64,000 nucleotides of DNA from a virus. Its lineage: Duplodnaviria > Heunggongvirae > Uroviricota > Caudoviricetes. The stretch lies in IMG/VR virus record IMGVR_UViG_3300017585_000052, one strand, 5' to 3'. Positions 1 through 64,000 of this stretch are shown here, piece after piece; position 1 is the stretch's first letter, and every line of letters starts with the position of its first letter. Position numbers and translations under genes: made by a program. Below the pieces are notes generated by a model. It worked only from the letters and a program-made list of their open reading frames with translations. It ran no database searches and was not told the origin of the DNA.

Positions 1-47
1 GTTCATGGAAAACTATTTGTTGCTCACGAACGTGTTGGAGACTTCTA

Positions 48-293
48 ATGGCACAAGAAGAAACTAAAGTTGAGGAAGTTAAGCCACAAGTTATAAGCGA
101 GGGGGCTACTAATGTGACTGCTAAACTAAAAAATCGTAAGAAAGTAAGCATAACTGGTTATGATTTGCAACTTGGCAAATTCGACTGTGATGATGGCGAA
201 ACCCGCGTTACAGACGATTTTACTGAGTTTACCTTGTCAAATGACGAAATGCACGACATAATCAATATGCTTAATTTTTCTACGAATGGCTAA
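48..293 (+). CDS. hypothetical protein
   Basis: Intact ORF ending in TAA. No recognisable motif. Confidence 0.35.
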   Translation: MAQEETKVEEVKPQVISEGATNVTAKLKNRKKVSITGYDLQLGKFDCDDGETRVTDDFTEFTLSNDEMHDIINMLNFSTNG

Positions 294-379
294 CATAAAA
301 CGAAAATTTTGTCTACATAATTACATTTATATCAATAAACGCAAACGCTATATAAACATTATGTTTGGAGGGATATAAA

Positions 380-586
380 TTGAAAACGACATCTATTCTA
401 AATCTGAGCACATACGATGCTACTGCGGACTCCGCACGTCTGACCTCTGAGTATATCAATAATACCTCTGCAAACTTTGATACTATTGATGAGGATTTAG
501 GCCCTTTCAAGGAGACTAATCTCTATGTTGATGAAGATGGAGATGTGTGCCAAAAGGACACCGATACTGATACCGCAAGTGAGTAA
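380..586 (+). CDS. small protein with C-terminal LYVDEDGDVCQ motif
   Basis: TTG start 7 nt after GGAGGG; ends in TAA. C-terminal motif is shared with the tail-fibre C-terminus at 18700-18740. Confidence 0.35.
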   Translation: MKTTSILNLSTYDATADSARLTSEYINNTSANFDTIDEDLGPFKETNLYVDEDGDVCQKDTDTDTASE

Positions 587-613
587 TTAAAGAGAATCTA
601 AGGAGAAAGGACT

Positions 614-1651
614 ATGTTTTTTACATTGATAATCCCAGCTTATAATCCGGGACAGATTATCAAGCTGTTTAATTCAATTATAGCACAACATGAACCAGAT
701 TTGCTTGTTATTGTCTGCGATGATAGACCAGATGACGAGATAAAGGACGTCACGGAACTATATGATAGACTGCTCAATATTAAGTATTGTCATACGAAGG
801 ATAGGGAAATGCACAGTCCGGGTAATACAAGGCTTGATGCTCTGCAATATGTGCCAGATGATACAGTCTATTTATTATTTGCAGATGATGATGATTATTT
901 TAACCCAGATATGTTGCCTAAAATAAAAAACAAACTTATACAAGAGAAAATGCCACCGATGGTTTTTACTGATGTGTATGCAGTAACGCTAAGACATGGG
1001 GTACAAGATATATACAACTTGAATAACTACGAACGCAAATTGCTATTATCGAAGGGCGTATTTTTACATGGAGTTTTTTATAGATGGGATTTTATAAAAA
1101 GCAATGGATGTACCTTCAAAGAGAATATATCCTCCCATGAAGATGGATATTTTAATGCCATGTGTATTAGCTCGTTAATATGTAATAATATGTAGGCTAT
1201 TGTATTTGGCGGGGTTGAGTTTTATAACTGGTTTAGGCACCCGGGTTCAATAACAGATTCAACCAGATATATTGTTGGTATTGAATATATAGAGAATTAT
1301 TTTGAAGGTTTTTTAGAAAGTATTACTGAGCCAATGTGTGAAAAATATATAAATACACATTCACATAGGGAGCAACTATATGAGGTATGTGCCAAAAATA
1401 TGCTACTCGCTTATTTTTATGTACAATATTCCGAATATATTGGAAATAGAAAAATAGCCGACAAAAATAAAGGACTGTATAAAGTCTATCTTGATTACGT
1501 GAACCATTCATTTGGCTCGCAAGATTCAGCTCTTGTAGACTTTGCATATCAGAACCCAAGTTTATATGAGCAAGCTAAATAGACCGCAACTAATGCAGGG
1601 TTTATCTCTGTCGAAACATAGTCATTCAAAGACTTTATAGATTCTTTATAA
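614..1651 (+). CDS. family 2 glycosyltransferase (GT-A fold)
   Basis: N-terminus IIPAYN...VIVCDDRPDD matches the GT2 signature. Single frame with in-frame TAG at 1193, 1580 and 1619; true stop TAA at 1649. Confidence 0.6.
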
Positions 1652-1675
1652 TATTTTAGTTGAAGGAGGATTCTC

Positions 1676-2316
1676 ATGGACGCTCTTACTCTACGAATTA
1701 GAGGAAAATATGTTGTACCAGATGTTAAAGAAATCCTCATTAGTTCTGCTTCCGATGTAAGCAAACTTCCTACTTCTACAACCGCTGGCACATTTGATAA
1801 TGTTAATGCTAATTACCCTGTCGGTGTGGGTTCAATAGCTTATACCGCAGATATGTCAAGTGTATACCAGTTAAATTTAGAAGATGAATGGGTTGAAGTG
1901 GCTTCTTCTGGCGGCAGTGGTGGCGGTGGCGGCGGCGCGACAATCTCTGTAGATGCCACGCTAAACACTCAATCCGCAAATCCTATCGCTAATAGCGCAG
2001 TCGCCACTAAATTTAATGAAATAGAAGATGGAATTGATTAGGAAATAACTGCACGCGAGGAAGCTGACACTGCTGAGGCCACTGCTCGTGAAGAAGCAAT
2101 TACAGCAGAAGCTACCAATAGAGAAAAGGCTGATACTAACTTGGGAGACAGAATTGACATTCTGTCAGATACCGTTGAAACCGTTCAGGCTAAGTTAAAC
2201 GGTACCACCGTTTCTCTGCCAGAGGCAAGCATTTCTGATGTCGGCAAGGTGCTTCGTGTTGACGCTAATGGCTTCTGGGAGCTTGCTAAGTTAGAGACTA
2301 TTGGCGATATTACTTA
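1676..2316 (+). CDS. hypothetical structural (fibre-like) protein
   Basis: RBS AGGAGG. In-frame TAG at 2039, then the frame continues to TAA at 2314. Gly-rich linker SGGSGGGGGG. Confidence 0.45.
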
Positions 2317-2348
2317 ACTAATGAGATAAATAGCATCTAAGGGTAAAT

Positions 2349-2375
2349 GGCGATGTTTTTACATCGCCTTATATG
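2349..2375 (+). terminator. putative hairpin terminator
   Basis: Stem GGCGATGT/ACATCGCC followed by TTATAT. The U-tract is weak. Confidence 0.25.
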
Positions 2376-2448
2376 ACGGTATAAATGACGGTGTTATACC
2401 GTTCCTATTGGAACGTAATTTGTACCGCTATACAAGGTGATGAATATG

Positions 2449-2952
2449 AATCCCGGAAAACAATTTGAAAAGAATTTTGCCAATTCCGTACCGAAGGATG
2501 TTTACTTTATGCGGATTAAAGATTCAGCAAATAACTTTATGAGGACTTCTTCCTCCGCTTTTGCTACGAGCAACCCTTTTGACTGTTTTATGTTATATGA
2601 TGGAAACTTTATTCCAATAGAACTAAAAAGCACAAAAGGAACGAGTTTTAGTTTTTAGACAGAAGCGTGCGAAGATGGCAAAGATATTAAATATCACCAA
2701 ATTAAAAGTTTAGTTTAGGCTTAGACTTTTAAGAATGTTATTGCTGGATTTGTTTTTGATTTTCGTAATAGTGATACTTATTGGATGAGTATTACAGACT
2801 TTTATAAATTCTATTGCGAGACCTCTAAAAAAAGCATAAATGAGCAAGATATTATAAATAATAATGGAGTAGTAATTGACAAGAGACTTATGAAAGTCAA
2901 TTATAAATATGATATACAAGGGCTTTTAGATAATATAACGTCTAAAAGGTGA
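2449..2952 (+). CDS. putative PD-(D/E)XK family nuclease
   Basis: FDCFMLYDGNFIPIELK resembles a D..(E)xK nuclease core. Frame continues through TAG at 2656, 2719 and 2725 to TGA at 2950. Confidence 0.35.
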
Positions 2953-2983
2953 TGATATACTGTTACGTTAGGAGGTCTGATAA

Positions 2984-4060
2984 ATGGGACGAGGAACAGT
3001 ATACAATAATCTCTATACGCCTGAGATTTGGGCGAATGTTAATCCTGAAAACAAGGCTTTGTTAGATGACTTTGTTGCATACAAGAGAACGTCTGATAAA
3101 TCACCTCAGACGATAGAGCAATATTATCAAATGATACGCTTGTTCTTTTGTTGGAACTATACTTATAATAACAACAAATTCTTTGTAGATTTGAAAAAGA
3201 GAGATTTGGTTAGATTTTTCTCTTATGCAGTCGAAGTTATGGGTTGGTCATCTAATAGAACAGCAACAGTTAAATCTGCTTTAAGTTCGATGAGTAATTA
3301 TATTGAGAATATACTTGATGATGAGTACGAAGATTTCAGAAATATAGTTACTAAAATTGAGACAAGCGTTAAACAGCCAGTTAGAGAAAAGACTGTTCTC
3401 TCACAAGAGCAAGTAGACGATTGCCTAAATAAGTTGGTTCAAGCTGGAAAATATCAAATAGCTTGTTATATGGCTTTGGCTTGCGCTTGTGGAGCAAGAA
3501 AACAAGAGCTATTGAGATTCAAGGTCGATTATTTCAAGGACGAATATATTGAGTTTGGTTGCCTTTACAAAACTCCTGAAAAAATCAAAACTAAAGGTCG
3601 TTCATCTAAAGGGAAAATGATTTATAAGTATACATTTGTTAAAATGTTCAAACCGTATTTCGATTTATGGATGGATTACCGCAAAGAACATGGAATTGAA
3701 TCTGAATGGTTATTTGTTGTAAGGGATGGCGAAGGCGGTTATAGACAAGCCAGCGTTGCCTCGGCAAATAACTGGTGCGATGTAATTAGTGATATATTGG
3801 GAGAACCTTTTTATTCTCACGCCGCTCGTCATAGATTTGTTACTATGATGAAAGAAGCTAAACTTCCTGACGGAGTTATTGTCGCCATTATGGGTTGGGA
3901 AACAAGAAACGGTTCTGGTTTAAGCATGGTTGGAATTTATTCTGATTTAGATGAATCTGATATGCTTGCTGATTATTTTGATGAAGATGGAATTAAAAAG
4001 GATATTAAGGTTGGGACTATAACAGATATTGGTGGAACACAACCTAATTATAATAGGTAA
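2984..4060 (+). CDS. int: tyrosine recombinase / integrase
   Basis: Box I ACGARKQEL; box II HAARHRF; C-terminal GW..G.SMVGIYSDL with candidate catalytic Tyr. No internal TAG; strong RBS. Confidence 0.8.
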   Translation: MGRGTVYNNLYTPEIWANVNPENKALLDDFVAYKRTSDKSPQTIEQYYQMIRLFFCWNYTYNNNKFFVDLKKRDLVRFFSYAVEVMGWSSNRTATVKSALSSMSNYIENILDDEYEDFRNIVTKIETSVKQPVREKTVLSQEQVDDCLNKLVQAGKYQIACYMALACACGARKQELLRFKVDYFKDEYIEFGCLYKTPEKIKTKGRSSKGKMIYKYTFVKMFKPYFDLWMDYRKEHGIESEWLFVVRDGEGGYRQASVASANNWCDVISDILGEPFYSHAARHRFVTMMKEAKLPDGVIVAIMGWETRNGSGLSMVGIYSDLDESDMLADYFDEDGIKKDIKVGTITDIGGTQPNYNR

Positions 4061-4075
4061 CGAAAGGGGAAACTT

Positions 4076-4759
4076 ATGAAATTTAGTGAATTGCATGATA
4101 AACTTGCACAGCGCCAGTCTAATCTAATAACAGACCAAGACGTTATCAAGTGGTTATCCTCTAGTATAAAAATGAAGAAATATGTTCCCGTTATTCGCAA
4201 GTATGCAGTTATTGGTGTGATACAGAACACATATAAAACTCTTTTAGATGAAAATAACAAGGGAGACTTTGATATTGCATATCTAAATATGAGCTATGAT
4301 ATTGTTCGCACCATCAGGCTGCTACTTGAATATACGGATGTTGAATATTCTATGAGCGATATTACCATGAGTAATTATGATTTACTCTGCGGAACTAACT
4401 TCTACTCATACGTTATGCTTTATGCCAAAGAGGATTATGATAACTTTGTAGACAAATGCGACAGAGCTACAGGTATTCGTGATTTGCAGATTCTTCATGA
4501 AGTTGTTAATGAAATTGCAGACAAGTTTAATATTGATAACTTATCTAAAGTAAGAGAAGAAATTAACAAAATGGATATGCGTAAACTTGGACTATTGGAG
4601 TCTGTGGCTAAACTTAACGACCCAACTGTCGCTCAAATCGCTGACGTGATGAAAAAGCAAGCGGCAGTAGAGAGTATGAGTAAGGCACGGGATGAATCAT
4701 CGGATGAATCTAAAGAAGAAGTTGAGGGTGAATCCGATGAGCAGTTCAACGAAACTTAA
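4076..4759 (+). CDS. hypothetical protein with acidic C-terminus
   Basis: Intact ORF with RBS. Position upstream of the tape-measure gene suggests a chaperone or scaffold role, but no motif supports this. Confidence 0.45.
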   Translation: MKFSELHDKLAQRQSNLITDQDVIKWLSSSIKMKKYVPVIRKYAVIGVIQNTYKTLLDENNKGDFDIAYLNMSYDIVRTIRLLLEYTDVEYSMSDITMSNYDLLCGTNFYSYVMLYAKEDYDNFVDKCDRATGIRDLQILHEVVNEIADKFNIDNLSKVREEINKMDMRKLGLLESVAKLNDPTVAQIADVMKKQAAVESMSKARDESSDESKEEVEGESDEQFNET

Positions 4760-5312
4760 AAATACTTACGCAGCAAAACAGTTCATGAAAGCGTATAATC
4801 AACAGTTAGATAGTCTACAAAAAAGGTTGTCTAAATTGGTTGAGAAGATAGCTAAAGAAACTGTTTCTCGCGTTCAGGACTATATAAGAATAAATTACTA
4901 CGAAATGTACCCAGAAGGGGATAATTATGAGCGACTTGGTATGAATGGCGGTTTTATGGGAGCCATAACCTATGATTTTGACCCGTCAGGGCCAAGCGCT
5001 ACAATTTATTTTGATGCTTTCAAACTTGTATTTGGGCATAAAGGCAGCAAAGTTTTACCATCGCATATTGAGGCTGGACAACATTTCACGCAAGGATTAT
5101 ATGACTATATGATGCTCGGAGAATGGCCTTCGGGAAAACAATCAAACACGGTGGCCCCAAACTTTACTGGCCTTAATACGTATGGTGAAATGGATGACGC
5201 TATAACAGACTGGCTGAATGATTATATATCTGATAGGGTTTGGCAAGCTATGAGTGACTCTGGTTTATATATGTCTAAATCAAGCTTTGTACACGTTTGG
5301 AGTAATGGATAA
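4737..5312 (+). CDS. hypothetical protein
   Basis: Start taken at the internal ATG preceded by GAGGGTGAA. Overlaps the previous gene in another frame. Confidence 0.45.
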   Translation: MSSSTKLKNTYAAKQFMKAYNQQLDSLQKRLSKLVEKIAKETVSRVQDYIRINYYEMYPEGDNYERLGMNGGFMGAITYDFDPSGPSATIYFDAFKLVFGHKGSKVLPSHIEAGQHFTQGLYDYMMLGEWPSGKQSNTVAPNFTGLNTYGEMDDAITDWLNDYISDRVWQAMSDSGLYMSKSSFVHVWSNG

Positions 5313-5343
5313 GGAGGTGGAGTAATTGGCAGTAAATGACATT

Positions 5344-8300
5344 ATGTTTTAGATTGGCCTTGGTATCAATGGGCAGCAAGCCCAAGTTGACATGGAGGAC
5401 GTTATTGACAAACTTTGTAAAGCTGTCGAAAATGAAGGCATAACAGTTCCTGTTAATATAGATAAGACGGCAGACGATGCGCTAGAACAATTAAATAAGT
5501 TCCTGCAATCTATTGGTGCGCGTGTCAATGTTGTAAAAGACTCAACAACTGGCCTTATATCAGCTATCAACGTAGGAATACCAAAAGCCAATGGGCAATG
5601 GGCTAATCTTCACCAGACAATAGTAGACGTTGGGACTGCTATTAACGGTGTGACTAAACTTGAAAGCGGAGACATTTTTTCGGTTCTCAGTGGCTCTGAG
5701 CAGTCTGGGACAAGAGCGACTTCACTGATAAATGAAGTCGTAAGTCTAACACAGAAAAGAATAGACTTGCAAAAACAACTTGCGAACGAAATTGTTAATG
5801 GAGATTCAAAAGCTCAGACCAGTTTACAAAACCAAATCACAAAAGTACAACAAAAAATAGACTTAAAGACAGAAGAAATACAGCAATATCAACAAGAAGC
5901 TAATGCACTTGGAGCTACAACTGATTATATAGATAATCTTAACGCAAGAATATCTGAACTTCATCAATTAACTGGTCAAGAAAATTTTGTTTTAGGTAGT
6001 TCGACAGATTTATAGAATCTAAACACAAGAGTGAAAGATATTACTTCTACTCTGCAAGAATTTTCTGATATTGCTAAAAAGGCTCTAAATTCAAGTTCCA
6101 ATGATTCCACCTTTAAGTTTTATATAGGGCAGTTGCAAGCCTTGTCTCCTGAGATTGATTCAATTAAACAAGATATGGAGAATCTCGGAGTAACATTTGA
6201 CAAGCAAGGCGCACATTACACTGGAAATCAACAAGCCTTACAAAATCTAACAGAGGCTTATAATAAATATGCGGCAGCGGTAAATGAAGTTGGTACTAAG
6301 GTTTCAGAGAAAAATGCTATTGCCAATCAAAAGCAAGACATTCAAGAACTTAGCACAGCATTGACTGAATACTACAAACATAAAAAGTAGCTTGAAAATG
6401 CCGACACCAACGCAACTAAAACAGTTGAGCAAGCGGCATTACAACAACTTGAACAGAAATATGGAGATATATTAACTCGTGTTCAAGCGTATTCTAACGC
6501 TTTGTCTCAAACTGGACAAACTTCTACGCAAGTATATTCCCAAAATACGCAAGCCGCTGAGAAATTAGTCCAAAAACAGAAAGAGTTACAAAGTTCCCTT
6601 GAAAGAACACAAGCTATTAACAAGGACGCTGCTGACGATGCTGCCATAATTGAACAAACGGTTCAAGCGTATAAGGCGTATCGTGATTAGCTTGATAAGG
6701 TATACGCTCTAAAAAAAGAAAACGCCACAGGCGTTGATATTAAGTCAGAAACGACTCAATTAGAGCAATTAGAAAAACAGTATAAAAATTTAGAGCAAAC
6801 CGTACTGTCTAATGGAGAAGCTGTTAGATAGAATACGGAATATAATAGAGACAAAAACCAAGTGACGCGAGAGTCTATTCAAAATCAGAAAGCTCTCAAT
6901 GTTACAATGCAAAACCAGAGTTTGTCAGATTTGGTAGCTGAAACTATTGAGTACACCGTAAGTTTGTAGAGTTTACAGAAAGTCCTCGAAAGCGTAAAAG
7001 ATGAAGTATTTTCTCTAAATGAAGCAATGACTAATATCAGATTAGTTACTGGTGATACGGCAGAAAATACACGAGAACTAATGTCAACTTATTCTGACAT
7101 CGCAAAAGAGCTTGGTTCAACGACAACAGCAGTTGCCGAGTCCGCTGATAGCTGGTTGAGACAGGGCTATACGATAGAAGAAACCAATGAACTAATTGAA
7201 GCATCTTCAAGTCTTGCCACTATTGGCGCAATGTCAGCAGAAGATGCAAGCACGAGTCTAATTTCTGTTATGAATGGTTATAAAGTTTCGGCAGAAGATG
7301 CGATGAGTATTGTTGATAAATTGACAACGCTTGATATTAACCTTGCAAGTGGTTCGGATGATATTGCTATCGCAATGAGTAAGACTGCCGCTTCTGCCGC
7401 CGATGCTGGTGTTGAGTTAGATAAAATGCTTGCAATCCTTGGAGTCACTTAGGACAGGACTCAACAAGCTGCCGAAACTATTGGTAGAGCTTGGAACTCC
7501 ATCTTGCAACGAATGAACAAGATTAGCGCTGGCAAGGATGTCTCTGACACTGGCGCCTCCCTAAGAAAATTTGGGGCATTATAGAAATATAATGAAAATT
7601 CTCTCTAATGATTATCTTTATTAGATATGCTTGAAAACCCGATTGGACGGGCAACAGGGAGGAAGATTATGAAATCACCTTGAACGACTAAATGAGAGAA
7701 CCATATATAGATATATGGATGTGATAGTCTGAACACCGATATATTCCAATTATACAAGTCGGTGAGAGATGGTCGAGCGTAAAGACGCTCTTGGAAGTAC
7801 CATCTCCGCTTATCTTTTAGATAAGTTATAAAGTAACAGAATGAAATGATGTTGATAAGGTACTTTCTAAGGTCGGTATTAGCCTTCGTGATGAAAACGG
7901 TATTCTTCGTGAGAGCGGAGAGGTTTTGGACGAGATTGCTGCCAAATGGGAAACACTCGACAAGAATCAACAATCTCAGGTTGCAACGGCAGTTGCGGGT
8001 ACAAACCAAGCTAATATATTCAGAAGCACGATGGCGAATTACGATATGGTGTTAGAGCAGACCGTTGCTTCACAAGAAGCAAGCGGCTCCACTATGGAGC
8101 GTATGGCTGTCTACACTGAATCGCTCGAAGCTAAAGTAAATAGACTCAAAACCTCATGGACTGCCCTTGTTAATGATTTAGACTTACAGGGCATATTTAG
8201 TGAGGCCATTGATTTAGCGACAAGAGCTATTGAGGTACTCGATTATATATTAACAAAAATTCCCGGAGTGTCAGAATTAGTACAAACATTATTAAAACTC

Positions 8301-11300
8301 GAAGCCGTCAATGTTGTATTGGGCGGTATATCTAAAGCTGCCAACCATTTACTTGGAGCCGATGGTATTGGTGGATTATTCAGTGGATTTTTGGACTTCA
8401 AGGTCGTACTTGAAGGAATAAACAACGGCATGACTAAAACTGTTGTAGGTTTTACAAAAGGTGCAAGCGCGTCAACTATTCTCGGCAATACTATTGGAAC
8501 CATGGCAAAACAATTTACTGCTGCTGGTGGTGGAATTACTGGCATAGTTTCTGCAATAAGTTCTTTTGTCAGCTTGCATCCAGCAATAACTGCCGTTGCT
8601 GTCGCACTTGGAGCAGCATATGCAGCATACAAGATTTGGGATGCAAACTTTAATCCCGAAACAAAGATTGAAAATGCCAAAGAAGCGTACCAACAGTATG
8701 CTGACGAAATTACCGAAATCAACTCTTAGATTGCAGAGCTTGAAGATAAATCCGAGGCAATAACTTCGCAAGAAAACTTGACCTAGGCTCAAAAAGATTA
8801 TAATGTCGAGCTTGAAAAGACTATTGCCAATCTCAAAAATGAAAAAGCCGCCAAAGAAGAAATGCAACTCACTGAATTGCACAATTAGGCTTCGGCAGAG
8901 GGGGACGAGGCTCGTTCTACAAGTTTTTGGACTGGCAAATCAGAATACGATTCTACCCTTCAAGATATAAAGTACGCGCGTACAGATAAAGATAAATCTG
9001 AGGCAGAAGAAGAAGCCAATGATTTAATCGACACATACGAGAGCTACATAGATACTTTAGATGCTGTTGTCGAGGCTGGCGGGGAACTTACTGACGAGGA
9101 AAAAGAAAACCAAGAACTGTATGAAGAACGCATACAAACCCTGCTTATGCTCACTGACGAGACACAAGCATATGCAAGAGCAATAACCAATAATGATGAT
9201 ATTGCATCTAAATTGTCTGAGGTAAAGCAGAAAATAACAGACAATGCCACCGCTTACCAAAAGGCCCGCGAGGTAATTGAACAAGCCGTCACGGATGAAA
9301 TCAATGCTTCTGGTAAATAGTATACCGCGCAAGAGCGTGTTAATTTAATATACGAGGCTACCGAGCAGATTTTAAGCAACTACGGCTTTACACTCCAATC
9401 TGTCGCAGATAATAATGACACCGTTACAGACTCCTATTCTTCGCAAGCAGAGGCAATGGAGTCATATATAAGCACAATCAAAAGTCTTGAATCGAGCGAA
9501 GAAACGCTTTAGACTGCATTTAATGAAATGACTGAAAGCGGAGAAATTCAGGCAGATACAATGTCTGATTTGATTGCCGCTTATCCAGAACTTGCTAACT
9601 CCGTTGAAATCGTTGATGGAGCAATGCAGATTAACCTCCAAACTCTTAGCGACACAGCTTCTGCACAATACGAAACCGCAGCAGCAGCAGCAGAGGCGCA
9701 AGCCAATAATACTGAAGCGGTAATGAATCAAGTCTCTGCTCGACTGGAATTATATGGTATAGAGGCGCAAGCACTTTCGGCACTTGCTGGCGGTCAAATG
9801 ACTGCAAATCAAGCGGCGTTACAAGCGGCAGACTAGGCGGTAAAGACTGGACAAATCTCCGAAGATGAGTATGATATAATCTACAATGGAGCCGCTGCTG
9901 CCGCCGAACAATATGTTGGCCTTGCAGAAGGCATGGCGCAAGCTCAAAAGAATATCGAAGCTCTTAGAGCAAAAGCAAGCGGTGGGCTTTCTTATACTGG
10001 TTCTAAAAGTAAGTCATCTGGCAGTTCCTCTGGGAGCACGGCAAAAGACGAAGCCTCCGATGCTCGTAAAGAGGCGTATGACCTCGAAAAATCTCGTTAC
10101 GAGCAAACCCAGAACGAATTAGAACTTGAAAAATCTAAACTTGAAGCGCAACAAGATTAGATTGAGAATGAAAAGTCTGCGTTAGAAATAAAGAAGTCTG
10201 AATTAGAGTTACAAAAAGAACTCAAAGAGCAACAATTAGAAGTATTACAAGATGAAGAAGATTCTTTGGATAATATCTTGGATTTGATTAAAGAAATGAC
10301 AGACCAAGATTATGAGAACCTAAAGACTAATCTTGAAAACATATCTGACTATATTGACACATTCCGAGATGTTCTTTCTGACGTTAAAGACACCTACGAT
10401 GATATTGTAGATGACGCTAAAGAAAAATTAAAAGCAGAAAAAGAAGCCGCTGATAATCAAAAGAAGCTACAGGAGAAATCTCAAAAGGTTGCAGAAATTC
10501 AAGCTCAACTTGCAGAGATTCAATTCGATGATTCTTCTGATGCACAGAACAAGAGGGTAGAGTTGACTTCACAACTGAATGAAGCCATGCAAGACTTAAA
10601 TGACGAAGCGTCTGATTAGGCTTACGACACTGCTGTTGACGCCTTAGACAATACGGAAGATAAAGTCGATTAGGTTTTTGAAGCTATTGATACGATACTC
10701 GAATCTTCTCAGGGTGTAATAGAGGAATATGTCAATTATATTTCTGACGTATTACAATCTGACGGTAATTTGTACCAAGCTGCGTTGGCTCAATTTAGTG
10801 CTGCTGACGAACAATCTCGTCAAGAGCTATATAATAGACTACAAGAATATAATGCACAATATGGTGACGGTATCGAAGCTAATGTCACTAAGAAGTGGGA
10901 AGATGCTCTAACTGCATATAATAAGTACGCAGAAGCCACTGGTTCTACCGATACTGGTACTATACGTAATTATATGTAGACTCAGGATAATACTCTAACC
11001 GCAAGCATTAAAACTGATGAGCAAGCTATTAACACTTTAGATAACCAAATTAGCCAGCTTGAAATAGATATAAGCAAATTCGACCAGTCTATTTCTGATG
11101 TTGAGTCTCAAATCAATAATGTAAAATTGGCTTTAGACCAATTAGAGATAGATTATAACGGTCAGGAATTAACTATATCTGGTGTTACTGCTGCCACACA
11201 AGAAGAAATAAATGCAAAGGCTGGTGTAACTGCCGCTACTAATGATAATACAACCGCATTAAATGACAATACAGTTGCACAACAAGAAGAAGAACAAGTT

Positions 11301-12032
11301 ACAACTTAGGTCGCTGACGCTATGAGTGACACCGAGTATAGTGCCACTGGTGCATCTGACTCGTTAGACAAGGTAGATTCTTCTGCCTCAAATGCAGACA
11401 CTGGACTTGGCACACTGACTTCAAGTGCCGATGCTGCTGCTGGCGCATTAGACGGAGTTGCCGCTTCTGCGTCTGGGGTAGACACGGGAACTTCTTCTAC
11501 TGGCAGCACAAGTACATTAGGCAATCTATTTACATTCTTAACTGGTGGTGGAGATTTGTCGAACGTATTTGCGAGTTATCTTGGTAGAGCAATAACTAAA
11601 TATGTTCCTAAAGGAATCAAGGCTTTGGCAAGTATTGCCGTTGCATCTAATCATGAAGGAACAGATTATGTTACTAAGGCCAATTCTTGGTTGGATGACA
11701 TGCTGGGATTAGGCAATGATGAAACCGCTCGTGTCCTTAAAGTCGGTGAAGCTATTATCCCTGATTACGCAAACAACATATCACTTACACAAGTAGATAA
11801 ACCGTTTAGCGGAGCGTCCGCTATAAATCATCCTAATACTTCAAATATATCTAATAGCAACAGTTCTCTAAACATTGATATGGGTGATTTGGATATTAGT
11901 GGAATTGATAGCGAAGCGTTAAGAAACGAGTTACAATCTATTAAGAACGAAGCTACTGACGAAGTGTATAGCACTTTGTATCGCTATATTAAAGTTGGCG
12001 GTTATCGCAATGTAAGAAGATTATACGCATAA
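5344..12032 (+). CDS. tail tape measure protein, TAG-recoded and interrupted by an intron-like insert
   Basis: About 20 ORF fragments share one frame (mod 3 = 1 up to about 7580, mod 3 = 0 from about 7857), separated only by in-frame TAG. Terminal stop is TAA at 12030. Classic tape-measure motif KVGISLRDENGILRESGEVLDEIAAKW at 7866; alpha-helical Q/A/E-rich composition. Confidence 0.7.
7585..7850 (+). other. putative self-splicing (group I-like) intron in the tape-measure gene
   Basis: TAA/TGA stops in all frames and a reading-frame change between flanking exons. Strong local hairpins GAGATGGT...ACCATCTC and GAGCGT...ACGCTC. Boundaries are approximate. Confidence 0.35.
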
Positions 12033-12130
12033 TATAGATTATTCCTGATACTGATTTTTCTTTAGATGCAGAGAAGTTAAGTCAGGGTTTATTATATAAA
12101 TCTAAGAAAAACAAAAGGTGGTGAAAGATA

Positions 12131-13022
12131 ATGGCATTGATGGGTTATCCATTTATATTTGACGATATTCCATCGGAGTTCTATGGATGTTCTATTGCTT
12201 TCTTAGATGAGGACGCAAATAAGCGCAATAGTGGTTCTGGTAAAACATTCACCACTATTACACCGTTGCGTTCTGGTAAACAAATTCTTATCAACTCTAC
12301 TCAGGATTAGGCGTTGTCATTTGGAGTAGAGATACTATTTGACTGCCCGACAGACATCCATACATTAACAAAGGTAAAATCTTGGCTTTCTTCGCCACTA
12401 ACTTTTAGAAAATTAAGAATATGCGCAGACTTATTCGACCAATATTACTATAATTGCTATTTCACATTGAATTAGGACTTAATATATATTGGCGGCTATC
12501 GAGGTGTGTCTGCCACTGTGACTTGTGATGCGCCTTGGGCATGGGAGAATCCTAAAACAATAAATCTAACAAGTGGTGTTACAACTACATTCTATAATGA
12601 ATCTGAGGATGAGGAACTCATGAAACCTATATTGAAGTTCACTACTGCGAGTTCTTCCTCTTATGTTATTATCGAAGTATACAATGAAGATTATTCATTT
12701 GATAGAACTACCACCATATGTGCGCTTGCTGGAAAGACATTAAGTTATACGCAACAAAACGGCACAACTGTGAGTTATACTACGCCAGACTATTCTAAAT
12801 CATGGCTAAGTATAGAAAATGTCACTTTGGACAATGGCTCTGGAATATTTACTTCTACAAATTCGAGTGGAGAAGTAGTTACAGGGCTTAGAAGAATACA
12901 AGGGTTTAACAAGGTATTCTTGTTCATACCTAAAGGTAAATCATATATTAAATTTACGGCAAGCGCTGTGACAAATGCCAAGATTATATATTAGAATATA
13001 AAGAGAATCGGAGGTGGTTTCT
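12131..13022 (+). CDS. distal tail protein (Dit)-like
   Basis: First gene after the tape-measure gene; RBS AAGGTGGTGA. In-frame TAG at 12308 and 12464; stop TAA. Confidence 0.45.
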
Positions 13023-16000
13023 ATTAAGACTTCATTTACTTTTGGTGGACGTTATCGTTACCCAGAACTGATATTGTGTAACCCAAATAAATCCATGCTT
13101 GGTTATCTAACAAATATTAAGAATCTAAAATTCACGCTTAGAAGTATGGACGTTTCAGAAATGACTTTTGATGTGTACCGTACTGATGGAACGGCTGAGT
13201 TTGATGATTATAGGTATGTTAGGAAAATGCGGCTCATTCATGTTGAAGAAATGGGATATTTCGTAATATAGGAAGTAAAAGAGGTTCTTGGTGACATTGT
13301 TCCGCATAAAGAAGTCACTTGTTATTCCGCTGAATATATGTTAAACTACAAGCCAGTTAATCTAACAACAATTACTTCTATAACTGGCGGGACAACCACA
13401 TTTGCTAAAAGCTATAAGTTCTATGACCAAAAATATCCTGACACTACGCTGATGTATATGTTATTTACAGCGGCTGGATTTACAGACTGGAAATTTGATT
13501 TTAAGTCAATCCCAGAAGTTATTTTGGACAGGTATCGTTCTTTTGATGATACTGGCGATGGATTATATGGATTTTTACAAAATTACGTTTCAACGGCGTA
13601 TGACTGTGTATTTACTTATGATATAGAAAATTACGAAGTAAGCGTCCACACCAAAGAAGAACTTGTTACCCCGTCAAGCGTATGTCTGTCTTTTGATAAT
13701 CTTCTCCAACAGGCTAACATTACCGAACTGTCTGATGAAATTTCAACCATCCTTGCGGTCAAGGGTTCTGAAAATATGAGCCTGTCTCGTATTAACCCAA
13801 CGGGCACAAACAATATCTATAATTTTGACTATTATCTTGGCAAGTATGATTATGACGGGAATCAAGATGACCACTGGCAAGATTGGATTGACGAGAACTT
13901 TAGCGTAACGTCAGTAAAGTTTGACGACAACGGAGATATAGTTTGGGCTACCTCTACTGTCCCAGCAAAAACCACCACTACATTTATAGACCATGTAGAG
14001 CTTTGGCAATAGCAGATTTACAAGCTCATAATGAGTTCTAACAAGCAAGGCTCTTATGCGTGGTTATTAAAGCTGTACACATATCTAAATGCAAAGTATG
14101 TCTATATGACAGCTCAATAGCAATATGCTGAGTATATTTACAATTATTGTACAGAGGCTATCTCGACATACCAAGAAGAAACGAAAGAAGTCAAAAAATC
14201 AAGCTGGCTTACAATACTAATTGGCGCTGGTGTTGCTCTCGCAGTCGTTGCTGGTGTTGCTCTTGCTGCGTTTACTGGCGGCGTATCACTCGCCGCAGTT
14301 GGTACAGCGCTTGCTGGAGGCGGTGTTGCTGTTGCTGAAACGCTTGGACTTTCAGGTGCCGCTGCTACCATCGTTGGTGTTGCTGGATAGGCGTTATTTA
14401 CTGCTGGTGTCTCTACTGCATTTAGTGGACTTTTGCAACTCGGTTTAACCACTTATCAAACTAACATTACAAAAGAAGAAATGCAAAAGTACCAAGGTGT
14501 AGCTCAGAGTAATCTAAATGCAATCAGAAGTGGTAATGGTTATTATTACAATCTTACTCCTTCTACTATCACCAACTTAGCTTCTGGTACATATGGGAGT
14601 TTTGTTGTAGACGAGCCACTGTATTGGGTTTCTGGCACATATAATTCAAGCAGCGAAGATTCAATATACCAAAAAGTTCCTACTGATAGTGGTGTATCTT
14701 CTACTACTACTTAGATTTATTGTATAGACGTTCTTGAAAAGAAAATAGATTATGTTACAGACCAAATAGAAAAATACATTAACGTGTATGCCTACAAAAA
14801 TTGGTTTAGCACAAAAGAAAAAGAAACTCTCGAACCGTTCTTAATTCAGAGTGAATACACCGATGAGAGTTTTACTGCCACCGATGATGTTGACGTTAAA
14901 AACGCAAGCGACCCTCAAACTTATGTCGCCACAAGCCAAGGCACTATGACAATAGAAGAATATAATAACGCCACTAGTGGTTATTATGCTGAATATGTTT
15001 GTGCTGGTGACACTGTAAATTATAAAGCTACTCCTTATGTCATCAATGAACAATAGGTTCGTTATTGGATGGCGAATAATACTTCTGGCACTGAATATTC
15101 TCAATACAAGAATAATCTGAGCAAACTTCACGGCTCTTTCTATATTACCTATGATGGTTCGGGTTGGAGTGTGAGCGACTCTACTGGACAAATTGGTTAT
15201 GTTAGCAAATATGGTAGTGCATACCCGTCAGATATGGGTATAACAGCCAATACACATGACGGTTCTTATACTTATACTCCGCAACGCAACGACTATATTC
15301 TGTTGAAACTGTATTCTGATGAGATAGAAATTATAGATACTACTATAATTGCAATGCAATTAGCGCAGCAGGGGTATGATGTACTCGAAGAATGTAGTCA
15401 ACCAGCTTTTGGCTTTGATATATCATGCGCAAACTTTATCTTATTGCCAGAATATACAGAGTGGACAGAGGATATTGGATTTAATATCGGCAATATAACT
15501 CTCGGTACTGAAATTACTGTAATAGATAACAGCGGTACCGTATACAGACCGTTTGTACAAGAGATGTCGTTTGAATACGATAACCCTGACAGTTTACAGT
15601 TTACATTTGGAAATAAGTTTGCACTTGGTAAAAGTGAGTTCACTCTTGGACAATTACTTTCCGAGACTACAAGTTTGGCGCAGAGGACTCAAAGGACTCT
15701 AAGCGCTTATGGAGACTCTACTTCTACTTCAACTTATTCTAATTCAACTGTTACTCAGGGAGTACAAGAGCAAATAGACAAAGCAAATCAAACAGATGAA
15801 GATTTGCAAAAACAATTAGAACAAGAGCAGGCTGCTCTTAGAGCAGAAGATGCTCAAATACGGGCAGAACTTGACGCGCAAGAAGAATAGTTCAACACGG
15901 ACATACAAAACGAACGTACTGCAAGACAAACGGAGATTCAAGATTTGTAGGCCCAACTCGATAATGTATTGGAATATATTCAAAATATGGACATAACTCA

Positions 16001-17045
16001 ACGCATAGCTGATGCAACAAGTTCGATGAACAACTCTATGGCTGGTGGGCTGGGGCTGTATTGTACTCAAATCACGGAAAGTAATGGGTCTATTAAGTAT
16101 TGCTACCATGATGGCGCAACTATGGCAAGTAGTAAAACATATTATTACTATACATCTAGTGGGTATGCCTATGCAACTTACGAAACTCCCGGTATTATTA
16201 CAGAGTCTAACATTGAAAGTTGGACTGGTTGGCAATACGGGATGACATCTTCGGGCCTCATGATAATGAACGAGATATATGCCCATAAGATTACAGGTGA
16301 TTTAATAGAGGCCAACACTATAACCTCTATAAACTTAGGTGCGAGTTGTATAAATGCTTCTAATATTAACGGCAAGATTATAACCGGTGATTTGATAGAG
16401 GCTAATAGTATATACGCTGATAACTTATCTTATGATGCTGTGTTTAGAAAAATATGGTAGCAATCGCTTAGTTCAATGTCAGGTGGTTATACAATATCTA
16501 TGACTACTGACGCAGAGGGAAATTCCATCAGTGGTTTTTATGGAGCTATTGTATATACCGCTGGGAGTAAGGATTTTACGTCAGCAATTTGTACAGTCAA
16601 CAATATAACTTCACTAATTTCGCTAGTTTCTTCGGCTGCGATAGGCGGTACTTATGTTTATTCATCGCGATTCATTGGTGCTAACTCTGGTGAAGTCGCT
16701 TCAACTAATAGCGGCTCTTATGACACTGTTAGTTGTAGAAGCTTTAAGTATATTTATAGTTCTTCAACGAACCGCTATTTATATTTTTATGATAACTACA
16801 CACTTGCGTTTGGAACATTCAAGGTAGCTGGTAAGTCTTGGGGAATGACCGTTGGAATTTCCTTATGTACCTGTCTTTGTCCCAGTACAGGATGCGGTGC
16901 CACGTTCTGGAACGGTGGCGCTGGGCCAATTTGGGAAAGTTTCTGCGGGGTAACGAGTGGCTCTACTAACGTGTTGCCAAAACGTACCCGAAACAACTAT
17001 TACAATATTCCTTGGCGTGTATATGGATTTAAGATTGGATTGTAA
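13014..17045 (+). CDS. Tal-like tail-associated protein / receptor-binding giant protein
   Basis: GTG start. N-terminus RYRYPELILCNPNKSMLGYL..FDVYRTDG resembles the siphovirus Tal N-terminal domain. One frame from 13014 to TAA at 17043, interrupted only by about 9 in-frame TAG. C-terminus has ITGDLIEAN repeats and a Cys/Gly-rich tail. Confidence 0.45.
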
Positions 17046-17063
17046 CGAGGGGAAGTGAACTAA

Positions 17064-18740
17064 ATGCCAGATTTAACTAATATTGCTATTGTTGCTGTAA
17101 TGGACAACTTAGGTAATATTCATAAAATAAACTACGAGACGCTGGAGAATTTGCCGGGAGCTATCAAAAACCCTTATTCCATTACAATATTTGGGTAGAC
17201 TTATGATGGCAGCAACAGCGTGACTATTGCCCCAACAGTTGCAAGCGCAACAGAACTTGGCTGCGTAAAGCCAGTAGCTAAAACTTCTGCAATGTTACAG
17301 GCCGTTGGTGTAGATTCCAACGGATTGCTATATACGCAAGGCGTAACGATAGATACAGTTGTTATGCGCAACAGCTCCTCTGCTGTTAGCGGTAACGCTG
17401 TTTACTCGTTTGTTGACACAAACCTTTCTGCTGTTTCTTCTTAGATGTCAGACTTAAAAGATGAAATTACAAGTGAGTATGAAACAGCAGACACTAAACT
17501 ACAAACGCAGATAACTTCAAACGATACAGATATTTCAACATTATAGGGGAATGTCACCACTATTAACACGTCTATTTCGGGCGTAAAAACCGACATGAGT
17601 TCGTTGGAAACAAAACTGCAAAAAGAAATAGATGCTAATACTACGTCAATCACAAATAATTACAATACGCTGACGGCAAAGAACACTTCACAAGATACCG
17701 CTATTTCTACTAACGCTTCAAATATTACAACTAATGCTACTGAAATATCTAACACAAAAGTTTCACTTAGCTCCGCTATCGAACGCATATCTGCTAATGA
17801 AACAGATATATCTAAATTACAATCTAAAGAAACGGGTAAATTTTTCAGCACAGAAACAGAACTTATAGATTACGCTGCTTCAACTGGCGCAAAAGATTTA
17901 GTTGTAGGCGAAGAAATGTATGTTACTGGATAGACCACATACTTCTATGTGTGGAATGGGACTTCTGCAATAAAGTATATTACTCTTGCTGGTGAAGATA
18001 ACTTTATGGCAAAAATAAACCCTGTCGGAACTGGATTCTTCAAGATGAATAGCGAATCTGGAAGTATTGGGTCAAACGGTGTTAGCCTTGGTGATAACAA
18101 TTCTTAGAACGGAACTTGTGGTTTCACTATTGGCTATGGACTAATAGAAAATATAGATTACGGTGGAGCTATCGGTAAATATAACGCTACTCCGTCCGAT
18201 GATGAATTATTTTCTGTCGGCTATGGCGATGATGACGATAATAGGAAAACTCTTGTAAGATTAACCACGGAAGGTACTCAAAAATATTACGGCGACATTG
18301 TGGCCTATTCTTCTGATATAAACTCAACTAAAGAATTTAACGAAGAATTATCTACTTACCACTATTCTCAAATTAAAGGTGAAATTATTAAAGTCTCCGT
18401 GGATTATGACACATTTATATCAAAAATCACTAAAAATGATTCTAATGCCTATACATTTGAATATATTTTAGACACGGACAACATAGGACATTGGCAATCC
18501 GATAGCTTTAACTTTAAGCCGGATATTCAATGGAGCGGTATAAACTATTATCCAATAAGTACGATAGGTATTTCTACAACTGATTCTGAGGGTAATGCCT
18601 ATTCCAGCTATGGAGTAGGAGACAAAATTACTATTAGATTAGTATATTCTTCTGAGATTAGTATGTATCAATTATACAGTGCTTTTACTAAACTTGGTCT
18701 GTATATAGATGAAGATGGCGATGTTTGCCAATATGATTAA
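17064..18740 (+). CDS. tail fibre protein
   Basis: Frame continuous through about 6 in-frame TAG. Fibre-like Ser/Thr/Asn repeats (ISTNASNITTNATEISNTK). Ends LYIDEDGDVCQYD with TAA. Confidence 0.6.
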
Positions 18741-18793
18741 CTTTTTTGATATATAACTTTTGTTTCAAATCATAAATTGAAAGGAGGGCTGCT

Positions 18794-19164
18794 ATGTATT
18801 GTGAATATGACAAATATCTTGTTCATTTGCATACAAGAGAGATAATCCAAGGAGACACTTGTGTATTTGCCTATCAATTTACAGATTAGGACGGCGGCGC
18901 AATAATTCCTACTGCCAGTCAGTTCTCATGGAAGTTATGTACTTATGATTACTATGATGAAGCTGTCATATCAATTCCAGCATCTTCTTCTTAGATTACG
19001 GTAGATTCCTCCACGGGAATTATTTATTTAACATTAACTGCTGCTAATACTTTAACATTGCAAAATGGCAAATACATACAGCAGCCAGTTCTTACATATG
19101 ATGGAACCCCATACATTAGGGCATGGGGAGAAATCATTGTTAGAAGAAAGGTAGGTGGAACGTA
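18794..19164 (+). CDS. hypothetical structural protein
   Basis: RBS AAGGAGGG. In-frame TAG at 18887 and 18992. Stop TAA overlaps the next ATG (TAATG). Confidence 0.45.
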
Positions 19165-19689
19165 ATGGTGAATAGAGCAATGGCTACACTTGTGAATCAA
19201 TTTATGTTTGGGCAACTTGGGATAGCTACCGCTCCTGACACATGGTATGTAGGAATATTAACTTTAAGTATTCCAACTACAAGTTTAGATGGCGATATTA
19301 GTGGAAAAGAGTTGGATTTAACAGGATACTCTCGTGTAGCTTTGGCAAATACATCAGATAATTTTACTGTGACAAGTTCTACCTCTATACTAAGTTATGT
19401 CGTTAATAAAAACGATATTATATTCCCCAAAATTGGTGGTAGCACTAATGGCACAGTCGCAGGATTTTTCCTGTCTGACACTGAAACTGGCAATGCTTAT
19501 ATCTGGGGGAATATGGCGACTACAAGAACAGTATATACTAATTCTGCTGTCGTTATTAAAGCTGGCGCTTTACAATTTGGATTAAGCAACGCTGGTTCTG
19601 GCGGCACTTCTGTCACTGGATTGTCCGTTGACGAAGATGGTATTCTGTCTGGTGTTTCTGCGGTATCTGCAACTGGCGTAATGTCGTGA
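19165..19689 (+). CDS. hypothetical structural protein
   Basis: Intact ORF; stop TGA. Confidence 0.5.
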   Translation: MVNRAMATLVNQFMFGQLGIATAPDTWYVGILTLSIPTTSLDGDISGKELDLTGYSRVALANTSDNFTVTSSTSILSYVVNKNDIIFPKIGGSTNGTVAGFFLSDTETGNAYIWGNMATTRTVYTNSAVVIKAGALQFGLSNAGSGGTSVTGLSVDEDGILSGVSAVSATGVMS

Positions 19690-19699
19690 GGTGGTATAA

Positions 19700-19900
19700 A
19701 TGTTTTATGACACCAAAGGCTTTATAGTTGAACAAATACCACTGTTTGACAGAACAAGAACACTTTCTGTCATCGGCGCACAAAAACCAGCGACTATCCA
19801 CATTGATAACTTAGATAGAAAAACGTATATAACCGATGCTGGTTTTGATACGTATTTCTGGTCTAATGTTTATGACTCTCTAATTTCGGATTTCTCGTGA
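19700..19900 (+). CDS. hypothetical protein
   Basis: RBS GAGGTGG; stop TGA. Confidence 0.4.
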   Translation: MFYDTKGFIVEQIPLFDRTRTLSVIGAQKPATIHIDNLDRKTYITDAGFDTYFWSNVYDSLISDFS

Positions 19901-20100
19901 CGGTCTTATTGGGGATATTGCGCCTCTCACTATCGGTGATGTTGGGGCAAGAACCATATTTTCTATTACGAGATGGGAGTTAGAATAATACCCGAACTCA
20001 AAAGTGCTATATAGCACAGTCATCTTATCCATACGTAAGACTATTCATCTTTTACATGAAGAAAATTCTTTGTATGGGGGGGGGGTGAAATCAAGCAACG

Positions 20101-21018
20101 ATGAAAACAGTGAAAGAACTAATAGATTACAGCCCACCAAGACGATTTTCTATGCAACAGTGTTTTGAAATCATAATCAGAGAACCGTCAACAAGACGCA
20201 CAATTTGTGTTTTAGATGATTGTAAAACTACTAACCTTGAAAACACAATAGAATTAGTCTATTAGATGGGCGGTGCTGGAAATGCTCTAATCGGTGGCGC
20301 GTGGGGACATAGTAAACGTGCCACATTAACGGTTGAGTCTGCCACATACAGCACTGATGTAATGGCGTTGCAGAACGGAACAAATGTAGAATATGGGTCT
20401 CAGACAATCACCGCATTTGATATTTTGGATATAGATTCAGATTTCAAAGACGGTGTAAAATTAAAACATACTCCTATTTCAACTGGTGGATATGATATTG
20501 GTTACGTCTATCTCTTAGGAGATGACGGGAGTATCGAAAATAAACTAATTCAGGGAGATGTAGCCATCTCAGGACAATTTATCTGTAATAATGATACTTT
20601 GTATTTTGCGGACGGCGATGTAGCAATCGGGGATAAAGTCTGTTGCTCATATTCGTATACTTCTTCTAATGATAGTACAAGAATCACCAATAAAGCAGGC
20701 TCTATGCCAAAAATGGCTCTGATTACTGCTATCGGTGTCGCAAAGGATATTTGCTCTGGTGATATGTGGCCTTGTCAATTAGAAGGACTTGTCCAGATTG
20801 GTGGAGCATCCAATCTTGATTTAAGTGCGGACGGAGATACGATTACACAATCAATCACTATGGAATTTGTCACAAGATGTAATTCCAGAAGTATGTATCA
20901 ATTTGTGGTTTATCCGCAAGATGAATACAGAGGTGCTTTGATTTACGATATAGCTCCGCTGACAATAGGTTTTATTGCACCTATGACAATAGAAGAAATT
21001 ACCAAATGGCCTATCTGA
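20101..21018 (+). CDS. hypothetical structural protein
   Basis: ATG 15 nt after a G10 tract. In-frame TAG at 20263 joins it to ORF 20266..21018. Stop TGA. Confidence 0.45.
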
Positions 21019-21133
21019 CCATTGTTACAAACGAAGCCTTCTTTAGATTACTTGACAATATTGTTTAATCCCCAACATATTATTTTAGTAGTCTAAAGTA
21101 TAAATAATTATTTATTTTACGGAGGTAAAATAT

Positions 21134-22339
21134 ATGGGAAAACTTTTGAGAGATGAAACTTATATCGAGCAGATGAACAAACAGAACGCGCTTCTGGAAG
21201 TTCTTGTTGCCGATAAGCTGGCGAGTGCTTCCGCTAATTGGGCAGAAATCGCCAAGATTATTAAGGGCGGTTATGGCTCTTATGTCTACTATCCCGGCGA
21301 CCAGTTCAGCGACACTTGGGCTGACGCTTATGCTACTGGCGGTTCAAAGGAGTACACTTATCCTTGGCACGTTGCATCCCATCGCACTGTTACCCTGAGT
21401 GATGGTGAGACTAAGAGCGGTATGATTATTCAGGCTCACTACGCTCATCCTTTTGGCGTTCAGTTTAGCCATCAGCGTGCTTTCCTTGCTTGCCCCTCTG
21501 GACTTGTTGCTGGCACGTATTATTTCACCATTGAATCTGCTTGGGGTACTAATGTTGCCGCAAACGATGTTGTTTGCTTCACTACTACTCAGTCCGTTCC
21601 GCAGGGCGGTTGTATCGCTGGTTGCTACGGCGCACCCGACCAAGCGAAATCTAATTGGCGTATTTATCTGTATGCCGCTGACCGCACTACGATTCTTGAG
21701 ACTATTGTTCCTACCTTTACCACTCCTGACAGCGGCACAAATCTCGGCACTCAGCATCTGAATAAGCGTGATGGGAACCTGAACTCCACTCAGGAGATGG
21801 CTTACGGTTGGAACCGTTGGTCTACCTCTGCGCTGCGTCAGTACCTCAATAGTTCTGCTGATAAAGGCGCGTGGTGGACTGCACAGGACGAGTGGGATAT
21901 TGCGCCTAACGAGCTTGCATCAAAGGCTGGTTTTATGGCTGGTCTGCCAGAGGAACTCGTGAACGCAATTAAGCCTGTTCAGGTCACTACTTACACCAAT
22001 ACCGTTCAGGATGGCGGCACTGCGGACATTACCTATGATAAGTTCTTCCTCCCTGCATTGCAGGAAATCCATGTTAATCCGCAGATTCAGGGCGAAGGCG
22101 AGGCATGGGAGTATTGGACTCAGGTTTCTGGTTCTGTTACTCCGCTGGCACAATACGGTACTTATTCTCAGATGATTACTTATGCAGTTGAGAATCATGT
22201 TAGTCCGCAGTATGTTCGTTTGCGTTCGGCGAACCGTGGCGGCGCGAATAATACGTGGATTGTCTACTCGTCTGGCTATGTCAACGTCAGCGGCGCTAGC
22301 GTCTCGAATAGGTTTTCGCCGGCCTGCGTCATCTGCTAA
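21134..22339 (+). CDS. retroelement target protein (variable C-terminal domain, probable receptor-binding protein)
   Basis: The C-terminal ~40 codons coincide with the variable repeat. Gene is GC-richer than its flanks. RBS GGAGG; stop TAA. Confidence 0.7.
   Translation: MGKLLRDETYIEQMNKQNALLEVLVADKLASASANWAEIAKIIKGGYGSYVYYPGDQFSDTWADAYATGGSKEYTYPWHVASHRTVTLSDGETKSGMIIQAHYAHPFGVQFSHQRAFLACPSGLVAGTYYFTIESAWGTNVAANDVVCFTTTQSVPQGGCIAGCYGAPDQAKSNWRIYLYAADRTTILETIVPTFTTPDSGTNLGTQHLNKRDGNLNSTQEMAYGWNRWSTSALRQYLNSSADKGAWWTAQDEWDIAPNELASKAGFMAGLPEELVNAIKPVQVTTYTNTVQDGGTADITYDKFFLPALQEIHVNPQIQGEGEAWEYWTQVSGSVTPLAQYGTYSQMITYAVENHVSPQYVRLRSANRGGANNTWIVYSSGYVNVSGASVSNRFSPACVIC
22207..22327 (+). repeat. 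variable repeat (VR) of the diversity-generating retroelement
   Basis: 121-nt match to 23155-23275. All ~15 differences fall at adenines of the template copy (AAC to GTC, AGC or GGC). Confidence 0.8.
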
Positions 22340-22479
22340 TCCCTACCCTAAAAGTGTGATGTTTAATTACACTTTTAGGGAATCCAGCCATGCGAACGCA
22401 TGGCGTATACAGAGTGACGTAAACGGTTAAAATAACCTTAAAAGGTCAATTAAATATTACTAAAACAAACTTGCCATAA

Positions 22480-22526
22480 CTTCTCTTTAGATGTACAAAG
22501 ATACGTCCGCGTTATCTAAAGAGAAG
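22480..22526 (+). promoter_or_regulatory. 13-bp perfect inverted repeat downstream of the target gene
   Basis: CTTCTCTTTAGAT..21 nt..ATCTAAAGAGAAG. A second small hairpin ACACGC/GCGTGT lies at 22554-22570. Could be a terminator or a retrohoming-enhancing structure. Confidence 0.45.
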
Positions 22527-22603
22527 TCTATATATAATTTTCTTTTAGATGTTACACGCAATGCGCGTGTTAAATTTCTATAAATAGATATTTACAAAGG
22601 AGT

Positions 22604-23113
22604 ATGATTATTATGTCAGTACCAGCGCATAGACGTGCGCCGAACAAGCTCACTGCTTTGGTTAAAGCTAGAGAACTTGCTTCTTATACATTAAAAATAA
22701 CTCAAAATCAAAACACGTTCCAGCCTAAAAACGGGACGGTTGTAAGAGATAAAGTGCAGTCATGCGCGGCTGACATATTTTTGCTTGCAAGTGATGCTAA
22801 TGATATTAACGTAAGTAAGAATCCTGATTTGCTTGAAAAGCGTCAGGAATTGCAAAAAGAAGCATTATATAAATGTAAGGCGTTAAAGAATCTCATTAGT
22901 TTAGCTGGTATAACATATCATTTGCGTGATAGACGGATTGCCTATTGGACGAGCTTAGTGGAAGAAACGTATGCGTTGCTAAGAAAGTGGTATTTAGCCG
23001 ATTGTAATAGATACGGCGCACCACTTACGCAAGAAAATGTTGTTGGCGTTTCAAAGAAATCTAATGCAAATGATATAAGAGCAAGCTCTTATGAAGATAA
23101 TTCTCCCTTTTGA
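22604..23113 (+). CDS. putative accessory variability determinant (Avd)-like protein
   Basis: Basic, helical ORF between the variable and template repeats. This position is typical for Avd. Confidence 0.4.
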   Translation: MIIMSVPAHRRAPNKLTALVKARELASYTLKITQNQNTFQPKNGTVVRDKVQSCAADIFLLASDANDINVSKNPDLLEKRQELQKEALYKCKALKNLISLAGITYHLRDRRIAYWTSLVEETYALLRKWYLADCNRYGAPLTQENVVGVSKKSNANDIRASSYEDNSPF

Positions 23114-23154
23114 AAGGATTGATTATATGATTAAGGAATGGAGTGAGGCTATGT

Positions 23155-23275
23155 GCAGAATGTTCGTTTGCGTTCGGCGAACCGTGGCAACGCGAATAAT
23201 ACGTGGAATGTCAACTCGTCTGGCAATGTCAACAACAACAACGCTAGCAACTCGAATAGGTTTTCGCCGGACTGT
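23155..23275 (+). repeat. template repeat (TR) of the diversity-generating retroelement
   Basis: Adenine-rich (AAC runs) counterpart of the variable repeat, immediately upstream of the reverse transcriptase. Confidence 0.8.
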
Positions 23276-23467
23276 ATTTTCAAAAATGGCCTATCGACAA
23301 GCATCTAATGATTGTACGGCGTGTGGGAAAACGCAGGGAGTCTCGCTACCATGTTATATCTGAAATTAAAATCTACGGATTAAACAGATAATAGATATAA
23401 CGAAACAATCATGGGGTGATGTCGTTGACTTGCGAGTTAGTACGGCTATACACATCCCATCAATTAT

Positions 23468-24571
23468 TTGTTTTTTCTAAATTCGAGGTGTTTACTCATC
23501 GAAAAGTTAGAACTAATTAGGAAGTATGGAGAAATAGATGTTTGTGATTTTGAGCATCTAATGGAATCAGAACACAAATGCGTAAAAGGTGTATTATGGA
23601 AAGGCTCTGTCGCGGCTTTTGATTTGAACAAAATTGCTTTGCTCAAAAAGTTGTCAGATGAATTACATAATGACACTTATCGCCCACTTCCTCCAAGAAC
23701 TGTTTTAATCACCTACCCTAAACGCAGAGTTGCTGTCAGCATAGCATTTCGTGACAGAATCTACCAAAGAAGTCTAAACGACAATATTGTCTATCCTCTT
23801 ATGACAAGAAGTTTCATTTATGATAACTGTGCTTGCCAAAAAGGAAAGGGTTCAGACTTCGCAAGGGGTAGATTAAAATGTCATATTCAGAAATGCTTTC
23901 GTAAAAATGGCATGGACTTCTGGGTATTGCAATGTGATATAAAACACTATTATGATAACATGAGACATGACACGACAGAAGCATTATTCCGTGAGCATTT
24001 ACCACCACGTTACGGGAATATGGTCGCTAAAGTTCTTAATGAACAGTATCAAGGTGATGTTGGGTTTAATCCCGGTAGTCAAATGATACAAATAGCGGGT
24101 ATCTCTGTTTTGGACAAGTTAGACCATAAGATTAAAGAGCGGATGCACATTAAACATTATTTGAGATATATGGATGACTTTATTTTGATGCACCCTGATA
24201 AAGAATACCTGTTACAATGTAAAAAGTGGATTAACGAGGAATTGTCCAAGATAGGTCTGTCTCTACATGAAAAGAAAACAAAACTGTATCATATCTCAAA
24301 AGGAGTTGACCTTTTGGGATTCCATTATAAACTTTTCAACACTGGAAAAGTAACAATGTCCGTACTTGGACAAAATGTAAAACATGAACGCCGCAAACTT
24401 CGCAAAATGGTTAAACTTGTTAAAACTGGTAGAATACCAAAAAGTAGACAACCATTAACCAAACAAAGGTTAGATATGTGCTATCAATCATGGAAAGCAC
24501 ATATAGCTCATGGAAATTCTCATAAGTTACAAGTACGAATGGATAAATTCTACAAAGATTTATGGAGGTAG
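23468..24571 (+). CDS. diversity-generating-retroelement reverse transcriptase
   Basis: Motif C YLRYMDDFIL (YxDD). GSQ variant of the GxxxSP motif, typical of retroelement reverse transcriptases. GVDLLGFHY. Annotated stop is TAG. Confidence 0.85.
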   Translation: MFFLNSRCLLIEKLELIRKYGEIDVCDFEHLMESEHKCVKGVLWKGSVAAFDLNKIALLKKLSDELHNDTYRPLPPRTVLITYPKRRVAVSIAFRDRIYQRSLNDNIVYPLMTRSFIYDNCACQKGKGSDFARGRLKCHIQKCFRKNGMDFWVLQCDIKHYYDNMRHDTTEALFREHLPPRYGNMVAKVLNEQYQGDVGFNPGSQMIQIAGISVLDKLDHKIKERMHIKHYLRYMDDFILMHPDKEYLLQCKKWINEELSKIGLSLHEKKTKLYHISKGVDLLGFHYKLFNTGKVTMSVLGQNVKHERRKLRKMVKLVKTGRIPKSRQPLTKQRLDMCYQSWKAHIAHGNSHKLQVRMDKFYKDLWR

Positions 24572-24575
24572 GATT

Positions 24576-24749
24576 ATGATTTTCACAAAAGCGAAAATGA
24601 CTCCTTACGAGGAAAAGATGGCTGAGTATCGCAATTCTCAAATCGAGGAACAAGGTTCTCAGATTGAGTATCTTGCTATTATGACCGATGTTGAGTTCCC
24701 TTCTGAGGAAACTACGACTTCTGGCAATGTGGATGAGGTGACTGAATAA
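24576..24749 (+). CDS. hypothetical small protein
   Basis: RBS GGAGGTAGG. TAA stop overlaps the next ATG. Confidence 0.4.
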   Translation: MIFTKAKMTPYEEKMAEYRNSQIEEQGSQIEYLAIMTDVEFPSEETTTSGNVDEVTE

Positions 24750-24904
24750 TGACTGAACTTAGCGCACATGGTATCAAGGTTAAGAAGTATTATGAGGCTG
24801 GCTACTGGAATAAACAGATGGTTTATAATGTAACTACTAAGGGTTACATTACCCCAGAAGAATATGAAATTATCATCGGGGAGCCTTACGCTGCCGCCAA
24901 CTAA
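24749..24904 (+). CDS. XkdX-like small phage protein
   Basis: Sequence ..YYEAGYWNKQMV..KGYITPEEYEIIIGE resembles the PBSX XkdX family. Confidence 0.45.
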   Translation: MTELSAHGIKVKKYYEAGYWNKQMVYNVTTKGYITPEEYEIIIGEPYAAAN

Positions 24905-24924
24905 TCTAAAGATGAATAAAGAAG

Positions 24925-25563
24925 ATGGCTCCAATGTCCGTAATTAAATATAGCGTATCAAAAGACGGCAGCACTGCTCTTTCTGCGAATTTCAAAGTTA
25001 GAGAATTTGCTTGCAATGATGGTTCCGATGAAGTTCTAATTGATTCTGACTTGGTTATCGTCTTGCAAAAAATTCGTGACCACTTCGGAAAGCCGCTAAT
25101 CATAAATTCAGCATACAGAACCTCTGCCTATAATAAAAAAATAGGTGGTTCTTCAAGTTCATACCATGTAAAAGGTATGGCAGCGGACATAAAGATTAGC
25201 GGTGTTTCCGCTGTTGAGTTGGGGCTTTATGCTCAAACTATAACGAATGGTGTAGGTGTGTATTATTATGGCAACACTGAATTTGTTCATGTAGATACAC
25301 GGTCGAGCACTGTGTATTGGTTATGCGCAAAAGCTGGCAAATACGAATATTATCACTCTGCACTAATGCCTACAATTAAACGTGGCGGTAATGTCGGTAA
25401 AACTTCTGCTGTTAAATTTCTCCAAAAGAAACTCGGTATATATGCTGATGGCTCATTTGGGAAATCAACAGAATCTAAAGTAAAAGAATTTCAGAAAGCT
25501 AATGGACTTACTGCTGACGGTATTGTCGGTAAAAATACATGGAACAAATTGTTCTGTGTTTAA
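24925..25563 (+). CDS. endolysin: peptidase M15 domain plus C-terminal peptidoglycan-binding domain
   Basis: M15 motifs FKVREFACNDG..SAYRT..N...GG...SYHVKGMAADI. C-terminus LGIYADGSFG...GLTADGIVG is a PG_binding_1-like repeat. Confidence 0.8.
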   Translation: MAPMSVIKYSVSKDGSTALSANFKVREFACNDGSDEVLIDSDLVIVLQKIRDHFGKPLIINSAYRTSAYNKKIGGSSSSYHVKGMAADIKISGVSAVELGLYAQTITNGVGVYYYGNTEFVHVDTRSSTVYWLCAKAGKYEYYHSALMPTIKRGGNVGKTSAVKFLQKKLGIYADGSFGKSTESKVKEFQKANGLTADGIVGKNTWNKLFCV

Positions 25564-25597
25564 CATTTAGATGTAACGATATAAGAGGTGAACCTAA

Positions 25598-25912
25598 ATG
25601 ACTATTGAAATGTTTTGCACTTTGCTTCTCGGTCTTGGTACTGGTACTACTCTTGTTATTGAGTTCATCAAGAGTTTCCTCGAAAAGACTGGCAAAACTG
25701 TCTCCGCGAGTTCGCTCTCGCTTGTTACTGGCGCTATTGTTGGCGCTGGCGGTATGGTGCTGTATTTCATTATGGCTAATATTGCTTTTACCCCTGCAAA
25801 TCTTATTTGGATTGTCGGCATGGCTATTGCTAATATAATGGGTAGCCAGCTTGGATATGATAAGATTGTCGCAGTAGTCAAACAAATGAGTTCCAAGAAA
25901 GAAGAAGCATAA
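25598..25912 (+). CDS. holin-like membrane protein
   Basis: 104 aa, 2-3 transmembrane helices and a charged C-terminus, immediately after the endolysin. Confidence 0.55.
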   Translation: MTIEMFCTLLLGLGTGTTLVIEFIKSFLEKTGKTVSASSLSLVTGAIVGAGGMVLYFIMANIAFTPANLIWIVGMAIANIMGSQLGYDKIVAVVKQMSSKKEEA

Positions 25913-25973
25913 TATCTAAATATGAAACATATCATATCCTAATATGATTTTTCTTTAGATGCAAAATAAAAAT

Positions 25974-26008
25974 GGGGCTGTCCGAAAGGACAGCCCTTAT
26001 CTTTTTGC
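25974..26008. terminator. bidirectional rho-independent terminator
   Basis: GGGGCTGTCC-GAAA-GGACAGCCC flanked by an A-tract upstream and a T-tract downstream. Sits at the convergence of the plus and minus modules. Confidence 0.7.
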
Positions 26009-26024
26009 GTTTTAATATTTTACA

Positions 26025-26330
26025 TCAAAAATAAAGATTTGAAGTCTCTGGCGGTTCTTCATCTTCGTCAAATGTTGGCGGGTGAGGCCAATTCGTCCAA
26101 TGGGTAATCTTGTCTCTCATATTATCGGAGAATTGATAAAACTCATTCATAAGACACCAACCAATATCTCCATTTCCAAAAATAGGCGGTGTAGGGTTAT
26201 ACCAAGCATCTAATACCATATTATACCAGCGCTCATCTCGTTCAGACCATTCATGCACATTAACTAAGTAATTTCCAGCTTGGTCTGGTAATTTATCTTT
26301 TACGCTTATCCATTCTTGTGTAAATTCCAT
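26025..26330 (-). CDS. DUF551-like hypothetical protein
   Basis: Trp-rich. N-terminus WISVKDKLPDQAGNYLV parallels the neighbouring ORF. Confidence 0.5.
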   Translation of the reverse strand: MEFTQEWISVKDKLPDQAGNYLVNVHEWSERDERWYNMVLDAWYNPTPPIFGNGDIGWCLMNEFYQFSDNMRDKITHWTNWPHPPTFDEDEEPPETSNLYF

Positions 26331-26331
26331 A

Positions 26332-26880
26332 TTATATTAACCTCCATTCTTTACCTTCTTCTACCGAAAGTATTGGCGCATAGTAAAGTTCATTTTCTAT
26401 TGTTATACGAAGGTCAAAATTGCGAGGAAAAGCAACTTTTTCTAAATTATATATCGGAACTCTAATTCTTTGATAGGTTGTTGCGATAGGCAATACTTCA
26501 TGATTTAGAATTTGATTAAATTTAATGCCGTAATCTCCAATAACTTCCTTTAGAGATACATCGCATTTCTGAGTGCTTGAAAGAAAGTCATCATACGTTT
26601 CAAATCTAATCATCAAAGGCAGCAATCCTTTGCCTTTTTCGATGACCGTAAATTTCTTCGCGAGCTTTTCAGGTTGCGGAACTGGCATCCAGAATCTGAC
26701 GCACCCTTTATTTCTTGGAGTCTCAACAGACCAACCTGATTTAGCATAATATTTTGAGAACATAATATCGTTGGCTTTTTCTTTGGAAGAAGAACTGCCA
26801 GCAATATATTCTGGCGCATATACTAAATACCAACCATTTTCTGTTGGCAATCTATCAGTAACAGAAATAAACTCGTCCAT
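26332..26880 (-). CDS. DUF551-like hypothetical protein (paralog)
   Basis: N-terminus FISVTDRLPTENGWYLV. Confidence 0.5.
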   Translation of the reverse strand: MDEFISVTDRLPTENGWYLVYAPEYIAGSSSSKEKANDIMFSKYYAKSGWSVETPRNKGCVRFWMPVPQPEKLAKKFTVIEKGKGLLPLMIRFETYDDFLSSTQKCDVSLKEVIGDYGIKFNQILNHEVLPIATTYQRIRVPIYNLEKVAFPRNFDLRITIENELYYAPILSVEEGKEWRLI

Positions 26881-26899
26881 TAGCTCTTATCTCCTTGTT

Positions 26900-27103
26900 T
26901 TATTTTGGCTTATATTGAGAACAATGTTTATGCGAAAAATGAAACACATCTTGTTGTAATTCTTCTCCGTAGAAATAGTATCTGTTCGGGCAACTACATT
27001 GATATTTATACTTCTTAGGAGCCGCTAAATCTATATCGAAACAATTATAAATCACAAGATAACGACATCGTTCGCAATCATATATTGGCTCGAAATCATT
27101 CAT
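26900..27103 (-). CDS. Cys-rich small protein (zinc-ribbon-like)
   Basis: CxxC...CSCP pattern. Confidence 0.4.
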   Translation of the reverse strand: MNDFEPIYDCERCRYLVIYNCFDIDLAAPKKYKYQCSCPNRYYFYGEELQQDVFHFSHKHCSQYKPK

Positions 27104-27209
27104 TATAGCAATCCCCAGAGTAAAAATAATAGTTATGTCCAGCTTGCGTTCCGCGTTCTTGTGGCTGCGATGTAGCTGGGAACCAATTTAATTCCATTTA
27201 GATGTCCCC

Positions 27210-27920
27210 TTATTTAATCGCGTAGTCAATAGCTTGTTGTTTATCTAAGAAGAAATGAATACCATGAGCACAGATATGCCCAAATGACGGCTCAAAACTA
27301 TCTGCATAAATCCATCGGCCTACTTTGTACTCTGTTTCTTCCCCTGTGCATTTCGGATGTCTCGGAATTACAGCACTATAACCAACAGATTCCTCATTTC
27401 CTGTCTTAATATCATTGATACTTAAAACTTTTACCTTGTCGGCTCTGCATTTCTGACAATTACCAGAAGCACGTTTGGCATTTTCTGGAATATAAAGTTT
27501 TGCTACAAGCTCCCTATTGTCTTTGCTTATAATCTTTTTATACGCGATAAATGAACCTTCTGTCGGACAACTCATATAGCCTTTAACACATTCTCCAACG
27601 CAGTTATAGAATTTACAAGGCTTACGAAACTCAGTGAAAATATTATAGTTGTTTATATTGCTATTAAACTGGCATCCGTCAAACGTACAATGTTCAAATA
27701 CGAAACGTATTTTGACATCATTACTAAGTCCAGATTCTGTGCGTATTTTCTTTCCGAAGTCCTCTCCTATTAGTGCGTTCTCAAAGTAACAATACTTTGA
27801 CTTAATAAGTATTGTATCGGTACGTCTATTCTGCCACACGTCTTTCCGTATATGGTATTTGACATGAATAGCAATATTATATAGAGATAGGCACTTGAAT
27901 GAGTATTCTAAGACAATCAT
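27210..27920 (-). CDS. hypothetical protein
   Basis: Intact ORF, Cys-rich. Confidence 0.5.
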   Translation of the reverse strand: MIVLEYSFKCLSLYNIAIHVKYHIRKDVWQNRRTDTILIKSKYCYFENALIGEDFGKKIRTESGLSNDVKIRFVFEHCTFDGCQFNSNINNYNIFTEFRKPCKFYNCVGECVKGYMSCPTEGSFIAYKKIISKDNRELVAKLYIPENAKRASGNCQKCRADKVKVLSINDIKTGNEESVGYSAVIPRHPKCTGEETEYKVGRWIYADSFEPSFGHICAHGIHFFLDKQQAIDYAIK

Positions 27921-28264
27921 TATTTCTGTTCCTCTTTATTTACGGCGCACTCTCTGAGTAACCCTTTGAATTTTGCTAATTCTTTCCTGAGCGCTTTTGT
28001 ATCTCTTAGATTATAAAACTGTCCTACTCTGCTATCTATTACTACGTTACCAGTATTAAAGGTTAAAATATGGTATGTTACAGAAGTCTTATATCCAGCT
28101 TCAACCATATAATTCTGTACAATATTAGTATATAGCATATTGCAATTATCTAAAGCCTCATAGAAATCAGCCATGCACTTTATATTGTAATCTAAAGAAT
28201 AATTGTGAACGCCGTCATCTATATGAAGATGGCATATAACATGATTTGCTTCAATTCTCGTCAT
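27920..28264 (-). CDS. hypothetical protein
   Basis: Intact ORF, translationally coupled to its neighbours. Confidence 0.5.
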   Translation of the reverse strand: MTRIEANHVICHLHIDDGVHNYSLDYNIKCMADFYEALDNCNMLYTNIVQNYMVEAGYKTSVTYHILTFNTGNVVIDSRVGQFYNLRDTKALRKELAKFKGLLRECAVNKEEQK

Positions 28265-28463
28265 AAGCCACCATATTCACACAAGGCCTAATCAAAGCCA
28301 GAATAATCACGACAATCGCCACAAAGAAAGTTATCACAATGGGAATCCATAGCGGCGACAACACCCATATCCAAGTCCAGCTAATAGCTCCAAATGTTTT
28401 CAACATTGTAAACACTGCCGTCAGAGCTACACACAGAATAAATAGTTTTGTTTCTTTTTTCAT
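28251..28463 (-). CDS. small membrane protein
   Basis: Two transmembrane helices with a WTWIWVLSPLW motif. Paralog of the next gene. Confidence 0.5.
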   Translation of the reverse strand: MKKETKLFILCVALTAVFTMLKTFGAISWTWIWVLSPLWIPIVITFFVAIVVIILALIRPCVNMVAYDEN

Positions 28464-28678
28464 TTAGATTCCTCTTGTTTATTTAACCAGTTATCCAAAA
28501 TAAGAATTACAACAATAATAAGAATGCCCACAATAATTCCAATCCAAGTAGGAGCGAGAACCCAAACCCAAGGCCAATCAATAACGCCAATAAGTTTCAA
28601 TACAACAAATATAAGGGTGAGAGTTTCGCAAAACCCAATTCCACCACTCGAACTATTACCGTTACTATTCTTACTCAC
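28460..28678 (-). CDS. small membrane protein (tandem paralog)
   Basis: WPWVWVLAPTW motif. Ends EESK* with ATGA overlap. Confidence 0.5.
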   Translation of the reverse strand: MSKNSNGNSSSGGIGFCETLTLIFVVLKLIGVIDWPWVWVLAPTWIGIIVGILIIVVILILDNWLNKQEESK

Positions 28679-28689
28679 AAAATCTCTCC

Positions 28690-29190
28690 TTATAGTTTAA
28701 TTTCAACTGTACAAATTGTATCATTTCTTGAACCGCCATGAGGCACAAGTAAAATTCTCGTCATTTCAAATCCACGAGTTTTACCAATCCCCATAGAGTT
28801 CCAGCCAAAACAGATAACTTTTCCATTTGGCTTTACGATACGCGCAATTTCATTTTTGGTATTAGACCAAAATGTAGTTCTGCCGTCCCATCTCATGCTC
28901 TTATCAATGCCGTCATAACATTCACGAAGCTGACGAGGTGAATAAGGTGGGTCGTATAGAACACCATCGACAGAGTTATCTTTGAACATTTTAAGAAATT
29001 CCAGAGCATCTAAATGATAATTTGTTGGGGCTTCTGGATTAAGGTCATTCGTAATACTTGCTGGCGAATTTCTTCCAGCGAACGGGTCAATCCACAGACC
29101 TTTTGTTAATTCCTCTGAGATAAGCTCTGAGATTGGTTTTATCGTAAAAGTCCATTTGTTCGGCATAGCCCATTTGCGTTCTATTATCAT
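28690..29190 (-). CDS. DNA methyltransferase (N6-A/N4-C, DPPY type)
   Basis: Motif I IDPFAGRNS and motif IV LYDPPYSP. Confidence 0.7.
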   Translation of the reverse strand: MIIERKWAMPNKWTFTIKPISELISEELTKGLWIDPFAGRNSPASITNDLNPEAPTNYHLDALEFLKMFKDNSVDGVLYDPPYSPRQLRECYDGIDKSMRWDGRTTFWSNTKNEIARIVKPNGKVICFGWNSMGIGKTRGFEMTRILLVPHGGSRNDTICTVEIKL

Positions 29191-29353
29191 TTAGTGCGCT
29201 CCAATCTCCAATTAAAACGACATGGCGTGCTGGTTCCTTAATTGGTTCAGTTTTTCCAACAATTATATAATTATGCCCATTTATTTGTATTGTGTCCCCA
29301 AGTTTCCCTCTTATGTTTCTGAAATATATGACACCGCGTTCTTCGTCATTCAT
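29087..29353 (-). CDS. hypothetical protein overlapping the methyltransferase start
   Basis: 88-aa ORF in a different frame, overlapping about 100 nt. Coding status uncertain. Confidence 0.3.
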   Translation of the reverse strand: MNDEERGVIYFRNIRGKLGDTIQINGHNYIIVGKTEPIKEPARHVVLIGDWSALNDNRTQMGYAEQMDFYDKTNLRAYLRGINKRSVD

Positions 29354-29355
29354 AT

Positions 29356-31140
29356 CTATTCCTCCGTCACTTCATACCCAATGAATCTGAAATTACGATT
29401 TACCCAACCATCTTTAGGAAATCTACTCCATACAGTCGCCATATATTCTTTAATATCTGGACGCTTATCAAATATTTCCGTTGAAATAGCACAATGTATG
29501 AGGTTGTCTTTTCCATTAAAAGAGATAGCCTTTACTAACGAGATGCCTAAAATTGATTTAGTTTTTAGGCAATTTACAATACGGTCATTACATTCGGCCT
29601 TTCTAAACCAAATTTTAGCAAATTTATATTCATATTGCGCAAGGGAATGATATTTACAGCATAAGATATATACATAATACGAATAAGCTCCAATGTTATT
29701 TTTGTCATCAGGAAAACGGTACAATATATGAGTAGCAAATCTGTACGGCGTTATTTCGTCTATCGTGTGCCTATTTGGGACGAGCTTTGAATCCGAATAC
29801 AGCTTTGATTTATTATATACTCTTAGTTTTCTGTATATCTGGTTAGATAGCATCCGTAAGCGAATTGTCTTGTCCCTGTCAATCAATACTGTATTGCTTA
29901 GGGGGTTAAGCACTGCATACTCGTCATAGCTTGTAAATAATGGTGTTTTGTTTAGCTTTATATACGGTTTGCCGTTTTTACTCCCCGCTTTTACAACAAG
30001 ATTTTCAGAATCATAACCCAAGCTATTGCTAACTGATTTTCTGCGAAATTGCCTTGCTTTTAACCCGATAGATATATCAATCAATTCTTGTTCAGATAAA
30101 TCGAATGTGCCCATTGGGACAAAGTATTCAAGGCCATTGTTATTTAAGAAATTATCGACAGCGTGGAAATAAATATACTTCTCTTGCTCGGTTATCTTTG
30201 GAAATTGATATAATTTTTCGTCAGATTCATATACAGTAATTGCTTCTTCGTCTATCAAGGAGTCTATTTTAGTTTTTCTTGTCGGATATGGCTTTCCTAT
30301 ATATTCTATTGTTGGTTTTCTTTTCTTTTCTTTTCTTGGAGCGCAAGGTTCTTTTTCGATACTCTCTTGAATCCATTGAGAGGCTATGTGTTCTCCCTCG
30401 TTGTTATATTTATTTAGTTTGCTTTTGATTATTTCACATAGTTTTTTATAATTTTCTTCCTCATAACTAAAGATATTAGTATTTACACGCAAACCAGTTA
30501 CATAGCTTTTGCCATCTATTTCTACACCCATAGCCTTATCGAAAAGCATCACTCCGTTTGGAGTATAACGCATACCGAACAAATTTTCAAGGATTTCACT
30601 TTCCATAACGCCGTTTTTCGTGTCAGGGTAATCACGAGACTCTATTTCGCGGTTCCCCGTGTCGAAGAATTGTTTAATCACGGTAAAATAAACCTGACGT
30701 TCGATTTCACTCATTTGTGGAATAAAAAATTCCTCTATGTCATACCGTCCGCGCTTTAACCCCGTATCTTGTTTGACTTTTTGCTTGTCAGCTTTTTGGG
30801 GTTTATTTGCGCTTTGCCGCCTTATAGCTGGCAACACAAAATCTTCCTCTTTGTATTCCAGCCATTCATATTCTGACTCGTCAATTTTGGCGGTCATTTC
30901 GCAGTCGTATTTGTCCGCTACATTAAGACGTGGTTTCCACTTGTTAATGTAATATAACTCACAAAATCTCGTCATTAGAGGATTGTCAAGTATAATATAC
31001 TCTACATGGGCGTTTAGATTTTGGAATTTCGCTTCTGGTTTATGCTGATTGATTCTATTGATTAAATTAGTGTCGTTTTTGCCGACATACAATATTTCGC
31101 CTGTGTCGTTATCAACATACCTATAAACATAGTGTCCCAT
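29356..31140 (-). CDS. GIY-YIG domain protein (large; possible homing-endonuclease-like)
   Basis: N-terminus YVYRYVDNDTGEILYVGKN...R..H fits GIY-YIG. Annotated stop is TAG followed by 2 codons then TGA. Confidence 0.55.
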   Translation of the reverse strand: MGHYVYRYVDNDTGEILYVGKNDTNLINRINQHKPEAKFQNLNAHVEYIILDNPLMTRFCELYYINKWKPRLNVADKYDCEMTAKIDESEYEWLEYKEEDFVLPAIRRQSANKPQKADKQKVKQDTGLKRGRYDIEEFFIPQMSEIERQVYFTVIKQFFDTGNREIESRDYPDTKNGVMESEILENLFGMRYTPNGVMLFDKAMGVEIDGKSYVTGLRVNTNIFSYEEENYKKLCEIIKSKLNKYNNEGEHIASQWIQESIEKEPCAPRKEKKRKPTIEYIGKPYPTRKTKIDSLIDEEAITVYESDEKLYQFPKITEQEKYIYFHAVDNFLNNNGLEYFVPMGTFDLSEQELIDISIGLKARQFRRKSVSNSLGYDSENLVVKAGSKNGKPYIKLNKTPLFTSYDEYAVLNPLSNTVLIDRDKTIRLRMLSNQIYRKLRVYNKSKLYSDSKLVPNRHTIDEITPYRFATHILYRFPDDKNNIGAYSYYVYILCCKYHSLAQYEYKFAKIWFRKAECNDRIVNCLKTKSILGISLVKAISFNGKDNLIHCAISTEIFDKRPDIKEYMATVWSRFPKDGWVNRNFRFIGYEVTEE

Positions 31141-31171
31141 ATCTTACCGCCCCCTCTATACCTATTATAAC

Positions 31172-31207
31172 ACAAAAACACCCGAAAGTCAAGTGCTTTC
31201 GGGTGAA
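31172..31207 (-). terminator. rho-independent terminator
   Basis: CACCCGAAAG..ACTTGAC..CTTTCGGGTG followed by a T-run in minus orientation. Confidence 0.55.
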
Positions 31208-31216
31208 AAATGTAAA

Positions 31217-31492
31217 TTATTTTTTAACCACTTTGGCTAATTTTTGAGTTTTCTTCTTTGCTCTCTTTTTGCTGATAGGGGAATTAGGGTCTAAATATAA
31301 GAGCTTTGAATACTCTCTGTACTTTTTCCTTATTCCTCTTTCGGTGATAGGAGCGCGGCGTATTTCTTCGCCCTCTCTTATGTAATAGAATCCATAGTAG
31401 AAAAGGTAAGATTTGCCATCACACACAATCTAAAACAAGTTTGTTTCATTCCGTATGATTACATAGCCTTTATCCAACTTAGATTGCGGCAT
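31217..31492 (-). CDS. small GIY-YIG nuclease-like protein
   Basis: N-terminal extension through an in-frame TAG at plus-strand 31430-31432 gives MPQSKLDKGYVIIRNETNLF(Q)IVCDGKSYLFYYGF, a GIY..YIG pattern. Basic C-terminus. Confidence 0.45.
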
Positions 31493-31547
31493 TATGCTCT
31501 CTATGAATCCTATAATGTTTCGAGGCAAGCAAAGCTCAACTCTTATC

Positions 31548-32441
31548 TCATTCTCCTGAGACATTTGCAATTACCGTATCTGCGCCAGAAACAGTTACCC
31601 AACCATGAGCAAGACGGGCTTCTGCCTCTTTCATATCAATAAGCTCCTGAGTGATAGATTCAGACAGCTTTTTGTTGGCCTCTGCCTCGGCCTCTGCCTC
31701 GATACGTTTAACCTCCGCTTCTGCCTCTGCTTCGATAATCTTAACATCAGCCGTTGCTTGGGCTTTTGCCTTTTCAGTCTCAGCCTGTGCAAGCGCAGTC
31801 TTGGTATTCAGTTCGGCGGTTTCGGCCTCTTGCTTTGCCTGTGCTTTGGCCTGAATCTTTTCAAGAACGGTAGCGTCAGGAGTTGCGTCAATAATGAGTG
31901 CGCTGCTTACATTGATACCGTATTCAGAACTTAACTTGTTATTTAGATATTCAGTGATTGCGGCGTTCACTTCTGCACGATTTTCAAGATAAATCTCGCT
32001 CACTGTATAGCGCTGCAAAACTTCTTTAGTATAAGCGATAATATCATTCTGGATATAAGATTCCATAAGAGTAGCACCGCTCATGCCGTTGAACTTACTG
32101 TAAAGTTCTACAACACGGTCAGGCATAAAGTTATAATTTACTGTTAGATTGATGGAAATAATCCCGTCATTTGCAGTAGCGTCAATATGCCAATCTTGAT
32201 GCTCTTTTTCGTTATAGTCAGCAGGGTCATCCGAGAATACGATACGCTGTTGACTAATCGGGAAAGTAGAAACGTGCTTCAAAGGCGACATGAAGTGCCA
32301 ACCCTGACTAAGCGTAGTCTGCTCAACTCCCTGCGCCGAATAAACAACGCCAACATAGCCAACAGGAACGCGCTCAAAGCAGAATAGGACAATAAACAGT
32401 GCGATAATAGCGGCAACAATGCCGCCAATGATTTTCTTCAT
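31548..32441 (-). CDS. SPFH/band-7 (prohibitin/HflC-like) membrane protein with EA-repeat coiled coil
   Basis: N-terminal transmembrane helix, an SPFH-like core, then AEAEAEVKRIEAEAEAEA repeats encoded by a tandem nucleotide repeat at 31650-31800. Confidence 0.65.
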   Translation of the reverse strand: MKKIIGGIVAAIIALFIVLFCFERVPVGYVGVVYSAQGVEQTTLSQGWHFMSPLKHVSTFPISQQRIVFSDDPADYNEKEHQDWHIDATANDGIISINLTVNYNFMPDRVVELYSKFNGMSGATLMESYIQNDIIAYTKEVLQRYTVSEIYLENRAEVNAAITEYLNNKLSSEYGINVSSALIIDATPDATVLEKIQAKAQAKQEAETAELNTKTALAQAETEKAKAQATADVKIIEAEAEAEVKRIEAEAEAEANKKLSESITQELIDMKEAEARLAHGWVTVSGADTVIANVSGE

Positions 32442-32458
32442 TTTTTTAGATTACCTCA

Positions 32459-32755
32459 TTAGCCACAGCAAACACTAACAAACTCGTTGTTTTTCCTCAC
32501 AAGCTCAATTACAGCATCGTAGTTCTCGTTAATCTTGCCGTTATACTCAATGCAGACAAACGGTGTTTTTACATGAATATGATTTACCTCGCCAGTTGCG
32601 TGGATAAACTTGTATTCATCCGCAGTAAAATCACCAACACCATTTACAGCAAGCAATGGACTTGAAATATTATTGTTGCCATAGTTTGGCATAATAACAA
32701 CAGGAGCATTTTGGTCGCATTGTTCCAAAAGTTCTACAAGCTCATTAACAAACAT
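32459..32755 (-). CDS. hypothetical protein
   Basis: Intact ORF; SD + ATCTAAA spacer at start. Confidence 0.45.
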   Translation of the reverse strand: MFVNELVELLEQCDQNAPVVIMPNYGNNNISSPLLAVNGVGDFTADEYKFIHATGEVNHIHVKTPFVCIEYNGKINENYDAVIELVRKNNEFVSVCCG

Positions 32756-32810
32756 ATAATTTTTCTCCTTATAATTATTTATTACAAATACTTCTGCAAG
32801 TAATTGCTTC

Positions 32811-33041
32811 TTATTCTGCTAAACACCATTGACCATCTTTATCTCTCTCATATAATCCATATGGGAAAGTCGCACCATCTACGAACATCTCTGCATTTGG
32901 AGCAGTCGAGTCAACCCAATCTAAAAGGACACAATCATCTCCCGCTCTTACATAACAGCAATCTTCACAGCCAATACTTGCATTATAGAGGGCTGCGAAT
33001 TGTTCTGCATTATCTGGTGTCAGTCTAAAAAATTGCCTCAT
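32811..33041 (-). CDS. hypothetical protein
   Basis: Intact ORF. Confidence 0.4.
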   Translation of the reverse strand: MRQFFRLTPDNAEQFAALYNASIGCEDCCYVRAGDDCVLLDWVDSTAPNAEMFVDGATFPYGLYERDKDGQWCLAE

Positions 33042-33403
33042 CTCTCTTGAACACTTTCTTTTAGATTTTTTAAGTCTTTGCGCTCTTTATAGGTATGAGC
33101 AAATCCTCTACAAGAATCAATATATTTAATCACATACTCTTTATTGTGTAGAGGTAGCGGACTTCCAGTAGTAAACTTATTATTGTCTATTAGATAACAA
33201 GGATAAAGGCTATCGACTAACGGAGCGTCAAGCCTGACTTTATCTGACATATAAATGTTCATTACTTGCCTTGCATCATCAGGAGATTCAATCTTCAAGA
33301 TTCTTGAAATTCCCCGATTAACATAAACTGGCTCAAAGTATTTCATATTATTTCCTCTCAAAATGGTCTTGCCCAAAATAATATATAATAGCCCAAATAA
33401 CAA
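33038..33403 (-). CDS. hypothetical protein
   Basis: Intact ORF with ATGA overlap. Confidence 0.45.
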   Translation of the reverse strand: MLFGLLYIILGKTILRGNNMKYFEPVYVNRGISRILKIESPDDARQVMNIYMSDKVRLDAPLVDSLYPCYLIDNNKFTTGSPLPLHNKEYVIKYIDSCRGFAHTYKERKDLKNLKESVQER

Positions 33404-33438
33404 GAAATAGGACTATATATTGTTTTAGAAAACTCATA

Positions 33439-33642
33439 TTATAAATCCTCTTTGCTGAAATCCATTAGTGTGTGAGTTTTATACCAATCCAATTCTTGTG
33501 ATTTATAATCTTTGTTTATTTCGCATACGGTTTCAAAATGTATCTCTTTGCCTTGCATGGCTTGAATAATGCCAAATCTCAAAGCCCACCATCTATCTAA
33601 AAAGTCGTTATACTCGTTACCATAATGAACTCTCTCAACCAC
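33439..33642 (-). CDS. hypothetical protein
   Basis: Intact ORF. Confidence 0.4.
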   Translation of the reverse strand: MVERVHYGNEYNDFLDRWWALRFGIIQAMQGKEIHFETVCEINKDYKSQELDWYKTHTLMDFSKEDL

Positions 33643-33803
33643 ACAAACTTTACTATAATCCTCTAATATTCTATTTATAAGGTCTGTAAAACTTTCGTCA
33701 TATTTCTCCGTCTGACTCTCTCCTTTACAATATTATTATGGTACGAACGCCGCGCCATGCCAAGTTGCAAAGCCCAATCTTTAGGTTTCATATTAACATT
33801 TCC

Positions 33804-34031
33804 TCAACATCCCACTTTAATAATAACGGGTAAACAATCAACAGTAAGGTCTTCGCAGAAATGATTTAACGAACCATTATTAAGGCATACGGCGTTCACC
33901 ATTTCATACTCATCATTAGGTCGATACTTTGAATAATGTTCCTCACAGGCGATATATACACGGTCTCCATAGAGAAACGATTCTCCTACAGCAATGTCTC
34001 TAAAACAATATTTGGCCTTTTCAATTTTCAT
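33804..34031 (-). CDS. hypothetical protein
   Basis: Intact ORF. Confidence 0.4.
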   Translation of the reverse strand: MKIEKAKYCFRDIAVGESFLYGDRVYIACEEHYSKYRPNDEYEMVNAVCLNNGSLNHFCEDLTVDCLPVIIKVGC

Positions 34032-34138
34032 AATATGTATCTCCTTTGCTCTCTTAGTATTTGGGACTTGCCCCTCGTTCTGTGTATACTATAACACGGT
34101 TTATACCCACTTTTAGATTATTTTGCAACCCATGACTG

Positions 34139-34552
34139 CTACTCGTCAGAATCTTCACACATTTCATAATCATCAGGATAAAACGGGGTAGAGAACCCGG
34201 AGATTTTCCGTTCAATCTGTAAATATCTTTTAACTTCATATTGCAAATCTTTGATATTATCGAGGGTCTTCTCGGAATAATCATGCAGATAAGCGATAGC
34301 CGCTCTATCGCTAATAATTCTGGCATGACAGCCAGTATTATATCCTTGTATATAAATATTGCATGGGAAGTTGTCTGGCTTATCTATATAACAATACCCT
34401 TCGTGTCCACCTTTGCCAATGGCAACAAACAATCTATTCCCGTGCCACGAACACCCATCTATGAAGTATGGAATTTGATTCCAGTCGGATTCTGTTTCTA
34501 CACGTAATAACCTATTATTATAAGTGCGGTCTACCATATCATTCACCCTCAC
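34139..34552 (-). CDS. hypothetical protein
   Basis: Intact ORF. Confidence 0.45.
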   Translation of the reverse strand: MRVNDMVDRTYNNRLLRVETESDWNQIPYFIDGCSWHGNRLFVAIGKGGHEGYCYIDKPDNFPCNIYIQGYNTGCHARIISDRAAIAYLHDYSEKTLDNIKDLQYEVKRYLQIERKISGFSTPFYPDDYEMCEDSDE

Positions 34553-34946
34553 TTGGATTTACATTATTGCGAAGTTCATAAATTTTCTCGCCAGCATAAT
34601 CAATAATATCTACTACCGTTTCAGCTACTTTATCTGTAGCGGCAGAGGCCGTGTCAGAGATATATTCAGTAATGGCTTCAATATTATCTATCGTTGCATA
34701 CTTAGCGATAGCAATTTTGTACATAGTGGATTCAGAGGGAATTAGGATGTGCGCAAATAGAAATATTACGCATCCAATACCACTTGCAATATGTGCGATA
34801 GTCCAGCGTTTCTTATTGACTTCGTCAGCGAAAAACGAAACCACGAAAGCAATAGCCATTATAACAGTAATAATTACACAAATGGGTTTTAACGTGCTAA
34901 ACACATCTATAAGATAAAAATACGTAGGGTTAATAATTGGTTCCAT
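34539..34946 (-). CDS. membrane protein
   Basis: Several transmembrane helices. Confidence 0.45.
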   Translation of the reverse strand: MEPIINPTYFYLIDVFSTLKPICVIITVIMAIAFVVSFFADEVNKKRWTIAHIASGIGCVIFLFAHILIPSESTMYKIAIAKYATIDNIEAITEYISDTASAATDKVAETVVDIIDYAGEKIYELRNNVNPSEGE

Positions 34947-34949
34947 TAT

Positions 34950-35210
34950 TTATTCTCCTTTAGGCCAAGTATTGCAAGGCGTGTTTTCTCCATCAACAAA
35001 TACTTTAACGGACGTTACACTCGTGTGAGTAGGATTACCATTAGCATCTTTTGCCTGTGTCATGTTGCCAAATACAGTGGTAAGTTCATCATGCACCTGT
35101 TTTGCAATATCAGCTTGTTGTGCGCCAACAGCGATAGCCCGTTTAGTCAGAGCATCAATTTGGTCTTTGTCGATACTATTTTCGATAACGATAGTTGCTT
35201 CAATCTTCAT
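34950..35210 (-). CDS. hypothetical protein
   Basis: Intact ORF; GAGGAATCTAAATG start context. Confidence 0.45.
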   Translation of the reverse strand: MKIEATIVIENSIDKDQIDALTKRAIAVGAQQADIAKQVHDELTTVFGNMTQAKDANGNPTHTSVTSVKVFVDGENTPCNTWPKGE

Positions 35211-35219
35211 TTAGATTCC

Positions 35220-35549
35220 TCACATTCTCGGCAAAACAGTTCCCATAAACGGAATGTTCATAGGCTGTTCCTCTTCATTAGGGTTACGCTCCCAAGTATC
35301 AATGCTTTCTCCTGTCTCACTATCAAATACTTCGACCTTATTCACATAAATATCAACATTCGCTCCATTAGCGTCCTTATTCTGTCCAGAGGCGTTAGTC
35401 ATCTGGATTGTAAGTCTAAATTCATCCTTGATTTCGTCAGCGATAGAAAGTCCGTCACCAAAACCATTTTCCATAGACTTTTTCAACAGCTCTGGAATCT
35501 GATTTGCTGTTAAACTATTATCGTATTCCATTGTTACAAGATACTTCAT
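35220..35549 (-). CDS. hypothetical protein
   Basis: Intact ORF; AGGAGAATCTAAAATG start context. Confidence 0.45.
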   Translation of the reverse strand: MKYLVTMEYDNSLTANQIPELLKKSMENGFGDGLSIADEIKDEFRLTIQMTNASGQNKDANGANVDIYVNKVEVFDSETGESIDTWERNPNEEEQPMNIPFMGTVLPRM

Positions 35550-35561
35550 TTTAGATTCTCC

Positions 35562-36263
35562 TTATTCCATTTCTAAGCGACCTAATTGCGCTTCAATCTC
35601 CGCATACTTATAAACCTCTTTAGCTCTTTCTTGCCTTAGAACATCACAAGAATTTTCTTTTGCCATAATTTTAAGCATATCGTCTATAAAATATTTGGTC
35701 TGTTTATGAATACACATGGGCTGGCTACATTCGTTTTCCCACCATCTAAGCTCGGATTGATATGTGAATTTCTTGCCCTGATAAGCCATTCCAGCGCCGA
35801 GATAGTCACAAACACTTTCCAAGGCATATTTGAATGGCATCTGCAAGGCAATAGTTCCCTTATCGTAATAATCAGTCCACGCTTCGCGGTGGTGCAAATT
35901 ACGTCCCCTATGGTGAATCCATGACATAGAATAACCTTTGTCGTTCTTGCAAGCATTTATAGGACTTGTTTTGCCGCTGTAATAGTGAACCGATTCCCAA
36001 AATTCAGTGGGAGAAAACTTAGACAGGTCGTGTACGATTCCTTGCCAATATAATCCCGCCTGAAAGCAGTAATATCCAACGTACCACTTATGCTTGCAAA
36101 TCGTCTTTAGATGCCCAAAAAATCTTTGACCAAAACTCATCCCTTTATAGTCATACAATCCATTGGGTTGAACATAATCGCCCATTTGAATCACTCGCTT
36201 TCTTGAACTTTCAAGTCTTTTAAGATTTCTTTTAAGAATACCCATTTGGATATTGGAACGCAA
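35562..36263 (-). CDS. hypothetical protein (His/Trp-rich)
   Basis: Intact 233-aa ORF with no recognised motif. Confidence 0.5.
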   Translation of the reverse strand: MRSNIQMGILKRNLKRLESSRKRVIQMGDYVQPNGLYDYKGMSFGQRFFGHLKTICKHKWYVGYYCFQAGLYWQGIVHDLSKFSPTEFWESVHYYSGKTSPINACKNDKGYSMSWIHHRGRNLHHREAWTDYYDKGTIALQMPFKYALESVCDYLGAGMAYQGKKFTYQSELRWWENECSQPMCIHKQTKYFIDDMLKIMAKENSCDVLRQERAKEVYKYAEIEAQLGRLEME

Positions 36264-36336
36264 AAATCTTGTTCGCTTTCATCTAAAAGATAATAGAAAC
36301 CATCTTCTGCCTTTATCATGTCGTTCATAACCTACC

Positions 36337-36603
36337 TCAACAGAATAGTATCAACTTTTCCATATCAAGCTCTTTGGTGAAAATGCGGTAATGTGTCATT
36401 TTTTGTGCTGTAAACATAGAGACAACGATATATACGTCTTGACTCTCCTGTCTCATTTTGGTGGGATAACCCTTAAATGTTTTCTCGTAATCAGCCTGAA
36501 TCCAGTCAATAGCTTCTTGACGAGAATAACAGACGGTGGTTTCAATATCATAATGAGTGGATGAAGCACTCCTGACTACAATAGTGATGTTTCTATTCGT
36601 CAT
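36337..36603 (-). CDS. hypothetical protein
   Basis: ATGA overlap with upstream gene. Confidence 0.45.
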   Translation of the reverse strand: MTNRNITIVVRSASSTHYDIETTVCYSRQEAIDWIQADYEKTFKGYPTKMRQESQDVYIVVSMFTAQKMTHYRIFTKELDMEKLILFC

Positions 36604-36794
36604 TTTCTTTTAGATTCCTCTTTAGCCCTTGCTATTTCTTCTGACAATTCCATGTACCTATCATGGATTTCAACTATTGCTACCATAGGCCATAACAAAA
36701 CATCCGCGAACTCATCAGTGCTGTATTCACAAATTAAGCCGATTAAGGTATACAAAACGCCAAACGCGAAAAGAATCAAGAAAAATTCTGCCAT
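36600..36794 (-). CDS. small membrane protein
   Basis: Transmembrane helix; ends EESKRK*. Confidence 0.4.
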   Translation of the reverse strand: MAEFFLILFAFGVLYTLIGLICEYSTDEFADVLLWPMVAIVEIHDRYMELSEEIARAKEESKRK

Positions 36795-36802
36795 ACATTA
36801 CC

Positions 36803-37486
36803 TCACACATATTTAATTACTTTGGGAGTCTTTCTAAATACCCAAAAATAACAGTGAAACTTTCTCGCGTGTTTCTGATTTTTTAACTGCCAATCTGCCA
36901 CAAGCCTTGTTTTTGCTCCTAAGATAAATAAATCTTCTGGGTAAAAACCAATTTTAATAGCTTCGTTCATAATAAATACATGGCTCATATACTGTTTTCC
37001 ATGTGTAATCTTATCTTGGCACTTAAAAATCAGGATGCCGTCATCCATCAAAATCCTATATGCTTCTTTCATAGAATCTATATAGAATTGGTGAAGCGAT
37101 TCCTCATTTGGATAGACACCGAACCTGTGCGCAATAATATTTCTATCGTCATTCTCTTGTAAAGATTTACCAGAAGTAGCAAGAAATGGCGGGTCAAACA
37201 TCTCACAGCGAATACTCTCGGAATCAATCGGTAAACAACGACTGTCACCTTCCATGACGCTATCATCACAAGGGTGCAAATCCAGTCTCCAATACGGTTC
37301 TTTTATACCTGTGCTATTAAAGTTCCTGTCGTGGTAAAACCGTCCCACACTGTATGTGGGGTCGCAATCTATACAACCACATGGGACATAGAGTTTAAGT
37401 ATATTTTTAATAATTTCTATCTGGTCGAAAGATAAACTTTTAATCAATTCCACCGTAAATTCTCCTGTATGCTTCGGTCGATTCAC
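36803..37486 (-). CDS. putative DNA adenine methyltransferase (phage Dam-like)
   Basis: FDPPF motif IV and IDCDPTYSVG motif-I-like segment. Confidence 0.5.
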   Translation of the reverse strand: MNRPKHTGEFTVELIKSLSFDQIEIIKNILKLYVPCGCIDCDPTYSVGRFYHDRNFNSTGIKEPYWRLDLHPCDDSVMEGDSRCLPIDSESIRCEMFDPPFLATSGKSLQENDDRNIIAHRFGVYPNEESLHQFYIDSMKEAYRILMDDGILIFKCQDKITHGKQYMSHVFIMNEAIKIGFYPEDLFILGAKTRLVADWQLKNQKHARKFHCYFWVFRKTPKVIKYV

Positions 37487-37622
37487 AAAGTTGTTCCCTT
37501 AAAGCCTCACGAACTGACCTTTTCCAAGGACACTCCTCAAGGATAGTGTCAAGGGCCTTTATGATTTGAATTTGATTCTTTAGATTTAATTCATCTAAAT
37601 ATGATTTGGTTTCTTCATTCAT
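37440..37622 (-). CDS. hypothetical small protein
   Basis: 60-aa ORF overlapping the previous gene's start. Confidence 0.3.
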   Translation of the reverse strand: MNEETKSYLDELNLKNQIQIIKALDTILEECPWKRSVREALREQLCESTEAYRRIYGGID

Positions 37623-37693
37623 AATACTTTACTTCCAAACTCATCCCAATTATCTCCGCTAAAATAAATATCGTCACTAATCTTCATTTTAGC

Positions 37694-38155
37694 CTACAGT
37701 TCTTCCTCGTTACATTCTCCCATTAGGGCGTTGAGCGTCATTCTGTAACAGTTCATATTGGGAGAATATCTTGGATTCGTGAATATTGACATATCGTCAT
37801 TGGTAACAAACTTCATAATAGCCGCACAAACACCAGACGAACGGGAACAACCAGCTTCGCATTGGACAATAATAAGTCCAGCCCAATCATCGTGTTGTCT
37901 GACAAAATCTGCAACAAATTTACCTTGCGTTGGTGTCATTGCGATAGACCATTCGTCAGACTTTTCGCAATCATTGAACTGCAAACGTAAAAAGTGAATG
38001 TATGGCTCATGGCAATCATCACCAGCGATAGGAGAATCTGGGTCAGTAATAGAAATAACGATAGTATTCACCTTTTTTGGATTCATAAGGTAATTTTCAA
38101 GCATACACCGAGACATTACCTTAAATTTAGGATTCCACTCGCCCATACATATCAC
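37694..38155 (-). CDS. dual-specificity / tyrosine phosphatase-like protein
   Basis: CX5R P-loop VQCEAGCSRSSG. Confidence 0.6.
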   Translation of the reverse strand: MICMGEWNPKFKVMSRCMLENYLMNPKKVNTIVISITDPDSPIAGDDCHEPYIHFLRLQFNDCEKSDEWSIAMTPTQGKFVADFVRQHDDWAGLIIVQCEAGCSRSSGVCAAIMKFVTNDDMSIFTNPRYSPNMNCYRMTLNALMGECNEEEL

Positions 38156-38166
38156 CTCTTTTTAGA

Positions 38167-38682
38167 TTATTCGGGCATCATGCCAAACGGAAGTGGAGAA
38201 GCTGGCTGATTTGGGATGTTAAACCCATACTGACCGTTTGGCATCATTTGAATTAGTGGCAATGTGGCTCTTACCATCATAAGAATCTCACCAAGTCTGT
38301 TCTGACCTTTCTGATGGTCTACAAAGTCAGTTCCCCAATAATAGTCTCCCCAACTGTTGCCTTCCATTAGGATATTATTACCAGTCTGGAAAAGTTTATT
38401 TGCAATGTCAGGGTTCTGTGCAAATTTATTCCAGATGATACCGCGCATAACATCATCTTTTACTTCTTCCCAATCCTCACGCAAATCGGGAAGTACGCGT
38501 CCCATTTCTTTTGCTTTGCCAGAACCTACTCCCACAAAAGTTTTACGAACTTCCTCATCGAGAGTTTTCTGCGCCTGAAACGCTTCTTCCGAACTCTCAT
38601 AAGTAATCCCATTGTAAGTTACCTTGCAAGGATAGAAGTTACTAAGGAAGAAGTATTCGCCTTCAAATCTATCAATAATCAT
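38167..38682 (-). CDS. NADAR (YbiA/DUF1768) domain protein
   Basis: FLSNFYP...Y.S.E.AFQAQK is the NADAR signature. Confidence 0.7.
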   Translation of the reverse strand: MIIDRFEGEYFFLSNFYPCKVTYNGITYESSEEAFQAQKTLDEEVRKTFVGVGSGKAKEMGRVLPDLREDWEEVKDDVMRGIIWNKFAQNPDIANKLFQTGNNILMEGNSWGDYYWGTDFVDHQKGQNRLGEILMMVRATLPLIQMMPNGQYGFNIPNQPASPLPFGMMPE

Positions 38683-39062
38683 TTCTTAGATTTTCTCCTT
38701 TTCTTCTGTTTGTATACTTCACGCTCATATCCAGTAAACGGTTCTACTTCTGATAATGATTTTCTATAATCTATAATAACCGCTATTGCGCAAGCTATTA
38801 TTTCTAATAGAACTGCGATAGGCCATAACACCACGTCAATAAATGACATAAGCATATACCTGTCAGATATTACCAGTTCTACGCGCCAAAGCAATTCTTC
38901 ATTGAATTTTCTTCTTAGATGTTCAGTTTTACCAGATTTCTCAGTTGCCCTATATGCGATATGAAGCCATACTGTCTTGCCCAATATAATCCAACCCTCA
39001 ACCACTATTATCAACACAACGGCAAGCACAAGAGTGAGAGCGATTCCTGATACAATCTCCAT
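38679..39062 (-). CDS. membrane protein
   Basis: Start moved to the internal Met (MEIVSGIALTLV...) because a consensus promoter lies inside the longer ORF. Confidence 0.4.
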   Translation of the reverse strand: MEIVSGIALTLVLAVVLIIVVEGWIILGKTVWLHIAYRATEKSGKTEHLRRKFNEELLWRVELVISDRYMLMSFIDVVLWPIAVLLEIIACAIAVIIDYRKSLSEVEPFTGYEREVYKQKKRRKSKK

Positions 39063-39110
39063 ATTTATCAATAAAACATTAAACTTTTCGACCAATCGAG
39101 TTGTGCGATA

Positions 39111-39139
39111 ATTATACGACAAAATCCGTCTTTTGTCAA
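39111..39139 (-). promoter_or_regulatory. sigma70-type consensus promoter
   Basis: Minus orientation: TTGACA, 17-nt spacer, TATAAT. Confidence 0.55.
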
Positions 39140-39173
39140 GCACCTCTCGCAGATTGTAACATATTGTTAATAT

Positions 39174-40022
39174 TTACGAAAGGTCTGAAAAGCGCAATGA
39201 AATCCAGCGTTTCTTGCCATTTACACGGTATTCGAGCCACGTTCCACTGCCGCCAAGTTTAGTTTCGAGCGTTTCAAGTACCTTATCATCTAAAGACAAA
39301 ATGTTCTGCCTGAACTTATCAATATCCTCAAATGAGTAATTACCGCGAAGTTGCAACAATCTCAAAGTCCTATTGAGTTCAGCTATTGCATAATCTTTTT
39401 CTGTCATATTAGCGGTAGACAGGTCTGCTGTCTTTAGTGCCCTACAACATTTACTCGCGCTTGCAAAATCCTTATAGATTCTGTTAAAAGGTACGACCCT
39501 TGTGGCTTTAGTAAACTCCAAACTTGGAGTATCATACTTTACTCTGAGAATCCAGCCCTTGTGTTTATCAATATCGGCCTCGAATTTGCCGCTAAAATTA
39601 TCTTTGACTTTGCACCAAACTCTATCTTCCAGAGCCTTTTTCAGAGAATCTAAATCTTGCCAGTTGACGGCCTCTTGCTTCTTTTTGTTTATATTATCAC
39701 GACAAATATCAACCACGGAAAATAATGTAGTATTATAAGTCCAACCTTTTGGAAGTTTGTGCCAATCTTCTTGATATTGAGAAAATTCCTCTGCCTTGAT
39801 TCCGTTGTGATATTGACTAAAAACATGGAGTTCTTTGCGCGGAGTTAAGAAATCAACCGTAATATGAAATGGGTCAATAATCTCGACAATCTGGCAAGCT
39901 GACATCCAATATTTGCCGTTACTGATTGTTACATAAGGTTCGTTTACAACAGCGTAACAAATATCGCCTTCGTGTAATTCATTTGCAAACCAGTTACTTG
40001 TATATTGTTCAAGATTTTCCAT
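39174..40022 (-). CDS. hypothetical protein
   Basis: Intact 282-aa ORF. Confidence 0.5.
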   Translation of the reverse strand: MENLEQYTSNWFANELHEGDICYAVVNEPYVTISNGKYWMSACQIVEIIDPFHITVDFLTPRKELHVFSQYHNGIKAEEFSQYQEDWHKLPKGWTYNTTLFSVVDICRDNINKKKQEAVNWQDLDSLKKALEDRVWCKVKDNFSGKFEADIDKHKGWILRVKYDTPSLEFTKATRVVPFNRIYKDFASASKCCRALKTADLSTANMTEKDYAIAELNRTLRLLQLRGNYSFEDIDKFRQNILSLDDKVLETLETKLGGSGTWLEYRVNGKKRWISLRFSDLS

Positions 40023-40458
40023 AAGTTATAAAACTCCCATCACATTCAAGTAACTGATTCATTTTGTCCATAATCATACGCCGCTCGTTATCAAGTTCGC
40101 TACGTTCCGAAATACTATCGGTATTTCTCATTTCTTCGGTAAGCTCGTGTTCAGCTTCTTCCAGCTTGTAGTATTCGTCTGTACAATCAGTCGTTGTGTA
40201 CTCAATTTCAATGGGCTGTCCGCAATAGGGGCAAAATCTAATAGGAACTAAAATATCATTAGTCCAGCTATCTTCATAGCTCGTAATTTCTTCCTGTTTT
40301 GTCAGACAAACGACAGGCTTTGAATAATCCTCTGTGTCTTGTGGATAGCCAACTGTGATAAAGTTTTCTTTGGTGAAATCCTTGCACATACCATCAACCG
40401 AATCAATGGTAAAACCATAATCATCGCCAATTTTTCTTACAGAGACCTTAACTAACAT
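40009..40458 (-). CDS. hypothetical protein with CPYCG zinc-ribbon motif
   Basis: Intact ORF. Confidence 0.45.
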   Translation of the reverse strand: MLVKVSVRKIGDDYGFTIDSVDGMCKDFTKENFITVGYPQDTEDYSKPVVCLTKQEEITSYEDSWTNDILVPIRFCPYCGQPIEIEYTTTDCTDEYYKLEEAEHELTEEMRNTDSISERSELDNERRMIMDKMNQLLECDGSFITYGKS

Positions 40459-40851
40459 TTATTTCTCCTTTAACCACTTCTTAATGCGAAATCTGCGAGT
40501 AATATTGTCAGTGGCCTTATCCTGTTTATCATCATCTGTATTATTATAAATTTCAGAAACAATGGTCTTAACGGACTCGTTAAAGTTGCGCAGATTCTTG
40601 TCGAGCCTCACATAACCATATTGACCTTTACTCACATACGTTTTGCTCTTATCGTCAACGATGATGTAATCTAAGAGGATAGAGGTAGTTGGGGAAGTGA
40701 AAACATTCGCGCCGCACAGCCACTTCATAAAGGTATCATATTGAGACTTGTAATCCTCAATATCTGCTTTAGATGTAATCTGCTTCATAAGTGTACCGTA
40801 CTCGCCATGAGTTTGAGCGTCAATGACCGAAATGTTAATCTGAGAAATCAT
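40459..40851 (-). CDS. hypothetical protein
   Basis: Intact ORF. Confidence 0.45.
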   Translation of the reverse strand: MISQINISVIDAQTHGEYGTLMKQITSKADIEDYKSQYDTFMKWLCGANVFTSPTTSILLDYIIVDDKSKTYVSKGQYGYVRLDKNLRNFNESVKTIVSEIYNNTDDDKQDKATDNITRRFRIKKWLKEK

Positions 40852-40854
40852 AAA

Positions 40855-41256
40855 TTACCTCGCAAACGGTTGCATAATAAGGAATGTAGCTGAAATCTGA
40901 ATCACATGGAGAATCTGGTCTGTATAAAGTCCAATTTTGTGTTTGTTGGCTTTCGCGTTATCCACAATAAAGTGAATGACAGTATTCATAAGAACTACTA
41001 TACCAAAAGCTGTATCAAAAGCGGTTGTATAAATTGCTCCACTAAAGAATGAATAAATCAGGATGGGAAACATAATACTGATAGCCCACTGTAAAGAGTG
41101 CCAAGTCAGGGCAACCGCCCAATCATCTTTATAAAGTTCATCGGGATAATTTTTGTTCCACCAATCCTTACATTTCATATCGGCAAGGATTCCCTGATTA
41201 TGAAAATCATCCCAAATATGAACCCAAAACATAGTCAGAAAAGTGATAATACCCAT
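40855..41256 (-). CDS. membrane protein
   Basis: Four predicted transmembrane helices. Confidence 0.45.
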   Translation of the reverse strand: MGIITFLTMFWVHIWDDFHNQGILADMKCKDWWNKNYPDELYKDDWAVALTWHSLQWAISIMFPILIYSFFSGAIYTTAFDTAFGIVVLMNTVIHFIVDNAKANKHKIGLYTDQILHVIQISATFLIMQPFAR

Positions 41257-41258
41257 TA

Positions 41259-41549
41259 CTACAGACCTCTTTTCAGCATCTTGCTGCGCTTTCTCTGCGC
41301 TTTAAGCAGTTCACGTTGATGCCACCATTCATGTTCTTCAAACTTTTGCAGATACGGACAATTTTTACCAAGACATTCATGTGATTTAATCGCCGCAGTC
41401 GTTAAATACCCTTTGTGTGTTATATTATGACAATAAGCTGGATAAGATTTATTATTTGATTTACGCCTTGTTATCTGCGGATGTCTCGGTGTGCTCATTC
41501 TCTTTCTCCTTTTTCGGTTCATTATTACAAACCGTATTCCAAAGTTCAT
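41259..41549 (-). CDS. basic small protein
   Basis: Overlaps the 3' end of the next gene out of frame. Coding status uncertain. Confidence 0.3.
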   Translation of the reverse strand: MNFGIRFVIMNRKRRKRMSTPRHPQITRRKSNNKSYPAYCHNITHKGYLTTAAIKSHECLGKNCPYLQKFEEHEWWHQRELLKAQRKRSKMLKRGL

Positions 41550-42027
41550 TAGTCACATACACAGTATAGAAGCTGTGCGTTCCACAACGATGATAGTCCC
41601 TTAATTTAATCCTCTTAACTACCATACCCTTCTTATCTACAAATAGAACTTCCTCTCCGCTGTCGAGTTTTACTTGTACTGAATGATGATAAGGGAATGT
41701 GGTCTTGATATTATATACGTCACGAAGTTCTGCGTACCGAGTTCCTTCTTTGACTTTTGCAGTTTCCATAACCTGTGCGTAATAATTCTTCTGCTTGTCG
41801 AGACTATTCTCTGCGTTCTGAATAATCTTGCGCATAAACGGCACATCGGAATCTACAATCTTTCTTAGAAAATGTTCCCCTTTGTCCGTCTGCTCACCGA
41901 CCATGACAATAGGATATTTTTCTGGCATTTTGTAGAGAGTGTATTTGTCTCCTATTTCCATGAACGTCTTTAGTTGTTGTTCGCCTTGGAAGATATAAAA
42001 CATCTTATCCTTTTTTAGCTTTTTCAT
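41461..42027 (-). CDS. hypothetical protein
   Basis: Start taken at MKKLKKDKMFYIF with RBS GGCGAGGTG. Confidence 0.45.
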   Translation of the reverse strand: MKKLKKDKMFYIFQGEQQLKTFMEIGDKYTLYKMPEKYPIVMVGEQTDKGEHFLRKIVDSDVPFMRKIIQNAENSLDKQKNYYAQVMETAKVKEGTRYAELRDVYNIKTTFPYHHSVQVKLDSGEEVLFVDKKGMVVKRIKLRDYHRCGTHSFYTVYVTNELWNTVCNNEPKKEKENEHTETSADNKA

Positions 42028-42062
42028 GTCACACCTCGCCTTATTTGTTACTCTTATTATAG

Positions 42063-42095
42063 CACAAAACCGCCCCAAAGTCAAGTGGGGCGGTA
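42063..42095 (-). terminator. rho-independent terminator
   Basis: CCGCCCCA..CTTGAC..TGGGGCGG followed by TTTTGTG in minus orientation. Confidence 0.6.
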
Positions 42096-42126
42096 AAATT
42101 CACAAAAATTTCACAATTTATCAGGC

Positions 42127-42876
42127 TTATTCTTTTAGATTCTTTACGTATTCTCTTACCGTAACAGCCTGACCGCAAGACATTCGACCCTCTTGGCAAG
42201 CACCTCTCACGCAAGATGGGCCAGCGTCACGAAACAAATGCGGGGCAATAGGATAAACCAGCGCAAGCATTTGATAAGCAACTTCTCTAATCTCTGTCTG
42301 CGCACGATTGCAACATCTAAGCTCAAAGAAATGCAGCAATTCTCTCGCGTTCATTGTAACAATCATAGCAGTGTTACAAGCCTCTGGGAGAACATACCGA
42401 GCGTTTTCTTGTGCTTTCTTTTTAGCGGCCTTTTCTTCCATACCAGAATCAACATAAATCTTTGTTAGATGCTCAACAAGAGAATTATAATTCTCAAAAG
42501 ATTTCTTGTATGATTCTGTAAACAGCCAGTCAACGCCGTTTTCTGCCATGTAATCCTGCTCTGGTATAACGCAATCGGCATTTGCCATCGAGCAATACCT
42601 TTGACTTCTGCATGAGTAAGCGCAACCTACCCTATGTCTCGTTATCTGAGCAAGAAAACTACGACTGACACCTTCGATACTGAAAGTAAATGAAACGTGT
42701 TCAAAAGGCGATTGATGCCCAAGGTTTGTTAAATGGTCTAAGAAAGAATTTACTTTATCTTCTGTTAAACCATCCCTCAGCTTATTAACATCACTATTAG
42801 AATAGCACAGTTTTGCTGCTGCTGCCACAATTTTTTCTGGCTCAGGAGTATACGTAATTAGTTTGACTTTTGCCAT
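42127..42876 (-). CDS. thyX: FAD-dependent thymidylate synthase
   Basis: ThyX motif TRHRVGCAYSCRSQRY (RHRx7S). Confidence 0.85.
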   Translation of the reverse strand: MAKVKLITYTPEPEKIVAAAAKLCYSNSDVNKLRDGLTEDKVNSFLDHLTNLGHQSPFEHVSFTFSIEGVSRSFLAQITRHRVGCAYSCRSQRYCSMANADCVIPEQDYMAENGVDWLFTESYKKSFENYNSLVEHLTKIYVDSGMEEKAAKKKAQENARYVLPEACNTAMIVTMNARELLHFFELRCCNRAQTEIREVAYQMLALVYPIAPHLFRDAGPSCVRGACQEGRMSCGQAVTVREYVKNLKE

Positions 42877-42888
42877 TTACTAATCGCC

Positions 42889-43164
42889 TCATTTAGATTC
42901 TTCGTTATTGATTACCAACTTACCATCAACAGTCTCGTAGCGGTTTCCCTTATAAAGCATGACAAAAATCTCACCATTATCATCGTAATAAATGGTCGGA
43001 GTTTCGATTGCTACTCTGCTATCTGAATTAGGCTCCTGAACGTAACACTTGCGAGGGAAACCAGCTCCATCAATCATATCATACCGAGAAAGTACAAGTC
43101 TTGTGGTGGAAGTTGGTCTAATATTGTTTGCGTCTGAAAGATTATTTCTCACAAAACACTTCAT
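42889..43164 (-). CDS. hypothetical protein
   Basis: Ends NNEESK* with ATGA overlap. Confidence 0.45.
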   Translation of the reverse strand: MKCFVRNNLSDANNIRPTSTTRLVLSRYDMIDGAGFPRKCYVQEPNSDSRVAIETPTIYYDDNGEIFVMLYKGNRYETVDGKLVINNEESK

Positions 43165-43179
43165 ACTTTTCTCCTTAGA

Positions 43180-43482
43180 TTACAGAACGTGCGGCTTATA
43201 AATCTTTAATGCGGACGAGGCGCTCTCATAAACTTCTGGGATTGCCTTAAATACAGTGTCGATAATAGAAGTAGCGAAATCTAAAGCCTGAGAATAATTA
43301 TCAAACAGGAATGTATCTTCGGTTTCATCGCCTTCTGAATCAATGAGATTATATGTGATACCAACCTTGACAGCGCCAGAAGCAGTACCAGTTTTCTGTC
43401 CAGATACTTCAAGAGTAGCTCCGTCTGCTGACGAAGTGAATTTAGCTGAATAAATAGGATATGTGGTAGTTTCTGCCATCAT
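43180..43482 (-). CDS. hypothetical protein
   Basis: Intact ORF. Confidence 0.45.
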   Translation of the reverse strand: MMAETTTYPIYSAKFTSSADGATLEVSGQKTGTASGAVKVGITYNLIDSEGDETEDTFLFDNYSQALDFATSIIDTVFKAIPEVYESASSALKIYKPHVL

Positions 43483-43497
43483 TATTTTCCTCCGTTA

Positions 43498-43806
43498 TTA
43501 ACCATTTACGGTTGCGTTTTCGTCAGTATCAGCAGTAGTGTCCTCTGCGTCAAGCTGACTGATAGTTAATGTTGCATTAACAGGATGTACTTCTGCCGAA
43601 TTAGCAAACGTCACAATAGTATAGTCATTCATAACAGGCGTAACGTCAGGATTATTGCGAAGCAAAACTGCATTAGCGTAATTAACATTGTCGGTGCTAT
43701 ACAGATAAACCTTCAGATAATAACGGCTATCATAATAAAATACATCACCGACTACCAAATCACCAAATAACTTTGCTGGCGTAGCGGAATCAAATACAAT
43801 CTTCAT
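43498..43806 (-). CDS. hypothetical protein
   Basis: Intact ORF. Confidence 0.45.
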   Translation of the reverse strand: MKIVFDSATPAKLFGDLVVGDVFYYDSRYYLKVYLYSTDNVNYANAVLLRNNPDVTPVMNDYTIVTFANSAEVHPVNATLTISQLDAEDTTADTDENATVNG

Positions 43807-43999
43807 TCTTGTGTCTCCTTATATCGTCATAATCTAAATGACAAGGTTCTGCATTGGGATTTTCAAAACGCTTGCCACATACGGGGCATTTTGTAATATT
43901 TACTGGTTGTTCCAACCAATTAGCATCGCCGCAATAGGAGCAAGACCAGTAAACAAACTTATCAAATTTCTTTACAATAAAAGCCATATTAGTCTCCAT
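43790..43999 (-). CDS. zinc-finger small protein
   Basis: CSYCG...CPVCG motif. Confidence 0.4.
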   Translation of the reverse strand: METNMAFIVKKFDKFVYWSCSYCGDANWLEQPVNITKCPVCGKRFENPNAEPCHLDYDDIRRHKNEDCI

Positions 44000-44210
44000 C
44001 TACCATAACTTTTAACGCTGATTCTAAACTGAATACCCAATCTGCATTATACGTTTTCGGGTCTTCATCCTCACCACAACCAGCCTCCACAAATATATCG
44101 TTCTTCTTGTCGTAAACATAAAAGGCTCCAATTTCACCCCCGAGCCAGACCAATTCTTTGTCACACAAAGAACGCTTATCGTTTATCATTAGATTATACA
44201 TTATTGCCAC
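43989..44210 (-). CDS. hypothetical protein
   Basis: Intact ORF. Confidence 0.4.
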   Translation of the reverse strand: MAIMYNLMINDKRSLCDKELVWLGGEIGAFYVYDKKNDIFVEAGCGEDEDPKTYNADWVFSLESALKVMVDGD

Positions 44211-44994
44211 CTATTCCATATTTTAATCCAAGACCAAGTGTATATAATCTTTCAGGCGAATAACTCTTATCAGTGGCTTTAATACTACGCAATATGGGTC
44301 TTTCCCAAATGCACATGAAATCCTCTGGCATATTCTGTTCGCAACACAATACTATATTATTTACTGATAGCTTACGGCAAATCTCATAATATTTCTCGTA
44401 ATCGAAATCTTTGGAATTGGCGTACTGTTTCACATCTTTATAAGGCGGGTCAAATAAAAAAACAAAACCAGAATACAAATCAATGTTCTGTTCATTGAAA
44501 TCTAAAAAGAAATCACGAGTCGCAAACAAAATTCCTTTTAGATTTTCTGCCTGTGATTCAATATTGCGCTTTGCTTCTTGATAGTAATTTCTTATTCTAT
44601 CACCTTTTGGAGTATGCTCAATCCCAGTCTTAGCATAACCGCCGTCAAAGAATCTGCCATTATATGACGCGAGAAACCCTACTATCCCGATATATGCGTC
44701 ACTGTACTTCCCATCATCTAAATAGCAATGTTCTCTTACGTCATCATATACAGATTTAGGAATCTCATTTGGAAGTGGTAATCCAGCAGCTACATGATTT
44801 AATAGCCCAATAAGATATTTATTGCTATCAAATGCCCATCTGTTTTGACATTTAATTTTCTCGATTACCGAACAGCTACCGCAAAACGGTTCTTCATAAT
44901 TTACAGCGCCAGTTTCGTCAATATACTGCTGGATTATTGGAACGATGTATTTACATATTCGTTCTTTGCTACCCATGTACTTCATTCGTCCCAA
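44194..44994 (-). CDS. dam: Dam-family N6-adenine DNA methyltransferase
   Basis: N-terminal KYMGSK and motif IV FLFDPPYKD. Confidence 0.75.
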   Translation of the reverse strand: MGRMKYMGSKERICKYIVPIIQQYIDETGAVNYEEPFCGSCSVIEKIKCQNRWAFDSNKYLIGLLNHVAAGLPLPNEIPKSVYDDVREHCYLDDGKYSDAYIGIVGFLASYNGRFFDGGYAKTGIEHTPKGDRIRNYYQEAKRNIESQAENLKGILFATRDFFLDFNEQNIDLYSGFVFLFDPPYKDVKQYANSKDFDYEKYYEICRKLSVNNIVLCCEQNMPEDFMCIWERPILRSIKATDKSYSPERLYTLGLGLKYGIGGNNV

Positions 44995-45296
44995 TACTCC
45001 CTATTAAAGTCAGATTCTTCTTGCCTATTAAGACCTGAGATTGTCATTTTCTTAATTGAAGAAGTCGGCAGTTTAGCAACAAGTTTCCAAGTAAATTTCG
45101 TTTTAGATGTATATTCCTTGCAATAGCAATACCATCTTTGCTCCGATGACTTAAATGCTACCATATCAAAAACATTCCAGCGAGATTCTTCAACCTTGCG
45201 AAATGTCTCAACTCTGATTGACGTATGGTCGCGCAGAAAGTAGAAATCAAAACCATTCTTGCCTTGGAAAACCTTGAAAGCCAAATTACTCACCAC
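44982..45296 (-). CDS. hypothetical protein
   Basis: Intact ORF. Confidence 0.45.
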   Translation of the reverse strand: MVSNLAFKVFQGKNGFDFYFLRDHTSIRVETFRKVEESRWNVFDMVAFKSSEQRWYCYCKEYTSKTKFTWKLVAKLPTSSIKKMTISGLNRQEESDFNREYWDE

Positions 45297-45802
45297 CTAA
45301 TCGGTTCCATACCATTTTTCATTAGATATTCGTTTGCCACTGCGAAATGATTATTACCAAAGAACCCACGTCTTGCTGAAAACGGGGAGGGATGCGCAGA
45401 CTGTAACACAATATGGTTTGGGTTTGTAACATACTCCCTAAGTTGCTGCGCGTTCTTTCCCCATAACATATAAACAATAGGTTGCATTTGTTCCTCTATT
45501 CTGTAAATTACATTAGAGGTAAAACGCTCCCAACCGTGTCCAAAATGTGATAGAGATTGACCCGCTCTTACCGTCATGGTTCTGTTTAACAGAAATACGC
45601 CTTGCATAGCCCAACGAGTTAAGTCATTAGACCAATCATCACGCAATACATTTTCCGAATCCAATTCTTTATGTATATTAACTAATGACGGTGGAGCCTT
45701 AGTAAGCTCTGGAACTGAGAAACATAAACCCATCGCTTGATTTGGATTTATATAGCAATCCTGTCCAACTATAACGACCTTTATCTGTGAAAGTGGTGTC
45801 AT
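45290..45802 (-). CDS. ung: uracil-DNA glycosylase (family 1)
   Basis: VIVGQDCY (GQDPY-like) and HPSPFS motifs. Confidence 0.8.
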   Translation of the reverse strand: MTPLSQIKVVIVGQDCYINPNQAMGLCFSVPELTKAPPSLVNIHKELDSENVLRDDWSNDLTRWAMQGVFLLNRTMTVRAGQSLSHFGHGWERFTSNVIYRIEEQMQPIVYMLWGKNAQQLREYVTNPNHIVLQSAHPSPFSARRGFFGNNHFAVANEYLMKNGMEPIRW

Positions 45803-45986
45803 TTTGAACGCATAGAAAATTTCGTCTGCTGGCGGGTATATTGTTTGAGTTTGATATTCCCAAGCGAGAAATTGTCTTAGGTCTTTGTAATAATCTTTAG
45901 ACTGTTCCTAATCTAAAAACTCTTGCCAGTCGTTTCCTACATTGATAATCTTCCATCACACCTCTCTTATTCGCCTTTCTGGTAAA

Positions 45987-46015
45987 ATTATACCACAAAC
46001 CAGAGGATTTGTCAA
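45987..46015 (-). promoter_or_regulatory. sigma70-type consensus promoter
   Basis: Minus orientation: TTGACA, 17 nt, TATAAT with extended -10 TGgTATAAT. Confidence 0.55.
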
Positions 46016-46040
46016 GTGGTTTGTGGTAATTTTTCAAAAT

Positions 46041-46415
46041 TTATTTCGCTTCTGGCAGGGGGTACTTAGCCATGATAGTCTCCAAGATTGTGTTATACAC
46101 ATCTTTGGCCTCTGGGGACAAGCCCTCTACACGGGTCTTTACATCGTCCTCTGCCCCTTGAATGGTCTTGCGATAAGTCTTATCTTGAAGCAGATACCCT
46201 TCAAGCTCCCACAGCTTATTTTCTGCGTGTTCCCGACAGGTCTTGCGGCCTATTTCAATATCAAAATTAGCTGGGTCTACACACGCGCTGGATTCAACCA
46301 TAACGAACCCGTTCTTGAATTGGTATGCCACAATTAAGCATTTATCAAATATAACAACCTCACGGGTGTCTGCTGAATCTAACAAAGAGTTGATTTGTTC
46401 TTGTGTTACTGTCAT
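46041..46415 (-). CDS. hypothetical protein
   Basis: Intact ORF. Confidence 0.45.
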   Translation of the reverse strand: MTVTQEQINSLLDSADTREVVIFDKCLIVAYQFKNGFVMVESSACVDPANFDIEIGRKTCREHAENKLWELEGYLLQDKTYRKTIQGAEDDVKTRVEGLSPEAKDVYNTILETIMAKYPLPEAK

Positions 46416-47104
46416 AGCCTATCCCTTTCGTATATTAGATTTTCGAGTAGTGCAAGTGATGACAAATCAAATATATTATGTCTATCCAATTTAACCACGC
46501 CTGTCCACTCAACAAAACCGTTTAATCCTTTATCGTCAGAAGTAATAGCAATATCGCTCATTTCAAGATATGAATATTCTACCTTGCTGTTACCCCATAT
46601 GACCTTACATCCACGGTCATGGAGAATATCAATCAGGTCTGCTATATGTCTATCTTCGCAAGCGATATAAACCGTTTTCCCTTTTAGATTTATATTGTTG
46701 TTATCAAAATATTCGACAATACCTTTTGCCATAGGATTTATGTAAGATGACATTGAGGTAAGAGCAGCTATATCCTGAATAGGAGAAAGATAATCTAAAA
46801 GGAATTTTACACGTTCGTGCATATTGATAAATATAACACCAGTAGCAATAGTATCTTGCGTCCAATTTAACATTTCCATTAAATCATCAAGGTCTTTTTC
46901 TGCCAAATCTAGAGGATAGGTATAGGAAACCATTTTAATTTCTAATGCTCCGCATAGAGTTTCCAGACGTTCGAGCATACTCTTTTCTTTATCGTTAAAG
47001 TTAAATACTACTAATGTCCTATTATGTAAATTATATTTGTTTACATAATCTTTCATCCTTATAAACTCAGGAAGAAAATATTTATTATATAACTCCATAG
47101 GCAT
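46412..47104 (-). CDS. hypothetical protein
   Basis: Intact ORF. Confidence 0.5.
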   Translation of the reverse strand: MPMELYNKYFLPEFIRMKDYVNKYNLHNRTLVVFNFNDKEKSMLERLETLCGALEIKMVSYTYPLDLAEKDLDDLMEMLNWTQDTIATGVIFINMHERVKFLLDYLSPIQDIAALTSMSSYINPMAKGIVEYFDNNNINLKGKTVYIACEDRHIADLIDILHDRGCKVIWGNSKVEYSYLEMSDIAITSDDKGLNGFVEWTGVVKLDRHNIFDLSSLALLENLIYERDRL

Positions 47105-47107
47105 TAC

Positions 47108-47260
47108 CCGTAATTCTTGTCTGTGATTGCTATATATTCGTCTGCTGTATCAATGAATAAATCTTCTTGAATAACTTCCGAAGCATAATTTAACATGGAG
47201 ATTACTAACGGGAAATCCTCGCAGTTATTGTCAACAGCCCAATCATAAAGTTCTTCAATA
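47108..47260 (-). CDS. small hypothetical protein (53 aa)
   Basis: Not in the ORF track (under 60 aa). TAA overlaps the downstream ATG (TAATG). Confidence 0.3.
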
Positions 47261-47264
47261 GTCA

Positions 47265-47831
47265 TTACTGTGTCACCTTGTCCGTACTTCCGAAACCACC
47301 GTTACGAGTAGAACGGAGTGGACGGTCATTATCGACCTTTAGATAATTCAGGAAAATTCCCTGTGCAAAACGCTCACCAGCAACGACACGGAAAACATCA
47401 AGGTTGTGATTCTCAATTCTGACTTTGATAAAGATATGGCCTTCATTATCGGACTTATAGTAATCGCTGTCTATTACTCCTAAAGTGCCTGACAATCTAA
47501 GATAATGCTTACTTCCAAGCCCAGACCGAGGAACGATAACCAGACAAACATTTTCATCCATAATAGCCCTAATGCCAGTGGGAATCATAATTTCGGTAGG
47601 ACGAGGCTCGTACCCACAAGTCTTATCTCCAATAATAACCTCTGAACGGTTATCAAGTTCCCAATCAAAAGGCGAGAAGAAATCATATCCGCACGAACCA
47701 GAGGTTGCCCTCTTGGGTAGCTTTAGGTTATTATACATAGGCTTAATATATTTTTCCTCAATCTCATCACCGTAGATTGCCTTATAATCTTTAAGAAATT
47801 GCTCGTAGCTGACCTTTTCAAACTTAATCAT
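47265..47831 (-). CDS. dut: dUTP diphosphatase
   Basis: Motifs ATSGSCGYDF, PRSGLG, GVIDSDY and R.GGFGSTD. Confidence 0.85.
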   Translation of the reverse strand: MIKFEKVSYEQFLKDYKAIYGDEIEEKYIKPMYNNLKLPKRATSGSCGYDFFSPFDWELDNRSEVIIGDKTCGYEPRPTEIMIPTGIRAIMDENVCLVIVPRSGLGSKHYLRLSGTLGVIDSDYYKSDNEGHIFIKVRIENHNLDVFRVVAGERFAQGIFLNYLKVDNDRPLRSTRNGGFGSTDKVTQ

Positions 47832-48339
47832 AATCTTTACTCCTTAGATATGTAACAAAACCCTTTGCTTTACGGTCAAGCGCATCTAAATCAGAATCAT
47901 TATTTAATGTGAAATCATAGTTGTTATAGCTTGCAACATATTTATCAGAGTCGTTGCTAACAATTTGTGTATTGCCAGCACGACTAACAAATACGCTTAA
48001 CGCACTAAAATCTTTGACCGCTCTGCTTATTTCTTCTGGTTCACGAATATGTATGAAAAGTAACTCATTGTCACTTTTGCGGAAATCTCTCACGGTCTCT
48101 TTGACTTTTTTATAAGGAATATCGTCTAAATAAGCCATTAGACGTTTTAGCTCTGACAGAAACAGTCTGCTCTTGTCAGTTTTCTTCCCGTCCCAGCCAG
48201 CATATTCAGCAACGTCCTTAACAAAATCAATAGAAGAAAAGTTTACTACTTTAGCGTAGTTACCACAGAGATTTACGAATGTATCTTTGCCACTTTGAGG
48301 CAAACCATTGATTATAATAACTCTTTTAATATGTATCAC
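47824..48339 (-). CDS. P-loop kinase, putative dNMP kinase
   Basis: Walker A GLPQSGKDT at the N-terminus, size about 170 aa, context next to dut. Confidence 0.5.
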   Translation of the reverse strand: MIHIKRVIIINGLPQSGKDTFVNLCGNYAKVVNFSSIDFVKDVAEYAGWDGKKTDKSRLFLSELKRLMAYLDDIPYKKVKETVRDFRKSDNELLFIHIREPEEISRAVKDFSALSVFVSRAGNTQIVSNDSDKYVASYNNYDFTLNNDSDLDALDRKAKGFVTYLRSKDYD

Positions 48340-48590
48340 TCCACGAGAATCAAATCATCAACATAGAATAACCACTTAGGAACTGTTTCATCTTCCTCTA
48401 ATTCGTACATCATTCCAGTTGCCTTAGTTCCAGCCTTTGCGTCTTTAGCTGTGAAAATTTCATCCTTATGAGACTTAACGAACTTGCGGAATCTGTTGGA
48501 GGTTTTAGTAGCCAGAATCTTTTCTGCGTTCAGTTTTACCTGTTTACTATCAAGATTCTGACTATTCTCCCAAGTAACTGTAAAAGACAT
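48336..48590 (-). CDS. hypothetical protein
   Basis: Intact ORF. Confidence 0.45.
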   Translation of the reverse strand: MSFTVTWENSQNLDSKQVKLNAEKILATKTSNRFRKFVKSHKDEIFTAKDAKAGTKATGMMYELEEDETVPKWLFYVDDLILVE

Positions 48591-48592
48591 TA

Positions 48593-51500
48593 TTACACCT
48601 CTACTTCGTATTTGGTTACATAGAAGTAACCCTTTTTGTTTTTATACCAATCTAAGATATGGATTATATCAATAGATTCTTCGGCCATTTTGAATGGTTG
48701 TTTCTTATAAATCTTGTAAGGTATCGTATATTCTGTACGCTTACCACTGCCAACTGACTGTCCAGTAATTACACAAGCCCAAGGCTGTTTATCCTCTTTA
48801 GATTTCAGTATACGCTTGTCTATTACTATAATTCTTGGTCTATCTTCTTGTTTGCCAGTCTTTAGCGAGATACTGCCAGTAAAATCAAGTTGGTTCTTTA
48901 TCTGGTCTTTAACGGGCAAGTCTGGCAATCTAAGAGAACGCAAATATGCTTCACATTCATCAATCAGCCCTCTAAGGTCAGTTATTGTCCAACTCTTAGC
49001 TTCTTTACCGTTCTTAGTTAATCCTGTTGCATGACGAGAAATAAGAGCCGTTAATATTTCATCATTAGCATATTTATCTTTCTTTATGCTTTTAGCTTGC
49101 CTTTCTTCTCCAACTTTGAACTCATTAAAAATCTTTATGATTTGTAACAATTCTCTTTGAGTACCGAACTCTTTGAAGTAATCCAGCTTAACAAGAATAT
49201 CTAATTGACGGGCATTGATACTGGTTTTGTTATAAACATCTAAAAGGCAGTCAACAAATGTGTTATATTGATTATCCTTTAGTGCGTACAGTTCGTTCGC
49301 CACTGCACTATTTAAGAACTTGACTGATTCAATTCCTTTATAGATTGAATTAGTTGCCTTATCGAAGAAATATTCCGACTTGGAATATCTAAAACGAGGG
49401 GGCATCATTCTTACTTTGAGTTCACCAGCAAGAATTTCTCCATTTACGAAATCTTCTTCCGTTTTGGAACAATTAAAGAACGCTGTCAAAAATTCCAACG
49501 GATAGTAGTGCCTGTAATATCCGCACAAATATCCGAGCAAGCAGTAGCCTACGCTATGGTTGTAACCAAACTGATAGGACGAACTATCTTCGATAATTTG
49601 TAAGAACTCTTTGGCTTCTTGCTCTGCTACATCACGAGATTTATCAGACTTAGCGCAATATCCGTCAAGAATCTTAGGGATGGCTTCTTGCAATTTCTTT
49701 GCATCCTTATGACCAATAGCACGGCGAACTGTGTCTGCCTCACTTCCACTGAAACCACAAATATCTTGCAAAAACTTAATGGTGTCCTCTTGATAAACCA
49801 GATAACCTAAGTTATCTTTTAGCATATCATCAATAATTTTTGATGGATTTTTGTGTTGAACTCTCGCAATTAGATTATCACGATAGCTTGCGCCAGACGG
49901 TCTAATACAAGCCGTAACAAGTGACATATCCTCTATTGAATTTGTTCCAAACTTCTTTAATAGCGAGAAAGCAAAACTTTCTTCAAATTGGAATATACCG
50001 ATAGGAGATTTCTTTATGCCGTCCCATACTTCTCTGTCGTTCCAATCAATTTCATAGGATTTAGGAAAATGAGTGCCTATGTATTCTGTACATTTTTTTA
50101 TAATTCCAATATTTCTTAACCCAAGAATATCATATTTTGCCAATCCGACATCGTGCGAATTATCCATGTCAAGACATAGTATCTGCATATCGTCTTTAAT
50201 CAAAGTACCGTAATTGTCAGATAATGTAATTGGCGAAATTATCATTCCAGCGGGGTGCATTGATTGAGATTGATATGTCCCTACAAGACCATCGAAATAA
50301 TAGAAAATATCTGGATGATTTATTTTGCAAGTTTCAGGGTCTGAATCATATTCCTTTTTAATCTTTGCTATGATACTCAAAGAATATGGATTATTGTTGT
50401 TTCCAAAATGCTCTTTCTCCCATCTTTTTGCCAACGAACCGCCGATAACGTCTATCGTAGCCTTATCCGCTATTGTGCCAAGCGCAAGAACGTAAGCCGT
50501 CTTTTCTTTCCCAAACGTGTCGATTATATGCTGATACACTATTGGTCTATCATCTTCAAAGAGGTCAACATCGATGTCCCCGATTTCCACACGGTTTTCA
50601 TTACAGAAACGAGAGAACACTGTATGCCACTGCACTGGATTAAGGTCTGTTATATCTGTTACATAGGCTACGCATGAGCCGCCACAACTTCCCCTGCTTG
50701 GCCCAACGGCTATACCATTCGCTTTACACCACCCAATAATTTCTGACATTGACAACATGAATGTACACATATTTACTTTCTTAAATACGCGAATTTCTTC
50801 ATCAAGTCTTGTCTCAAACTCAGCTTTCTGAGACATTGGGATAACGCCAGAATTTATCTTGTCATCAAACATAGACCAAACGCGCTTAACGAACTTATCT
50901 TCCGCGCCTTCGCCCATGTATGGATATTTTGTAGACTTATCAAGGTTTGGGTCATTTACACAATCAGCAACAACATTAGTATATACAAGCGCGTCACTTA
51001 TCTGTGTGTCACTTAACACTCCTTGGCGTTTGAACATATCAAATATCTCATCATAACTGTGATACGACAAATCGAAATCGTCTTCGTCAGCGTATGTAGC
51101 ACCCTTATATTCCTTAAATATCTGCCTACATTCGGCCTTATAATTATTTAAGTTGTGTACGTCAGTTCCACAGATAAGAGGCTTGTCATACTTCTTAGAC
51201 AGACTAATCAAATACTCATTAAATTCTGCTTGGTCTTGGCTCATATAATGAGGCTGAACCTCAAAGAATGAGTATTTTTTACAAAGTAAATCATACCACG
51301 CAAGATGCTCTTGGTGTGCCTCTTGTCCACATTCTTCAAGAATTTCTTGTCCAATTCTATCAAAGTTATGTTTATTGATTGGAGAAGCAAGACAAGCAGA
51401 GGTCGTGATTACATTATCAGACAAACCTAAAAATTCTTCAAAGCTAATTCTTGGTTTATAATATTGATGGGCATTATCTGACGAGATTGAAACAAGACTA

Positions 51501-51817
51501 TTTATTTCCCTTATTCCATTTAGATTTTTGGCTAAAAGAATTGTATGGTAGTTATCACGTATTCTAAATGTAGAACCGTCTGGCTTTGTATGTTCTAACT
51601 TTTCCGTCAGATAACACTCAACGCCATGAATATATTTCAATCCAGCGGTATTGCAAGCGACTTTTTTCTCAACCCAATTATAGATGACACCATGTTCTGT
51701 ACTTGCAAGTGCCTCTTGCCCTAATTCTGCGGCGCGTTGTACATAGTCCTGAAACTTTGTACATGAATCTAACAACGATAAATCTGAATGTATATGCGTT
51801 TGTACATAATTTGGCAT
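48593..51817 (-). CDS. dnaE: DnaE-type DNA polymerase III alpha subunit-like replicase (PHP domain)
   Basis: N-terminus THIHSDLSLLDS is a PHP metal-binding motif; 1074 aa. Confidence 0.75.
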   Translation of the reverse strand: MPNYVQTHIHSDLSLLDSCTKFQDYVQRAAELGQEALASTEHGVIYNWVEKKVACNTAGLKYIHGVECYLTEKLEHTKPDGSTFRIRDNYHTILLAKNLNGIREINSLVSISSDNAHQYYKPRISFEEFLGLSDNVITTSACLASPINKHNFDRIGQEILEECGQEAHQEHLAWYDLLCKKYSFFEVQPHYMSQDQAEFNEYLISLSKKYDKPLICGTDVHNLNNYKAECRQIFKEYKGATYADEDDFDLSYHSYDEIFDMFKRQGVLSDTQISDALVYTNVVADCVNDPNLDKSTKYPYMGEGAEDKFVKRVWSMFDDKINSGVIPMSQKAEFETRLDEEIRVFKKVNMCTFMLSMSEIIGWCKANGIAVGPSRGSCGGSCVAYVTDITDLNPVQWHTVFSRFCNENRVEIGDIDVDLFEDDRPIVYQHIIDTFGKEKTAYVLALGTIADKATIDVIGGSLAKRWEKEHFGNNNNPYSLSIIAKIKKEYDSDPETCKINHPDIFYYFDGLVGTYQSQSMHPAGMIISPITLSDNYGTLIKDDMQILCLDMDNSHDVGLAKYDILGLRNIGIIKKCTEYIGTHFPKSYEIDWNDREVWDGIKKSPIGIFQFEESFAFSLLKKFGTNSIEDMSLVTACIRPSGASYRDNLIARVQHKNPSKIIDDMLKDNLGYLVYQEDTIKFLQDICGFSGSEADTVRRAIGHKDAKKLQEAIPKILDGYCAKSDKSRDVAEQEAKEFLQIIEDSSSYQFGYNHSVGYCLLGYLCGYYRHYYPLEFLTAFFNCSKTEEDFVNGEILAGELKVRMMPPRFRYSKSEYFFDKATNSIYKGIESVKFLNSAVANELYALKDNQYNTFVDCLLDVYNKTSINARQLDILVKLDYFKEFGTQRELLQIIKIFNEFKVGEERQAKSIKKDKYANDEILTALISRHATGLTKNGKEAKSWTITDLRGLIDECEAYLRSLRLPDLPVKDQIKNQLDFTGSISLKTGKQEDRPRIIVIDKRILKSKEDKQPWACVITGQSVGSGKRTEYTIPYKIYKKQPFKMAEESIDIIHILDWYKNKKGYFYVTKYEVEV

Positions 51818-51826
51818 CTCATCACC

Positions 51827-53821
51827 TCAGTATGGTGTTGCTTCATTTCTCGCTCTATCAATATCCAGCTCTCTATGTCCAACAATTAGACCACCGTTGT
51901 ACTGTTCGCTGGAATATCTAATAGAACCATCATCCCACGAATATTTCTTAAAGGGGTCATCTGAGTGTCCACGCAGTCTACGAGTAACCTTGTCATAGTA
52001 CAATCCAGAATAGCTACCAGCACGAGCCAGTGGCCTATCTTTTAGAACACATAGCTCTCTGTCGAAACCCATCTCCATAATATCTTGGTCGAATGGTTTT
52101 TCAATACTAAACAATCTATCGCAGAGATTCCCAACATTTGCCGACCCAGCAATGTCTTGCTGCGTCAATGGCTGACTTACGCCAACCGCGCCCTTTCTCG
52201 GATGAACTATCAAACTTGTTGTGATTCCATAGTTCTTTGTAAAGTTAATCAACTTGTTAAACCATTCAACAAGTCTGCCAGAAGTTTCAGATTCAGAAGC
52301 TCCGTTAAAATTTAGACACATTAGATTATCAATTATATAAACTGTCGTGCCACATCTCTTGTAGGAATACTTCATTTTCTCAATAAGAGAATCTGGATTT
52401 GTAAGCAGCAAATTATCATAAAGGTAAACCTTGCCTCGATAATATTCTGCTATCGCTTGTTTAGCCTCATTAGTTGGTTTATAATAATGGAAACCACTAC
52501 GCGAAACATACTCAACCATGTGCTCACGCGAACAAAGCTGGCTTACAAGCCAATCTTTTGTCTGTGAGGGCTGAGATTCCATGCTTACCCAGAACACTTT
52601 CTTCCCGTGTTCAATAGCTTCTGCCGCTACTATCTGTGACACTAAACTTGATTTACCGAGTCCACTCTTTCCTAAGAAAAGATTGAGCGTTGACGGTACA
52701 AGTCCATAAATCTGCGAATCAAAATCTTTTAGGCCAGTAGGTGTGTAATCAACTTCCAGAATGTTAAAATCTGGCGCATCGAAAATATCAATAAGGCTTT
52801 CCAAAGGAATTTCTTCCGCATTATTGATAAGGCTTAATACTCTTGCCGCCCCACAAGCCAATAACACATTATTTGCATCTGTCTTATGTATATCTAAAGT
52901 AGAATTACCAGTAGCGTTTTGATAATACAGCTTTACAGCTTCTTCATCTTCTTCTGCTGGCTTAACAATCTTGCACCGATACTCACCAAGACGCTGCACC
53001 ACTTTAGATAGACCATTCTGTCCAGCCTCGTCATTATCATACCAGAGAATTAGTTCCTCGCACTGGTCTATAAACTGATAACACAACTCAATCCAATTCA
53101 AATCCTCTGCGCCAGACGGAATACTGACAACATTTGTAAATCCAGCTTCAATTACCGCTAAAGTGTCATTCATGCCTTCTGTTACCAACAAAGGTTTTGT
53201 TGGGTCAACCTTGTTAATGTTATACAACATCGGGCAAGTGCTTGCATCTTTCTGGTAAAAATATTTTGCTTCACCGGGTCTGATTGCGTGAGAGGGGCGA
53301 TATTTCACAGTTACGAGTCTACCGTTAATATCATGGAAATTATATACGACATTATTGTGAGCGTCAGAACCAATTCCAGCATAACGGCAAGTACGTTCTG
53401 AAATACCACGCTTTGCCATATATGCAATCACCGTATCGTTTGCTGGCTGTTCTTCGTGCGGATATATGTAATTCTTGAAATAGTCTTTAGATTCATTACT
53501 ATTAAAGTTGAATAATGACGGTTCATATTCAACCCCCGTTTCATCTAAAAGACGCTTGACAGATTTTAGGTAAGGTTCATTGTATTTGTACATATAATAA
53601 TCCAAAATACCGAAAACCTTGCCAGTAGAGAAATCTTTGAAGTAGTAATTGCGTTTCTCCCACATCATAGAGGGAGTATTATCATTCTGATTAAAAATAG
53701 ATTTGGCAGAGCCGCGCTCTGGATTCCACTGTTCAAGCGGGTAGCCCTCTGCGATAATTTCTGCCTGTCTATCACCGAGTTTTTCCTTTGCTTCAATAAT
53801 CTTATCTAACAACTGGCTCAT
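51827..53821 (-). CDS. primase-helicase (TOPRIM + DnaB-like)
   Basis: TOPRIM region LVTEGMNDTLA...WYDNDEAGQ. Walker A GKSGLGKSS in the C-terminal helicase domain. Confidence 0.8.
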   Translation of the reverse strand: MSQLLDKIIEAKEKLGDRQAEIIAEGYPLEQWNPERGSAKSIFNQNDNTPSMMWEKRNYYFKDFSTGKVFGILDYYMYKYNEPYLKSVKRLLDETGVEYEPSLFNFNSNESKDYFKNYIYPHEEQPANDTVIAYMAKRGISERTCRYAGIGSDAHNNVVYNFHDINGRLVTVKYRPSHAIRPGEAKYFYQKDASTCPMLYNINKVDPTKPLLVTEGMNDTLAVIEAGFTNVVSIPSGAEDLNWIELCYQFIDQCEELILWYDNDEAGQNGLSKVVQRLGEYRCKIVKPAEEDEEAVKLYYQNATGNSTLDIHKTDANNVLLACGAARVLSLINNAEEIPLESLIDIFDAPDFNILEVDYTPTGLKDFDSQIYGLVPSTLNLFLGKSGLGKSSLVSQIVAAEAIEHGKKVFWVSMESQPSQTKDWLVSQLCSREHMVEYVSRSGFHYYKPTNEAKQAIAEYYRGKVYLYDNLLLTNPDSLIEKMKYSYKRCGTTVYIIDNLMCLNFNGASESETSGRLVEWFNKLINFTKNYGITTSLIVHPRKGAVGVSQPLTQQDIAGSANVGNLCDRLFSIEKPFDQDIMEMGFDRELCVLKDRPLARAGSYSGLYYDKVTRRLRGHSDDPFKKYSWDDGSIRYSSEQYNGGLIVGHRELDIDRARNEATPY

Positions 53822-53833
53822 GCCAAAATCCCC

Positions 53834-54361
53834 TTAACTATTTAACTGTCCATAAGGACATGAGTGTCTAAAATCACAGAAGTTGTTACAGAAGAAATTA
53901 AAACTGTCATCAACATCTGTAATGGGTTCAAATTCAAATTCGTCATTGATATTCTCAACTTCTTCTTCGACCCATTTCAATACTTCTTTTAGCCTATTTT
54001 CATCAAAGTTTACCCAAGTCCATTTATCAATTCTAAACATATAGAAAGCCATCTTAGCGGGGTAAACTCCATATAATTGCTTAACAGCCCAAGCATAGAA
54101 ATATAATTGCTTCTCATACTTTAGGCGTTCCTTTTTAGATTTCCAATTTCCTTTAGATTTGTAATCAACCACCAGAAGTCCGTCATTATCTTGTGCAACA
54201 ACGTCAATTTGTCCATTTAGATTATATTCTTCATTATATGGTAAATCGAACCGTAGTTCTGTTTCAAGAATCTTAAACGGAAATCCTTGGAATGTCTCAA
54301 AGAACTTCAATCCCTTTTCATAATAGGAATCTCCCATATATTTGCCAAATGTAGGAGCCAT
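53834..54361 (-). CDS. Cas4/RecB-like PD-(D/E)XK exonuclease
   Basis: D..VVDYKSK core plus a C-terminal 4-Cys cluster CNNFCDFRHSC. Confidence 0.65.
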   Translation of the reverse strand: MAPTFGKYMGDSYYEKGLKFFETFQGFPFKILETELRFDLPYNEEYNLNGQIDVVAQDNDGLLVVDYKSKGNWKSKKERLKYEKQLYFYAWAVKQLYGVYPAKMAFYMFRIDKWTWVNFDENRLKEVLKWVEEEVENINDEFEFEPITDVDDSFNFFCNNFCDFRHSCPYGQLNS

Positions 54362-54693
54362 TCTGAGGTTAAAGTCTGAAACAACATTCTCATTGTAGTG
54401 GTCTACATAATAATCCAGTAATTCTTCTAATTTTAATTGCCCACTACCATACAGTTCCAGTATCTTGTGAACAAAACTTCCAAATTCACTTGTGCCATGG
54501 GATTCCCTCTCCCAACCATGTGAATCAAAGTAATTTAGATAGAAATACTGCTTACAACTCTAAAAATTCTTAATCTTGGAGAACGAATAAGTCTGTCTTT
54601 TTTCCATTAGCATCTCCAATTATAATTAAAGGACGGGCATTTCTGCCACGCCCTTTCTCGTCTTAATTATTTATAAACGCCAATATTTCCTTG

Positions 54694-55110
54694 TCAAAAC
54701 GGGAGGTCATCATAAGCGGGAGCCTCCACCACAGGGGTGCGCTCTACGCCAGCAACTGCGGTGGTAGTGGTAGCAGTAGACCCACCAGAGCCGCCACGTC
54801 CACAGAACGACACGTTATTAGCGATAATATCAGTAGCAGTACGATTATTGCCGTCCTTATCGGTGTAACGCCGAGTCTGCAAAGAACCCTCAATGGCAAT
54901 CATATCGCCCTTGTGGAAATACTTGGAAATAAACTCTGCGGTCTTATTCCAAGCGGTCACGTTAAAGAAATCAGCAACACGATTACCGTCCTTATCTGCG
55001 CGATTGCGGTCAACTGCGATGCTAAAATTAGAAACACTCGCAGTGTCATTCACCTTGCGCAGTTCGGGGTCGGCAACAAAACGTCCAGTAATAGCAACAA
55101 CATTCATCAT
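54694..55110 (-). CDS. ssb: single-stranded DNA-binding protein
   Basis: OB-fold pattern, Gly-rich linker, acidic tail DDLPF. Confidence 0.85.
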   Translation of the reverse strand: MMNVVAITGRFVADPELRKVNDTASVSNFSIAVDRNRADKDGNRVADFFNVTAWNKTAEFISKYFHKGDMIAIEGSLQTRRYTDKDGNNRTATDIIANNVSFCGRGGSGGSTATTTTAVAGVERTPVVEAPAYDDLPF

Positions 55111-55133
55111 AAATTAAAATCTCCTAATCTAAA

Positions 55134-56096
55134 TCAAGAATGGCTCTTGTTGTAATTATCCATCAGAGTTTCAAGAGAAGTCAGTGTAGCCTTTGCGACC
55201 TCAATATTGGTAATGGTCTTATAGTTTGCACTCGGTCTACCGTTCACAATATGATTTGTGCGAATAACGTCAGCAATCGCTGACTTGTCAGCGCCAGCCG
55301 CCAGCAAAGCGGAAGTTACATCGCTGATACGGGCGATAACGTCATTCAGTCCACCAGATACATTGACATCAACAGAAATAGGCTCTGCTGGCGTAATAGG
55401 TGGAACTGACACGGTTGGAATCTTACCACTGTTACACCAATCATAAAGGGCGATACCATCTTTTTCGGTAATAGGCTCAAAGCGACCCTCAAAAACATGG
55501 GTATTATCCTTCATAACAGTTGCAACGTGTGTGTCTTGAATAAGCTGGAAAGTACAAGTATAATTGTACTCCAACTGCTTATCTCCGTCAATACCTTCAC
55601 CAACTTTACGAGGTGTCTGCTTGCCCTTTTCGTTGGTATCAAGAACGTATGCGTCCTTGCCACGAGCCGTAGCTATAATATGTATCGGAGCTTGCAAAAT
55701 CTTCTCCATGAGAGCCTTATGACGTGCCTTCAGGGGTGCCCAATTTGTAAAACTATTTCCCGGCATCTTAGCATGAACTTCGTTTAGATACATCCATTCA
55801 TGCGTCAGACTGTCGATACAAAGAACCTTGTAACCGCCAGCAATAGCCTCGTCAATCGCCGCAATATACTTTTCGGGCGAATACGGCTCTTGAAGAACCA
55901 TAGTATCGAATCCAAACTGGTCTGCGTAATATTGCGCACGTCCAGCCTCGGTGTCGATATAAGCTATCCCAGAGTTACACTTAGAGGCAAGACCAGTGGC
56001 TAATCTCAGCGCGCTAAATGTCTTGCCAGACCCCGAAGGGCCAGCCAGCAGAATCTTACTCCATACGTTCTGCCGTACAGCTTTTTGGAAACCCAT
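55134..56096 (-). CDS. RecA-superfamily ATPase (Sak4-like recombination protein)
   Basis: Walker A LLAGPSGSGKT. Sits next to SSB and the Cas4-like nuclease. Confidence 0.55.
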   Translation of the reverse strand: MGFQKAVRQNVWSKILLAGPSGSGKTFSALRLATGLASKCNSGIAYIDTEAGRAQYYADQFGFDTMVLQEPYSPEKYIAAIDEAIAGGYKVLCIDSLTHEWMYLNEVHAKMPGNSFTNWAPLKARHKALMEKILQAPIHIIATARGKDAYVLDTNEKGKQTPRKVGEGIDGDKQLEYNYTCTFQLIQDTHVATVMKDNTHVFEGRFEPITEKDGIALYDWCNSGKIPTVSVPPITPAEPISVDVNVSGGLNDVIARISDVTSALLAAGADKSAIADVIRTNHIVNGRPSANYKTITNIEVAKATLTSLETLMDNYNKSHS

Positions 56097-56190
56097 TATG
56101 TAATCACTCCTATTAGATTATATATGTTTACTTTATATTAAATAAAGAACGAACCAAACTTATGTAAAGGTGGCAAAGCCACCCCGCTTA

Positions 56191-56526
56191 TTAGCCCTGA
56201 GTAGAATATTTTGTGGAAAGAAATTCCGTAACTTTCTGCTCGGCCTCGGCCTTGTGTGCCTTAACGATTTCGATTGCCTTTTTCTGATTGGCAATTTCCA
56301 GCTCACAAGCCTTAATCAGATTCTGCAAATCCTTAATATCGCGCTCATGGTCTGCGATACGAGCGTCCTTCTTCGCAACCTTATACTTCAAAGCGGCAAG
56401 CTGGACACCGAAATCCTTGTCGAACTGGTCATCCTTAGAGCATACTGCCTGAACCTTGACGCGCCGACCATTCTCATAACCAGTAGCGATGCAACGGTTA
56501 TGTGCGGGATAGCATTTGATTTTCAT
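56191..56526 (-). CDS. hypothetical coiled-coil protein
   Basis: RBS AAGGAG; downstream of two tandem consensus promoters. Confidence 0.5.
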   Translation of the reverse strand: MKIKCYPAHNRCIATGYENGRRVKVQAVCSKDDQFDKDFGVQLAALKYKVAKKDARIADHERDIKDLQNLIKACELEIANQKKAIEIVKAHKAEAEQKVTEFLSTKYSTQG

Positions 56527-56555
56527 GTTTTACTCCTTAATTTCTTTGTAGTAAC

Positions 56556-56584
56556 ATTATACCACACCAACCACAATTTGTCAA
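56556..56584 (-). promoter_or_regulatory. sigma70-type consensus promoter
   Basis: TTGACA, 17 nt, TATAAT with extended -10 TGgTATAAT. Confidence 0.6.
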
Positions 56585-56678
56585 GGGGTATTGAAAATTT
56601 TTTCAGCGTAATAGCAAACCCCTTGGATGTGGCTTTGTTACTGATGATATTGTGGAGGTATTCCCTCTCACCACCAAT

Positions 56679-56707
56679 ATTATAGCACATCTAAGGGGTA
56701 ATGTCAA
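56679..56707 (-). promoter_or_regulatory. sigma70-type consensus promoter within a ~45-nt repeated element
   Basis: TTGACAttaccccTTAGATGtgcTATAAT. Near-identical copy at 62415-62443. Confidence 0.6.
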
Positions 56708-56730
56708 GGGGTCTGGAAAATATTTTTAGA

Positions 56731-57444
56731 TTATTCCAGAGCCGCCAACTCCGACTGGATATACTCTAACTTTAGTTGACTAAATCGTACTTGCCAGTCG
56801 TAATATTCTGTTTGATAAGCCTCGCAAGAATCAGCAGACTGCGTGAGATTATTTAATTCTTCTTGCGCTGCATCTAATTCATCTAAAAGAAAATTCTCAT
56901 ATGCTTGTCTTTTAGATTCTGCGAAATAATTCGCGTATTCATAATATAACTCAGTAATTTCAATGGTAGCTTTGTTCTTCGCTAATCCATTTTGTTTTCT
57001 GATTTTGACCGCTCCTTCTCCACAAGTGTACACATAAAAAGCATCCTCTATCGTATCTGTCTCGTCTATTGCATACTTTAGGATAACAGCGCCGCATTTA
57101 ATGTTTGTTTCTGCATTATATAAGTCGCTCTTTGTTACTTTGATTCCTCTTTCTTCGAGAAAGTTAAGAATGTCTTTTGTGGAGCCAACTTGCATTAGAC
57201 CAATATAATTTGTTCCAACTGACGGGTCGAATCTGGATTCATGGTAAATAATTGCCACAAGAGCCGCATAAGGCACTCCGTATTCTTCGCTGATTGTTTT
57301 GGTGTATTCCTTTAATTCATTATCCCATGTTTCATATAATTCATACTTGTCTGAAAAGTCTGCTGCTTTTGACGAGACTACTGTGGTGCATATCGTACAT
57401 GACACCATGATACAAGCCAGAATGGTGCATAGTAGTTTTTTCAT
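56731..57444 (-). CDS. secreted lytic transglycosylase (SLT domain)
   Basis: Signal peptide MKKLLCTILACIMVSC..SSKAA. SLT motifs YHESRF and GLMQV. Confidence 0.75.
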   Translation of the reverse strand: MKKLLCTILACIMVSCTICTTVVSSKAADFSDKYELYETWDNELKEYTKTISEEYGVPYAALVAIIYHESRFDPSVGTNYIGLMQVGSTKDILNFLEERGIKVTKSDLYNAETNIKCGAVILKYAIDETDTIEDAFYVYTCGEGAVKIRKQNGLAKNKATIEITELYYEYANYFAESKRQAYENFLLDELDAAQEELNNLTQSADSCEAYQTEYYDWQVRFSQLKLEYIQSELAALE

Positions 57445-57541
57445 AATACCAAAATCCTTTCGTAAACAAAATAATGGGACTAACAGTTGACCCCGCTAAT
57501 CCCATTTGTTATATATTAAACACACCAAAATCCAGATAAAA

Positions 57542-57665
57542 TAGACGCTGTTTCACTTATGCGCTCTAACCAATTAAGCTAACTCCCGTTCGGTCGGGAG
57601 TGGACGGCTCGAACGTCCACCTCATGCTCCTGATAGCAATGTGATTATGTCGCTGTAAGCGTCTA
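57542..57665 (-). ncRNA. YrlA-like Y RNA (permuted tRNA mimic), copy A
   Basis: Minus-strand order: closing stem TAGACGCT...AGCGTCTA; T-arm GGACG-TTCGAGC-CGTCC with consensus T-loop; 7-bp acceptor-like hairpin ACTCCCG/CGGGAGT; D-arm GCTT-AATTGGTTA-GAGC containing GG. Preceded by the conserved box AAATAAATAAGTTTTAGACGCTTACAGCGACATAAT. Confidence 0.5.
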
Positions 57666-57673
57666 AAACTTAT

Positions 57674-58075
57674 TTATTTGTTTCCGTCAGGTTTCTTATT
57701 CTGTTCTTCGCAGTATTTATCCCAATCTTTCTTTAGATTCTCCGCATCTTTCATCGTAGAGTCACCAACAACCGTAACTGTAATTGTGCTGTCAGAAAGT
57801 TTAGCGTCAATAATTTGAACACCAAATTTTCTCAAAACATTCTTAATTGCACTCAAATCATTACTATTCAAGAATGAAGCGATAACCTCTTGTTCTTCTT
57901 CCTCTGAACATTTCATCCACCTATTATAAGCGGAATTAGTAATGTAAATTTGCCAGTTGTGGTCTTGAATTGGAACCTTTTTAATGGATTCAATTTTGTC
58001 AGCCACACTTGTATCAATGTTATTTAGAATATCATTGAATAGTGTGACAGGCGTTGATTCATCAATCCATGCCAT
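57674..58075 (-). CDS. hypothetical protein
   Basis: Start at the second ATG with RBS AGAGGTAAAAAT. Lies between the two Y-RNA-like elements. Confidence 0.45.
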   Translation of the reverse strand: MAWIDESTPVTLFNDILNNIDTSVADKIESIKKVPIQDHNWQIYITNSAYNRWMKCSEEEEQEVIASFLNSNDLSAIKNVLRKFGVQIIDAKLSDSTITVTVVGDSTMKDAENLKKDWDKYCEEQNKKPDGNK

Positions 58076-58090
58076 ATTTTTACCTCTCAT

Positions 58091-58216
58091 TAGACGCTTT
58101 GTTTCTTTTAGTTTTATCCAATTAAACTATACACCCTCTCGGATGCAGCGGGACTCGAACCCACAACTCCTATTTTGAAGATAGATGAAGAAAAATTATG
58201 TCGCTGTAAGCGTCTA
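58091..58216 (-). ncRNA. Y RNA-like tRNA mimic, copy B
   Basis: Same conserved box and closing stem as copy A. Anticodon-arm-like hairpin TCTAT-CTTCAAA-ATAGG; T-arm GTGGG-TTCGAGT-CCCGC; 7-bp hairpin TGCATCC-GAGA-GGGTGTA with a GNRA loop; D-like hairpin AGTTT-AATTGGATA-AAACT. Confidence 0.5.
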
Positions 58217-58244
58217 AAACTTATTTATTTAATTATCAAAGTAG

Positions 58245-58317
58245 AACCGCTACCCGAACTTGAATCGGGAATTAAGGATTAGAAGTCCTTTGTTTTATCC
58301 AGTTAGACTATAACGGC
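58245..58317 (-). tRNA. tRNA-Arg (anticodon UCU)
   Basis: Hand-folded 73-nt cloverleaf. Acceptor GCCGTTA/TAGCGGT with G1:U72 and U5:G68 wobbles. D-loop AACTGGATA; anticodon arm AAGGA-CTTCTAA-TCCTT; T-arm CCCGA-TTCAAGT-TCGGG. One D-stem mismatch. Confidence 0.55.
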
Positions 58318-58364
58318 ATATCGCCTCTTGATTTCTAAGAACCTCTGTCCTTTGGAACAATTTA

Positions 58365-58393
58365 ATTATAACATACTTTCTTAGATTTGTCAA
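58365..58393 (-). promoter_or_regulatory. sigma70-type consensus promoter upstream of tRNA-Arg and the Y RNAs
   Basis: cTTGACA, 17 nt, TATAAT in minus orientation, about 45 nt upstream of the tRNA 5' end. Confidence 0.6.
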
Positions 58394-58426
58394 GAGGAAA
58401 ATTGTGAAAATTTTGTGAAATAATTG

Positions 58427-59266
58427 TTACTCTTTCTCGTAGTCACAGTAAACGAGGTCATCAATATAATCACGTTCCTGCGAGAAAACTGGAATCTCTG
58501 TGTCCATTTTCCACTTGTTATCGCCACAAATATCTTTCCAGTAGCAACTTCCACGTTTCAACATGGTAGCAACCTCATTCCAGTTGACATTCTTCTCAAT
58601 CAATAGCTTTTCTTGCAACTCGTCACAGCTTAGACCCTCTATTTGTTTATGAGAGAAATTATCCTGTGCAAGCATCAAGATAGAATTGCGAGAAGCGTCA
58701 TTCTGCCGCCAAATGAAGTAATTACAGACTTCTTCACGAGGGACATTAAATGCACGAGAATCAAAACACAAGCCTTTCGCAAGACAATCATCTAACGCTT
58801 GTTCATACTTTGCGCCATCATCGGTCAAAGTATCTTTGTCGCAGAGCTTTCCACTTTTGTCAAACCAAAGATTCTGATAGCCCCAATAATCGAACGCCCT
58901 GTTAAATTCCAGAGTTGCCATTGAAGCAGATAGAGATACAATCTTATTTAGATTATTCGCAAAGAAAGCATCGTAATCTAAGGATTGATAGTCAACCACC
59001 AACAAAGAAATCTCGTCACTTTGAGTATATCCAAAGACACAACCTTGAATATTCTCGCACAAGAATTTCATAGTTGACTGCATTGCATAACCAAAAGAAC
59101 TATCCCAAGGTTTTGCTAAATGCCTTGTAAAAGAGGAACCAGCCCGTGCGTCAACACGGATAATAACAGGAGTACGATGCGTCAGATAAATCCTATAAGG
59201 TTTCTCATAATAGGATTTCATTCTATCCTCTAAAGATAATCCCATATTATTCATCCTCCGAGTCAT
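58427..59266 (-). CDS. Thg1-like protein (3'-5' nucleotidyltransferase, tRNA-His guanylyltransferase family)
   Basis: VIIRVDARAGSSF matches VVVRLDGRNFH; FGYTQSDEISLLV matches the AYGQSDEYSF hallmark; NYFIWRQNDASRN matches DYLSWRQAD. Confidence 0.75.
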   Translation of the reverse strand: MTRRMNNMGLSLEDRMKSYYEKPYRIYLTHRTPVIIRVDARAGSSFTRHLAKPWDSSFGYAMQSTMKFLCENIQGCVFGYTQSDEISLLVVDYQSLDYDAFFANNLNKIVSLSASMATLEFNRAFDYWGYQNLWFDKSGKLCDKDTLTDDGAKYEQALDDCLAKGLCFDSRAFNVPREEVCNYFIWRQNDASRNSILMLAQDNFSHKQIEGLSCDELQEKLLIEKNVNWNEVATMLKRGSCYWKDICGDNKWKMDTEIPVFSQERDYIDDLVYCDYEKE

Positions 59267-59819
59267 CTTTAATATCTTGCCAAGGCGTTAATGGCTCATA
59301 AATTCCCCAACGCTCAATAGCTCCACTGTAAATAGAGCGTTTATCGGTAACAAAATTGTCATCAAGAGCCTCAATCAACTTCCGTCCAGAAAGGATAATT
59401 TCTTCGTCACCGAACAAACGATAATGCAAAGAATCACCAGTAATAGAGATTGTACATTTGTACACATATAGATGCTTAGAGAATCTAAAGAGAAATTTTA
59501 CAATCTCCCTGTTTGTCTGAGCCATATCTCTGTCACGCAAATCACCGTTAATAGCCACCAAAATTGGTGAACTGTCAAGAAGCCCATGATGACAGTCGTA
59601 ACGATAATCCATGCGGTTTGAGTTTCGATTATACTCGTCACTCGATGAAGAACGATTATGGTCTTTGGACGGGAATACATAATAATTGCAACCACCCTCT
59701 GAGCCTGTAGCGACAGGAGGCATATTACGCATTACCGTATTAACAGCATAGATTCCTTCGTCAGTCGTGCGGAAACTACCAACTTCAATCAAGCCATTAA
59801 CGTGCGTCCAAATACTCAT
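59247..59819 (-). CDS. hypothetical protein
   Basis: RBS GAGGAA; no recognisable motif. Confidence 0.45.
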   Translation of the reverse strand: MSIWTHVNGLIEVGSFRTTDEGIYAVNTVMRNMPPVATGSEGGCNYYVFPSKDHNRSSSSDEYNRNSNRMDYRYDCHHGLLDSSPILVAINGDLRDRDMAQTNREIVKFLFRFSKHLYVYKCTISITGDSLHYRLFGDEEIILSGRKLIEALDDNFVTDKRSIYSGAIERWGIYEPLTPWQDIKDDSEDE

Positions 59820-59834
59820 AATTTCCTCACTTAG

Positions 59835-60569
59835 TTAAAACTTGAATATTTTTCTGAGCAAATCTAAGAAAGAACAGGATTTCTTTTCTTCTTTAGATTC
59901 TTCAACAATGGGTTCATCTTCGGTCTTTTCTGGCGTATTGATAATGGACGGATAATCAACCCATGCGTAGTTTACATCGCAGTTTCCTGAGATTCCACTG
60001 ACTTTATGTTGACTATCATACTGCCACATAGTACACTCAACATCTGGTTTTGTGGCTCTGTAAGCAGCAACCCATAAATCAATTCCAGCTTCACGAATAC
60101 GGGTCATATCAATATAATTCTGAGAGAAATATAATCCAGTATAAAGACATGGATAATATCCTTTAGATTTAATTTGATTAGCTCCGTCAATTATCCAGCT
60201 TGTTAATGAATCTTTATCCACTGACGCACTTTCATCAGTTTCAATATCCATAACAACAGGATAATCTAAGTGATATTGGCCTATTGCTTCAAAAGTTCTA
60301 TCAAGCTCTGCTTGGAATGTATCATGGTTTGTTGCATAACTTATGAAATACACTCCAAACGGAATACTAAGGCGAGTACATTCGCTCATATTTCTACTTA
60401 GATATGGGTCGGTATACATACCGCTTTTCTTTGTGGAAACTGCGCGAATGATAATCCCATCAATAGGAATTATTCTCTAATCCTTAATGATTCCACCGCT
60501 CTTTAGAGCATCGAAATCAATCTGACCCTGATATTTTGAAATATCAATGACATTTTTTATATCAGACAT
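59835..60569 (-). CDS. GH25 family lysozyme (muramidase) with recoded in-frame TAG
   Basis: Start at plus-strand 60567-60569 with RBS AGAGGTG. N-terminus MSDIKNVIDISKYQGQIDFDALKSGGIIKD, then TAG at plus-strand 60477-60479, then RIIPIDGIIIRA...LWVAAY...WQYDS..G.SGNCDVNYA, which are GH25 motifs. Confidence 0.7.
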
Positions 60570-60613
60570 ATAACACCTCTATATGTAACGTGGGCTTTCG
60601 CCCACAAAGAAGA

Positions 60614-62155
60614 TTACACAGTAATCTTTGCGAAATTAGCGGACATGAGGACTTTCAGCATTGCCTCATAGGGATTGTAACCAATCGTCTGCAAGACATC
60701 ACGGAAAGTGCTTGCCGCACTGCCACTGAACGCCGTAACACCCTTGTCATTATAGTTCTGGTGAACCGTATTCTGACGAGAGTTTACACACCAGAACACG
60801 CAAGCGGGGAGAGTATAGCCATACTTAGCGTACAGCTTAGTCATAGCAGCGTGATAGGTGTTTGCGCCATTCAGAGAATTACCCCAACCGTAAGAACGAC
60901 TTCCGCTATGCGGGTCAAACTCAAAGTCGCTAATAATGATAAGCGCTTTCGGCAAATCATCATTAGAGAGGTGATTCTCTACGGCAGTTTTCAGAATCAG
61001 ACGGAACGCAGATTCAAGGTTGGTAGAACCGCCCCAAGGAGCAGCAACGGCCTTACGAACATTACCAAGCAGAGAGTTGTCACCAAGCTCAATCCAATGC
61101 GGATTGCTCTCGAACGTCATAAACAGGTTATGATACGCTCCGTGGTTACGCTCTGCAAAATAAATTGCAAGACCAAGCGCGGACTCAATGGGCTTACCAG
61201 ACATAGAACCAGAAGTATCTGCCATAATAACCACATTGTTGTTGCCTTCAATGTAATTCGGCAGTGCCTTCCACTGCGCCTCAACAACCTCATCAATCTC
61301 ATTCTGATTAGTCTGGCAGTTATAGTAACTGCTATTCCAAGCAGAACGTATAGAGCGAGAACTCATGTACTTGCCAACAAGGTCGTAAGGATAGAGCGTA
61401 GAAGCGTTAATCTTCTTCGTTCCAGTCTTGACACCGTTCATAAACTCACCAAAACCTTCGGGGTCGTGCTTGGTGAAACTATGACGGTACAGCGTCATCG
61501 CCTTAGAGGGAACAGCCTGATAGTCAATGTTGTTCCACTGACGAGCAGACATCTTAACCTCAGTGACGTTGATATACTTACGCAGTTTGGACAGAGCCTT
61601 CTGGTAAGCATAAGCCTTCAAACCGAGGTGACGCGCAGTCATGTGACCCAAATTGACAGTCTTGCGGGACGAAGTGTTGACAGACGGCAACCACTTCGCC
61701 ATAAGCGAAACAGGCTTGCCAGCCTTATAGTTGGCAATGTCAGCCTCAAACTGACTCTTTACCAACTTCCAAATATCACCCTCAATAGGAGTGCCAACGA
61801 AGATGTAAATATCATCCCAGCGTCCATACTCAGGCAGATACTTTAGATTCTTACGCATAGTATCGGGATGGTTATTGGCTACCCACTTCAACATCTCATA
61901 AGAAACGTCACGTTCGCCCATGCCCTGCCCCCTGATGCTACGGGTATAAAAAGCCAGTTTGATTGCCAATTCAGGATTCTCATTCCAAGCGTTTGCGAAC
62001 ATATCCTGAACGTCATTCAAGCGACCACGCATACCACCAGCCAGCGAGAAAAGGTCAAGAACCTTAGAGCCAGTGGTATTCATGGCAACAGCGCCGTTCT
62101 CGGTGTACTTCATCTTAGTCTGATTGCGGACTGCATTGGTAAAATTGTTGCTCAT
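60614..62155 (-). CDS. rsr: Ro60/Rsr-like protein (TROVE-like N-terminal region + C-terminal vWA domain)
   Basis: 513 aa. C-terminal vWA with MIDAS DTSGSMSG. Ro60-like size and architecture. Y-RNA-like tRNA mimics lie 2.4-4.6 kb away on the same strand. Confidence 0.5.
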   Translation of the reverse strand: MSNNFTNAVRNQTKMKYTENGAVAMNTTGSKVLDLFSLAGGMRGRLNDVQDMFANAWNENPELAIKLAFYTRSIRGQGMGERDVSYEMLKWVANNHPDTMRKNLKYLPEYGRWDDIYIFVGTPIEGDIWKLVKSQFEADIANYKAGKPVSLMAKWLPSVNTSSRKTVNLGHMTARHLGLKAYAYQKALSKLRKYINVTEVKMSARQWNNIDYQAVPSKAMTLYRHSFTKHDPEGFGEFMNGVKTGTKKINASTLYPYDLVGKYMSSRSIRSAWNSSYYNCQTNQNEIDEVVEAQWKALPNYIEGNNNVVIMADTSGSMSGKPIESALGLAIYFAERNHGAYHNLFMTFESNPHWIELGDNSLLGNVRKAVAAPWGGSTNLESAFRLILKTAVENHLSNDDLPKALIIISDFEFDPHSGSRSYGWGNSLNGANTYHAAMTKLYAKYGYTLPACVFWCVNSRQNTVHQNYNDKGVTAFSGSAASTFRDVLQTIGYNPYEAMLKVLMSANFAKITV

Positions 62156-62382
62156 TTAGATACCTCTCTTAAATTATTATTGCTGTTCGTATCTTTATGG
62201 TAGTGACGAAACACTGAAACGCCAAGTCTTGTCATTTGGTAGACAGTATCATGATAGAATCCCTCGTAACTCAACTTACCGCCAGCCCTCACAATAGCGT
62301 CTGCATAAGCAATAGCTTCTTCAAGAGGAAAGCCAATCATTTGCATCTCGCTAATGAACCTTACGCGCCTCATGTTTCTCAC
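62152..62382 (-). CDS. hypothetical protein
   Basis: ATGA overlap with rsr; RBS AAGGAGTGAG. Confidence 0.45.
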   Translation of the reverse strand: MRNMRRVRFISEMQMIGFPLEEAIAYADAIVRAGGKLSYEGFYHDTVYQMTRLGVSVFRHYHKDTNSNNNLREVSK

Positions 62383-62414
62383 TCCTTATCTCTTGTTCCC
62401 CTTGGAACACTCTT

Positions 62415-62443
62415 ATTATAGCACATCTAAAATGGATTGTCAA
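62415..62443 (-). promoter_or_regulatory. sigma70-type consensus promoter (copy of the 56679 element)
   Basis: TTGACAatccatTTTAGATGtgcTATAAT. Confidence 0.6.
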
Positions 62444-62847
62444 GGGGTCTTGGAAATATTTTTTGGATTATATAAATATTTTCCCTCGGAATCTTTGGCT
62501 AATGCTTGATAGCATCTAACGATTCCGATATATAGCCTCATAATCCCACTATAAGTTGTATAACTTGATAATTTTACAACTACTTTATCTTTTGGGATAG
62601 AGTTATAGTTTACATAAGTATAAACATCAAACTCGTCACCCAAAAGAACTTGTAGCATAAAGTTATCAATATTGTGGAATTTGAAAACTCCAACATTGTA
62701 ATCTATTGTGTAATCAAATTCCACATCATGCCAATCTAATCCAGTGAGTAAGAGATTGAACTTATCTGCAAAATCTTGCTCGTATAACTCTTTGTCATCT
62801 CTTACTTTCTTATCTGAAATCTCAAAATGATTCTGTAAATCTCTCAT
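62440..62847 (-). CDS. hypothetical protein
   Basis: Intact ORF. Confidence 0.45.
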   Translation of the reverse strand: MRDLQNHFEISDKKVRDDKELYEQDFADKFNLLLTGLDWHDVEFDYTIDYNVGVFKFHNIDNFMLQVLLGDEFDVYTYVNYNSIPKDKVVVKLSSYTTYSGIMRLYIGIVRCYQALAKDSEGKYLYNPKNISKTP

Positions 62848-64000
62848 TCAAACAAAGTCGTAAATGTTTTACTTGCTTCGCTTCTGACATCTTCTTCGAG
62901 ATATACACAGGCGAACAACGGATTTCCCTTTAATTCCTCGCACATCTTCACAAGCGGGTTTGACGTACTCTTATTAAGAAGTGACTGCTTATAATCTCCG
63001 CAGAAGAAGATTCTGGAATCTTTGCCAAGTCTTGTCCCCATAAGTTTAATTTGACTCTCAGTTAAATCTTCCGCTTCGTCAACAACAGCTATTGTTTCAT
63101 TGTACGTTGTGCCTTTTAAGTAATAAGGTATCTGCGTTTCTAATATGCCTTGTTGACGCAATCTTTCAAGCTCATAACTTCCACCGTCAAGCTGTTGTTC
63201 AAGAGGCTTAAAGAAGTCACCAGTTTTTTCAAGAAACTCTCCGGGAAGATAACCAACCTGTGCGCCTTCGCCCTTTGCCTCACGGATTCCTAAGATTCTC
63301 GACTGTTCGCCCTTTTCTTTAACCTTATATAAGGCCATACGAAGCGCAAGCATTGTCTTGCCAGAACCACTACTGCCTAATAGCGCAACTATTGGAGTGT
63401 CTTTATTATTAAGGGCATCTAAAGCGCAACGCTGATGACCATTCAGACCTTTGATAATCTTGCTCGGAGGCAGCTTTAATCCGACAAGATTCTCACCGTC
63501 AAAGCGCATTTCCGTTGTTCTTCCAGCCGCAGTATTATTTATAATAAGGTATTCATTTCTGTATAGAGTAGAATAATCAATACTTGCCATTTGAGCGTTG
63601 ATTTCTTCCTCATTGCCAGAAATAGTTACATAACCTTTATAAATATCATTTGCAATACTATTAAGAGTAGCAGTCTTTAGATGGAAGATTCTTTTTGCGA
63701 TATTATAGCAATTAACATCGTCAGTAACAAATGTTATATCTCCACGCTCAATATTGAGAAAATAAGCCTCTGTTACAATTACAGCGTCAGGAGTTAATTC
63801 AAGGCCGCTCTTTGCAATCTCATTGCAGATTCTATCATATTCATAGTTGCATACGATACAAGAATCATCATTTGCCGCTTGAAAAGCTCTTGCTAATTTT
63901 CTTGCAAAGTGTTTAGTTTCTTCGTCTTTTCTTCCAGAGGTTTTAATAGATTCAATTTCTTCCAGCGTCTTATGACTGCAAGCAAACCTCTATTCAAAAC
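62844..64000 (-). CDS. PIN-PhoH (YlaK-like) ATPase, 5' end beyond the window
   Basis: PhoH motifs LGSSGSGKTMLA, VVDEAEDLT and FFCGDYKQ. The frame continues upstream of the annotated Met into a PIN-like domain (..ITFVTDDVNCYNIAKRI..) through an in-frame TAG at plus-strand 63990-63992, and runs off the window. Confidence 0.65.

Follow-up and report, generated by a model that had tools for sequence, protein, structure and literature searches.

A Thg1-like protein of the bacterial TLP type, with an intact active site, encoded beside a tRNA gene, Y-RNA-like elements and a Ro60-like protein in a phage

The best solved relative of the phage protein described here is a bacterial Thg1-like protein (TLP), BtTLP of Bacillus thuringiensis (4KGK/4KGM). 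Its primary function is given as 5'-end repair (PMC3701042, PMC3061083), and its activity is abolished by the substitution D75A (PMC3701042). Linkage of kinase, ligase and Thg1 genes has been described in bacteria (PMC2904730), and the RNA-repair cassette of Anantharaman et al. (2010) combines a polynucleotide kinase (PNK), a phosphoesterase, a ligase and Thg1. Phage T4 possesses a toolkit for restoring damaged tRNAs, its Pnkp and Rnl1 enzymes, which heal and seal breaks in the anticodon loop. Ro60-type proteins and tRNA-mimicking Y RNAs are also linked to RNA repair or decay: their partners are RtcB ligase and RtcA cyclase in the Salmonella rsr-yrlBA-rtcBA operon, where the genes adjoin one another, and PNPase in the Deinococcus Rsr/Y RNA/PNPase system. 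As to phages, Thg1 was discussed as a possible anti-defence RNA repair function in 2010 (PMC2904730), and it stands alongside TROVE and tRNA-like partners in a 2021 inventory of RNA repair in jumbo phages (PMC7824862). The family has its own entry, PHROG 4717 'tRNA-His guanylyltransferase', and is represented in 156 deposited phage genomes (INPHARED), in at least 585 stretches of IMG/VR and by thousands of proteins from metagenomes; examples are gp143 of Bacillus phage Bc431v3, a gene of Pseudomonas phage 201phi2-1 and gp59 of Fusobacterium phage FNU3. The novelty implied in the initial annotation, whose author was not aware of such a pairing being characterised in phages, is thus not supported, and the gene presented below extends a known annotation; it does not define a new kind of system.

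The gene lies in a 64-kb stretch of phage DNA which was analysed at its full length and is referred to as the window. The source phage is a gut phage. When positions 56700-62200 were compared with deposited phages by megablast, nothing matched, which indicates that there is no close cultured relative. The features relevant to the analysis are as follows:

57473..57506, minus strand: intrinsic-terminator-like hairpin closing the RNA cluster (14-bp stem, then a T run)
57543..57664, minus strand: Y-RNA-like element 2 (Rfam YrlA 19.9 bits; fold z-score -3.15)
57674..58090, minus strand: orf138, a small unknown ORF between the two Y-RNA-like elements, conserved in loci L004, L005 and L010
58092..58215, minus strand: Y-RNA-like element 1 (Rfam YrlA 31.5 bits, E 1e-4, below gathering)
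58244..58317, minus strand: tRNA-Arg(UCU) (ARAGORN; Rfam RF00005, 54.6 bits)
58365..58393, minus strand: sigma-70-type promoter, TTGACA-17-TATAAT with extended -10 TG (12/12 consensus matches)
58427..59245, minus strand: TLP coding sequence, probable 272-aa form from M8 (maximal ORF to 59266, 279 aa)
59247..59819, minus strand: orf190, an unknown protein with conserved counterparts in L004, L005 and L010 and a weakly conserved one in L089
60614..62155, minus strand: Ro60-like protein with DUF2828 and DUF7788/vWA (Pfam; PHROG 850 'RNA-binding protein', 8e-128)
62844..63989, minus strand: PIN-PhoH-like gene (Pfam PhoH) with an in-frame TAG at codon 19

The ORF at 58427..59266 (minus strand) matches the Pfam Thg1 profile PF04446 with 80.1 bits (cut-off 29.2), its residues 14-176 spanning positions 2-130 of the 130-position profile and hence the whole catalytic domain, and it matches PHROG 4717 at 2e-78. 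Among solved structures BtTLP comes first (4kgk, E 1.4e-60, 208 bits), followed at a distance by an archaeal TLP (4e-7) and human THG1 (3otb; 4e-4, 23 bits). The Thg1 assignment proposed from the letters alone is therefore sound. The second profile that had been suggested, PF14413 (Thg1C), does not match the window protein, a faint match being recorded only for a relative with 80% identity; NCBIfam searches with the TLP, orf190 and the Ro-like protein gave no match. Judged from its sequence, the ORF encodes a Thg1-like 3'-5' polymerase of the bacterial TLP type whose active site is intact.

Translation probably starts at the third in-frame ATG (M8, position 59245), since this codon follows a GGAGG by 9 nt and the database relatives are 272 aa long and share the same start. 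It lies 1 nt after the stop of orf190, so that the two genes are probably translationally coupled. Comparison with L004 and L005 yields a dN/dS of 0.05-0.10, as is characteristic of a gene under purifying selection. The upstream gene, orf190, has no Pfam, PHROG or NCBIfam match and is specific to this lineage. We considered it as a general partner of the TLP and rejected the idea, because the gene directly upstream of the TLP differs in nearly every lineage; in two of them it is a kinase and in one a CCA-adding enzyme.

The active-site residues support the assignment. The RVDARAG motif supplies R37 and D39 and the QSDE motif S83, D84 and E85; in the alignment these occupy the same columns as R28/D30 and S74/D75/E76 of BtTLP (numbering of PMC3701042), and the carboxylates D39/D84/E85 align with D29/D76/E77 of human THG1. 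Both motifs had been put forward as Thg1 hallmarks, and both do align with the catalytic residues of Thg1 and TLPs. The yeast residues involved in activation (Sc K44, S75, N161) and in nucleotidyl transfer (R27, K96, R133) are conserved as K52, S83, N194 and as R37, K108, R171, respectively, the equivalences of K52, R37 and R171 being read from the alignment and those of K108 and N194 from motif position only. Across 20 aligned homologues there is no variation at R37, D39, K52, S83, D84, E85, K108, R171 or N194; in a 15-sequence alignment K52 and E85 are nearly invariant and the other seven strictly so. We predict from these residues that the TLP is catalytically competent.

The protein resembles BtTLP in several further respects: identity is ~41% in a structural alignment, the carboxylate triad is the same, the QSDEIS and WRQ.DA..NS motifs are shared, and HINNLYN, the Thg1 signature whose place is taken by ASRNSIL in the phage protein, is absent from both. 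It differs from BtTLP in having an insertion of ~30-40 residues and in being virus-encoded, beside RNA genes. Eukaryotic Thg1 (human THG1 3OTB, yeast, C. albicans) has the palm fold and the carboxylates in common with it, and presumably the two-step 3'-5' addition chemistry, but identity is only ~18-20% (E 4e-4) and, again, HINNLYN is missing. Being nearer to BtTLP than to eukaryotic Thg1, the phage protein would thus be a repair-type TLP and not a bona fide Thg1. An AF2 model of moderate confidence (pLDDT 68.8) contains the polymerase-like palm of the solved Thg1/TLP structures, and its top 32 Foldseek matches are all Thg1 or TLP proteins, 4kgm being first (E 7.6e-23, target-normalised TM 0.79). 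The insertion (about aa 125-166) is predicted to form a helical hairpin, differs in sequence from one phage homologue to another and is missing from BtTLP and from the protein of Bacillus phage BSP38.

Between the TLP stop codon and the tRNA gene lies the promoter, which drives the tRNA and Y-RNA cluster and recurs in L010. Its position (58393..58365) implies a leader of about 40 nt, so that the tRNA is not initiated at +1; and since the cluster has a promoter of its own, co-expression with the TLP is not implied. The tRNA-Arg(UCU) has wobble pairs G1:U72 and U5:G68 and discriminator U73, and CCA is not encoded. The promoter-driven tRNA with its G1:U72 pair beside the TLP is therefore as initially described (ARAGORN, Rfam and the 12/12 promoter agree). 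The special relation suggested between the enzyme and this wobble finds no support in the comparison: position 1 is A in L004 and L005 (95-97% TLP identity) and G in L010 (80%), so that G1:U72 is not fixed, the two closest relatives encoding A1:U72. Pairs 6:67 and 7:66 covary between the window and L010.

The two Y-RNA-like elements reported downstream of the TLP and the tRNA are likewise real, as judged by sub-threshold YrlA matches and covarying stems. Element 1 has a closing stem (AGACGCUU/AAGCGUCU), a T-arm, a 7-bp acceptor-like stem with a GAGA loop and a D-arm; the predicted fold and a motif/closure search make it a permuted tRNA mimic. Element 2 shares the 5' motif and the 3' closure of element 1 and has a T-arm, a 7-bp stem and a D-arm, and the closing stems covary across copies and relatives. 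Both fall below the gathering score of Rfam YrlA (RF02553; 69), the tRNA-like core alone being matched, so that the elements seem to be built like YrlA and yet stand outside the family by the Rfam criterion. Similar elements occur within tRNA arrays near the TLP in L011, L016 and L073. The intervening orf138 has no family match in Pfam or PHROG. As for the Ro-like protein, neither PDB sequence searches (no useful match) nor Pfam TROVE (no match) revealed its kinship, and fold comparison alone was effective: the AF2 model (pLDDT 87.3) has Ro60/TROVE proteins as its top nine Foldseek matches (E 1.5e-7 to 1e-5, TM 0.5-0.6). A TROVE ring with a vWA fold is thus predicted, and the protein is presumably the partner of the Y-RNA-like elements. 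This arrangement recalls those of Salmonella and Deinococcus, although here the company is a 3'-5' polymerase and a kinase/HD protein, and the connection is one of gene order.

The order PhoH, Ro-like gene, TLP, tRNA array, SLT is conserved across relatives whose TLP identity ranges from 97% to 56%. The syntenic relatives carry 12-13 tRNAs directly downstream of the TLP where the window lineage has one, and the acceptor stems of those inspected are fully paired. In the near-identical L004 and L005 a polynucleotide-kinase/HD gene lies just past the point where the window ends, ~4.8 kb upstream of the TLP; in L004 (4237-5166) it matches AAA_33/KTI12 plus HD and PHROG 505 polynucleotide kinase. 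A tblastn search of the 64-kb window with all members of the neighbour families found no RNA ligase, PNK, CCA-adding enzyme or phosphoesterase, and no RNA ligase was found in the L004 flank. Compared with the cassette of Anantharaman et al. (2010), the locus thus has the PNK and lacks a nearby ligase. The parallel with T4 is limited in the same way: kinase, ligase and phosphoesterase do recur near phage TLPs, but T4 mends anticodon-loop breaks, whereas a TLP rebuilds missing 5' nucleotides, and the window has no ligase. Pfam matches in 20 large window ORFs were confined to replication, nucleotide-metabolism, DGR and integrase genes. Stop-codon recoding was considered for the TAG in the PIN-PhoH-like gene and discarded, TAG being an ordinary stop in 19 of 73 window ORFs and no suppressor tRNA being present.

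How far does this arrangement extend within the family? The deposited PHROG 4717 genes are 30-49% identical to the window TLP and also reside in large tRNA-bearing phages. In cultured FNU3 and BSP38, no tRNA or Ro-like gene occurs within 6 kb of the TLP; unlike theirs, the window TLP heads a tRNA/Y-RNA cluster and comes after a Ro60-like gene. Across 27 lineages, tRNAs are found within 1.5 kb of the TLP in six (the window lineage and five others), and in 15 no tRNA lies closer than 10 kb; nor does tRNA density rise towards the TLP, staying level from 0 to 10 kb (0.19, 0.13, 0.11, 0.16 and 0.20 per kb). That phage TLPs generally adjoin tRNAs is therefore rejected; the adjacency is lineage-specific. 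Genes of RNA repair recur near the TLP across lineages: within +/-10 kb, and with no matched control for any of these counts, we found a PHROG 547 phosphoesterase in 9/27 lineages, a polynucleotide-kinase-like AAA_33/KTI12 protein in 7/27, an RNA ligase (PF09414) in 7/27, and a CCA-adding enzyme and a metallophosphoesterase in 5/27 each. The kinase directly adjoins the TLP in two other lineages. Such neighbours are typical of phage early and nucleotide-metabolism regions.

Taken together, these data lead us to favour, as a reasonably probable explanation, that the TLP is a templated tRNA 5'-end repair enzyme within a set of clustered RNA-maintenance genes. These would comprise, in order, the polynucleotide kinase/HD gene, the PIN-PhoH gene, the Ro60-like protein, the TLP, the promoter, the tRNA and the Y RNAs. 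By homology with BtTLP and archaeal TLPs, one could envision that the enzyme binds a tRNA-shaped RNA whose acceptor-stem 5' strand is short by at least one nucleotide, uses ATP or GTP to activate the 5'-monophosphate, or takes a 5'-triphosphate directly, and then extends the 5' strand in the 3'-5' direction, with the 3' strand serving as Watson-Crick template, until the stem is complete again. The cluster as a whole might keep phage tRNAs, host tRNAs or both usable during infection. The recurrent kinase, RNA ligase, CCA-adding enzyme and phosphoesterase neighbours lend support to this role, and of the functions initially proposed tRNA 5'-end repair is the one best supported, by these neighbours and by the likeness to BtTLP. 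That the substrates are 5'-damaged tRNAs, that the purpose is the one just outlined and that the kinase cooperates are points we infer. No anti-phage nuclease known to us shortens tRNAs from the 5' end, and the damage to be repaired is accordingly hypothetical.

Other explanations deserve consideration. The TLP might work on, or with, a Ro60-like/Y-RNA particle rather than on ordinary tRNAs. It may restore the 5' end of the Y RNA, at a recessed closing stem or at a 7-bp stem cut by RNase P; or the tRNA-like module may recruit it to RNAs held by the Ro ring. A span of about 5 kb holds the Ro60-like gene, the TLP, the tRNA and the Y-RNA-like elements, a grouping that persists from 97% to 56% TLP identity; the Ro60 fold is supported by AF2/Foldseek, and similar elements sit inside tRNA arrays near the TLP in L011, L016 and L073. 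Both window elements have the 7-bp acceptor-like stem, and in vivo RNase P cleaves the Mycobacterium smegmatis YrlA, which has a stem of this type, and the RNA acquires CCA (PMC4201824). Yet in an intact permuted Y RNA this stem is loop-closed and offers no 5' end, and a tblastn search with the window Ro-like protein found a Ro-like gene in the flanks of only 10/92 TLP loci, or about 3/27 lineages (the syntenic relatives L004, L005, L011, L012, L015 and L016, plus L090), so that the link between TLP and Ro is not general and co-location within one phage lineage may be mere inherited gene order. We consider this explanation unlikely; its most elaborate form, a viral ribonucleoprotein in which the TLP is docked on or maintains the Y RNA of a Ro60-like particle and rebuilds RNA 5' ends, seems very improbable.

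It is also rather doubtful that the protein acts as a true tRNA-His guanylyltransferase, adding G-1 to a phage or host tRNA-His that lacks it. This is the name-giving activity of the family, most deposited phage homologues are so named, and TLPs can add G-1 opposite C73 (PMC3061083); moreover, the TLP-bearing loci L044 and L075 have a tRNA-His without an encoded G at -1. Against this, a search for such a tRNA, suggested at the outset, found no tRNA-His in the 64-kb window, an incomplete genome, or in the 12-13-tRNA arrays of the syntenic relatives; with no substrate in view, non-templated G-1 addition is unlikely. The TLP phages L070 and L086 encode both G-1 and C73 in their tRNA-His, bacterial hosts normally encode G-1 (PMC3061083), and the TLP, which lacks HINNLYN, has a repair-type enzyme as its closest relative. 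Still harder to defend is a role in maturing the phage's own tRNA-Arg(UCU) by replacing a weak or mis-processed position 1, as in mitochondrial tRNA 5'-editing. The tRNA is immediately downstream, the window and its 80% relative L010 both have G1:U72, with covariation at pairs 6:67 and 7:66, and templated repair would write A1:U72, exactly what L004 and L005 encode. But G:U is a standard pair and no mismatch, the closest relatives keep the TLP despite encoding A1 and so need no editing, and no 5'-trimming activity was identified; editing of mismatched phage tRNAs in the mitochondrial manner is rejected, given the paired array stems and the encoded A1:U72. Finally, the shrinkage of the tRNA array from 12-13 genes to one and the in-frame stop in the neighbouring PIN-PhoH gene could suggest that the TLP is a passenger or decaying gene without a role in the phage. 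Its intact catalytic residues, its low dN/dS and its start, which has a good Shine-Dalgarno sequence and is coupled to the upstream ORF, make this scarcely credible.

A search of the literature returned no published assay of any phage TLP, and apparently no virus-encoded 3'-5' polymerase has been tested biochemically, even though its members are very frequent in large phages. At the present locus a span of about 7 kb holds one tRNA and two tRNA-mimicking Y RNAs together with an intact TLP, a Ro60-like protein and a kinase/HD gene, which makes it a compact and convenient case. Were a particle of TLP, Ro and Y RNA to exist, it would parallel the Ro/Y RNA/PNPase degradation machine, with a 3'-5' polymerase in the place of PNPase. 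If the favoured explanation of tRNA 5'-end repair during infection is true, it would point to host-inflicted or incidental tRNA damage that has not yet been described as an anti-phage mechanism.

The ORF at 58427..59266 (-) encodes a Thg1-like protein (TLP); sequence analysis could not make this family assignment any more secure. The product matches the whole Pfam Thg1 profile (PF04446; 80.1 bits, cut-off 29.2) and PHROG 4717, "tRNA-His guanylyltransferase" (2e-78). Among solved structures, the Bacillus thuringiensis Thg1-like protein (BtTLP, 4kgk; E 1.4e-60) scores best, well ahead of an archaeal TLP (4e-7) and human THG1 (4e-4). The RVDARAG and QSDE motifs, on which the initial annotation had based its family claim, fall exactly on R28/D30 and S74/D75/E76 of BtTLP and on D29/D76/E77 of the human enzyme; the carboxylates in these proteins bind metal, and mutating them abolishes BtTLP activity (PMC3701042). 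An alignment of 20 homologues shows no variation at R37, D39, K52, S83, D84, E85, K108, R171 or N194; with 15 homologues this holds for all but K52 and E85, which are nearly invariant. Like BtTLP, the protein lacks the HINNLYN motif of true Thg1 and has ASRNSIL in its place. Only Thg1/TLP proteins are significant structural matches of its AlphaFold model, whose confidence is moderate (pLDDT 68.8), and the stretch from about residue 125 to 166, an insertion relative to BtTLP that varies among phage homologues, is predicted to be helical. Translation probably starts at M8 (ATG at 59245), which lies 9 nt after a GGAGG and 1 nt after the stop of the preceding ORF, orf190, and which fits database relatives of 272 aa.

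The TLP gene lies in the following minus-strand array.

Gene order from 64000 to 57400 (- strand)
PIN-PhoH
two small ORFs
60614..62155 (-), DUF2828/DUF7788/vWA protein
GH25 lysozyme-like ORF
59247..59819 (-), orf190
58427..59266 (-), TLP
consensus promoter
tRNA-Arg(UCU)
58092-58215 (-), Y-RNA-like element
57674-58090 (-), orf138
57543-57664 (-), second Y-RNA-like element
terminator
SLT transglycosylase

The order PhoH, Ro-like gene (the DUF2828 gene), TLP, tRNAs, SLT is held in relatives at 97, 95, 80 and 56% TLP identity. Elsewhere the window, which belongs to a tailed-phage genome, encodes DNA polymerase III alpha, primase-helicase, Cas4-like nuclease, SSB, ThyX, dUTPase and DNA methylases (Pfam), as well as an integrase and a reverse transcriptase (PF00078; 23468-24571, +) downstream of a DUF6273 target-like gene (21134-22339, +); the layout of this pair, within 21134-24571, is suggestive of a diversity-generating retroelement. 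No close cultured relative was found among deposited phages, and the nearest DNA polymerases are those of human-faecal phage contigs and Clostridioides phages. SPFH/Band-7 (prohibitin/flotillin-like) genes recur in this phage group, at 31548-32441 (-) in the window and at 7989-9521 in the TLP locus L011, with the Ro-like gene on one side and TLP on the other; in Fusobacterium phage FNU3 a "prohibitin" gene is the third one downstream of TLP. In PIN-PhoH, codon 19 is an in-frame TAG (63990-63992, -), conserved in three independent samples (the window and the near-identical loci L004, at 5279-5281, and L005, at the same site) and replaced by Glu in a 68%-identical L011 homologue. The interval from this TAG to the Met at 63590 contains no start codon, and the gene could be truncated, internally started or read through. 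TAG is a common stop in the window (19/73 ORFs, mostly on the + strand of the left arm).

The reading of the TLP surroundings as a Ro60-like protein with Y RNAs is supported by modeled structure and RNA folding together. Pfam and a PDB sequence search gave no sequence-level match of the DUF2828 protein to Ro60; the top nine structural matches of its confident model (pLDDT 87.3) are Ro60/TROVE proteins. The two "tRNA mimics" proposed from the sequence are convincing as structural units, although their Rfam YrlA scores, 31.5 and 19.9 bits, fall short of the threshold of 69. Each opens with UUUUAGACGCUUACAGCGACAUAAU, closes with the complementary (A/C)AGCGUCUA, and holds a T-arm, a 7-bp acceptor-like stem-loop and a D-arm inside the closing stem. 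In L010, a relative at 80% TLP identity, the closing stems of three such elements (GACCG/CGGUC, GACGG/CCGUC and GACAC/GUGUC) differ by compensatory changes. Y RNAs adjoining Ro60 genes in phages have been on record since 2014 (PMC4201824).

Y-RNA-like elements with the shared 5' motif and 3' closure
Window: 57543-57664 and 58092-58215 (-)
L010: 2195-2295, 2676-2795, 2900-3028
Other loci: L011:11605-11722; L016:11258-11373; L073:232-354

Members of this family have the 5' motif (U)AGACNN..ACAGC in common, together with a complementary 3' closure, NNGUCU(A); they are interleaved with tRNA genes, and all score below the YrlA threshold. The tRNA-like core is permuted (T-arm, 7-bp stem, D-arm) in some copies and unpermuted in L010 copy 1, L011 and L016 (ARAGORN "tRNA-???", Rfam partial tRNA). 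The small conserved orf138 has no family match; it is set between the two window elements, overlapping with its start the 3' closing strand of element 1, and this layout is kept in L004, L005 and L010.

In relatives at 56% TLP identity, TLP is followed directly by 12-13 tRNAs, and the array includes a Y-RNA-like element. The count is two tRNAs, with three elements, in L010, and one tRNA, with two elements, in the window, which therefore shows a shrunken tRNA array. At 90 nt, the L010 tRNA-Arg(UCU) (2092-2181) includes about 16 extra nt in the variable region (uuauuagcguaaaagcuauuug), which is unusual for tRNA-Arg. When 92 TLP loci were grouped at 70% identity into 27 lineages, a tRNA was found within 1.5 kb of TLP in 6 and within 10 kb in 12; 15 had none within 10 kb, and tRNA density did not increase towards the gene. 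The pairing is thus meaningful as conserved gene order in the window's lineage, and weaker across phages generally. Some other TLP phages encode tRNA-His (L044:13713-13786, L070:4255-4329, L086:3852-3926, L075:17417-17492). Acceptor pairs 4:69 and 5:68 are U:U oppositions in L044, L070/71 and L086; L070 and L086 encode G-1 and C73, and G-1 is not encoded in L044 (T at -1, U73) or L075 (T at -1, G73). These features could bear on TLP action in those phages. ARAGORN "tRNA-Pyl(cta)" calls, of amber-suppressor type, at L073:8713 and L090:294 hint at TAG recoding there.

All ORFs of the 92 loci were also clustered, and recurrence near TLP was counted per lineage.

Families recurring near TLP (raw lineage counts)
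phosphoesterase PHROG 547, 9 lineages
AAA_33/KTI12 polynucleotide-kinase-like protein, 7 lineages
RNA ligase (PF09414 with PHA02142 OB domain), 7 lineages
GIY-YIG endonuclease, 6 lineages
CCA-adding enzyme, 5 lineages
metallophosphoesterase, 5 lineages
PRPP synthetase, 5 lineages
PhoH, 4 lineages

The gene directly upstream of TLP is a kinase in two lineages and a CCA enzyme in one. Within the window's own lineage, L004/L005 encode a 310-aa AAA_33+HD protein (PHROG 505, polynucleotide kinase) immediately upstream of PhoH; its gene (L004:4237-5166) corresponds to about 100-1000 nt past the window end at 64000, and with the adjoining genes it indicates that the RNA-repair cluster continues beyond the window. 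Just upstream of PhoH, near-identical relatives also encode an adenylosuccinate synthetase, and a PHROG 388 "nucleotidyltransferase" lies at L004:82-762. The recurrent neighbours of TLP form the healing-and-sealing company that an RNA-end repair enzyme would be expected to keep, and they fit the linkage, described in 2010, of Thg1 genes in bacteria to genes for polynucleotide kinase, Macro and RNA ligase (PMC2904730). The counts have no matched control, and such genes turn up often in the early regions of phages, which leaves the evidence supportive rather than decisive.

By homology, TLP would be a templated 3'-5' polymerase. Starting from a 5'-triphosphate, or from a 5'-monophosphate activated by ATP or GTP, it would extend the 5' strand of an acceptor-type helix to its full length, with the 3' strand as template; the 5'-phosphate could come from the kinase/HD protein, which could also remove 2',3'-cyclic or 3'-phosphate ends. 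For the physiological role of TLP we lean toward repair of tRNA 5' ends. It is unlikely that TLP acts instead on or with the Ro60-like/Y-RNA particle. Both window elements have 7-bp acceptor-like stems, and in vivo RNase P cleaves Mycobacterium smegmatis YrlA, which carries a stem of this type, and CCA is added to it (PMC4201824); an RNase P cut in the Y-RNA stem would yield exactly the type of 5' end that a TLP acts on.

G-1 addition to tRNA-His, the activity named in most annotations of phage homologues, is slightly less likely still; neither the window nor the tRNA arrays of its syntenic relatives contain a tRNA-His. Maturation of the adjacent tRNA-Arg we regard as quite improbable. This tRNA, its G1:U72 wobble and its 12/12 promoter are as first described; the promoter gives a leader of about 40 nt, so that the tRNA 5' end is made by processing and not by initiation at +1. 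The wobble is not fixed: L010 retains it while pairs 6:67 and 7:66 covary, and L004/L005 encode A1:U72. That TLP is a mere passenger deserves hardly any credence; dN/dS is 0.05-0.10 against two relatives of 95-97% identity, and the gene is therefore under purifying selection.

Deposited phage genomes with a TLP homologue number 156, and most of these genes are annotated as tRNA-His guanylyltransferase; homologues are also found in at least 585 IMG/VR stretches and among at least 7,800 metagenomic proteins. A phage Thg1 was pointed out in 2010 by Anantharaman, Iyer and Aravind (PMC2904730), and the gene was termed unusual in the Bc431v3 genome paper (PMC3601020). A 2021 survey of jumbo phages counted Thg1, CCA-adding enzymes, ligases and kinases among phage RNA repair parts, together with "ROT/TROVE ... 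with a tRNA-like partner" (PMC7824862). The novelty initially attached to the pairing of TLP with tRNA and Y RNAs was thus overstated. We found no biochemical assay of any phage TLP in the literature. What is mildly new is the compact grouping of TLP, Ro60-like protein, Y-RNA-like mimics, tRNA and kinase/HD protein in a non-jumbo gut phage. For phage Thg1 genes the idea of tRNA 5'-end repair, perhaps as counter-defence, was proposed long ago, and it is reasonable to infer that such repair may be the function of TLP here.
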